Assembly (NCBI GenBank): GCA_008080745.1 | Contig: SHMX01000005.1 | Span: 90,001 to 122,000, forward strand | Direction: 5' to 3' | DNA from: Candidatus Thorarchaeota archaeon | Lineage (GTDB): Archaea > Asgardarchaeota > Thorarchaeia > Thorarchaeales > Thorarchaeaceae | Length of the DNA: 32,000 bases | Shown: positions 1-32,000 of the stretch, piece by piece | Layout: each line of letters starts with the position of its first letter | How positions within the stretch are numbered: the stretch's first letter is position 1 | Notes under the pieces: generated by a model | Told to the model about the DNA's origin: nothing | What the model saw: the letters and a program-made list of their open reading frames with translations, nothing else | The model's database searches: none | Made by a program: the position numbers and the translations under genes

Positions 1-1
1 T

Positions 2-316
2 CATGCAATCAAGGGAACTATTATTCCAATGACCAGTGCTATTACAAATCTCACAAATTTGCTTTGGCGATTTTCTTTCTCTTCTATTTTGAACTGTAAC
101 ACAAGCTGCATCATTGACGAGTTGGTACTTACTGTTTATCCTGTCAGAATGGGAGAATATCGATACTCGATTGATTATATGTATACTACCCGTGCTGGCC
201 CTCTGAATCCGAGATATATTTTGATTTCAATTACATTAGTTACAATTTCTTTTGCAGCATATGTGCTTTTGAATATTGAACTTCACTGGGCAGTTAGTGG
301 GAAACGGCATTGCTAA
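2..316 (+). CDS. 5'-truncated hypothetical protein, C-terminal part with a membrane anchor
   Basis: The frame is open from base 2 (HAIKGTIIPMTSAITNLT...) to TAA at 314-316. It ends in a hydrophobic segment (YILISITLVTISFAAYVLL) followed by GKRH, and has two N-X-S/T sequons (NLT, NTS). Confidence 0.6.
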   Translation, partial: HAIKGTIIPMTSAITNLTNLLWRFSFSSILNCNTSCIIDELVLTVYPVRMGEYRYSIDYMYTTRAGPLNPRYILISITLVTISFAAYVLLNIELHWAVSGKRHC

Positions 317-395
317 TGACAAAACTGCAATCATTATTTTCTCACTAACAAATATGTTATATGTGGTAGGCGTTCTACTTAGTCTGGTTACTAAA

Positions 396-1667
396 TTGAG
401 CGATTCGAGAAAAACCAACCGGATAGTTGCTTTTGTTGAGCATTATCCACCGTTTTTAGGGTCTGATCGCTCAATATTTGAATTAGCAAAGCGAGTCGCC
501 AAAAAGGGGAGAAGAATTCACTTTGTTGCAACACAACCACTGAGATATCTAGTAGGTCAGAGACCTCCTGACTGGGAATACACAAAAAACTGGGAGGGCC
601 CGGTTCCCAAGACCCATAAGAATATCTCTGCAAAGTACCTCTTATCAAGAAAATCTCTTCTGTCTGCCTGGAGAATATTTCCTCCTCTCGCATTACTTCT
701 GACATTGCTTACTTTCACCATATCTTCGATACGGGAGATTAATCGTTTCAAACCCGATGTAATTGTTGTTGCTCATGCATCTCCTATTGTTGGCATTGTT
801 GGAACACTTGCTGGAAAGCTCACAGGCCGTCCGATAGTTATGGGATGTCCTGACTGGATGACTGCATACGGTGCAGAACTAATCAAAGGTGAATTGAATG
901 CACTCGGACGGGTCTTTCTCCATCTTATAGAGATGACTTTATACAAGTGGTCTGATCGCATATTTGCTGCTACTACTTTTCTAAAACGTCTGTTGATTCA
1001 ACATGAAATTGAACCATCCAAAATAACAGTGATACCCAATGGTGTTGACGCAAGACAATTCAATCCTGATGTAGATTCTAGTGAAATCAAGTCGCAATAC
1101 GGTCTAATGGATAAGTCTGTTGTAATCTTTTCAGGACATCTTGAGGAGTGGGCTGGTGTTTCCGTTGTTTACCATCTGGCCGAACGACTTCATCGTGAAG
1201 TTCCCAATGCACGAATTTTACTGGTGGGTGCAGGAGTGAAGCTCAATCTCCTTTTTGATAGACTCTCAGAAAATGGATTGTCTGAAGTGGTAATTTATGC
1301 TGGACTTCATCCTCATGAGGCGATTCCAAAATTCACGGCTGCGTCAGATGTAGCTCTCTGTATCTTTCCTGACACTGCAGTATCCCATGCTGCCTCTCCT
1401 CTAAAATTGTTTGAATATATGGGCTCTGGCAATGCAATCGTTGCGACACGAGTTGCTGGAACTGCAGAAATATTGCGTGATGATGTAGGAATGCTTGTAC
1501 CCCCTGGTGATACTGATGCAATATGCGACGCCACCATACATCTCTTCCTTGACTCAACCCTTCGGAAGAAATTAGGGGATCACGCAAGAGAACTTGTTGA
1601 ACAAAAGTATTCTTGGACTCTTTTAGCAGACCAATTTTTGGCTTTATGTGATACCACTATTTCCTAA
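396..1667 (+). CDS. Glycosyltransferase family 4 (GT-B), WbuB-like SPLKLFEY subtype
   Basis: Motifs VEHYPPFLGS, VIPNGVD, FSGHLEEWAG and SPLKLFEYMGSG. The start is probably TTG at 396 (ATG 354 is possible). The ORF-track start at 276 overlaps the upstream gene. Confidence 0.9.
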   Translation: MSDSRKTNRIVAFVEHYPPFLGSDRSIFELAKRVAKKGRRIHFVATQPLRYLVGQRPPDWEYTKNWEGPVPKTHKNISAKYLLSRKSLLSAWRIFPPLALLLTLLTFTISSIREINRFKPDVIVVAHASPIVGIVGTLAGKLTGRPIVMGCPDWMTAYGAELIKGELNALGRVFLHLIEMTLYKWSDRIFAATTFLKRLLIQHEIEPSKITVIPNGVDARQFNPDVDSSEIKSQYGLMDKSVVIFSGHLEEWAGVSVVYHLAERLHREVPNARILLVGAGVKLNLLFDRLSENGLSEVVIYAGLHPHEAIPKFTAASDVALCIFPDTAVSHAASPLKLFEYMGSGNAIVATRVAGTAEILRDDVGMLVPPGDTDAICDATIHLFLDSTLRKKLGDHARELVEQKYSWTLLADQFLALCDTTIS

Positions 1668-2877
1668 GTGTTATACGATAATTAATCAAAGTCTGTTTTG
1701 CACCTTGAATCCACGATTGACTCTTCGCACATTGTTTATGAGTATCCCCCATTTTCTTGGCAGTTTCTGGATTTCCAATAATATAATCTATCTTCTCAGC
1801 AAGGTCCTTAGCATCTCTAGACCTAAAGGTAACAACACTACTATCTAGTGATTCTTGATTATGATATCCTACATCAGATGCTAATATTGGTGTTCCATAT
1901 CCTGCGAAATTATGAATTGGACCACTCGCGCCGACACTCTCAGTGTATGGTACAAGAATTATCGAAGCGGCTGAGAAATATTTTGGAATATCTTTGTCTT
2001 GGATATATCCTGAATCAATGCGAATATTTTCTTCAAGCGAATATTTCTTTACTATGGTTTTGGTATCCTCCAGATATCTTTCTCCTTCAGCTCCTACTGG
2101 CTTTCCTGCAATTAACAAGAGAATATCAGGATATCGGTTAGAGAGAAGATTTATTGCTTCTATTGCCTGCTCCAGTCCTTTCCCCGGCTTAATGAATCCG
2201 AAAACAAGCACAATTCTTCTATCGTTTAGACCGAGTTGTGATTTTGCCTCGTCCGGTTCTATCACCTTTTCTACCTTACTACACGGATGTGGAATCTCTA
2301 AGATTTTACTTTCAGGTATTCCATATTCCTTCAAAAAAACTCGTTTCAGTTCAGAGTTTAAACATACGGTACTCAATTGAATGGTATTTGTTCCCAAATC
2401 AAGTAATTTCATATAGATACTGAAGAATACTTCCGCAAAAGGGGCAAACACTCCAAGTCTTGGATAAGTTCTAACTCGTCGTTGGACTTGATCTTTCATC
2501 CAAGTACTATGAGAAGTCACAGTCGTCCTAATCCCACATAATTGCAGTAAAACTAAAAGAATTAGCATTACTTCTCCAAACATACCCCCATAGATTAGCT
2601 TGTCTGGTCCAAATTGCACATGAACAAGATGTGGATTTATCTCTCTAATTTTTCTAAGCAGTGTTAGAGGATATGTCACATCTCTTCCATTCCATATTGG
2701 AACTGTGTGTACTCTCCCTCCCATTTCTGGGAGTGGATTTGCTTCTTTGCCCGTGATAGCAAATATCTCGATGTTTGCAATTTCAACCAATTTGTTAATC
2801 AGTTTTACAGTGTATGTTGATTCCCCTGTCTTTTGGGGTGGTAATGGAGAGATAATTACTAGTCGAAACATCATCAT
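1657..2877 (-). CDS. Glycosyltransferase family 4, mannosyltransferase-like subtype lacking the second Glu of EX7E
   Basis: Motifs SPLPPQKTGESTY, HVQF, IPHP, VFGFIKPGKGLE and LVPYTESVGASGPI. Confidence 0.88.
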   Translation of the reverse strand: MMMFRLVIISPLPPQKTGESTYTVKLINKLVEIANIEIFAITGKEANPLPEMGGRVHTVPIWNGRDVTYPLTLLRKIREINPHLVHVQFGPDKLIYGGMFGEVMLILLVLLQLCGIRTTVTSHSTWMKDQVQRRVRTYPRLGVFAPFAEVFFSIYMKLLDLGTNTIQLSTVCLNSELKRVFLKEYGIPESKILEIPHPCSKVEKVIEPDEAKSQLGLNDRRIVLVFGFIKPGKGLEQAIEAINLLSNRYPDILLLIAGKPVGAEGERYLEDTKTIVKKYSLEENIRIDSGYIQDKDIPKYFSAASIILVPYTESVGASGPIHNFAGYGTPILASDVGYHNQESLDSSVVTFRSRDAKDLAEKIDYIIGNPETAKKMGDTHKQCAKSQSWIQGAKQTLINYRITLRK

Positions 2878-2993
2878 GATTTGTCATATATATACATCTA
2901 TAGGATTTCCGGTAGATTGATTTAGTCTATAGAATTGCATTTCCATGCAATAGTTATGTCTGATGGCCATTGAGTAATGTGGGAGATGCGAGT

Positions 2994-4541
2994 ATGACAA
3001 CCGATACAATCAGTGTAGCAAGAGGCACGACCGCCTTTTTTGGCCAGTCCGTTATATCGGGTTTCCTCCGAATACTGAACATTATGATTCTAACCAGATT
3101 GCTTTTTCAGGATCAAATTGGACAGATTGCTCTTATTGGTATCATCTATGGGTTTATGCAATTTCTGGGTGCTCTAGGGTTCAATCATGCTGCCCCATTG
3201 GTTGTAGCAGAGGCTGAAGAGCGTGGAAAACTCGGTATCATTCGTATCTTCTTATCAAGATCACTTGGCTTGATATTATTAAGCTCAATATTCCTAATTG
3301 CATTGCTATATTATTTCAGTCCTATTTTGATAATTAATGGGTTATTGTCTGAACGTACTCTACAAATACTATTACTAATTGGGCTATTTTCATCCTTAGA
3401 GGTGTTTTTGGATTCGTTTCTCTTAGCACGCTATTCCGTTCGTAATCTAACAATTGGACGGATAATATTTGATACGACAAGAGTTCTCTTGAGTGTAGTA
3501 TTAGTTCTTACAGGATTTGGTGTTGCTGGTGTCGCATTAGGCTGGCTCTTTGCAGAAATATTCGCAGTATTTTTCTATGGAGCTTTTGCAAAACGTGGAA
3601 TGCCCTCCGATTCAGAATCAACTATAGAATTTCGTCCTATTATCGTCTTCGCATTGTCAAGTTTGTTATTTCAGGCAATAGATGTAGCAATCCAGAATAC
3701 TGATCGTTTGATTCTCCTATATCAGACCGACCTAGTAGCTTTGGGTGTATATGACGTTATGCTCTCAATACTCTTCATGATGAGTTTCGTGTCATTGGCT
3801 ATCTCCACTTCTCTTTATCCGATTTTTACCAAAGTACGTGTTTCATCAGATATGGGTGAACAAAATCGTCTTGGCAATGCCACTGGATATACGATTCGAT
3901 ACATTCTGATACTTTTGATTCCCCTTGCTGTGATTGCAGCCATCAATCCTAATGCAATTCTTACACATGTATTTAGTTCCGCTTATGCAAACTATCCCAA
4001 TGCATGTTTTGCATTCTCTATTCTGGTACTATCGTATGTAGCATGGGGTGTAGTATATGCTCTCCATATTATTCTAAGATCTCTTGGGGAGGCGATATTT
4101 TTCGTCATTTCAGGTCTTGTTGTATTTTTCTTTGAGATATTTGGTGCTTGGTATCTCACATCCTGGTTTGGTTTACTCGGTTCAGCGCTGATTCGTGCTT
4201 GCTATATCCATCTACTTCTTGTAACTGCATTATGGCGATTAGGTCAGAAGCAGGTCAGTATCAAAATCAATTTATCCAAACGGATTCTAAGGATTATTTT
4301 TCCTTCTATTCTCGCAGGGATACTGGTGTATTGGTCGAACCCGAAATCCCTCTTAGAACTTGGATTATCTGGGATTGTATCACTATTTCTCTATTTCGTG
4401 ATTTTGCTGTTTTCTCGAGAAATGATTCCATTCGATATCAGAGTGGCCCGTGCAATATTTCCTTCATATTTTAATAGTCTAATTGATTGGATTGAAGCCA
4501 AATTCCTAGATACTGAACTGATCGAAATCTATGGTTCCTAA
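2994..4541 (+). CDS. Wzx/MATE-like oligosaccharide flippase (polysaccharide biosynthesis protein)
   Basis: About 12-14 hydrophobic segments, N-terminal 'ILTRLL..QIGQIALIGIIY' pattern and central 'NTDRLIL..LGVYD' pattern. ATG 2994 follows GGGAGA; TTG 2970 is an alternative start. Confidence 0.85.
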   Translation: MTTDTISVARGTTAFFGQSVISGFLRILNIMILTRLLFQDQIGQIALIGIIYGFMQFLGALGFNHAAPLVVAEAEERGKLGIIRIFLSRSLGLILLSSIFLIALLYYFSPILIINGLLSERTLQILLLIGLFSSLEVFLDSFLLARYSVRNLTIGRIIFDTTRVLLSVVLVLTGFGVAGVALGWLFAEIFAVFFYGAFAKRGMPSDSESTIEFRPIIVFALSSLLFQAIDVAIQNTDRLILLYQTDLVALGVYDVMLSILFMMSFVSLAISTSLYPIFTKVRVSSDMGEQNRLGNATGYTIRYILILLIPLAVIAAINPNAILTHVFSSAYANYPNACFAFSILVLSYVAWGVVYALHIILRSLGEAIFFVISGLVVFFFEIFGAWYLTSWFGLLGSALIRACYIHLLLVTALWRLGQKQVSIKINLSKRILRIIFPSILAGILVYWSNPKSLLELGLSGIVSLFLYFVILLFSREMIPFDIRVARAIFPSYFNSLIDWIEAKFLDTELIEIYGS

Positions 4542-4565
4542 TTGTGTTCAACTATGACAGATATC

Positions 4566-5738
4566 TTAATTGGTAGTGTTTTGAATCATTTCTACAAATC
4601 TATCCACTACCGATTCCCAACTTAGATTCTTTTCGACACACCTTCTTGCACAACTTTTCATACTATTGATTCTATCTGGTTCCTCTCTCCATATTCTATG
4701 GAATTCTACTAAACCTTCAGCCAAGAGTTTCGCACTATTAGGCTTTACAATAAAACCAAATTGCTCACTCATAAAAGACCGAGGACCGGGAATATCGGTT
4801 GTTAGAACAGGTACACCTGAGGATAAAGCTTCAACTGCTACAAGCCCAAATGTTTCCCGTCTTGATGGCATCAGAAAAAGATCTGATTTTCTATAATTTT
4901 CGAGCAATTCATCTTCTGTTACATATCCCAAGTATTCAATATAATCCTTTGAAGATGCATATTTCTTTACTAATCCCAAGAGTGGCCCAGCACCTATTAT
5001 CCGACAGATAATATCATCAATCACACAATTATACTTGTGTTCAATATACTCCAGGGCTTGAAGTAATAGATCAATACCCTTCTGCCTATCCAATCTGCCT
5101 ACGAACAATAATCTTAGTTTTTGGCTTGGATTGAAATCATCTTGAGACGGATGAAATCTATCTATATCCACACCATTTGGTATGAGGTACACATTTCTCA
5201 TGCCCCAATGTTGATACGTTCTAAAATCTTCTTGATTTAGTACATGATACGTGTCGAATGCCTTTAGAAGAGGTCTTGAAACCAAACGAATGTACAGATT
5301 GTGCAATAGATTATCTTGAAACATACATGCGTGTTGTGCGCTAATTATTGGTCTATTGCAAGAGGCAATCTTTGCAGCAAATACCTGAAAATCCTGCAAA
5401 AAATAGGCATTGAGAAAATATGTTACATCAAAATTATTCATTTGATGAGATAGATCTTGTAATGCTGTCGGTTTGAGAATTGGTGTATTCACCAGATTTG
5501 AAATATTATATGTTGAAATTTCTCGGTATTTTATTCCTTCTTCACATATTTTATTTGGGTACCATAGAGAAGCATCAGATTTGTGACTTATAGGTATGAA
5601 ATCCGTAGCAATAATTTCTACATACAGACCTCTTTTTTTGAGTCGAGGAGCAATTTCGGTTAACCACCGATCACCCCCAGCCCCTACTTTCATGCTCAAG
5701 GGGCTGTATATTAGTAGTTTGATGCTTTCACATTTCAT
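4566..5738 (-). CDS. Glycosyltransferase family 4
   Basis: Motifs GAGGDRW, IPNGVD, FVGRLDRQKG and canonical EX7E (ETFGLVAVE). GGTG lies 8 nt upstream of the ATG. Confidence 0.92.
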   Translation of the reverse strand: MKCESIKLLIYSPLSMKVGAGGDRWLTEIAPRLKKRGLYVEIIATDFIPISHKSDASLWYPNKICEEGIKYREISTYNISNLVNTPILKPTALQDLSHQMNNFDVTYFLNAYFLQDFQVFAAKIASCNRPIISAQHACMFQDNLLHNLYIRLVSRPLLKAFDTYHVLNQEDFRTYQHWGMRNVYLIPNGVDIDRFHPSQDDFNPSQKLRLLFVGRLDRQKGIDLLLQALEYIEHKYNCVIDDIICRIIGAGPLLGLVKKYASSKDYIEYLGYVTEDELLENYRKSDLFLMPSRRETFGLVAVEALSSGVPVLTTDIPGPRSFMSEQFGFIVKPNSAKLLAEGLVEFHRIWREEPDRINSMKSCARRCVEKNLSWESVVDRFVEMIQNTTN

Positions 5739-5872
5739 CCATTACACCGTTCATTGTTTATTGGACAATCTTGGACATCAGAGCGTTGGCCTCCCAGGTA
5801 ACGGCACTGGGTGAAACTCTGTCCTGGTCAGGAATACTATGTCTTGCAACCAGCACACCATTCTGTATCACC

Positions 5873-5880
5873 CTATATAA
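5873..5880 (-). promoter_or_regulatory. TATA-box-like element (TTATATAG) upstream of the GT4 at 4566..5738
   Basis: Archaeal-type TATA sequence in an intergenic region, preceded by a purine-rich stretch. Confidence 0.35.
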
Positions 5881-6050
5881 GCTCCTATCGTTTTTTTGTC
5901 CAGATATGTCCAAGTTTTTATCATCTGTTTGAAACCCCAATTAATCAAAAGATAATCCTCTATGATTTTTTTGAAATGTATACACCTGATTGGCAAAATC
6001 TGTATACGCTGTTTTAACTTCTTTTTTTTGGTTGTTTATAGTGTTCTGCA

Positions 6051-6815
6051 TCATAAAATTAAGCTTAGTACTAAGATGATTGTTATAGTGATAAATCCAA
6101 TACCTAGCAGTGTGAATATAAATTGCTGAATGATTGCTGATATCATTATTCCTATCACTTTTAATGCATAAGTCGGGATATTCTTCACAACTCGTGAAGA
6201 TCGATTCTTATAGTATTTGACCGAGATTGGTACTTCTACAATTTTCACTCTCTGAAACGAGAGACTTAATATCATCTCTTGTGTGTATGTGAAAAGTCCG
6301 GTCAATTTTATTCTCTTTGCTGCATCCCTAGTTAGAGCTCTAAAACCACACTGTGTGTCTCTTATCCGTTTACCTGATAGAATACTCACCAGGAGGCTGA
6401 TTAATAAGTTTCCAATTCGTTTTTTCACTGGAACCTGGTGATAACTTCTACCTATGAAACGAGACCCTAAGACAACATCTGCCTTTCCCTCAACGATTGG
6501 TTTCACCAAATTTTTGATTTCGCTAGGGTTGAACTGTCTGTCTGCATCTATATTTACTATGATATCCGCTCCGTTTTCTAATGCTTTATCAATTCCCATT
6601 TGAAATGCATGAACTACTCCCATATTGTTTCTGAATTTGTATACATAATTGGCACCCGCCTCCTTTGCAAATTCAGCAGTCCGATCCAGCGAGCCGTCAT
6701 CGACAACTAGTATTTCAGTTGTATCAATTCTCTTTATCTCTTGAGGAACTCCTTTTACAACTGAAACGATACTCTGCTCCTCATTAAATGCTGGAATCAC
6801 TACGATAAGCTTCAC
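6051..6815 (-). CDS. Glycosyltransferase family 2, polyprenol-phosphate glycosyltransferase (DPM1/AglD/ArnC-like) with a C-terminal TM helix
   Basis: Motifs VIPAFNEE, VDDGSLD, DXD (IDAD), VLGSRF, DTQCGFRA and VEVPI. GTG start. Confidence 0.9.
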   Translation of the reverse strand: MKLIVVIPAFNEEQSIVSVVKGVPQEIKRIDTTEILVVDDGSLDRTAEFAKEAGANYVYKFRNNMGVVHAFQMGIDKALENGADIIVNIDADRQFNPSEIKNLVKPIVEGKADVVLGSRFIGRSYHQVPVKKRIGNLLISLLVSILSGKRIRDTQCGFRALTRDAAKRIKLTGLFTYTQEMILSLSFQRVKIVEVPISVKYYKNRSSRVVKNIPTYALKVIGIMISAIIQQFIFTLLGIGFITITIILVLSLIL

Positions 6816-6978
6816 AGTTATTCATCCCATAGAGCATTCTGTTATTGAGAAACATCTATGAGATAAGACTTGTGGCAATCATTAAATATCTTAGAATATG
6901 AGAAGAAATCAATACTATCTTCTATGAGAGAAAAGTGTTAATAGAATCTGCATTTTGAACTCTTTAGAGGAATAATCG

Positions 6979-8154
6979 ATGAGAGTCTTTGTCGTTCAAA
7001 ATGTTAGTATGACTCGTCATATGGCTCTTTCTACCTATCTGAGAAATTTTGTAAGTTCCTTATCTCAAATTGATTATCTTGACATAACGGTGCTGACATC
7101 AGAAGGGATTAATAAGAATGCAGATGATTCTGACCACAATATTATCTCCTCTGGAACTGACCTTTATACATTATCTGGAAATTTGTATTTCATTTTCTGG
7201 TCGTTATATACACTATTCCGATGTTCCTTACAAGGGCATATTGATGTTATCCATTGCCTGTATCCCTCTTCATCAACATTAGGTTGTTTACTGTTCAAGT
7301 ATCTATTCAGCCCAAAAACGAAAATTGTGTATGATATTCGCAGTCCTTGGATTATTATGAGCACAAAGCGTGGAAAAATTAGAGGCAGCATGAAGATTTT
7401 CTTTCAGGCAGGTGCTCTAGTATTAGAACGAATTCTATTGAGAATAGTTGATGCTGTTGTATTCATCACCGATGGTCTTCGTAGATATTATGCACAATTG
7501 GGGTTAGAACCTCCAAAAATTTGGATAACATCACCCTCTGGAGTGGATACCGAACATTTTCAACCGAGGGAATCAAACACACTACGAGAGACAATCGGGG
7601 TTGAATCCAGCAGGAAAATATTAGGATATGCCGGAGGGATTGCAGTCACTAGAGAACTCTCTTTTGTTGTGCTATCTTTTAGAAAACTCCAAGAAGAAAC
7701 AAATCAGTCTTGGGCTTTGGTCTTTGTTGGTGACGGCGATAACTTACTAGGTCTGAAACGTCTTGTTCATGATTATCAAATACCTCAAGTTTATTTTGTG
7801 GGCAAAGTATCTTATGATTTGATTCCGGAAATGATTGCCGACTTTGATGTAAGTGTGTGTCATCTCCCTCAAACACCTCTTTTTGATACCTCGTTCCCAA
7901 TGAAAGTTCTCGAGTACCTCGCTTGTGGTGTGCCTGTAATAATGTCCGATATGCCCGCTCATCAAGAATTAGATAAACGATTAAATGGGACATATCTATA
8001 CGATTTTGATGAAACCGATTTCACCAATGCGGCAATCGATGCAGTCCAGTATAATTCGGTGGATACCAGTCAACTAAAATTCTATTCATGGACGGAAATC
8101 GCTTCTAGGATATCCAGATTATATTCTCATCTTATGGTCAAACAATCCCACTAA
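6979..8154 (+). CDS. Glycosyltransferase family 4
   Basis: Motifs PSGVD, GYAGGI, FVGDG and SFPMKVLEYLACG. GAGGA lies upstream of the ATG. Confidence 0.88.
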   Translation: MRVFVVQNVSMTRHMALSTYLRNFVSSLSQIDYLDITVLTSEGINKNADDSDHNIISSGTDLYTLSGNLYFIFWSLYTLFRCSLQGHIDVIHCLYPSSSTLGCLLFKYLFSPKTKIVYDIRSPWIIMSTKRGKIRGSMKIFFQAGALVLERILLRIVDAVVFITDGLRRYYAQLGLEPPKIWITSPSGVDTEHFQPRESNTLRETIGVESSRKILGYAGGIAVTRELSFVVLSFRKLQEETNQSWALVFVGDGDNLLGLKRLVHDYQIPQVYFVGKVSYDLIPEMIADFDVSVCHLPQTPLFDTSFPMKVLEYLACGVPVIMSDMPAHQELDKRLNGTYLYDFDETDFTNAAIDAVQYNSVDTSQLKFYSWTEIASRISRLYSHLMVKQSH

Positions 8155-9472
8155 TGGTTGAGCTGCCTATTGCTCTATATGTGATATTTTTTGGGATTTC
8201 TGTATTAACGAAGACCCTTCGTCCATCCACTAGATATTTCTCTCTCATATTTTCAGTGATTTTCACAAGTCCTATGGATCTATATTCCTTCCAATCGGTC
8301 ATTAGGAATGCCAAATACGAATCTCTCGTGCAGTCCTCTATCGAATCGCATACAGAAAATAACTGTGCAATTTCATTTGGTACTATTTTGAAATTTACCA
8401 CGGGATCATGCACATGTATATCTCCACCATAAGATGCTAAGCGTTGAATTAATGGAATGCTTGGCGAGTCTCTAATATCATCAGTATCTGCCTTGAATGC
8501 CATCCCTAGAATTGAAATTTTCTTCCCCTTTAGTTCAGATAGAGGTATACCTACGAGGGAAAGAAGTCTGTCCGTTGTACTTCTATTGACTTTTTGGACT
8601 GATTCTAATAGGTTCATGGGGAGCTCTCTTTGCCGCCCAAGATGATATAATCCACTAACATCCTTAGGAAGACATGATCCACCGAAACCTAGTCCTGGTC
8701 TAAGGTGACTATCACATATACGATGGTCTGCAACTACACCGTCCATGACATCATCAATATTGACGTGTGGTATCTTTTCTGCCAAGCTTGCCATCTCATT
8801 CGCGAAAGAAATCTTGGTTGCTAAGAATGAGTTACTTGCGTATTTACACATTTCTGCAGATTCGATAGACATGTGTATTACCGGTGGGTTCTCTCTTTTG
8901 ATGCATGGTAGAATCGCATCTTTATATAGATTATACACCCATTGGTCTGATGCACCTATAATCACTCTATCTGGATAGCGTAGGTCATATATTGCATGTC
9001 CTTGCCGTAGAAATTCCGGTTGAAACACCACACCGAATCTTGTTGAATCAAATTGTTTTTGTAATCGGTCAATTACATATGTTCTGGTGGTTCCTGGAGG
9101 TACTGTGCTTCTCATTCCAATTATCACATAGTCATCAACATAACCATCAAAATTGGTTTCGATTGATTGCATCACAGAGTCCACAGCTTTCAAATCAACC
9201 GATCCATCATAACTAGAAGGAGTATTTACACAAATTAAAATCGCATCTTGAGGAGAATTTTTGTAATCAGAACCAACTGCCTTGAGTCTTCCTCTACTGA
9301 TTCCATCTCTTAATAAGGGTGCCAAATCCGGTTCTGCAATAGGGGTTTCTCCTGCATTGATTAGCTCTACCTTTCTCTCATCAATCTCGATAACTGTAAC
9401 ATCGTGATGTGTTGATAGGACCGCTGCTGTTGTTAATCCAACATATCCTGCACCGTATACCGTTATCTTCAA
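8138..9472 (-). CDS. ugd: UDP-glucose 6-dehydrogenase (UDP-glucose/GDP-mannose dehydrogenase family)
   Basis: Motifs GAGYVG, ICVNTP, RSTVPPGT, PEFLRQG, KYASNSFLATKISFANE, catalytic GFGGSCLPKD and AFKADTDDIRDSP. TTG start with AAGGTGG upstream. Confidence 0.93.
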   Translation of the reverse strand: MKITVYGAGYVGLTTAAVLSTHHDVTVIEIDERKVELINAGETPIAEPDLAPLLRDGISRGRLKAVGSDYKNSPQDAILICVNTPSSYDGSVDLKAVDSVMQSIETNFDGYVDDYVIIGMRSTVPPGTTRTYVIDRLQKQFDSTRFGVVFQPEFLRQGHAIYDLRYPDRVIIGASDQWVYNLYKDAILPCIKRENPPVIHMSIESAEMCKYASNSFLATKISFANEMASLAEKIPHVNIDDVMDGVVADHRICDSHLRPGLGFGGSCLPKDVSGLYHLGRQRELPMNLLESVQKVNRSTTDRLLSLVGIPLSELKGKKISILGMAFKADTDDIRDSPSIPLIQRLASYGGDIHVHDPVVNFKIVPNEIAQLFSVCDSIEDCTRDSYLAFLMTDWKEYRSIGLVKITENMREKYLVDGRRVFVNTEIPKNITYRAIGSSTISGIV

Positions 9473-9512
9473 GATTGATTGCCACCTTATATGGACACGA
9501 AATTCATCTGTG

Positions 9513-9524
9513 TATAATATAAAA
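9513..9524 (-). promoter_or_regulatory. TATA-box-like element upstream of ugd
   Basis: TTTTATATTATA on the minus strand about 40-50 nt upstream of the TTG start, followed by a GGTGG RBS. Confidence 0.4.
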
Positions 9525-9546
9525 CCAGCGAACTGACTATTGAATA

Positions 9547-10722
9547 TCAGTTTTGTATATTAGTGTATAACTCATGATATTTTGATGCTACTTGATGCAG
9601 GCAGAAACCCGTTCTGGCTTTCTCTGAAGCGTTTTGAGATAGTGTATTTCGGAGCTTTTCATCTTCAATAAGTACCTCCAATTTCTCTACCAATCCCGTT
9701 ACCGATCCTGATGAGAATGCGAGAAAATCTTCGCCCTTTTTTCCCACATCTGATAACCAAGGATGGTCTGTTATGACTGTGGCAATCCCACAACTTAGAG
9801 CTTCTAGGAATGCGTTAGATAAGCCCTCTTTTCGAGACGGAAGTACAAATATGTCTGCTGAACGAATATACCTTCGAGGGCAATCCACAAAACCAGCAAC
9901 AATTACACGGTCCGAGGAGAATGAATACAGGTAATCTGTTAATTCAGAATCTACCAAAGGATTTTGCTCCTCTTTATTGGGACCAATAAAAAGAAAGGTC
10001 ACTTCTGGGTATTTCGATAGAATATTTGAAATTGCTTCAATCAACACATCTACTCCCTTTCTATACGAAACAATCCCAGCAAATGTGATTATTATTCCCG
10101 TGGGCAGTTGTAGAGATTCTCGGAGATTTTTTCTCTCTAACTGACTTGGCGGTTGGAACTTTTGACAATCAACGCCATTTGTAATCTGTTTAATCTTCTG
10201 GGGTGGTACATTAGATTTTAGACATGTTTCTTTTGCTTCCGTAGTCAGAGCAATCCATATGTCCAATTGACGTAGAATCAGCATTCTAATTTTACCCAAT
10301 AATCCCTTTGAGAGGGTGATAGGGTCGTCTGTTTCCATCAGGCTGATTTTTCCAATTGTACGTTTTCGCAGAATCTTCGCCATTGGTACTCCCAGGTATG
10401 GATAAAGTCGAATTCCATGAAAATGGATGATTTCTACTCTAGTAGCAAGAATGAACATCACTATAGCGAAACGAAAAAGGTAAATTATATTTTCAAAAAT
10501 TCCAGCATTCTCAGACCGGTAAACCCTGTAGATTTTGATTCCTTCAATCTCTCTTTGGTAAACAGGTCTTTCTTTTTTTATACTTGTGCCTCCAAGCCCG
10601 ATGACCTCGACCCCTTTTTGCACAAGTTTCTTCGACAAAGCTAATGCCTGTTTTCCTCCTCCCGCATATTCGGGCGGAAACAGGGGTGCAACCATGAGAA
10701 CACGGGTAGGCTTTTGGGTCAT
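9547..10722 (-). CDS. Glycosyltransferase family 4
   Basis: Motifs APLFPPEYAGGG, NGVD, RKGVDVL and EX7E (EGLSNAFLE). The start is placed at ATG 10722, which has GGTGA upstream, rather than GTG 10830. Confidence 0.9.
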   Translation of the reverse strand: MTQKPTRVLMVAPLFPPEYAGGGKQALALSKKLVQKGVEVIGLGGTSIKKERPVYQREIEGIKIYRVYRSENAGIFENIIYLFRFAIVMFILATRVEIIHFHGIRLYPYLGVPMAKILRKRTIGKISLMETDDPITLSKGLLGKIRMLILRQLDIWIALTTEAKETCLKSNVPPQKIKQITNGVDCQKFQPPSQLERKNLRESLQLPTGIIITFAGIVSYRKGVDVLIEAISNILSKYPEVTFLFIGPNKEEQNPLVDSELTDYLYSFSSDRVIVAGFVDCPRRYIRSADIFVLPSRKEGLSNAFLEALSCGIATVITDHPWLSDVGKKGEDFLAFSSGSVTGLVEKLEVLIEDEKLRNTLSQNASEKARTGFCLHQVASKYHELYTNIQN

Positions 10723-10869
10723 TTCAGTCACCAAAATGTTGTCATATGAATCATTTACATGGTTCGAAATTGTATCTTTGATAAGTCTATCCGATTTGGA
10801 ACTATTGGGACGACAAAAGTTATAGAGCACACACCAGATTCGATTTACTAGGTCTGACTGGTGTAGAAG

Positions 10870-11826
10870 ATGAAACGTATTCTAGTAACTGGAGCTGCAG
10901 GATTCATTGGAAGTCATCTATGTGAAAAGCTCCTGCAAAATGGAGAATTTGTTATTGGAATTGATAATTTCAATGATTATTACGACTCATCGGTAAAACG
11001 AAGAAATATACGTTTTAGCCAAAATCAGGAAAACTTTAGACTACATGAAGTTGACATTCGAAGTAATGAATTTCTAAATCTGATGAATGATTTAGATGTG
11101 GATCACATCGTTCATTTAGCAGCTCGTGCTGGTGTTATCCCTTCAGTTGAGAATCCAAATGCTACCTTTACCAATAATGTGATTGGCACTCAGAATATTC
11201 TAGAAGTATGTCGAAGATATGAGATTCCTAAGCTAACTGCTGCTTCTTCATCTTCCGTCTATGGAAGCAGAACAGGGGGTTCATTTAAAGAAACCGACAT
11301 GGTATCAACACCTGAGTCACCCTATGCGGCATCAAAGGTCATGAATGAAATAATGGGGTATGCTTTCAATAAGGCATATGGAACCAAAATGACTTTTCTA
11401 CGTTTCTTTACTGTTTACGGCCCAAGACAAAGGCCGGATATGGCAATTCATGCCTTCGTTAGGCGAATTGTTATTGATAAACACCTCACCGTCTATGGTA
11501 GCCCCAAGACATCTCGTGATTATACGTACATCGATGACATCGTTTCTGGTGTAATTTCCGCAATAAATTACGATGGCGATTACGACATCTTCAACTTGGG
11601 AAATTCATCACCCGTTTTCTTAGGAGATTTGGTTGATATTATTCTTGAATTAACTGATACTAATGTAGATGTAGAATGGCTTCCTGGCCGGGTTGGTGAT
11701 GTACCTATGACCTATGCTGATATCTCAAAAGCGGAAAACATACTAGGTTATTCGCCAGACACATCAATTCGGGATGGGGTAGAGAATTTCGTTAAATGGT
11801 TCCATGAGGTAACTGATTTAATCTGA
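10870..11826 (+). CDS. NAD-dependent epimerase, UDP-glucuronate 4-epimerase (CapI/Uge/GAE)-like
   Basis: Motifs TGAAGFIGSHL, HLAARAGV, SSSSVYG, YAASK and RFFTVYGPRQRPDMA, the last typical of GlcA 4-epimerases. It lies close to ugd. Confidence 0.85.
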   Translation: MKRILVTGAAGFIGSHLCEKLLQNGEFVIGIDNFNDYYDSSVKRRNIRFSQNQENFRLHEVDIRSNEFLNLMNDLDVDHIVHLAARAGVIPSVENPNATFTNNVIGTQNILEVCRRYEIPKLTAASSSSVYGSRTGGSFKETDMVSTPESPYAASKVMNEIMGYAFNKAYGTKMTFLRFFTVYGPRQRPDMAIHAFVRRIVIDKHLTVYGSPKTSRDYTYIDDIVSGVISAINYDGDYDIFNLGNSSPVFLGDLVDIILELTDTNVDVEWLPGRVGDVPMTYADISKAENILGYSPDTSIRDGVENFVKWFHEVTDLI

Positions 11827-11844
11827 TAGTGATTGTTTAGCTTT

Positions 11845-12204
11845 CTAAAAAACGGTGGTCAAAATCAGATCCAGAATTAAAGCTGCTAATACTCCATAAG
11901 CTACCACTATTGGACCTAATGATGCTAAGGTCATGGTTATTGTCATTGCCACTGTCAAAGCAATAATTATTCTGCGTAGAATACCTCTATCAGACGACTC
12001 ATTTTTTTCTTCATTATTTGACTTTGAGTCAAAAAGAAAGAACACCACCAAATTCAACACCGGAAAAACGAACCAGATTGGCTGCCAATTTGTTACAACT
12101 GTTGTTAGTATAATTATAGCCATATAGTACAAGAGATGAAGTAATGTAAGTAGAATTAGTGATCGGTTCCAGTCAAAATCATGCAATGATGCGCGAACTG
12201 ACAT
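11845..12204 (-). CDS. Small hypothetical integral membrane protein (about 4 TM)
   Basis: 119 aa with two pairs of hydrophobic segments separated by a charged loop (KSNNEEKNESSDR). It fills the gap between the flanking genes. Confidence 0.6.
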   Translation of the reverse strand: MSVRASLHDFDWNRSLILLTLLHLLYYMAIIILTTVVTNWQPIWFVFPVLNLVVFFLFDSKSNNEEKNESSDRGILRRIIIALTVAMTITMTLASLGPIVVAYGVLAALILDLILTTVF

Positions 12205-12327
12205 ATATGCTCCTCTGTGAAAGACCTATTTGTTATTATCTCTTACTGAAATCGAATACAAATCAGGGTTTCTTTAGTAACCTACAAAAAGAATTCCGAA
12301 TTAGTACTACATCGTGGAGAAAATATT

Positions 12328-14196
12328 ATGGTCGGCACGGTAACATGGATTCCTACGTTGTTTGAATTCGTAGTTCTGACCTTCGTTGCTATATGTTATC
12401 TTCTACCAGGTATTCTTCTTGGTGATATTTTATTCCGACAGAAAAGAAAACTTTGGCGAATTTCTCTGGGCACAAGTATCATTCTTACATATTATATTAT
12501 CATTGGATTCATCTTATCTTCGCTAGCTCTCCTAGTTGAAACAATCTATGCACTCATCTGGTTTGGCACCCTATTTTGCATTGGTATTCCTTGGATTCTT
12601 TCTCGCCGAGATTCTCTCCATCTTGAACTGAACGAAGACACAAAGAAACTTGGAGTATTCATATTTACTGTTTTTCTATTTCTTTTCTTAGCCTACTTCT
12701 CTTGGGAGGGAAAAAATCATGGTGTTGGTGGTTGGGATCGTTCTGAGCATGTGGTCAAACTTCTTTATCTGGTATATCATAATACAATTCCAGAAACTGA
12801 GATAGGTATGCTAACAAATGCATTCTACCCTCAAGGACTCAATCTGAATCTTTTCATGTTTTACTCATTAACGCACACCATTAACCACCAAATAGTATTG
12901 CAGATGATAATTGTTTGGTATTTTGCTGCAAATCTCGCAGCACTTGTTATTCCTCTTGCAGCTGTAGCTTCAGAGATAAAATCTGATATCCGTCTTGTAA
13001 TGTTGACAGTTTTCTGCTATATCCCTGGGAGCTATCTCCTTATTTTCGAATCCATGCCTTCCAGTCTTGCTATGTTCTTGGTAGGAAATATTCTCCTTCT
13101 ATCAATAACTGAAAAACAAACACTAAGATTCATTCCTATCAAAATCCTACTATTATTAGGTGTGATTGCGATACATCTAGTAATTTTTCTCTATACTAGT
13201 TTGATTCTGATTGGTATTGCTATCAGCCGATTTAGATATCCCCGCCAAATGTTTGTAGGAATAATTACTAGTTTCATTTCTCTAATTTTGGCCGGACTTT
13301 TCTATGCTGGATTACTCTTCACTACGGAGCCATCTCTTTTATGGGGTACAATAGAGTTTGCCTTTAATGCCCAAAATCCAATTCCTCGTTCTACTCTTCC
13401 TCTACTACAATTCAATGTCTTTTCACTTCTTCCAACCCGTTTCTCTGGATTCAGCTTCTATCTATTCACAATTATGGGAATCCTTCCTGTATTTCTGCTT
13501 GGATTGTATAATGTTTTTAGAGAGAAACATTGGGGGTTGGCTGGATTATGTCTTGTTTCTATTTACATCTCATTAGCAGAATTTGCAAGATTCAATAATA
13601 GGGTGCGTTTCTTCATGCTTTATCCTGTTGCAATCATTAGTGCTATTGGGATTCTTGTATTGATTGATATTATTAGGTCCAGAAATTGGAGTGATACTAT
13701 ATCTCTCTTTCATCCGAAACAAGCTGCTACATTGGTTATCTCACTTATTGTTCTCTCCTCTGTTTTCACATGTGTTTCATTTGCATCTGCCGGATATGGT
13801 AATGCGACAAGCAGCTGGGCTGGTAGGGATCATACATTTTTGGATAATGGAGTGTTTTTATGTGTGGGATGGATGCATTTGGCCGGTCTAAATGATATTG
13901 GGATTATAGCTACACCTCACGATGCAGTATACTATCAAATTTTTGAATCATTATCCAATAACAAAATTTTGATGGGATCTACATGGGACTCTCCTCAAAG
14001 TTTTGCTGATGTTCGACTACTATTCAATGACACTACCGATTCTACCATTATTCAGGAAATCGTTTCCAATTACCATATTGAAGCTTTCCTGGTTCGTGGT
14101 GATGATGCATCTTATGATCACATCCTTGAGATATATTCTGGCACTACACTATTTTACGGGCCTTACGATTATGTGGTTGGTATGTTATCATACTAA
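12328..14196 (+). CDS. Polytopic membrane protein, putative GT-C fold glycosyltransferase
   Basis: Many TM segments, N-terminal 'YLLPG' helix, first external loop 'GWDRSEH...FYPQG', and a C-terminal soluble domain ending in 'LFN...IVSNYHIEAFLV'. GGAG lies upstream. Confidence 0.65.
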   Translation: MVGTVTWIPTLFEFVVLTFVAICYLLPGILLGDILFRQKRKLWRISLGTSIILTYYIIIGFILSSLALLVETIYALIWFGTLFCIGIPWILSRRDSLHLELNEDTKKLGVFIFTVFLFLFLAYFSWEGKNHGVGGWDRSEHVVKLLYLVYHNTIPETEIGMLTNAFYPQGLNLNLFMFYSLTHTINHQIVLQMIIVWYFAANLAALVIPLAAVASEIKSDIRLVMLTVFCYIPGSYLLIFESMPSSLAMFLVGNILLLSITEKQTLRFIPIKILLLLGVIAIHLVIFLYTSLILIGIAISRFRYPRQMFVGIITSFISLILAGLFYAGLLFTTEPSLLWGTIEFAFNAQNPIPRSTLPLLQFNVFSLLPTRFSGFSFYLFTIMGILPVFLLGLYNVFREKHWGLAGLCLVSIYISLAEFARFNNRVRFFMLYPVAIISAIGILVLIDIIRSRNWSDTISLFHPKQAATLVISLIVLSSVFTCVSFASAGYGNATSSWAGRDHTFLDNGVFLCVGWMHLAGLNDIGIIATPHDAVYYQIFESLSNNKILMGSTWDSPQSFADVRLLFNDTTDSTIIQEIVSNYHIEAFLVRGDDASYDHILEIYSGTTLFYGPYDYVVGMLSY

Positions 14197-14289
14197 ATGA
14201 AATGCTTGACTAACCAAATGGTTAAGTGGATGACTTGATTCAAGCTACTGGTAGCATTAGTATGTTCCACTTGGTCAGGGTGATTGTCT

Positions 14290-15786
14290 ATGTCTGGCGA
14301 ACAAATAGCAAAATCTGAAAAACCAACGAAGAAAAGCTATGTTCGTTCCGGATTAATCTTCATGACCCTTTCGCTTGCAGCACATAAAGGACTTTTATTT
14401 ATCCTCCGTATTCTTTTAGCACGATATCTGTCAGTCGGAGAATATGGTCTTGTTACCTACTGTTGGGGCACAGGAACAACTATTGGTTTTCTTCTAATGT
14501 TTGGACGGGAACATGATGCAGTTGTAGACATCCCCCGAATGAGTCCTAACGAGTTATCCAAAGAAACCAAATATCTCCTAAAAATTGCGATTGGTATTGG
14601 TGTGGTTTTTCTATGGGGGACTTTATCTATTCTCATTACTACCAATGTAGAACTTAGAATTTGGGCTCTGGTTGGTTATGCATTATCTAATCTAATTTTC
14701 CAGATGGAATACTACACTCTTATCAGCACGAAGAGTTTCAAATCACATCTCGTACTAACATCGATTTTTAATGGGGGATCTGTTCTTGCTGTTATCATTC
14801 TTGGACAAATGTCCATTATAACCCCTCAAAATGCAATACTCTCGATACTGGTATTATCAACTGTAGCGAGCGTTTTTGGTGCTATTCTAATTCGTATTAT
14901 TGGAACAGTCGATGAAAAACAGCATGAGATAAAGATCGAATCCAAACGTGTTTGGAGCTTCTCCCGCTTTGAATCTTCAAATCTTCATTACTTCACTGCT
15001 GATATCTGTACAACTCTAATTCCACTTCTTCCAGTTCTTCTACTTGATTTCTTTGCAGGGTACGAAGAGGTTGGTTTTTTTGGACTTTCTCTATCTTTGT
15101 ATAGGGCATCTGTAATTATTGCTGTGATAATCAATATAACTTATGGCCCCGGACTATCAAAAACTTATATTCAAAATAAATCAGAATATTCACGACTATT
15201 CCGGGAAAGTTTTCAACTAACTGTGTTTCTTCAAGGTGCTGGAGCAATAGGTTTAGGTATGCTTGCTGGTCCCGTGATATCTGTTTTAGCTGATGTCCGT
15301 TATTTAGATTCTATCAATGTTCTACAAATTTTACTATTTGGTGCGTGTTTCGAAGCACTATATTTTGTTTCGAGTTCAGTTCTTCGAACCGCAGGTCATT
15401 CCTCCACCCTATCCAGAATCAATATTGTTGCTCTAGGGGTTTTTGTAATCATTGGCCCAATTTCGGTAGCACTTATAGGTCTACAGGGTGCGGCTTTATC
15501 CTATGCGATTGTTGTTGGCGTCCAGGCTTCTTGTAGTTTTACTGCAGTTTGGCTCAACAAGAACACATATCCAGAGAGTGCTTTGAAAAGCAGCCTTCTT
15601 CAACGTGTATTTTTACTATCTCTTATTCCAAGTGTTTTCCTGAGTTTAGTGGTGTTTTCTGGAGTGGGAATCTCGTTAGCTTGGTTGATTGTTTTTCTTG
15701 CAATTTACTACCTAGTAAGTCACGGGTTAGATGTGCTCAAACTTACTGATGTTCGTGATTTTCTTTTATCTGGAAGTTTTGAATAG
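14290..15786 (+). CDS. Wzx/MATE-like oligosaccharide flippase
   Basis: Motif 'RILLARYLSVGEYG', about 12-14 TM segments and 'EEVGFF' in the second half. GGGTGA lies upstream of ATG 14290. Confidence 0.85.
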   Translation: MSGEQIAKSEKPTKKSYVRSGLIFMTLSLAAHKGLLFILRILLARYLSVGEYGLVTYCWGTGTTIGFLLMFGREHDAVVDIPRMSPNELSKETKYLLKIAIGIGVVFLWGTLSILITTNVELRIWALVGYALSNLIFQMEYYTLISTKSFKSHLVLTSIFNGGSVLAVIILGQMSIITPQNAILSILVLSTVASVFGAILIRIIGTVDEKQHEIKIESKRVWSFSRFESSNLHYFTADICTTLIPLLPVLLLDFFAGYEEVGFFGLSLSLYRASVIIAVIINITYGPGLSKTYIQNKSEYSRLFRESFQLTVFLQGAGAIGLGMLAGPVISVLADVRYLDSINVLQILLFGACFEALYFVSSSVLRTAGHSSTLSRINIVALGVFVIIGPISVALIGLQGAALSYAIVVGVQASCSFTAVWLNKNTYPESALKSSLLQRVFLLSLIPSVFLSLVVFSGVGISLAWLIVFLAIYYLVSHGLDVLKLTDVRDFLLSGSFE

Positions 15787-15895
15787 AATTAGTCATTTTC
15801 TAGTATTTAGATGATTGAGGTGTATGTCCATAATGACTATTAGGTTGAATGTACTCCAAAATTTTACTATTCCAAAATATCTGTATGTATCATTA

Positions 15896-15910
15896 TTTCA
15901 TACTATGAAA
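15896..15910. promoter_or_regulatory. Perfect 7-1-7 palindrome (TTTCATA-C-TATGAAA), operator-like, upstream of ald
   Basis: Read directly from the sequence, 31 nt upstream of ATG 15942. Confidence 0.35.
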
Positions 15911-15941
15911 ATCATAAGTCCTTCAATAGGTGTTCCCCGTC

Positions 15942-17084
15942 ATGATTATTGGCAGTCCTAAAGAAATCAAAATTGGCGAAGCCAGAGTAGGTATGACTCC
16001 TCTTATGGTTCGCGAACTAAATAATGCCGGCCACGAAATAGTTGTTGAAAATGGTCTTGGAGAGTTATCTGGTCACTCAGATACAGAATATGAAGAAGCT
16101 GGAGCCACACTCGCAAAAAAGCAACGAGTCTTTGATGAAGCAGAATTCATTGTGAAATTCAAGAACCCGTTTGAAAAGGAATTGAAATACTTTCATGAAG
16201 GTCAGATATTATTTACCTATTTACACCTTGATGAAAACGCACCCCCCTCCTACACAGAATCACTTTTGAATCTTGGAATCACAGGAATCGCATATGAATG
16301 GGTCGAGCTTGATGATGGTTCACATCCTCTTTTAGATCCGATGAGCCATGTAACTGGTATTGTTGTAGCCCAAAAAGCGATGGATCTAATTACATATCCT
16401 AAAGGAAAAGCTTTGATGGTAGGACATATAGAACCTGGTATCCCATCTGCTCGTGTAACAATTGTGGGTGGGGGTCATATTGGACTTATGACTGCAAAGA
16501 CCTTTTTGGGAATCAATGCTGATGTGACTGTGGTCGATAAACATCCTGAAACACTTGTTGAGCGGCTTTCGAGATTTGTCCCTGGTGATATTGCCAAACG
16601 AGTCAAGGGTGTGTTATCCACAAATGAAAACTTGGTTTCAATTATTCCCAGTACTGATATCCTAATTAACGCGGCTGTTCGGCGTCCGGATTTCAAACAA
16701 CCTCATCTTATCACCAAGGAGATGATTCTGACTATGGAGCCGGGCTCTGTAGTAATCGATGCTACTGCGTGTGACAAAGACATGCTTGAAACATCCCTTT
16801 CAACCACTCACCTCGATCCTATTTATGACGTTGAAGGAATCATTCATTATTGTGTTGATAATGTTCCATCGGGTGTGGCAAGAACTTCCACTGCGTTATT
16901 AACAAAATACACCTTTCCATACATTCGGGAGATTGCAAATAAGGGCATCAAGAAGGCATTGGAGGATAATATTCCACTGCAGCGTGGTGTTCAGTTCATC
17001 CGAGATAAGTTTGTACATGAATATGTGGCGAAGAAGAAAGGATTTGAACTAAGTGATTTTGATGAAGCACTTGCCCTATTGTAA
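15942..17084 (+). CDS. ald: Alanine dehydrogenase-like protein (AlaDH/PNT family), divergent
   Basis: Motifs IIGSPKEIK.GEARV, KFKNP, FTYLHL, PLLDPMS, GGGHIG, YCVDNVP and RTST. ATG 15942 has AGGTG upstream. Confidence 0.85.
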   Translation: MIIGSPKEIKIGEARVGMTPLMVRELNNAGHEIVVENGLGELSGHSDTEYEEAGATLAKKQRVFDEAEFIVKFKNPFEKELKYFHEGQILFTYLHLDENAPPSYTESLLNLGITGIAYEWVELDDGSHPLLDPMSHVTGIVVAQKAMDLITYPKGKALMVGHIEPGIPSARVTIVGGGHIGLMTAKTFLGINADVTVVDKHPETLVERLSRFVPGDIAKRVKGVLSTNENLVSIIPSTDILINAAVRRPDFKQPHLITKEMILTMEPGSVVIDATACDKDMLETSLSTTHLDPIYDVEGIIHYCVDNVPSGVARTSTALLTKYTFPYIREIANKGIKKALEDNIPLQRGVQFIRDKFVHEYVAKKKGFELSDFDEALALL

Positions 17085-17127
17085 TGTGATGTAACTCTTA
17101 TAGATTGTATTTAGGTTTGATAATGGA

Positions 17128-18531
17128 GTGATGCACGTATTGCTAAGATTTGTAACCACCAAGTTCATGCTTCCCGTTTTTCAAATGATGAGTGGAAGTA
17201 AATTTCTTAGTTATATGAAACAACTACGGAAAAGCCAATGGTGGACCCTGTCAGAATTGAACAAGTTACGGAATAAGCGACTAAGATGTCTGATTAATCA
17301 TGCATATGATACAGTTCCTTATTATAGACGTTTATTCCGACAGCGTGGTCTTACACCCCAAGATATTCGCACGGTTGAGGATTTGGTCAAACTTCCAGTC
17401 ATGACAAAGGACATAATACGTAGAAATTTTGATGAGCTTGTATCTCGAAAGATTCCAAAGGGAAAGGTGAAACTCCGAGCCACTGGGGGATCTACTGGTG
17501 AACCCCTCAATTTTTATGTATCTCAGGAAACAATGGATTATTCAGAGGCAACCCGATTACGTGGCTGGGAGATAGCAGGTTACCAGTTTGGAGAAAAATC
17601 AGCCAAACTTTGGGCATCCACATTTGATGCTAAGAAACTGTTCTCTCTAAAATCAAGGTTTAGGAGATATCTTCATCGTCATTTGCTTCTTGATTCCAAC
17701 GTACTAACTCCTACCACTATGAAAATCTATACCGAACAACTCCGTCAATACAAACCTACTCTTCTGATGGGATATACTTCATCTCTATTCAAATTAGCAG
17801 AATTCATTCTAAATTCTGATGATATTGAACCTCTCAGTATACCTGCAATAGTAACAGGTGCAGAAACACTTTACCCTCATTGGAGACCATTACTGCGTAA
17901 TGCATTCGGTGGAGAAGTTTTCAACCACTATCTAACCAGAGAAACCTGTGTGTCATCTGATGAATGCCCTTCTCATGAGGGCTCTCATGTATCAATTGAA
18001 GTTGGCCACTTAGAGATCTTGTCCGAAAATGAAAGTGTTATTGATGAACACGGCAGAGTTCTTGTTACTGATTTCTTTAATTTTGCAATGCCATTCATTC
18101 GATTTGACCTTCAAGATGTTGCATTATTGAAATCCGAGAGATGTTCATGTGGAAGATCTCTTCCCTTGTTAGATAAAATTCTTGGCAGAATCAATGATCT
18201 TATTGTTTCTCCTACTGGTGTGACTTATAATCCCGTATTCTTCATGTGGTTGGTCTATCGAAATCCATGGAAGGCAGACAAGCTAGAAGGAATTCAAGAT
18301 TACCAAATAGTTCAGCAAAAAATCGATTATCTTATTGTTAATATAGTGCCCACTGAGGACATGCCCATTGAAATACCCGATTTGATCCGAGAGAATATTT
18401 TACGAGAAACCAAAAACGAATTTGAAGTGGAAATAAGACTGGTAGACGAATTGCCATTGACTCAAGCTGGTAAACGAAGATATGTAATTTCAGAAATCAG
18501 TACGACACCGACCTTCAATTTCGAGAACTAG
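17128..18531 (+). CDS. PaaK/CapK-like adenylate-forming ligase (phenylacetate-CoA ligase family)
   Basis: Motifs HAYDTVPYYR, LPVMTK, P-loop ATGGSTGEP, AMPFIRF, GRINDL, YQIVQ and C-terminal GKRR. Confidence 0.88.
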   Translation: MMHVLLRFVTTKFMLPVFQMMSGSKFLSYMKQLRKSQWWTLSELNKLRNKRLRCLINHAYDTVPYYRRLFRQRGLTPQDIRTVEDLVKLPVMTKDIIRRNFDELVSRKIPKGKVKLRATGGSTGEPLNFYVSQETMDYSEATRLRGWEIAGYQFGEKSAKLWASTFDAKKLFSLKSRFRRYLHRHLLLDSNVLTPTTMKIYTEQLRQYKPTLLMGYTSSLFKLAEFILNSDDIEPLSIPAIVTGAETLYPHWRPLLRNAFGGEVFNHYLTRETCVSSDECPSHEGSHVSIEVGHLEILSENESVIDEHGRVLVTDFFNFAMPFIRFDLQDVALLKSERCSCGRSLPLLDKILGRINDLIVSPTGVTYNPVFFMWLVYRNPWKADKLEGIQDYQIVQQKIDYLIVNIVPTEDMPIEIPDLIRENILRETKNEFEVEIRLVDELPLTQAGKRRYVISEISTTPTFNFEN

Positions 18532-18618
18532 GAAAGTCTTAATATCTCTTTCAATGCCTCACTGTATGCCGAATTACCCCACATAGAATTATACAGGAAA
18601 TAGGATGGTAGTTGATCT

Positions 18619-21234
18619 TTGAATCAATCTCAATCAAATAACGAGATTGTTGGACACAATCCCATAAGAGACTGTTCAATCCATGTTGGCTCCAATGTAC
18701 TCTATCGTATAGGTGCTTACCAATTTCTAACTACAATTCTATTTGTTGCGCTTCAAATTTTGCCAAATTCAATATTTCTTTTCCCTTTGCAACTAATATC
18801 CGGATTCTGTTCCATCATCATATTTCCTGGCTTTCTATTGAATCAGCTCTTTATCCCGATAGAATACAGAAATATTGGGACGATTATCTTAGTCGCCTGT
18901 GTGATTACATTATTTGAAATACAAATTGCCTTTACTATTACTCTGTTGACTGGTTTTGTATTTCCCCTTTATGTATGGGTTGTTGGATTCAACTCTATTG
19001 TTTTCATGATTGCATTTTACAGATTATTGCAGGAGGAAAACATATCGAGTGATTCTGTTATTTTCTCACTTTCTTCGAAGTTGAATCAGATAGCGGTTAT
19101 CGCATTAATCCTTAGAGTGATTATGTTATATTTTGGACAAAACTCCATCGGTCCAGATGCTGCTCTATATGCTGATTATGCACGAAATATGCTTGAAGGC
19201 GATTTTTCGAGTTCTATTCTTAATGATGTAGCTGTTCAAACCCTCTGGAATGGCGTACAATATGTCTGGCATCAGGGTTTTGTGTATTTCACAGGCTTAT
19301 CGTGGTTGCTTTTTGAACCAACCGCAATTGGTACTAATATTCTGCTTGTTATTATTGGCACCTTGCTGTTATATCCTGTTTATACAATCACCGACCATTT
19401 TTTTGGAACCAAAGCAGCTTATTATACCTCGATTTTGGTAGCAATCCACCCACTTTTCATTTATCATTCCGCCATTGGATATGGGCCAGAGATAGTTAGT
19501 CTGTTTTTCCTTCTCTACGCTGCAATCTTCTTAATTCTTGGTCGAGAGAAGGGTGTCCATTTCAGTTTACTCTCTGGAGTTATTGTTGGACTAATCGATG
19601 TAATCTGGTATGCCAATTTCTACATATTCTGTATTCTTCTTCCTTTTGCTCTTTTGTTCTTTAAATTCACTAACTGGTTCGATACAATTCTTTTTGGTGT
19701 CAACCTCTGTGTTATTCTCGCTATTCGGTTGTTTTTGTCCAATATTCAAATTGTTATAATTGGCATTCTGGTAATAATTGTTCTAAACATAATAGGTACT
19801 AAAATCTCGTCTTATAATGTGATTACTTATGCGCCTTTTCTAACAGCAGTTCTTTCAACTATGTTTTTCTGGAAGTGGTCAACATATCTTACACAAAAGG
19901 TAGAAACACCTGATTCGGGTCGAAAAATACTTGATGTCATTTTTGGGTACATAGACCCCATAGTGCTTCTCCGATTTGCTTTCTTTGTGTTTTTCCATCT
20001 CACACCTATCTTGTTCGGTTTATTGATTTGGACCTTACTCAGAAAACCATCTCGAGTGACTACATCATTTTTCACTATTGGTCTACTTGGGGCTGTTGGG
20101 ACTTTGAAAGTATTTGGACTATTCAGCAAAGATACTCTTCTACCATATTATCTCTATTCAGATTCTCGTTTCTTCTTATTCATAATTATAATGTTTATAA
20201 TCGGACTCGGTCCAATTCTTATTAATTTCAAAGAATATCTTACGTATCACCTTTACGAAAAAACTCTATTTTTGAAGATTTCACCAGAAAAGCGGGACAT
20301 AATGATTACTTTTGGAATTATAGCCATTGGATTTATCCCCTCTGTATTAGTTTTCCCGGTGGGTTTGGATCTAATAAATGGCCCTGAAAGATATGGCTGG
20401 ACTGCTTTGGACGAGAAAATTGAATCTCTTGATGCTGATGCCATCTATCTCTGTGATCGCGCTAGGGAGTTCACATGGTTTACAAGAAAACAATCAGTTC
20501 AATTGAGATTTAGCGAAACATATCTACCTGATTTGAATTCTAGTAGAGAACTACTAACATTCGTAAGCCTGTATCATACAAAATATCTGCTTGTTGACGA
20601 TTACTTCTATCAACATTGGCATAACTTGGAATTTCTCTATCTTGGAAATATGTCTGTTGGCACTAGAGTATTTTTGAATTTTTCAAGTATTCCTTATTCT
20701 AATATATTAGATTCAGAGGTTTATTCTACTTCGCTTACTCTCGTGGCAAAAACTGAGCCTAATAAATATGGTAGATATGCTCGGATTTTCGAATTTGGGA
20801 ATAGTTCCTTGACTAGGGTGTGGAACGAAATTCCATCAGATCAAGAGTGGACAGTTTCAGCAGGTGGGGCTATTGAAAATCGTACTGATTCTTTGCAGTT
20901 TATATTGGGTCCCAATCAATCGAAGTTGCATATTGCACGGTCTGAAGGGAATGAGGTCAATACCAAGATACAGCAAGGCTTTCTGATATTGGACTTTTCT
21001 TATGCAGAAGCTCAAATAGAATCAATCAAGGTCTGGAATCACTCTGATTATTTTGTTTCATCTCTGGATTACCTGGGGGCGGGGCGGTATTATGGTTTCT
21101 TTACCAATACTACCATATCAAATATTACAATCACCGTTTCTGGAAATCCCGGGGATTCTATTATATTAAAAGGCGGCTCGATTTGGGATTCTCATACTCT
21201 CTACGATTTCCCTCTCAAAACATACCAGTTTTGA
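18619..21234 (+). CDS. Large polytopic GT-C fold glycosyltransferase-like protein (ArnT/PMT_2-like) with a C-terminal extracellular domain
   Basis: Many TM segments, first-loop acidic motif GPDAALYADYA, LAIHP..IYHS, GYGPEI, and a hydrophilic C-terminal ~250 aa. Paralog of 21249..23855. Confidence 0.72.
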   Translation: MNQSQSNNEIVGHNPIRDCSIHVGSNVLYRIGAYQFLTTILFVALQILPNSIFLFPLQLISGFCSIIIFPGFLLNQLFIPIEYRNIGTIILVACVITLFEIQIAFTITLLTGFVFPLYVWVVGFNSIVFMIAFYRLLQEENISSDSVIFSLSSKLNQIAVIALILRVIMLYFGQNSIGPDAALYADYARNMLEGDFSSSILNDVAVQTLWNGVQYVWHQGFVYFTGLSWLLFEPTAIGTNILLVIIGTLLLYPVYTITDHFFGTKAAYYTSILVAIHPLFIYHSAIGYGPEIVSLFFLLYAAIFLILGREKGVHFSLLSGVIVGLIDVIWYANFYIFCILLPFALLFFKFTNWFDTILFGVNLCVILAIRLFLSNIQIVIIGILVIIVLNIIGTKISSYNVITYAPFLTAVLSTMFFWKWSTYLTQKVETPDSGRKILDVIFGYIDPIVLLRFAFFVFFHLTPILFGLLIWTLLRKPSRVTTSFFTIGLLGAVGTLKVFGLFSKDTLLPYYLYSDSRFFLFIIIMFIIGLGPILINFKEYLTYHLYEKTLFLKISPEKRDIMITFGIIAIGFIPSVLVFPVGLDLINGPERYGWTALDEKIESLDADAIYLCDRAREFTWFTRKQSVQLRFSETYLPDLNSSRELLTFVSLYHTKYLLVDDYFYQHWHNLEFLYLGNMSVGTRVFLNFSSIPYSNILDSEVYSTSLTLVAKTEPNKYGRYARIFEFGNSSLTRVWNEIPSDQEWTVSAGGAIENRTDSLQFILGPNQSKLHIARSEGNEVNTKIQQGFLILDFSYAEAQIESIKVWNHSDYFVSSLDYLGAGRYYGFFTNTTISNITITVSGNPGDSIILKGGSIWDSHTLYDFPLKTYQF
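20155..20174 (+). repeat. 20-nt exact inverted repeat, copy 1 (TATTCAGATTCTCGTTTCTT)
   Basis: Exact reverse complement at 22276..22295; both copies encode YSDSRF in the paralogous GT-C genes. Confidence 0.75.
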
Positions 21235-21248
21235 ATTCATTGGACTAG

Positions 21249-23855
21249 TTAGCTCATAACTGATTGCCAATTTGATATTTGACCGATAGATATAGAACAA
21301 TTAGCCTCTCCTTGGATTACTATTTTAATGTCACCTATCTCTATATTTCCTACATCAAATATCCACAGAGATTCATCAATTTGAAACGCACATCCTAGAA
21401 GATTCTCAGAATCGTCCCATATACTTACACGAGTTATTGTAGCATTTATCTCACTGACACGTAAACTCACAAAACCCGTCTTTACATGCCAATCTAAGCT
21501 ATAATCATCTTTTACTGTAGTAAAAGTATAATTTCTATTTTGTCCGATTGTCAAAATAGTATAGTCATCAATAAATGATAATGTCCCATTGTTACCAGCT
21601 TCCCACTGATTTGGCGTGATTACCTTTACATCTGTTGCTGCATAAGTAATATTGGAAAATTGAAAGATACGAACGTCAATGTGTCCAGATGAAGATCTTA
21701 GTTCGTCCACTAGTTTAACAGATTGAAGCATCACGGACTCGTTATCATTAATCTGACTTGCTGGAGCATAATCGAGCGGTATTGAAGAATTGATTTCCAT
21801 CGCATCGAATAGAAGTGACTCAAAAACTCCCCAACGAGCTACTGTAATCCGATCAATTACTAAATATTCCACATTAAATCGATTTACTAGCTGCAGGATT
21901 TGTTGTTCAGCTTCAGCATCTGTCAAGCCTGCTTTTGTTAGCTCAAGAACTACTGTTTGTCTGTGAGTAATCCAAGCAAACTCTCGTGCCCTGTCAACAA
22001 GAAACTTGGTATCTTCATTTCCAATCTGTTCAATTGCATCTTCAATTCCTGCCCAACCATATCGTTTCTCTAGCTGAATCAGATCATACCCTGTTGGCAT
22101 CATCAGGAAGCCTGGAATAAAGCCGACCATTGAAATAAGGCACACTCCTAGAATCTTTCGGTTGTTTTCCCTACTCAAAAAATGCAGGCTCAACTCTATA
22201 CTCGATATCTCTGGGACCTCGATTGACCTGAGATACGAACAAGCTATAAACACCATAAGAGTACTCATCAGGATAAAGAAACGAGAATCTGAATATATGT
22301 AAAATATTTGTAAACTTCCAGGAATTACACTGAATACTTTCAATGTACCTAATGCAACGACCAAGCAACTGAGTAGCAACGAAATATTTCTTTCAGATCT
22401 ACCTCTCCACAATACAATTCCCGAAATAATCAATATGGGTAGTGAAACATGGAAAATAAAGAAGAATACAAAACTCAATGTTACCTCTATTGGAATTGGA
22501 CTGAAAATGATGGGAATTATCGGAGTTTCGGTAATTGTATTTTGTGTGGGAATCGAATTAATTACCTGAAGAGGAAATCTCCAAAGGGTGATAATAGCTA
22601 GAGTAAGCCCAATGAATGCTGAAAACTCTCTGAAACTAGCGAAGGATTGAATATTCAACAATATGAATAAAGAAAGTATTACTGTACTTATTCCCACATA
22701 ATAGATAATTGTCAATCGAAACAGTATTTTGAGTAATAGAATACTCATCATTAATATACTGATGAGAAAGAACTCTCTTCTATCTAGTTTTAACATTCCA
22801 TATGCCATAAAGGGGATTATGATTGACACTATATAGAAATTTGAATACCATATTACATCGATTAATCCCAAAAGAATTCCCGCAAAACTTAATGTTTTGA
22901 TATCATGCTTTTTGTGGAAGAATAACACAGCAAAAATCAATAAAAACAGTATGCTAAGAATCTCGGGACCATATCCTACAGTAGAATGGAAGATTAATAA
23001 TGGATTAAATGACAATAAAACTGATGCAAATATTGCTGATACTTCGCCATACAATGCATTTACCAAATGGATACCTATTAGAGCCAATATGATTCCAATT
23101 ATGGGAAGGATGATAACCGGCCCCACGTCAAAGGGTGGCAACATTAGAAATGACACAGCCAAAGCATAAGCATACCCTTGATGAATGATATATTGCACTC
23201 CATTCCAAAGATTGTATACTGAAACGTCATCAATTAGGGTTGTATCATATGATCCACTTAGAATTCCATTTGCATAGTTTGCAAAAAGAGCGCCATCAGG
23301 GGATAATGCATTATAGTTCAAAAATGCAAGAATAACCCGCAAGAAAAAACCGAAAATAATTACAAGGATGATAGCTTTATTCTTGGGAATGCGTAATGTA
23401 TTGGGTAACATCTTATCTATTTCTTCATCCTTAGTAATGTATGCACCTAACATAACAACTATGTTGATAGTTGGTAGTAGAATACTGACTGGAAAACTAA
23501 AGCCAATTGAAAGCTTTGTAAGAAACCCTATGTGTATTTCAAGGATTGCAATAGCTATTCCAATCCCAGAGGACATTCCAAGTCCTTGGTATTTCTTAGG
23601 AACCACTTGTGTTGAAATGACCATGCCTGGAAATAATACAAGCGAGAGGAATGCAACAGGTGTTTGGAGAACGAGTAGAGTGTGATTCATCCTAAAATAA
23701 ATGAGTATCCAGAATAACAGTGTACTGAATACTTGATGAACTATTATTCCCTTACCTGTTAGAAGAAATTGTCTATAGTATTCTAATTTCGGGCGAATTG
23801 AGATATTCTTAGTTCTCACACCAGTTTCGCGAATTGCCAATTTCATGGTCACCAT
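21249..23855 (-). CDS. Large polytopic GT-C fold glycosyltransferase-like protein, paralog of 18619..21234
   Basis: Motifs SPDGALFANYA, LWNGVQY..HQG, GYGPEIL, GLIDVIWYSNFY, YSDSRFF and DRAREFAW. The start is uncertain (ATG 23855 or 23846; the ORF is open to 23912). Confidence 0.72.
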   Translation of the reverse strand: MVTMKLAIRETGVRTKNISIRPKLEYYRQFLLTGKGIIVHQVFSTLLFWILIYFRMNHTLLVLQTPVAFLSLVLFPGMVISTQVVPKKYQGLGMSSGIGIAIAILEIHIGFLTKLSIGFSFPVSILLPTINIVVMLGAYITKDEEIDKMLPNTLRIPKNKAIILVIIFGFFLRVILAFLNYNALSPDGALFANYANGILSGSYDTTLIDDVSVYNLWNGVQYIIHQGYAYALAVSFLMLPPFDVGPVIILPIIGIILALIGIHLVNALYGEVSAIFASVLLSFNPLLIFHSTVGYGPEILSILFLLIFAVLFFHKKHDIKTLSFAGILLGLIDVIWYSNFYIVSIIIPFMAYGMLKLDRREFFLISILMMSILLLKILFRLTIIYYVGISTVILSLFILLNIQSFASFREFSAFIGLTLAIITLWRFPLQVINSIPTQNTITETPIIPIIFSPIPIEVTLSFVFFFIFHVSLPILIISGIVLWRGRSERNISLLLSCLVVALGTLKVFSVIPGSLQIFYIYSDSRFFILMSTLMVFIACSYLRSIEVPEISSIELSLHFLSRENNRKILGVCLISMVGFIPGFLMMPTGYDLIQLEKRYGWAGIEDAIEQIGNEDTKFLVDRAREFAWITHRQTVVLELTKAGLTDAEAEQQILQLVNRFNVEYLVIDRITVARWGVFESLLFDAMEINSSIPLDYAPASQINDNESVMLQSVKLVDELRSSSGHIDVRIFQFSNITYAATDVKVITPNQWEAGNNGTLSFIDDYTILTIGQNRNYTFTTVKDDYSLDWHVKTGFVSLRVSEINATITRVSIWDDSENLLGCAFQIDESLWIFDVGNIEIGDIKIVIQGEANCSISIGQISNWQSVMS
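22276..22295 (-). repeat. 20-nt exact inverted repeat, copy 2
   Basis: AAGAAACGAGAATCTGAATA is the reverse complement of 20155..20174. Confidence 0.75.
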
Positions 23856-23932
23856 TGGCTCCCTAATTTGGTGGCCAACACAGAACTTCTTAAAAGGTAC
23901 TCGAAAACACACATTTCTTGTATAGAAACTAC

Positions 23933-23939
23933 GAGGAGG
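23933..23939 (+). promoter_or_regulatory. Shine-Dalgarno sequence GAGGAGG
   Basis: Strong SD 7 nt before the in-frame CTG at 23947. Confidence 0.6.
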
Positions 23940-23946
23940 AAAAAAA

Positions 23947-25125
23947 CTGCGAATTTGTCTGATTGCCCCTATGTTTCCTCCTATTCAGAGTGGTTCTTCC
24001 CATTATGCAGAACGTTTGGCGGAAGGACTTGCACAACGCGGTCACGATGTATATGTCATCACATCTTCTGGTGCAGAAATTTCAGATATGAACGATTATC
24101 GTGTCATAGAGATTCCGTCAATAACGACTCCTACGACACCAATGACCCATAATTATGCTCTCCCCTTCAATTTCTTTCCTCTAAATATCCCTCTTCTTAG
24201 AAACATAATCAAGAAGATATCCCCGGATATTGTTCATCTAAACAGCAATTTTTTAGACCTTTGTTTAGGTGCTATGATTGCTGCAAAAGGTCTAGGTATA
24301 GCTACGGTATTAACAGTTCATACCCGTCTTATACATGCAAATAAGTTTCTCAATCCTTTTTTCCGAGCAGTGGATAAATCCTTGATTAAACAGATTTTAC
24401 ACAAGGTGGATGCTTTTGTTGCACTAGACAAACAGATGTATAACTATATTCTAAACACATATGATTTGTCAAAAGATAAGATTCATCCAATTCCCTTAGC
24501 TATCGATCTTGATGAACTCTTGTCTACTCCCACAAAACCAACATTATTAGACACCTTGGAATCACAAAATATCATTGCATCTATTTCTCATTTGACCCTT
24601 CTCAAATCTCCTCGTACATTATTAGAAGCTGTATCTATTATCAAAGACGATTTTGAGGACCTCATAGTTGCATTTGCTGGTCGTGTATGCGATACTAGAT
24701 TTGTGAACTGGGCAAAAGAGCTAGACGTATCTGAACATGTGGTCTTTATGGGTGAAATTCCCCACCATCTTATTCCCTCCGTTCTCAAACGTAGTTGTAT
24801 TGAAGCACACTCATTGGATTATCGAACGGGATTTGATAATGCCTCGATTGAGGCGATGTCACTAGGACTACCAGTAATATCTTGTGTTCCAGAGGATAAT
24901 TTTTTGAGAGAATGGTTGCACAACTGGGAAAATGTAATTCTGGTCGAGCCTTATTCTCCTAATATGGTTGCTGAGGCTCTATACCGTTTGCTAAGCAACC
25001 AAGAGCTAATGCAGAACATCTCGAAAAATGCTGGGCGATCAGCGAAACAATTTTTTTCAATTGAACGTATGCTTGATGATTTTGAACAGCTCTATGCTAA
25101 TTTGGTTGGAGATTTAAACCAATAA
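23947..25125 (+). CDS. Glycosyltransferase family 4 (probable CTG start)
   Basis: An in-frame CTG at 23947 gives (M)RICLIAPMFPP, 7 nt after GAGGAGG. Motifs IVHL, TVHT, IPLAID and FDNASIEAMSLG. Confidence 0.88.
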   Translation: MRICLIAPMFPPIQSGSSHYAERLAEGLAQRGHDVYVITSSGAEISDMNDYRVIEIPSITTPTTPMTHNYALPFNFFPLNIPLLRNIIKKISPDIVHLNSNFLDLCLGAMIAAKGLGIATVLTVHTRLIHANKFLNPFFRAVDKSLIKQILHKVDAFVALDKQMYNYILNTYDLSKDKIHPIPLAIDLDELLSTPTKPTLLDTLESQNIIASISHLTLLKSPRTLLEAVSIIKDDFEDLIVAFAGRVCDTRFVNWAKELDVSEHVVFMGEIPHHLIPSVLKRSCIEAHSLDYRTGFDNASIEAMSLGLPVISCVPEDNFLREWLHNWENVILVEPYSPNMVAEALYRLLSNQELMQNISKNAGRSAKQFFSIERMLDDFEQLYANLVGDLNQ

Positions 25126-26018
25126 TGCAGAGTTGTTTGATAGTCTGATGGTTTTAGACCCCTCTTTTGATATAATCTCATTGCGGCAGTATTATTGAGT
25201 TGGGTTCCTACACTGAGGGTTCGATGCTCATCAATCACATCGGATATCGCTTTATCCAACAATGCACCTCCTAAACCTCTACGTGAATACTTTGGATGAA
25301 CTGCTATCAATCCAATTCTTAGTTCGTCTTTTTCTTCACTCTGATTCGAGCCGAATTTTTCATGAAGCGTGATATAGCCTCCTATCTGATTTCCTTCTTC
25401 AATTACATATACCCTTGAATTATCCGAGTAGAATAGATTCTTTATCCATATAGCATGCATCGCATCAGCTCTTTGTTTTCCAAATTGCTTGTCAGTATGA
25501 AAACGATCCCTGTAGAATGCAATTGCAGAAATCTCCATCAAGTTCCAAATATCTGACTCTTCAGCACTCCGCACCTTTTTGAGAATTCCGTCTTCTCTTG
25601 GAATCAATGTGGAATGACTCGCTCTCAGCGTGCAACTCCAATCATACGATTGGAAGCCATTTGCCTCTAATTGCCGAATCCAATCATCATCATTTAGGGA
25701 TAGACGACTTGAAACAAAAGTTGCACTTGTATCTTTGAGAATACTCATAGATTTCTTTACCATCACTCCGATTTTTTTGTCATTGAAAACCTTTCTAGCT
25801 AATCGAATGGGTTTTACATGATAGCATTCGAACTCGAAAAAAGTAGAATCCCAGTCCAGATGTTCAAGGTAAGATATCATCTGGATAGATTCGTTATCTG
25901 TTATACATGGAAACTCGGAAAAAACATTATTTTGGCTGATAATGTTTTCTTTTCCAACTAGACGTAGTGAAGACTTTATTTTCTCAATTGAACAATTTTT
26001 AACAGTAGGGGATACCAA
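25092..26018 (-). CDS. GNAT N-acyltransferase, TDP-fucosamine acetyltransferase (WecD/RffC)-like
   Basis: Motifs LDWDSTFF, RFHTD..F, LIAVHPKYSRRGLGGAL (acyl-CoA loop) and VGTQLNNTAAMRLY. TTG start with GAGGT upstream. Confidence 0.82.
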   Translation of the reverse strand: MVSPTVKNCSIEKIKSSLRLVGKENIISQNNVFSEFPCITDNESIQMISYLEHLDWDSTFFEFECYHVKPIRLARKVFNDKKIGVMVKKSMSILKDTSATFVSSRLSLNDDDWIRQLEANGFQSYDWSCTLRASHSTLIPREDGILKKVRSAEESDIWNLMEISAIAFYRDRFHTDKQFGKQRADAMHAIWIKNLFYSDNSRVYVIEEGNQIGGYITLHEKFGSNQSEEKDELRIGLIAVHPKYSRRGLGGALLDKAISDVIDEHRTLSVGTQLNNTAAMRLYQKRGLKPSDYQTTLHYWFKSPTKLA

Positions 26019-26122
26019 GTCCGTTACCTCATAATACCGCTATATCTTATTTTTACCCATCCAACGAATAGCCAATAGCTTATTATAATCTATACTACTC
26101 ACTGGCAATGGCGTGAAATTCT

Positions 26123-27247
26123 TTGATTCCTTTCGCAAAACCCGAATTCTCAGAGAAAACCGTTGAAACAATCCTTCAAAATATTTCTGATGCTCTGAAA
26201 TCGGGGTATCTAACAAATGGACCCTATGTTCGCCTAGTTGAAGAAAAATTTTCAGGGATACTTTCTTCATTGTACGTAGCTGCGACAAGCTCATGCACAG
26301 CATCCTTACATCTCGCCATGTTGCTTGCTGGGATTTCCAAAGGAGATGAAGTTATAGTTCCTTCAAATACATTTGTATCCACTGCCAATGCAGTCGTATA
26401 TTGTGGCGGGAAGCCAATTTTTGCTGAGATAGAAACTGATACTTTCAATCTTGACCCCCTTGATGTAGAAAATAAAATTACAGATCAAACCAAGGCGATT
26501 ATTCCTGTTCATCTTGGAGGCAATCCCTGCGATATGACCGCCTTTCAACGGATTGCATCTGAACACAACCTACTTTTAATTGAGGACTGTGCTCATGCTC
26601 ATGGTGCCTATTACAAAAATAATCCCTGTGGAACTTTCGGCGATTTGTCTTGCTTTTCTTTTTATCCCACGAAAGTCATTCCTAGCGCAGAAGGGGGATT
26701 ATTAGTGACTAAAAATCCTGAATTTGATAAAAAAGGAAGAATCCTCCTAAATCAAGGTAGGCAGGGGTTTGGTCCAAGCTCCATCGAAGAAATCGGATAC
26801 AATTATAGAATGAATGAATTACAAGCTATCCTGATCAACTCGCAGATTTCTATGCTGCCTGAATTGATCCAATATCGCACAAAATTAGCGAATCGTTATA
26901 GAAGAAATCTTGCAGACTCAGACTATGTAAATTTACAAGAAGTTCGCGTTGGAAACATCCACTCGTATTATTCCTTCATAGTTAGTCTCCCACATGGCTT
27001 TCGAGACGAAGTTCGTAAACTTCTAACAAAAGAAGGAGTTGAAACAAGTATCTTATACCATCCAATTCACCAGCAGGCAGCCTATCAAAAAATTATTGGA
27101 GCTGATTCTGTATCATTACCTACGACCGAGGATATTTGTTCCAAGACTATTGCTTTACCTATGCATCTTGCTATGGATGAATCAACAGTTGACATCGTTT
27201 CCACAAAACTACTTGAATCAATAGAATGGATTACCAAGAATCAATAA
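26123..27247 (+). CDS. DegT/DnrJ/EryC1/StrS family PLP-dependent NDP-sugar aminotransferase
   Basis: Motifs MIPFAKP, SSCTASLHLA, VPSNTFVST, IEDCAHAHG, FSFYPTK (PLP lysine), EGG, GYNYRMNELQA and LPMH. Confidence 0.93.
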   Translation: MIPFAKPEFSEKTVETILQNISDALKSGYLTNGPYVRLVEEKFSGILSSLYVAATSSCTASLHLAMLLAGISKGDEVIVPSNTFVSTANAVVYCGGKPIFAEIETDTFNLDPLDVENKITDQTKAIIPVHLGGNPCDMTAFQRIASEHNLLLIEDCAHAHGAYYKNNPCGTFGDLSCFSFYPTKVIPSAEGGLLVTKNPEFDKKGRILLNQGRQGFGPSSIEEIGYNYRMNELQAILINSQISMLPELIQYRTKLANRYRRNLADSDYVNLQEVRVGNIHSYYSFIVSLPHGFRDEVRKLLTKEGVETSILYHPIHQQAAYQKIIGADSVSLPTTEDICSKTIALPMHLAMDESTVDIVSTKLLESIEWITKNQ

Positions 27248-27310
27248 CACTAAAGGGCTGATTAACATTTCATTAGAAAATAATTTGTATCAAGAATTCT
27301 GTGAGGGATT

Positions 27311-28474
27311 TTGTTGAGGATTATGATGATATGTGATTTCTTTCCAACCTATGGCACTAAATCTGTCAACACCCTTGCTAATATTCTTGGAGAACGCGGA
27401 CATGAGGTACTAGTTGTTTCTACCTCTGTAGGAATAAAAGGTGAAAAACTCCCATCTGCATCTAAGGGTCAATATAAGTTAATTAGAGTACCTTCTATCC
27501 CGATCTTTCATCTACCATATTCTATCACCCCAAAAGCAAAATCACATTTGCTAAAAATCGCACATTCTTTTCAACCTGATATAATCCACAGCCATTTCAT
27601 CATATATTGGCTGAGTCTTTCATCTTCCATTTTCAAAAATCGAGAAACCCCTCTTATAGTAACACTACATGGTCTGACTCTTCCTCAAGATGTTTCAAGC
27701 TGGCCACTTCAGGAGGCCTTCAAAATCTTGTATAGGACCAAAGCTAAAGATTTAGTTGAATCCTCCTCTCATGTGTTATGTGTTTCTAAATTAGTAGAGG
27801 AGAAATTCAGAAGTCTTTATACCGACAAATCTATCTCCCACTCTGTAATTCCCATTGGAATCGATACAGAGTCTCTTGATGCTACTGTAAATATACCCTC
27901 CAAAAAACTTCAAGAAGTGATGAATCTCGGAGGAAAAAGAGTTTTCATCTATCTTGGACGTGTTGTAAAAGACAAGGGAATTTTTGATTTGGTCAGAGCA
28001 TTTGAATATGTTCGGTCGCTACGAGATGATGTTGCTCTAGTCATTGTTGGTGATGGAGATGCTCTACGTGTTCTGAAAGAGGTGGGACAAAATATACCTG
28101 ATCTGCATATTATCGGTTTTCAGACTGATATTGGATCGTATCTTTCGATAGGAAATGTTTTTGTTTCTCCATCATATCGTGAAGGTCTCTCTACGGCATT
28201 ACTAGAGGCGATGTATTTTCAATTACCTTTCGTTACAACCATGGTTGGAGGAGTAAGGGATATACTAGATTATGGGGGATTCGGTTGGATTGTTCCTAAA
28301 GGCTCTGTAGATGCTTTAGCTAAGACTCTGTATGACATATGCGATATGTCTGATATAGATCTCTTGGAAATCGGACAAAAAAACAAACAAGTTGTGCTAG
28401 AGAACTTCACTTGGAATAAAATTGTGGGCCAATTAGAAATATTCTATAAAAAAATGAAGGACGATGCCACGTGA
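27311..28474 (+). CDS. Glycosyltransferase family 4
   Basis: Motifs RIMMICDFFP, IIHSH, VTLHG, YLGRVVKDKG and EX7E (EGLSTALLE). TTG start after GAGGGA. Confidence 0.92.
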   Translation: MLRIMMICDFFPTYGTKSVNTLANILGERGHEVLVVSTSVGIKGEKLPSASKGQYKLIRVPSIPIFHLPYSITPKAKSHLLKIAHSFQPDIIHSHFIIYWLSLSSSIFKNRETPLIVTLHGLTLPQDVSSWPLQEAFKILYRTKAKDLVESSSHVLCVSKLVEEKFRSLYTDKSISHSVIPIGIDTESLDATVNIPSKKLQEVMNLGGKRVFIYLGRVVKDKGIFDLVRAFEYVRSLRDDVALVIVGDGDALRVLKEVGQNIPDLHIIGFQTDIGSYLSIGNVFVSPSYREGLSTALLEAMYFQLPFVTTMVGGVRDILDYGGFGWIVPKGSVDALAKTLYDICDMSDIDLLEIGQKNKQVVLENFTWNKIVGQLEIFYKKMKDDAT

Positions 28475-28511
28475 CAATCTTTATCTTTGCTGATTTTTCC
28501 CACGGTTTGAA

Positions 28512-28520
28512 TTATATAAA
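28512..28520 (+). promoter_or_regulatory. TATA-box-like element upstream of the SDR gene
   Basis: TTATATAAA centred about 26 nt upstream of ATG 28542. Confidence 0.4.
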
Positions 28521-28541
28521 TTGAATAATGGTGGACAATCT

Positions 28542-29510
28542 ATGCGTATATTGGTTACTGGCGGGGCTGGGTATTTAGGGTCTATTTTGGTACGTCGATT
28601 ACTTGATGGTGGCCATCAAGTTCGTGTCTTGGATAAACTGCTCTTTGGAAATGACTCCCTAGTTGGTTTAGAAGGGACCTGGGGATTTCAGCTATATCAT
28701 GGTGATGTGACTAACGTAAAAGATGTCACTGCCGCAATGAACGACATAGACGCTGTAATCGATTTAGCTGCAATCGTGGGGGACCCAGCGTGTAAAATCA
28801 ACGAAGACCTTACAATTCAAACCAATTACTGGGCTACCCATTTGCTGGCTGAGGTAGCACAAGCCAAGGGAATATCCAAATTCCTTTTTGCCTCGACGTG
28901 TAGTGTCTATGGCAAAAGTTCCGGTTCCGCTGATGAAGATGGAGAAACTAATCCATTATCACTCTATGCAAAGACAAAGTTGGACTCGGAAGGTGTGATT
29001 AAGAAATTTAGCAACGGGATGGGCGGTAGAGTTCTTCGACTGGCTACTCTATGTGGGCCATCCTATCGGATGAGATTTGATCTAGTACTGAACATCATGA
29101 CTGCAAAAGCTTGTATTGACGGTAAAGTTCAAGTATTTGGTGGTGAACAAATTCGCCCATTACTTGATGTTCGAGATGCAGCAAAAGCATTTCAATATCT
29201 TTTAGAAAACTCGGATTCGAGTGATTATTATGTATTTAACATCGGTTCTAACTCATCCAACACATCGATTGCAAATCTTGGTGAATTGGTGGTAAATACC
29301 GTGGGGAATAGTGAATTGACCCATATTCCTGAGGTATCTGATGCACGATCGTACCGAGTAGATTTTTCAAGAATCAAAGATATTGGATTTACTCCTGATT
29401 ATTCCTTGGAGGATAGCATACACGGAATAGTTGAATTATTCAAGGATGGCACCATCACTGATTATACTAATCCACGGTATCACAATGCCAAACAGGACTA
29501 CCAAAACTAA
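28542..29510 (+). CDS. NAD-dependent epimerase/dehydratase (extended SDR), specificity unknown
   Basis: Motifs TGGAGYLGS, LAAIVGD, ASTCSVYG, YAKTK and RLATLCG..RMRFDL. ATG 28542 has GGTGGA upstream. Confidence 0.88.
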   Translation: MRILVTGGAGYLGSILVRRLLDGGHQVRVLDKLLFGNDSLVGLEGTWGFQLYHGDVTNVKDVTAAMNDIDAVIDLAAIVGDPACKINEDLTIQTNYWATHLLAEVAQAKGISKFLFASTCSVYGKSSGSADEDGETNPLSLYAKTKLDSEGVIKKFSNGMGGRVLRLATLCGPSYRMRFDLVLNIMTAKACIDGKVQVFGGEQIRPLLDVRDAAKAFQYLLENSDSSDYYVFNIGSNSSNTSIANLGELVVNTVGNSELTHIPEVSDARSYRVDFSRIKDIGFTPDYSLEDSIHGIVELFKDGTITDYTNPRYHNAKQDYQN

Positions 29511-29543
29511 GTATTCAATCCTTTCCTCTAAGGAGACCAGAAA

Positions 29544-30884
29544 ATGAAAACAACTCTACGAGAAACCGTGTACATTCGTATGTATGAGCTTGTAACTCGT
29601 AGAAATATCTGGAAACCCCTCAAATCACTTTCAGAATCTCAATGGTACACTCCGAAAGAGATCAGACAGCTCCAAGAGGAGAAACTCCTCCTTCTTATGC
29701 ACCATGCTTATGAAACTGTTCCCTGGTATAGAAAGGTCTTCAATCAAATGGATATTTACTCCCCTAAACAAATATCTATTGAAAGCTTCGAAGAAATGCC
29801 CATACTGAAAAAACGGATTCTTCAACTTCACTACCCCCAAAAATTACTCTCCAGACATTTTGATAGACAGGGTGGGTTTGAGGACCGAACGGGAGGTACA
29901 ACGGGTGGTCCAACTAGATATTTTGTTGGTCCAAAAGCAGCAGGCTATCGAGCTGCCAATGCGACGAGAAACCAACACTGGTATAATTACTTTCATGGGC
30001 AAAGCAATGCCCTCATATGGGGTGCGGAACGCGATCTATCATCCGATAATATACAGTCTCGAATTTTTCAGCAGCTAAGTCTCAATCGAATTGAAATGAA
30101 TGCATGGGATATGACTGAAACGCAGATGCGTAAATTTGCTATAAAGGTACAAAAACAAAGACCAAGAATTTTAGCTGGCTACGCGGGTGCTGTAGCTATA
30201 TTCGCAAAATTCACTCTAGAGAACAACATTGATTTGAAATTTGATAGTGGCATTGTAGTTTCAGGTGAATTACTGACCGATCAAAATAGAGAAATTATTG
30301 AAACCGCATTTGGTTCAAAAATCTTTAACCGATATGGTACGCGAGAGTTTGGTTCTATTGCACACGAATGTTCTTGCCACGATGGTCTTCATATTAATGG
30401 TGAGAGCTTCATAATAGAACAAGGCGAAAAATACGATGATGGTTATTCTCTATTAGTAACTGATCTGAATAATTTCGCTATGCCAATGATCCGTTATGAG
30501 ATTGGGGATGTTGGTCTTCTATCTACTAGAAAATGTAAATGCGGTCGAGGGCTTCCTCTTCTCGAAACCATTTTAGGTAGAACCACAAGTTACATCATCA
30601 CCCCTCAAGGCTCTTATGTTAATGGAATCGTCTTCCCTCATCTTCTTCGCGATTATGGCGAGATTCTAGAATTTAGAGTAATTCAACAAAATATTGATGA
30701 AATTGATATCTTTTTAGTATTAAAGAACCCTCTAGATGAAAAGCAAAAAGAGAGCATTCGAAGACGTCTGAGCAATTTCCTCCAATCAATTAGAATCAAT
30801 CTTATTGAAGTTGACAAGATATCTCTTGCAGATTCGGGAAAGAGAGATCTTGTGACCTCCAAGCTTGTCTTGGAAATGGATTAG
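29544..30884 (+). CDS. PaaK/CapK-like adenylate-forming ligase, paralog of 17128..18531
   Basis: Motifs HAYETVPWYR, P-loop RTGGTTGGP, RYGTREFG, AMPMIRYEIGD, GRT, FRVIQ and C-terminal GKR. AAGGAG lies upstream. Confidence 0.88.
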   Translation: MKTTLRETVYIRMYELVTRRNIWKPLKSLSESQWYTPKEIRQLQEEKLLLLMHHAYETVPWYRKVFNQMDIYSPKQISIESFEEMPILKKRILQLHYPQKLLSRHFDRQGGFEDRTGGTTGGPTRYFVGPKAAGYRAANATRNQHWYNYFHGQSNALIWGAERDLSSDNIQSRIFQQLSLNRIEMNAWDMTETQMRKFAIKVQKQRPRILAGYAGAVAIFAKFTLENNIDLKFDSGIVVSGELLTDQNREIIETAFGSKIFNRYGTREFGSIAHECSCHDGLHINGESFIIEQGEKYDDGYSLLVTDLNNFAMPMIRYEIGDVGLLSTRKCKCGRGLPLLETILGRTTSYIITPQGSYVNGIVFPHLLRDYGEILEFRVIQQNIDEIDIFLVLKNPLDEKQKESIRRRLSNFLQSIRINLIEVDKISLADSGKRDLVTSKLVLEMD

Positions 30885-30905
30885 GACTAAGTGGTGTTAT
30901 GAATA

Positions 30906-32000
30906 ATGAAACAGATTTCAGTAGGTCGTTTTTGCACTCGTATTTTTCCTGACAGAGGGGGACCTGCAAAACACGCTCACAAATTGTCAGAGGCATTGGA
31001 ACATATTGGGGTTAAAAATTGTGTTATTGCTAGCAAGTATTGTAAGAAAAGGAGTGCTGATAGAATATACTCCTTTCATCCTTTACCCATTTGTTCACCA
31101 TCAACTCAAACCAATCCACTATCAATGCTCCTATTTACACTCAGCTTCTTTGTTCTCGGTATTCTCTATTCTCTGGTTTATTTTCTTCGTTCAAGAGTAG
31201 ATTTGATACACGCACACAGTCCAGCCATTTCAGGAATTATTTCTTTAGCAGTTTCGAAAATACTCAGAAAACCCCTTATCATCACCATTCATGGATTTGC
31301 AGGTCCCAAACTATCCTGGGCCCCCAACTCTGGCAGCTATATTGAATTTCTTCTGGAAAAAACTGTACTTAGAAATGCAGATCACGTAATTACGGTATCT
31401 CCAGATTATCGGCATCTAATCGAACTCTATTCTCCTCAAACATCGTATTCTATCATCGGTAATGGTGTTGATATTGAATACTTCTCTCCCGCATCAGGAG
31501 ATGATGAGAAGAAAAAACTATTACTCGAATTAGGATTAGACGAATCCTCTGATATTGTAACTTGGGTGGGAAATCTGAATCTAGAAGAAAAAGTTCGTGG
31601 TGTTAGAGATCTAATCCAAGCCATTGATATTTTGGTGAATCTGAGAAAGATTGATTGTGATGTTTTGCTTGTTGGGGGTGGAACTCACATTGATCAGATT
31701 TCAGCATTGATTAATCAATATAATCTTGAACAGTCGGTTCACTTACTTGGATTCCGCGATGATATTCAAACAATATTGCAGGCGTCGGATATTTTCGTAC
31801 TACCATCTCATCATGAGGGCTCTCCTAATTCTTTGCTTGAGGCTCTTTCTTGTGGCGTAGTTTCTATTGCAACTCATGTTGGTGGGGTTCCTAGAATATT
31901 GGGGGACACGGGATATCTTTTCAGACCTGGTGACTCCGAAACGCTGGCAAGACATCTACAGCATATGCTTGCGAATCCCGATGATCGACATCAGCTCTCA
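30906..32000 (+). CDS. Glycosyltransferase family 4, 3'-truncated by the window edge (absent from the ORF track)
   Basis: Manual translation from ATG 30906 is stop-free to 32000: FPDRGGPAKH, IHAHSP, TIHG, NGVD, GFRDD and EX7E (EGSPNSLLE). GGTG lies upstream. Confidence 0.9.
   Translation, partial: MKQISVGRFCTRIFPDRGGPAKHAHKLSEALEHIGVKNCVIASKYCKKRSADRIYSFHPLPICSPSTQTNPLSMLLFTLSFFVLGILYSLVYFLRSRVDLIHAHSPAISGIISLAVSKILRKPLIITIHGFAGPKLSWAPNSGSYIEFLLEKTVLRNADHVITVSPDYRHLIELYSPQTSYSIIGNGVDIEYFSPASGDDEKKKLLLELGLDESSDIVTWVGNLNLEEKVRGVRDLIQAIDILVNLRKIDCDVLLVGGGTHIDQISALINQYNLEQSVHLLGFRDDIQTILQASDIFVLPSHHEGSPNSLLEALSCGVVSIATHVGGVPRILGDTGYLFRPGDSETLARHLQHMLANPDDRHQLS

Follow-up and report, generated by a model that had tools for sequence, protein, structure and literature searches.

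The Cj1435-Cj1438 genes of the Campylobacter jejuni HS:2 capsule provide a dedicated small amine, serinol or ethanolamine phosphate, that is made via a transaminase and a phosphatase, with no dehydrogenase, and is joined to GlcA by an ATP-grasp amidoligase; in the archaea, the N-glycans of Methanococcus carry uronic acids amidated with threonine. Within the AlaDH/PNT superfamily, N5-(carboxyethyl)ornithine synthase (CEOS) of Lactococcus lactis and saccharopine dehydrogenase (Lys1) use NAD(P)H to condense a 2-oxo acid reductively with the amine in the side chain of ornithine or lysine, and we know of no link between either enzyme and glycan loci or amide ligases. Pyruvate-derived carboxyethyl amino acids amide-linked to a glycan occur in enterobacteria, namely, N-epsilon-[(S)-1-carboxyethyl]-N-alpha-(D-galacturonoyl)-L-lysine in the Providencia rustigianii O14 antigen and alanopine in the P. 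alcalifaciens O35 antigen (PMC10609480). Finally, VpsH of Vibrio cholerae, a PaaK/CapK-like enzyme encoded within a Wzx/Wzy glycan locus, is required, according to genetic data, for the Gly amide on the GulNAcA of a lipid-linked disaccharide prior to flipping, its activation chemistry being putative (PMC13463779, mBio 2026).

When examining a window of 32,000 nucleotides from a Candidatus Thorarchaeota archaeon (GCA_008080745.1, SHMX01000005.1:90001-122000), we observed that, just as the sequence-only reading had it, three co-oriented open reading frames on the plus strand encode a flippase, an AlaDH-like protein and a CapK/PaaK-like ligase within a glycan locus. The gene content of this locus is glycan-biosynthetic, with at least nine GT4 genes, one GT2, Ugd, two SDRs, DegT and GNAT, along with a second flippase and two GT-C-like proteins. 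The first gene of the trio (14284/14290-15786, plus strand) codes for a MOP/Wzx flippase, a polytopic protein with about 12 hydrophobic segments and a Polysacc_synt-type fold (Atlas features 0.99; TM 0.76-0.79 to Polysacc_synt/Wzx clusters), for which the Pfam search gave no match and NCBIfam a weak one to Oglyco_Wzx (2.7e-5). It is separated by an AT-rich spacer of 143-155 nt (15787-15941) from the gene for the putative AlaDH-fold NAD(H) dehydrogenase (15930/15942-17084, plus strand), whose reading frame opens at GTG 15930 and whose start codon is likely ATG 15942. The ligase gene (17128-18531, plus strand) begins 43 nt after the dehydrogenase stop codon (17085-17127), as originally noted; with the AT-rich spacer ahead of it, the pair may have a promoter of its own.

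The sugar-acid side of the locus is represented by a Ugd-like NDP-sugar 6-dehydrogenase (8138-9472, minus strand), which contains three UDPG_MGDP_dh domains, scores 375 bits, over the cut-off, with TIGR03026 and has the UDP-glucose 6-dehydrogenases AglM and TuaD as its best equivalogs; this enzyme is the likely source of a uronic acid. The companion SDR (10870-11826, plus strand) had been taken for a GlcA 4-epimerase-like enzyme but is recognizable only as a generic NDP-sugar epimerase/dehydratase (Pfam Epimerase 1.7e-57), the TviC model scoring 135 bits, under its cut-off of 760, and no NCBIfam equivalog at or above cut-off.

The ligase belongs among relatives of the PaaK/F390-synthetase-type ANL enzymes, as judged from NCBIfam matches spanning 1e-21 to 1e-30 (FlxY 2.3e-30, PaaK 6e-26, F390-synthetase 4e-23, all well under the equivalog cut-offs) and from the similarity of residues 42-447 to the PaaK structure 4r1l (4e-21). 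The Pfam search gave no match for this protein, whereas precomputed PF27533 (CapK_C) assignments are available for the partners in L001-type loci and for that in the closest metagenomic homologue, L004, which is 66% identical to the Thorarchaeal ligase. Thirteen ligases associated with AlaDH-like proteins share all the adenylation elements that we looked for, that is, the P-loop T-G-(S/T)-T-G-x-P (TGGSTGEP), (Y/F)-R-x-x-D (PFIRFDLQD), the hinge G-R-x-x-D (GRINDLI) and the C-terminal catalytic Lys (GK, in TQAGKRR), as well as C-x-CGR. As for phenylacetate catabolism, the genome, which is 98% complete, yielded no PaaA or PaaC in a search that included positive controls. By description, VpsH resembles the Thorarchaeal protein in family and in its setting in a Wzx/Wzy glycan locus, and provides the genetic precedent for the proposal that a CapK/PaaK-like enzyme forms an amino-acid amide of a uronic acid; it differs in being bacterial, in using a common amino acid and in having no dehydrogenase partner. 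The HS:2 capsule pathway follows the same principle of a purpose-made amine joined to a uronic acid by an ATP-dependent ligase, but its amidoligase belongs to a different family. Given bacterial VpsH and the Methanococcus uronic acids that carry Thr amides, amidation as such can no longer be considered an undescribed route; it is the dehydrogenase partner of a CapK-like ligase that appears to be undescribed.

For the ligase, the direction of the reaction matters as well. The usual substrate of PaaK-type enzymes is a small free acid, genes for a DegT aminotransferase and a GNAT are present in the locus, and the alanopine of P. alcalifaciens O35 is N-linked to Qui4N, all of which would fit an enzyme that adenylates the dehydrogenase's amino acid product and uses it to N-acylate a DegT-derived amino sugar, to give an N-alanyl or alanopine Qui4N-like residue. 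We consider this reversed ligation improbable: VpsH, the CapK-like enzyme with a genetically established role, places its amide on a sugar acid, and the DegT gene lies 9 kb away, beside a second CapK-like ligase (29544-30884, plus strand) that sits inside a DegT/GNAT/SDR/GT4 block and is 31% identical to the first.

The dehydrogenase consists of the AlaDh_PNT_N (9e-36) and AlaDh_PNT_C (1.1e-43) domains, is 36-40% identical to solved AlaDHs, and has an AF2 model (pLDDT 91.5) that Foldseek superimposes on 8hye, 2vhx and 2eez with TM values of 0.85-0.87; in the NCBIfam search of the dehydrogenase family, only the alaDH and pntA models were matched. With L-alanine dehydrogenase (EC 1.4.1.1; TIGR00518; M. 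tuberculosis Rv2780, PDB 2vhx) it shares the two-domain fold, 33-40% identity and the NAD-binding GxGxxG...D. The pyruvate pocket is retained because R19, K78, Y97 and H99 (Arg15, Lys75, Tyr94 and His96 in M. tuberculosis numbering) are kept in the family, with R19, K78 and H99 invariant in 56-57 of its 57 members and in all canonical sequences. These features agree with a model that follows the sequence-only reading, whereby a working L-alanine dehydrogenase provides L-alanine on the spot for the ligase to form a HexA-6-(L-Ala) amide, especially given the TM of 0.87 to genuine AlaDHs (the pyruvate/NAD ternary complex 2vhx among them) and the existence of Ala uronamides, e.g., in H. influenzae type d (PMC10609480).

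The fold and family part of this proposal stands, but a plain AlaDH is improbable. The TIGR00518 score of the protein is 300.8 bits, below the curated cut-off of 391.85 (bacterial members of the family score about 200 bits, the L001 type 354), and PGAP labels family members 'hypothetical protein'. The position of Asp270, mutants of which lose activity in AlaDH, where roles of the cleft loops have also been described (PMC4691113), is occupied by Cys281, followed by Asp282; the Cys is found in 55 of the 57 family members, in contrast to D-Q-G-G at this site in 19/19 canonical sequences. About a dozen further invariant active-site changes accompany this one: D101, E102, N103, W124, R251, R252, D282, D284 and D310 are invariant or nearly so across the family and fall in loops L1-L3 lining the AlaDH cleft. 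Compared with AlaDH, the Thorarchaeal protein thus combines the replacement of Asp270 by Cys and of QGG by D-x-D with an AVRR loop, Trp124 and a two-residue DEN insertion after the catalytic His, and it is encoded among genes for glycan tailoring instead of nitrogen catabolism. On these sequence grounds, the protein is assigned to an unnamed sister family of AlaDH, with a distinct active-site signature (YLH[LF]DEN and DATACD). Local supply of L-alanine therefore remains, in our assessment, a doubtful explanation, and since alanine is a universal metabolite, a dedicated, tightly linked gene for it is hard to justify. A point in its favor is that the subclade with the Thorarchaeal protein is, in an unrooted tree, the nearest to canonical AlaDH (TIGR00518 300-354 bits) and keeps Asn311, so that the dehydrogenase might still use ammonia.

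The pairing of the two genes is more than chance, and the cross-genome comparison proposed in the sequence-only reading bears out the idea that, in glycan loci, the two are functionally paired and conserved as such. A CapK_C gene lies 5 nt downstream of a 73% identical dehydrogenase homologue, and in a 55% clade the order is inverted, with the AlaDH-like gene following the CapK_C gene after 12 nt on three contigs. Across many phyla, a CapK-like or ATP-grasp ligase is encoded within 1.5 kb of the dehydrogenase in 25 of the 58 non-identical family loci, usually amid glycosyltransferase genes, compared with none of the 29 loci of canonical Asgard AlaDH; amide-ligase adjacency is the commonest context of the family and persists through the inversion. 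GT4 genes are found within three genes of the dehydrogenase in 12 loci, and flippases are near in several; in the Thorarchaeal locus, the flippase is a neighbor outside the conserved module rather than the cassette member it had been thought to be. The ATP-grasp partner was confirmed by fold (ArgX/LysX/Ddl/RimK, E 2e-15), and therefore two unrelated families of amide ligases partner one family of dehydrogenases. Ligases of the ArgX/LysX/RimK-like class activate a macromolecular carboxylate and add the amine of an amino acid, which is another argument against reversed ligation.

The AlaDH-like gene is the sole AlaDH-family gene in the Thorarchaeal genome, and the type is missing from all 85 further genomes searched in the Thorarchaeal family, so it is not a housekeeping gene. 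(Those 85 gave a single AlaDH match, a split gene whose motifs are canonical and which is not of this type.) In three of the five bacterial genomes tested, a family member coexists with a canonical AlaDH. Arginase adjoins the dehydrogenase gene in five loci, which also contain CapK-like, ATP-grasp or GT4 genes wherever the contig reaches past the pair, and further neighbors include arginine dihydrolase (six loci), an Orr-like ornithine racemase (two) and saccharopine-dehydrogenase-family proteins (five). The coexistence speaks against a supply of L-alanine, which also does not explain the arginase and ornithine enzymes; the PhnW-like pyruvate aminotransferase that adjoins family members in Bradyrhizobium-type loci, the classical partner of true AlaDH, and the MslH/PGA_cap-like genes that come after CapK-AlaDH-like pairs, the products of which could epimerize a C-terminal amino acid, are easier to accommodate in that model. 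Other neighborhoods contain saccharopine dehydrogenase with PhyH dioxygenases, amidohydrolase with SDR, or exporters. This heterogeneity, together with the conserved Cys at the catalytic position, which hints at a different chemistry, leaves a small chance that the dehydrogenase has another substrate and a looser link to the ligase, acting in the reductive amination of a keto-sugar nucleotide, in ornithine conversion (e.g., cyclodeamination to proline) or in general nitrogen metabolism; the conserved pyruvate-size pocket (Y97, P-M-S), the prevalence of amide-ligase adjacency and the absence of the gene from sister genomes all speak against this.

Our preferred reading, which we put forward tentatively and at somewhat less than even confidence, is that the AlaDH-like and CapK-like genes form a two-enzyme module of surface-glycan tailoring that makes an opine and links it to a uronic acid as an amide. 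With the L-alanine model it shares a pyruvate-derived amino acid, which would be either plain alanine or an N-(1-carboxyethyl) derivative ('opine') of ornithine or lysine; the arginase and ornithine-enzyme neighbors slightly favor the opine. The pair, its conservation and its distinct active-site signature are observed facts; every chemical step is inferred. The dehydrogenase would bind pyruvate and NAD(H) in the manner of AlaDH, its rebuilt, more charged amine side would accept the amino group of, most likely, ornithine or lysine rather than ammonia, and the imine would be reduced to the N-(1-carboxyethyl) amino acid. By analogy with VpsH, the ligase would then act on a Ugd-derived uronic acid of a lipid-linked oligosaccharide, adenylating its C-6 carboxyl and joining this to the alpha-amino group of the opine to yield a uronamide, and the neighboring Wzx-type flippase would flip the decorated unit. 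The uronic-acid substrate is suggested only by the Ugd gene 6 kb away and by VpsH. A known compound similar to the expected product is the N-epsilon-(1-carboxyethyl)-lysine uronamide of Providencia O14.

Speaking for this opine module are the conservation of the pair, the second type of ligase, the intact adenylation motifs, the lack of PaaA/PaaC, the accessory nature of the gene and its coexistence with canonical AlaDH, the changed active site, the basic-amino-acid neighbors, and the VpsH and Providencia O-antigen precedents; these neighbors and additional charged residues in the cleft loops are indirect evidence for the use of ornithine or lysine in place of ammonia. The protein has the AlaDH/PNT fold and the Arg/Lys/His 2-oxo-acid site expected of opine-type synthases and, by description, resembles CEOS and Lys1 in superfamily and proposed reaction type. 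However, the relationship to CEOS and saccharopine dehydrogenase is only a distant one, the Asp-to-Cys swap is not a known trait of opine synthases, the Thorarchaeal locus lacks arginase, and the proximity of its subclade to canonical AlaDH, with Asn311 kept, and the PhnW-like neighbor in Bradyrhizobium-type loci also count against an opine. Of the original interpretation as a whole, the conserved pair and the amide precedent hold, whereas the plain AlaDH, the flippase membership and the undescribed route are not supported in the form given. The pairing recurs in many uncultured microbes, and its probable function is to equip an acidic sugar with a side group of the amino-acid type.

Directly 3' of the ligase gene lies that for a GT-C-like membrane protein of 871 aa (18619-21234, plus strand; weak PMT_2 match), which is 32% identical to the product of the upstream open reading frame flanking the pair in L004.

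The window has a G+C content of 36-42% and the gene content of a glycan-biosynthesis island, in which three genes on the plus strand encode a polytopic 500-aa flippase of the MOP/Wzx type (14284/14290-15786), a protein of the alanine dehydrogenase (AlaDH) fold, denoted P0001 (15930/15942-17084), and a PaaK/CapK-like protein, denoted P0002 (17128-18531). The flippase and P0001 genes are 143-155 nt apart, with an AT-rich spacer in between, and 43 nt lie between the stop codon of P0001 and the start of P0002; open reading frames together with domain and fold matches confirm this arrangement as described in the sequence-only reading. The flippase showed no BLASTP similarity to the other flippase of the locus, and its identity rests on Atlas matches (feature score 0.99; TM 0.76-0.79 for the structure matches), with which hydropathy agrees, and on a weak NCBIfam match. 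Apart from the second flippase, the locus encodes at least nine GT4 and one GT2 glycosyltransferases, two 870-aa GT-C-like proteins, an NDP-sugar 6-dehydrogenase with the UDP-glucose 6-dehydrogenases AglM and TuaD as top matches, two SDR epimerases/dehydratases, DegT and GNAT proteins and a second CapK-like protein. The earlier label of 'GlcA 4-epimerase-like' for the SDR protein encoded at 10870-11826 is not supported by the present evidence; neither PaaA nor PaaC was detectable in the 98%-complete genome, with four control genomes positive.

Just upstream of the flippase gene, a 622-aa ORF (12328-14196) has no Pfam or NCBIfam match. The two GT-C-like proteins (~870 aa each) are encoded by convergent paralogs directly downstream of the P0001/P0002 pair (18619-23912), and a fragment sharing 32% identity with the first paralog (locus L004, positions 1-534) also flanks the pair's closest relative from metagenomes. 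The second CapK-like ligase (29544-30884), which is 31% identical to P0002, lies within a GNAT/DegT/GT4/SDR block (25092-30884), and given its presence, the locus may install two different amide-linked groups.

P0001 is 36-40% identical to AlaDHs of solved structure, and its AF2 model (pLDDT 91.5) matches the ternary complex of the M. tuberculosis enzyme (2vhx) with a TM of up to 0.87, although its score of 300.8 bits on TIGR00518 does not reach the cut-off of 391.85 bits. Alignment of P0001 with its nearest database relatives and canonical AlaDHs revealed a signature, marked by the peptides YLH[LF]DEN and DATACD, that delineates a sister family of AlaDH (hereinafter the signature family) and was measured on 57 family members and 19 canonical sequences. 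Both groups retain R19, K78, Y97, H99 and the P-M-S motif, that is, the residues of the pyruvate and side-chain pocket. By contrast, position 281 of P0001, the equivalent of M. tuberculosis Asp270, is Cys in 55 of the 57 family members and Asp in all 19 canonical AlaDHs; mutation of this aspartate abolishes AlaDH activity (PMC4691113), and the PDB entry 2vhv is the D270A mutant. In addition, position 282 is Asp in 53 of the 57 members and Gln in canonical AlaDHs, x-Asp replaces Gly-Gly at positions 283-284, the catalytic His is followed by D-E-N and a two-residue insertion that the canonical enzymes lack, Trp takes the place of Thr at position 124 and Asp that of Ala or Thr at position 310, and the L2 loop contains an A-V-R-R segment instead of V-L-(I/V)-P-G. 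Taken together, the changes contribute four invariant acidic residues and two invariant basic ones, and every one of them maps to the loops that form the lining of the AlaDH cleft (L1, L2 and L3; PMC4691113); these loops are the lowest-confidence parts of the AF2 model. Judging from its sequence, P0001 is not an ordinary AlaDH. The NCBI pipeline labels plasmid-borne members of the family 'hypothetical protein' and canonical copies 'ald'. An 828-aa ORF in locus L068, considered as an AlaDH fusion, was rejected, its N-terminus being a spurious high-GC ORF extension.

The ligase P0002 gave matches to several NCBIfam models of the PaaK-like type (1e-21 to 1e-30), all of them well under the respective equivalog cut-offs, and to the solved PaaK structure 4r1l (4e-21). 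When 13 CapK-like neighbors of AlaDH-like genes are aligned, the P-loop T-G-(S/T)-T-G-x-P, the P-(L/F)-I-R-(Y/F)...D and C-x-C-G-R motifs, the G-R-x-x-D hinge and a C-terminal Lys are kept, and P0002 has every motif common to these proteins. With all adenylation motifs in place, P0002 is predicted to be a competent adenylating enzyme. That such a ligase could form an amide with a uronic acid, as the sequence-only reading proposed, has its best available precedent in the genetics of VpsH, the PaaK/CapK-like protein encoded in the VPS locus of Vibrio cholerae, which is required for the addition of a glycine amide to GulNAcA at the stage of the lipid-linked disaccharide (PMC13463779, July 2026). 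VpsH is the first CapK-like case among the enzymes that install such decorations, reported only in 2026 (PMC13463779), and P0002 is a new member of this only recently known kind.

Scanning for the two signature peptides as sequence patterns yielded 19 loci in isolate or MAG genomes and another 46 in metagenomes, the genomes including KSB1, Poribacteria, Planctomycetota, Bacteroidota, Cyanobacteriota, Thiotrichales, Bradyrhizobium, Methylobacterium and Pseudovibrio. The gene for the closest homologue of P0001 (73% identity) has a GT-C-like fragment upstream and, 5 nt downstream, a CapK_C gene whose product is 66% identical to P0002; in a clade of 55% identity, the order is inverted, with a GT4 gene upstream and CapK_C, a 12-nt gap, the AlaDH-like gene and an M14 peptidase gene in succession. 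This Peptidase_M14-domain protein is 870-879 aa long (loci L001-L003 and L058). When neighbors were clustered and representatives annotated, an ATP-grasp ligase of the ArgX/LysX/RimK/Ddl kind (330 aa; AF2 and Foldseek, E 2e-15) was immediately adjacent in 16 signature loci, as were a CapK-like ligase in 12, arginine dihydrolase in six, arginase in five (one above the TIGR01229 cut-off) and a PGA_cap/MslH-like protein in three to four. In all five arginase loci, where the contig runs past the pair, a CapK-like ligase, an ATP-grasp ligase or a GT4 is present as well. Saccharopine-dehydrogenase-family genes are one or two genes off in five signature loci, an Orr-like ornithine racemase adjoins the signature gene in two, GT4 genes are at most three genes away in 12, and Wzx-type flippases are close by in several. 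The association noticed in the single locus recurs across genomes: within equal 1.5-kb windows, a CapK-like or ATP-grasp ligase is found in 25 of the 58 non-identical signature loci compared to 0 of the 29 canonical Asgard AlaDH loci, a contrast between related loci and hence not a formal probability. The recurrence of two unrelated families of ATP-dependent amide ligases beside one dehydrogenase family in glycosyltransferase clusters is a strong argument that the group attached by the ligase is made, or finished, by the dehydrogenase. The ligase would activate the carboxylate of the sugar acid, as VpsH and the ArgX/LysX-like nature of the alternative partner suggest, or else, less probably, that of the amino acid. 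Neither the signature dehydrogenase nor its systematic association with amide ligases appears to have been described.

The retained pyruvate pocket suggests that the dehydrogenase would draw its three-carbon unit from pyruvate. If the nitrogen partner is the amine of an amino acid, the product would be an N-(1-carboxyethyl) amino acid (opine), a type of chemistry known in the same superfamily from N5-(carboxyethyl)ornithine synthase and saccharopine dehydrogenase; if it is ammonia, as the sequence-only reading had it, the product would be alanine. We lean slightly toward the opine, while giving it less than an even chance, because the amine side of the cleft is rebuilt and charged and the AlaDH catalytic Asp is lost, because the family coexists with canonical AlaDH, because a dedicated supply of alanine is not needed and, above all, because of the recurrent arginase, arginine dihydrolase, ornithine racemase and saccharopine dehydrogenase neighbors. 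Alanine formation seems rather doubtful given the replacement of the essential Asp and the presence, in three of the five bacterial genomes tested, of a canonical AlaDH (47-55% identity to a Bacillus enzyme) alongside the signature member; against the opine reading, there is no arginase in the Thorarchaeal locus of P0001, the P0001 subclade is the nearest of the family to canonical AlaDH in a tree used as unrooted only, with no claim on ancestry, and Bradyrhizobium-type members adjoin a pyruvate-dependent aminotransferase, the classical AlaDH partner. Thus, the module and the amide logic of the original interpretation hold, but an alanine dehydrogenase that supplies alanine probably does not. 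In a broader and somewhat improbable version of the opine reading, the signature family would comprise previously unrecognized opine-forming or amine-condensing dehydrogenases that, with either ligase, provide the missing route to N-(1-carboxyethyl) glycan decorations from Asgard archaea to Bacteroidota, Planctomycetota and KSB1, the Cys-for-Asp replacement being part of a new mechanism.

Such decorations are not without chemical precedent. In Providencia O14, N-epsilon-(1-carboxyethyl)-lysine is amide-linked to GalA, and alanopine is present in P. alcalifaciens O35 (PMC10609480). It is established that N-glycans of Methanococcus carry uronic acids amidated with threonine (PMC11407970), and amino-acid-modified sugars have recently been seen in Asgard archaea: one such archaeon has a sugar of 304.127 Da, interpreted by the authors as HexNAc+Thr but isobaric with HexA+Lys (PMC11284389). 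On these grounds, amino-acid-decorated sugars are plausible in the Asgard phylum. The literature searched yielded nothing usable on AlaDH genes in O-antigen or capsule clusters, on genes that make carboxyethyl-lysine or alanopine, or on the threonine-adding enzyme of Methanococcus (AglU). Amino acid and opine decorations alter both the charge of a microbial surface glycan and its antigenicity, and few of the enzymes that install them are, to our knowledge, known. The signature AlaDH-like gene together with an amide ligase gene is a two-gene marker that is searchable in any genome and predicts specific mass shifts for Asgard glycoproteomics; moreover, an uncharacterized family that differs from its textbook sister enzyme by a clean active-site swap is relevant to amine and opine biocatalysis.

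The signature gene is an accessory one. P0001 is the product of the sole AlaDH-family gene in its genome, a genome of the same genus has no AlaDH match, and of the other 85 genomes in its family, G357 alone gave a match. This one was rejected as a signature-type gene, since it is split and carries canonical motifs (YLHLAP..., DQGG). In a search across the phylum, the relatives of the P0001 genome group as a single archaeal family.

Several other contexts of the signature gene were observed. In cyanobacteria and Thiotrichales (L042, L049, L054, L048 and L050), it is accompanied by a saccharopine-dehydrogenase-family gene, one or two PhyH dioxygenase genes and sometimes a cupin gene, a set that looks like an undescribed pathway for an amino-acid-derived small molecule; in L054, the ORF of the AlaDH-like protein runs on into a SAM methyltransferase region at the C-terminus, possibly an over-extension of the ORF. 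The Bradyrhizobium-type order consists of an EamA exporter, arginine dihydrolase, the signature AlaDH-like gene, a PhnW-like aminotransferase and an SDR (L051, L052 and L090-L094), whereas on the Mesorhizobium plasmid NZ_CP088152.1 (L105), the 78% homologue is located among LysR, FAD-oxidoreductase and ABC-permease genes, a context reminiscent of opine catabolism. In L061, L062, L069 and L043, CapK-AlaDH-like pairs are followed by a PGA_cap (CapA)/MslH-like protein; MslH epimerizes the C-terminal residue of a peptide, so by analogy this protein might turn an amide-linked amino acid to the D form.

Follow-up and report, generated by a model that had tools for sequence, protein, structure and literature searches.

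What does a gene whose closest named relatives encode alanine dehydrogenase (AlaDH) do in an archaeal surface-glycan locus? The locus lies in a stretch of 32,000 nucleotides from a Thorarchaeota archaeon (the window), which includes the following genes.

8138..9472, minus strand: UDP-glucose/GDP-mannose 6-dehydrogenase family gene, with three UDPG_MGDP_dh domains.
14284..15786, plus strand: Wzx-like flippase, 155 nt upstream of P0001 (weak NF058658 match, 2.7e-5).
15942..17084, plus strand: P0001, an AlaDH-fold NAD-type dehydrogenase of the 'DATACD' family, 380 amino acids (Pfam, TIGR00518, AF2, Foldseek).
17128..18531, plus strand: CapK-type (PaaK/F390-synthetase-like) adenylate-forming ligase, 43 nt downstream of P0001 (NCBIfam PaaK/F390/FlxY-type matches; PF27533 CapK_C precomputed).
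26123..27247, plus strand: DegT-family aminotransferase (domain match), 9 kb from P0001 in another cassette; context only.
29544..30884, plus strand: second CapK-type ligase, 31% identical to the first, in a separate DegT-GT4-SDR-CapK-GT4 cassette; context only, with joint action with P0001 not implied.

The PF27533 CapK_C domain is also precomputed for relatives of the ligase at 17128..18531. Translation of 15942-17084 gave the 380-amino-acid product P0001. Its ATG at 15942 is backed by the N-terminal alignment of homologues (MIIG.PKEIK) and by a GGTG about 11 nt 5' of it. P0001 has the Pfam domains AlaDh_PNT_N (PF05222) and AlaDh_PNT_C (PF01262), its top NCBIfam and PDB matches are AlaDH, and its AF2 model (pLDDT 94.5) matches AlaDH structures in Foldseek with TM values of 0.87-0.88, so that the two-domain AlaDh_PNT fold and Rossmann NAD site of AlaDH are both present. 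Its score against TIGR00518, 300.9 bits, is below the NCBI equivalog cutoff of 391.85; a search of the genome gave the identical value and found P0001 to be the only AlaDH-family gene there. Octopine_DH and NAD_Gly3P_dh_N domains were absent in a Pfam search (E up to 0.01), and any opine chemistry would thus take place on an AlaDH fold. The GC content of the gene is 0.41 and that of the window 0.38, which does not indicate recent transfer.

The residues that a first-pass annotation of this DNA had matched to AlaDH (R15, K74, H95, GGGHIG, D199 and N307) and three segments that it had called variant were all found at its numbering by a script, one of these segments being M134-SHVTGI-140; the script also located K72-F-K74. 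The kept and changed segments of the active site are as follows.

15984..16163, plus strand: kept 2-oxo-acid-binding and catalytic residues R15 (15984-15986) and K72/K74 (16155-16163), by alignment with R15 and K74 of solved AlaDHs.
16218..16238, plus strand: loop 1, Y93-L-H95-L-D97-E-N99; H95 is kept and a two-residue insertion gives the invariant D97 and N99 (alignment).
16467..16538, plus strand: Rossmann motif G176-GGHIG-181 and D199, the adenine-ribose Asp (sequence).
16671..16703, plus strand: loop 2, A244-AVRRPDFKQP-254, which has an extra R247-R248 compared with the canonical VLIPGAKAP (family against canonical alignment).
16758..16781, plus strand: loop 3, D273-ATACDKD-280 in place of D-[VI]-A-I-D-Q-G-G, with C277 in the catalytic-Asp column (alignment).
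16845..16868, plus strand: H302-YCVDNVP-309 in place of H-Y-x-V-A-N-M-P, with D306 for Ala and V308 for Met (alignment).

The machinery for binding a 2-oxo acid and transferring hydride appears to be intact. P0001 has the Arg15, Lys74 and catalytic His95 of AlaDH, and all three are conserved among its relatives: in family alignment A2, K72 and K74 never vary and R15 reaches at least 90% conservation, and K74 is invariant in alignment A1 as well. E119, Y93 and a PLLxPMS segment are also common to P0001 and AlaDH; position 120 is Trp in P0001 where AlaDH has Thr. Y93, L130 and M134, all kept in P0001, presumably line the side-chain pocket. D199 indicates that the cofactor of P0001 is probably NAD, not NADP, and in the structure of the Thermus protein ADLP the corresponding residue, Asp199, makes a hydrogen bond to the adenine ribose (bioRxiv 10.1101/2025.10.31.685773).

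The remainder of the active site has been rebuilt. In HMMER alignments to solved AlaDHs, C277 falls in the column of the catalytic Asp, which is D269 of the P. lapideum enzyme 1pjb by our own count and D270 of the M. tuberculosis enzyme (MtAlaDH); in these alignments D278 stands opposite Gln, D280 opposite Gly, N307 opposite N299 and V308 opposite M300. The catalytic Asp and the Gln and Gly of D-Q-x-G are 100% conserved in 152 canonical AlaDHs and are replaced in P0001, which therefore lacks the Asp269/270 within D-Q-G-G that is typical of AlaDH. Mutation of D270 inactivates MtAlaDH (PMC4691113, citing Agren et al.). The replacements are themselves conserved, with D278 and D280 invariant and D306 at least 90% conserved in alignment A2, and R247 and R248 present in 99% and 93% of the family at a position that is a gap in 100% of canonical sequences. 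Two of the ligand-contacting loops of MtAlaDH, residues 94-99 and 238-251, correspond to loops 1 and 2 of P0001 (PMC4691113), and overall the altered positions map to three ligand-contacting loops of AlaDH. We infer from the alignments where the newly gained Asp and Arg residues lie with respect to the pyruvate site. Judged from sequence, the motif differences are far beyond chance, because every branch of the family has them, in contrast to the 100% conservation of D-Q-x-G in the 152 canonical sequences.

The view that this is no ordinary AlaDH, with the 2-oxo-acid and NAD residues kept and three active-site loops rewired, is thus well founded. Two of its details apply to P0001 more than to the family. 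Cys does occupy the catalytic-Asp column, next to the invariant D278 and D280, but the same column is Ser in the closest clade (P0003-P0009), and for this reason Cys277 was rejected as a new catalytic nucleophile. Similarly, N307 of P0001 does match AlaDH, but most of the bacterial members have His in this column.

P0001 is not alone in having the rewired motifs. A search of 1.84 billion proteins showed that they mark a small family, of about 20 clusters at 50% identity, found in bacteria and in this archaeon. We term it the 'DATACD' family and define it by the H-[LF]-D-E-N insertion, A-Y-E-W, the A-V-R-R insertion, D-x-T-x-[CS]-D-x-D and a position in the tree across the split from canonical AlaDH; P0001 carries every signature motif. 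The branch separating the family from canonical AlaDH has an SH-aLRT of 100, and a gap in scores sets its members (552 to 325 bits) off from all other proteins (303 bits or less). RefSeq names the members 'hypothetical protein'. The family is derived from alanine dehydrogenase and is paralogous to canonical AlaDH, which is also present in three of five tested genomes that have a family member. In the tree the clade of P0001 is intermediate between canonical AlaDH and the bacterial members, and P0001 scores nearer to AlaDH (301 bits) than the bacterial members do (187-228 bits). Because of this higher score and the AlaDH-type Asn307, the archaeal clade may be functionally less diverged than its bacterial relatives. 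In a sample of 200 other genomes of the phylum the P0001 type is absent throughout; 10 of them, in a different family, have a more distant homologue, which reads DQGG/NMP in nine cases.

Gene context suggests a function for these proteins. In 18 of 40 contigs a carboxylate-amine ligase adjoins the family gene or, in L016, lies no more than 1 kb away, and the partner ligases belong to two unrelated folds. A CapK-type ligase like that of the window is adjacent in the window itself, in L002-L005, L099, L100 and the P0018 and P0022 contigs, and is within 1 kb in L016. A RimK/LysX-like ATP-grasp enzyme is encoded immediately downstream in L006, L009, L011, L013, L101, L102 and L103, and on L032, a short contig, an ATP-grasp gene adjoins the family gene. 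All pairs with annotated surroundings are flanked by glycosyltransferases or flippases (L006, L016 and L100-L103, and L013 by neighbourhood scan), and the order flippase, dehydrogenase, ligase seen in the window recurs in the bacterial loci L006 and L103. Pairing with a ligase is frequent in the family, not universal: about half of the family loci have no ligase adjacent. The first-pass annotation had asked whether the clade is confined to glycan loci. A glycan-tailoring context was indeed found, but confinement was not, as about half of the loci in the sample belong to accessory settings of other kinds.

Could P0001 be an ordinary housekeeping AlaDH that has come by chance to lie in a glycan island? 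AlaDH is its best NCBIfam and PDB family, and the genome has no other homologue. However, P0001 misses the equivalog cutoff and has no catalytic Asp, its synteny with a ligase is kept across distant relatives, its type occurs in none of the 200 other genomes of the phylum, and no sampled locus of the family looks housekeeping. Sequence and context together largely refute this explanation, which we regard as very improbable. P0001 is instead probably a ligase-coupled enzyme of glycan tailoring, with a part in making an amino-acid-derived substituent of a surface glycan.

The pairing with an acyl-activating enzyme is also compatible with a regulatory role. Thermus ADLP is an AlaDH-like pseudoenzyme that is encoded beside a CoA transferase and complexed with it (bioRxiv 10.1101/2025.10.31.685773), and P0001, which has likewise lost an essential AlaDH residue and has a conserved acyl-activating partner, might be a non-catalytic NAD(H) sensor that regulates the enzyme encoded next to it. 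The residues D270 and Q271, by which ADLP contacts the nicotinamide ribose, are both replaced in P0001. Yet what sets the ADLP clade apart is that its catalytic Lys has been lost, and in the 'DATACD' family K74, H95 and R15 are invariant or nearly so; the new invariant charged residues in its active-site loops suggest selection for catalysis; and some of its members pair with an ATP-grasp ligase, which is of unrelated fold, while others have no ligase partner. A sensor role is, in our judgment, quite improbable.

If P0001 is a catalyst, it may still use ammonia and supply an amino acid, L-alanine or, for example, glycine made from glyoxylate, which the CapK-type ligase would amide-link to a uronic acid. 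D278, one residue past the lost Asp, might simply stand in for it and leave ammonia as the substrate, and the pyruvate-binding and Lys/His catalytic residues are all kept, as are Y93, L130 and M134. As the sole AlaDH-family gene of its genome, P0001 could fill such a role, and L-alanine amides of sugar acids are known from E. coli O167 (PMC7685785) and H. influenzae type d (PMC10609480). Against this, alanine is present in every cell, and VpsH, a CapK-like protein required for glycine addition and discussed below, needs no dedicated glycine supply. Three of the five genomes tested keep a canonical AlaDH in addition to the family member. Moreover, the catalytic Asp is missing family-wide although 100% conserved in canonical enzymes, and unchanged substrates would hardly account for the joint appearance of two Arg and three Asp as invariant residues in the loops of the active site. 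Amino-acid supply from ammonia therefore seems unlikely, though it deserves serious consideration.

The first-pass annotation had proposed instead that the enzyme may retain pyruvate binding but accept an amine other than ammonia. The general idea is a reasonable reading, and several family neighbourhoods hint at opine or secondary-amine chemistry: four loci have LYS9-type saccharopine dehydrogenase neighbours, two lineages, both bacterial, have arginase neighbours, and rhizobial plasmid loci encode LysR, FAD oxidoreductases and an ABC importer in an arrangement resembling opine catabolism. All of these neighbours belong to bacterial members, not to the clade of P0001, and no arginase-family gene was found in the 98%-complete genome of P0001.

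The particular amine proposed, an NDP-amino sugar (4-amino or similar) produced by DegT and converted to an N-(1-carboxyethyl) amino sugar, is harder to accept. The window does contain DegT and SDR genes, a diphosphate might be bound by the two inserted Arg residues, and DegT-like genes lie near the family members of L016 and the P0022 contig. These two are the only such cases in about 40 contigs, however, so that DegT is not a conserved neighbour, whereas the ligase is; in the window DegT is 9 kb off, in a separate cassette with its own ligase. This scheme would also leave the conserved ligase without a role, unless it acts on the new carboxylate. We consider an NDP-amino sugar improbable as the substrate. 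Since the conserved partner is a carboxylate-amine ligase and not DegT, the amine is more plausibly an amino acid, free or glycan-linked.

We propose the following pathway as the likeliest. P0001 would be an NAD-dependent oxidoreductase that keeps the pyruvate-binding and hydride-transfer machinery of AlaDH (R15, K74, H95, E119, Y93, the Rossmann motif and D199); it has lost the catalytic Asp, and its three rebuilt active-site loops have gained two Arg and three Asp. With the adjacent CapK-type ATP-dependent ligase it would form a two-gene module in an archaeal surface-glycan locus. P0001 would reductively condense pyruvate with the amino group of an amino acid, which may be either free or already amide-linked to the glycan, depending on the order of the two steps. 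This would yield an N-(1-carboxyethyl) amino acid of the opine type, and the amino acid would be coupled by the ligase to a sugar carboxylate, probably that of a uronic acid for which the UDP-sugar 6-dehydrogenase family gene at 8138..9472 is the likely source. Opine-type chemistry for P0001 is suggested with some reserve, at slightly less than even chances. The broader proposal, that in the 'DATACD' family we have the enzymes so far missing for the synthesis of opine-type N-(1-carboxyethyl) amino acids for surface glycans, acting in concert with an amide ligase, is more tentative, at perhaps one chance in three.

Amino-acid and opine-type amides on sugar acids are long-known structures of bacterial O-antigens, capsules and archaeal N-glycans. 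Strains with opine substituents include Providencia rustigianii O14, P. alcalifaciens O23 and O35, and Proteus mirabilis O13. Known substituents include N-epsilon-(1-carboxyethyl)-lysine on GalA and alanopine on Qui4N (PMC10609480), and amino-acid amides occur on uronic acids of archaeal N-glycans (PMC11407970). In the searchable literature we found one ligase with genetic support for forming such glycan amides, VpsH (2026), and no enzyme for the N-(1-carboxyethyl) part; nor did a literature search find a publication linking CapK or 1-carboxyethyl gene clusters with alanine dehydrogenase. The present analysis defines a small, sharply bounded enzyme family with a clear active-site signature, and a two-gene module of dehydrogenase and ligase in which the ligase comes from either of two unrelated folds. 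The module is a directly testable candidate for N-(1-carboxyethyl) glycan chemistry, and 'alanine dehydrogenase' labels on 'DATACD' proteins are probably wrong. If the proposal is true, the surface glycan of an Asgard-type archaeon carries an opine substituent, and the archaeal example would bring a new tailoring step to archaeal protein glycosylation.

Several known systems resemble parts of this module. For the ligase, Methanococcus AglU, the enzyme that attaches threonine, may be CapK-like. A precedent by analogy is VpsH of the V. cholerae VPS cluster, which, like the ligase of the window, is PaaK/CapK-like and encoded in a glycan locus; it is genetically required for addition of glycine to L-GulNAcA (PMC13463779). 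In that Wzx/Wzy locus, genetics place the amide link to the uronic acid on a lipid-linked intermediate, and the reported vps gene roles include no dehydrogenase partner, in contrast to the P0001 module (PMC13463779).

For the dehydrogenase, AlaDH itself (EC 1.4.1.1; TIGR00518; PDB 8hye, 2eez, 1pjb, 2vhx) is alike in fold, and the E value against it is about 1e-76 with the protein and 1e-90 with the family profile. P0001 and its family differ in having [C/S]-D-x-D for DQGG, D-E-N after H95, the Arg-Arg insertion and V-D-N-V-P for V-A-N-M-P, and in its setting, a ligase-coupled accessory module. The NAD+-sensing pseudoenzyme ADLP of Thermus thermophilus (TT_C1082) is likewise an AlaDH-derived paralog without an essential catalytic residue, in a clade apart from canonical AlaDH and beside a gene for an acyl-activating or acyl-transfer enzyme. 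ADLP, however, lost the catalytic Lys (K73/74), which the P0001 family keeps, having lost the Asp instead; and its partner is a CoA transferase, with which it forms a complex, whereas the P0001 family is paired with CapK or ATP-grasp ligase genes.

Saccharopine dehydrogenase LYS1 (PDB 2q99, 3ugk) and the LKR domain of human AASS (8dda, 8e8t) belong to the superfamily of P0001 and join a 2-oxo acid to the side-chain amine of an amino acid, the chemistry proposed here. The kinship that the first-pass annotation had drawn with saccharopine dehydrogenase is nevertheless distant in sequence: the family profile matches 2q99, 3ugk and 8dda with E values of 1e-7 to 8e-7 over profile positions 6-119 only (the N-terminal 100 residues or so), and this marginal similarity, confined to the N-terminal domain, argues that P0001 is not a member of that family. 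The C-D-H-I-P / V-D-N-V-P motif of the 'DATACD' family may resemble the I-D-H/N-L-P motif of these enzymes (D319-H320 in LYS1, I-D-N-L-P in LKR). The closest known chemistry to that proposed for P0001 is that of N5-(carboxyethyl)ornithine synthase (CEOS) of Lactococcus lactis, an enzyme of the AlaDH/PNT superfamily that is shorter (about 313 amino acids) and NADPH-dependent, and that joins pyruvate to the side-chain amine of ornithine or lysine.

P0001, the product of the dehydrogenase gene in the window, is a member of a sharply defined, uncharacterised family derived from alanine dehydrogenase (AlaDH), the DATACD family (signature D-x-T-x-[CS]-D-x-D). In glycan loci this family and amide ligases make up a conserved module. 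Both AlaDh_PNT domains were found in P0001 by Pfam, and among solved structures it is matched best by alanine dehydrogenases (E about 1e-76). From the family alignment AlphaFold gives a high-confidence model (pLDDT 94.5), whose lowest-confidence blocks are the three altered active-site loops, and Foldseek matches this model to AlaDH structures at TM 0.87-0.88, with transhydrogenase domain I next. A position check by script found R15, K74, H95, D199 and N307 where the first-pass annotation had numbered them, together with MSHVTGI (134-140), GGGHIG (176-181), AAVRRPDFKQP (244-254) and DATACDKD (273-280), so its observation is confirmed. The 2-oxo-acid and hydride-transfer residues R15, K72/K74, H95, E119 and Y93 are kept, as are the PLLxPMS segment, the Rossmann motif and D199. 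Counted along the alignment to 1pjb, the P. lapideum enzyme, C277 falls in the catalytic-Asp column (D269 in P. lapideum, D270 in M. tuberculosis), and D278, D280 and V308 fall at Gln, Gly and M300. The Cys that the annotation read in this column is present in P0001 but is not fixed, being Ser in the nearest clade; similarly, N307 aligns with N299, but most bacterial relatives have His instead. Judged from its sequence, P0001 is an NAD-type enzyme of the AlaDH fold that has kept the pyruvate site and the Lys/His catalytic pair and has lost the catalytic Asp.

P0001 is not alone in its variant motifs, which mark a discrete subset among its 120 best homologues. Comparison of 80 variant-motif sequences with 152 canonical AlaDHs revealed fixed differences: D97 for Ala, W120 for Thr, T138 for Ala, an R247-R248 insertion, T275 and A276, [C/S]277 for Asp, D278 for Gln and D280 for Gly, the last three canonical residues each occurring in 100% of the 152. 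In the M. tuberculosis enzyme (MtAlaDH), loops 94-99, 238-251 and 267-293 contact NAD and substrate (PMC4691113), and the positions fixed differently fall within these three loops. A passage of the same paper citing Agren et al. states that mutation of His96 or Asp270 inactivates MtAlaDH (PMC4691113). The invariants gained by the family (D97, R247, R248, D278 and D280) lie in loops around the presumed ammonia-entry site.

The full family signature is D-[AT]-T-[AG]-[CS]-D-x-D, H-[LF]-D-E-N, A-Y-E-W and A-V-R-R, where canonical enzymes have D-[VI]-x-x-D-Q-G-G and A-Y-E-T. When a profile of 31 members was searched against 1.84 billion cluster representatives, about 17 full-length representatives scored 325-552 bits and all else 303 bits or less, a few motif-bearing fragments also scoring below the gap; the gap and these fragments together indicate a family of ~20 clusters at 50% identity. 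Two family-type peptide patterns, scanned against 185,579 species genomes, matched only 148 stretches. The DATACD type accounts for 28 of the 80 loci kept, carried by Mesorhizobium, Bradyrhizobium, Pseudovibrio, cyanobacteria, Planctomycetota, KSB1, Poribacteria, Bacteroidales and Thiotrichales; the remaining loci form a third, Firmicutes group that keeps the catalytic Asp. This third AlaDH-like group (L024-L087, e.g. L041 8001-9122 and L038 8001-9122; about 373 aa; Firmicutes and a few other phyla) has the motifs D-V-A-C-D-E-G-G, A-Y-E-D-I and Y-L-H-S-N-A-H, is named 'alanine dehydrogenase' in RefSeq and has H-Y-x-x-D-[HN]-x-P in common with the DATACD family; at L038 the next gene is DegT-like, and a CapK-like gene lies 4 kb downstream.

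A tree of 63 sequences places canonical AlaDHs and the Firmicutes group on one side of a branch with SH-aLRT 100, and the bacterial members and the window's clade (P0001, P0002 at 73% identity and P0003-P0014 at 52-55%) on the other; the window's clade sits between bacterial family members and canonical AlaDH. The bacterial members are labelled 'hypothetical protein' in RefSeq, and three of five member-carrying genomes also hold a canonical AlaDH (485-579 bits versus 187-228 bits for the family member). SSU rRNA marks the window's genome as archaeal, and P0001 is its sole AlaDH-family gene. The protein scores 300.9 bits on the NCBI AlaDH equivalog model, below the 391.85 cutoff; that it is a housekeeping AlaDH seems to us highly improbable. 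The DATACD type was absent from 200 other sampled genomes of the phylum, including all 43 from the same family, while ten of the 200, from a different family, carry homologues at 34-38% identity, nine of which read DQGG and NMP.

The window is a glycosyltransferase-rich glycan island with at least nine GT4-type genes and one GT2, along with flippases, a UDP-sugar 6-dehydrogenase, SDR epimerase/dehydratases, DegT and GNAT. The genes around P0001 are as follows.

11845-12204, minus strand: 119-aa ORF, near the head of the same-strand run containing the P0001 gene
12328-14196, plus strand: 622-aa ORF, heading that run
14284-15786, plus strand: weakly Wzx-like flippase, upstream of the P0001 gene
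15942-17084, plus strand: P0001 gene, translated as a 380-aa AlaDH-like protein
17128-18531, plus strand: PaaK/F390-synthetase-type adenylate-forming enzyme, 43 nt after the P0001 gene
18619-21234, plus strand: 871-aa ORF, its sole match a weak one to PMT_2 (6.5e-4)
21249-23912, minus strand: 887-aa ORF, convergent with the 871-aa ORF and almost without family signal

Pfam CapK_C is present in the adenylate-forming enzyme (hereafter the ligase) and its relatives. Directly after the dehydrogenase-ligase pair, the 871-aa and 887-aa ORFs probably encode membrane glycosyltransferases of GT-C type; the 622-aa and 119-aa ORFs had no match in Pfam or NCBIfam. A further tailoring cassette at window positions 25092-32000 runs from a divergent GNAT through DegT, GT4, SDR and a CapK-type ligase, 31% identical to the one beside P0001, to another GT4. 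Elsewhere in the host genome, an archaeal SSU rRNA match (G000:C2:589938-592348; L104 1501-3911) spans 2411 nt against a 1478-position model, and the 16S gene thus has about 930 nt of extra sequence, which resembles an intron-type insertion.

In glycan loci, the dehydrogenase and an amide ligase are genetically coupled. In the nearest clade a CapK_C gene adjoins it in all contigs, in either order (L002-L005, L099), and the closest relatives of the window's ligase (66%, 55%, then about 37% identity) share contigs with close dehydrogenase relatives. Distant members (42-44% identity) show CapK pairing as well: on the P0018 contig; on the P0022 contig, which also has an L-amino-acid-ligase-type ATP-grasp, methyltransferase, PGA_cap and DegT; in L100 (GT, PGA_cap, CapK, dehydrogenase, arginase); and in L016 from Planctomycetota (two FemAB-like genes, DegT, dehydrogenase, arginase, CapK-like, GT, PGA_cap). 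At eight more loci the dehydrogenase is adjoined instead by a protein of about 335 aa, stop/start-coupled downstream of it in seven; the eighth, L032, is a 2-kb contig. All seven aligned copies match a RimK-family ATP-grasp model (best E 6e-9), and in the PDB their profile best matches ATP-grasp ligases of the RimK and LysX types. The flippases and glycosyltransferases listed below are those at loci with annotated flanks.

L006 11224-12252: ~335-aa ATP-grasp gene, flippase upstream of the pair
L009 6044-7060: ~335-aa ATP-grasp gene
L011 2979-3968: ~335-aa ATP-grasp gene
L013 9171-10172: ~335-aa ATP-grasp gene
L101 5109-6116: ~335-aa ATP-grasp gene, flippase just downstream
L102 1801-2817: ~335-aa ATP-grasp gene, glycosyltransferases after the pair
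L103 7847-8848: ~335-aa ATP-grasp gene, flippase upstream and glycosyltransferases after the pair

This divergent RimK/LysX-like family has 65% mean column identity and many invariant residues, and its detection by Pfam is marginal. Counting both of these unrelated folds, a carboxylate-amine ligase accompanies the dehydrogenase in 18 of 40 contigs, some of which are redundant. Exchange of the partner for a non-homologous enzyme with broadly the same chemistry provides good evidence for a link between the role of the dehydrogenase and amide-bond formation. In the nearest metagenomic clade the dehydrogenase gene is followed by one for an 870-aa Peptidase_M14 protein (L002 6217-8829, L003 3006-5618, L004 2707-5319), and an AstE/AspA-type deacylase, an enzyme type of the same clan, occurs in the Pseudovibrio locus (L007 13074-14024); these may be recurrent amide-hydrolase neighbours.

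In the V. cholerae VPS pathway, VpsH, a phenylacetate-CoA ligase relative described as partly CapK-like, is required to add glycine to L-GulNAcA on a lipid-linked disaccharide; the authors proposed ATP-dependent carboxylate activation and stated that it had yet to be reconstituted (PMC13463779, 2026). Archaeal N-glycans carry uronic-acid amino-acid amides, such as threonine on ManNAcA in Methanococcus (PMC11407970), and many bacterial glycans described in the literature likewise bear amino acids amide-linked to uronic acids. Opine-type substituents are on record too: Providencia rustigianii O14 bears N-epsilon-[(S)-1-carboxyethyl]-L-lysine on GalA, and P. alcalifaciens O35 bears N-(1-carboxyethyl)-alanyl on Qui4N (PMC10609480; PMC7685785). 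None of these papers names an enzyme for the carboxyethyl part.

We tentatively suggest an opine-type reaction of pyruvate with a larger amine, coupled to the ligase. Pyruvate would still be bound, and the amine, larger than ammonia, would most plausibly be that of an amino acid; the Arg and Asp residues gained in the loops could hold its carboxylate and ammonium groups. This would yield an N-(1-carboxyethyl) amino acid for the ligase to join to a sugar carboxylate; alternatively, the ligase might act first, leaving the dehydrogenase to modify the amine, still free, of an amino acid already attached. The main competing explanation, a lesser but real possibility, is that ammonia is still used, D278 possibly taking the place of the lost Asp, and that the enzyme simply provides the ligase with alanine or some other small amino acid. 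The first-pass annotation had instead proposed, as an example, an NDP-amino sugar made by the DegT enzyme as the amine, giving an N-(1-carboxyethyl) sugar. Its interpretation is partly supported overall, but this version is unlikely, since DegT is neither adjacent to the P0001 gene in the window nor a conserved neighbour of the family.

Loci of the family without a ligase fall into two groups. The first, from cyanobacteria and Thiotrichales, has an LYS9-type saccharopine dehydrogenase, PhyH dioxygenases and a methyltransferase; the second is a rhizobial class. On two mobilizable plasmids, of Mesorhizobium mediterraneum (L105, NZ_CP088152.1) and Methylobacterium aquaticum (L106, NZ_AP014706.1), the family gene lies amid a LysR regulator, FAD-dependent oxidoreductases and a peptide/opine-type ABC importer. 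A large substrate-binding protein of the importer, a Gfo/Idh/MocA oxidoreductase and a class-V aminotransferase are also neighbours. This layout, which we take to be reminiscent of opine-catabolic regions, makes the two loci look like an opine-type catabolic locus. The LYS9, arginase and plasmid contexts, all of bacterial members, are circumstantially consistent with a family handling secondary-amine dicarboxylates and basic amino acids.

Compared with known systems, P0001 is built on the AlaDH scaffold, yet it departs from AlaDH on two defining points, scoring below the cutoff and lacking the catalytic Asp. There is precedent for a non-catalytic partner regulating a neighbour-encoded enzyme: Thermus ADLP, a dead AlaDH homologue encoded beside a CoA transferase, binds that enzyme and regulates it according to NAD+ (bioRxiv 10.1101/2025.10.31.685773). 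The catalytic Lys, whose loss defines ADLP, is however invariant in the DATACD family, which places P0001 outside the ADLP-type pseudoenzymes and makes such a role very unlikely. The likeness to saccharopine dehydrogenase/LKR (E about 1e-7) covers the N-terminal part only, and P0001 is not a member by sequence; nor is it of the octopine-dehydrogenase type by Pfam. Within the AlaDH superfamily, CEOS is the known enzyme that uses pyruvate with ornithine or lysine.
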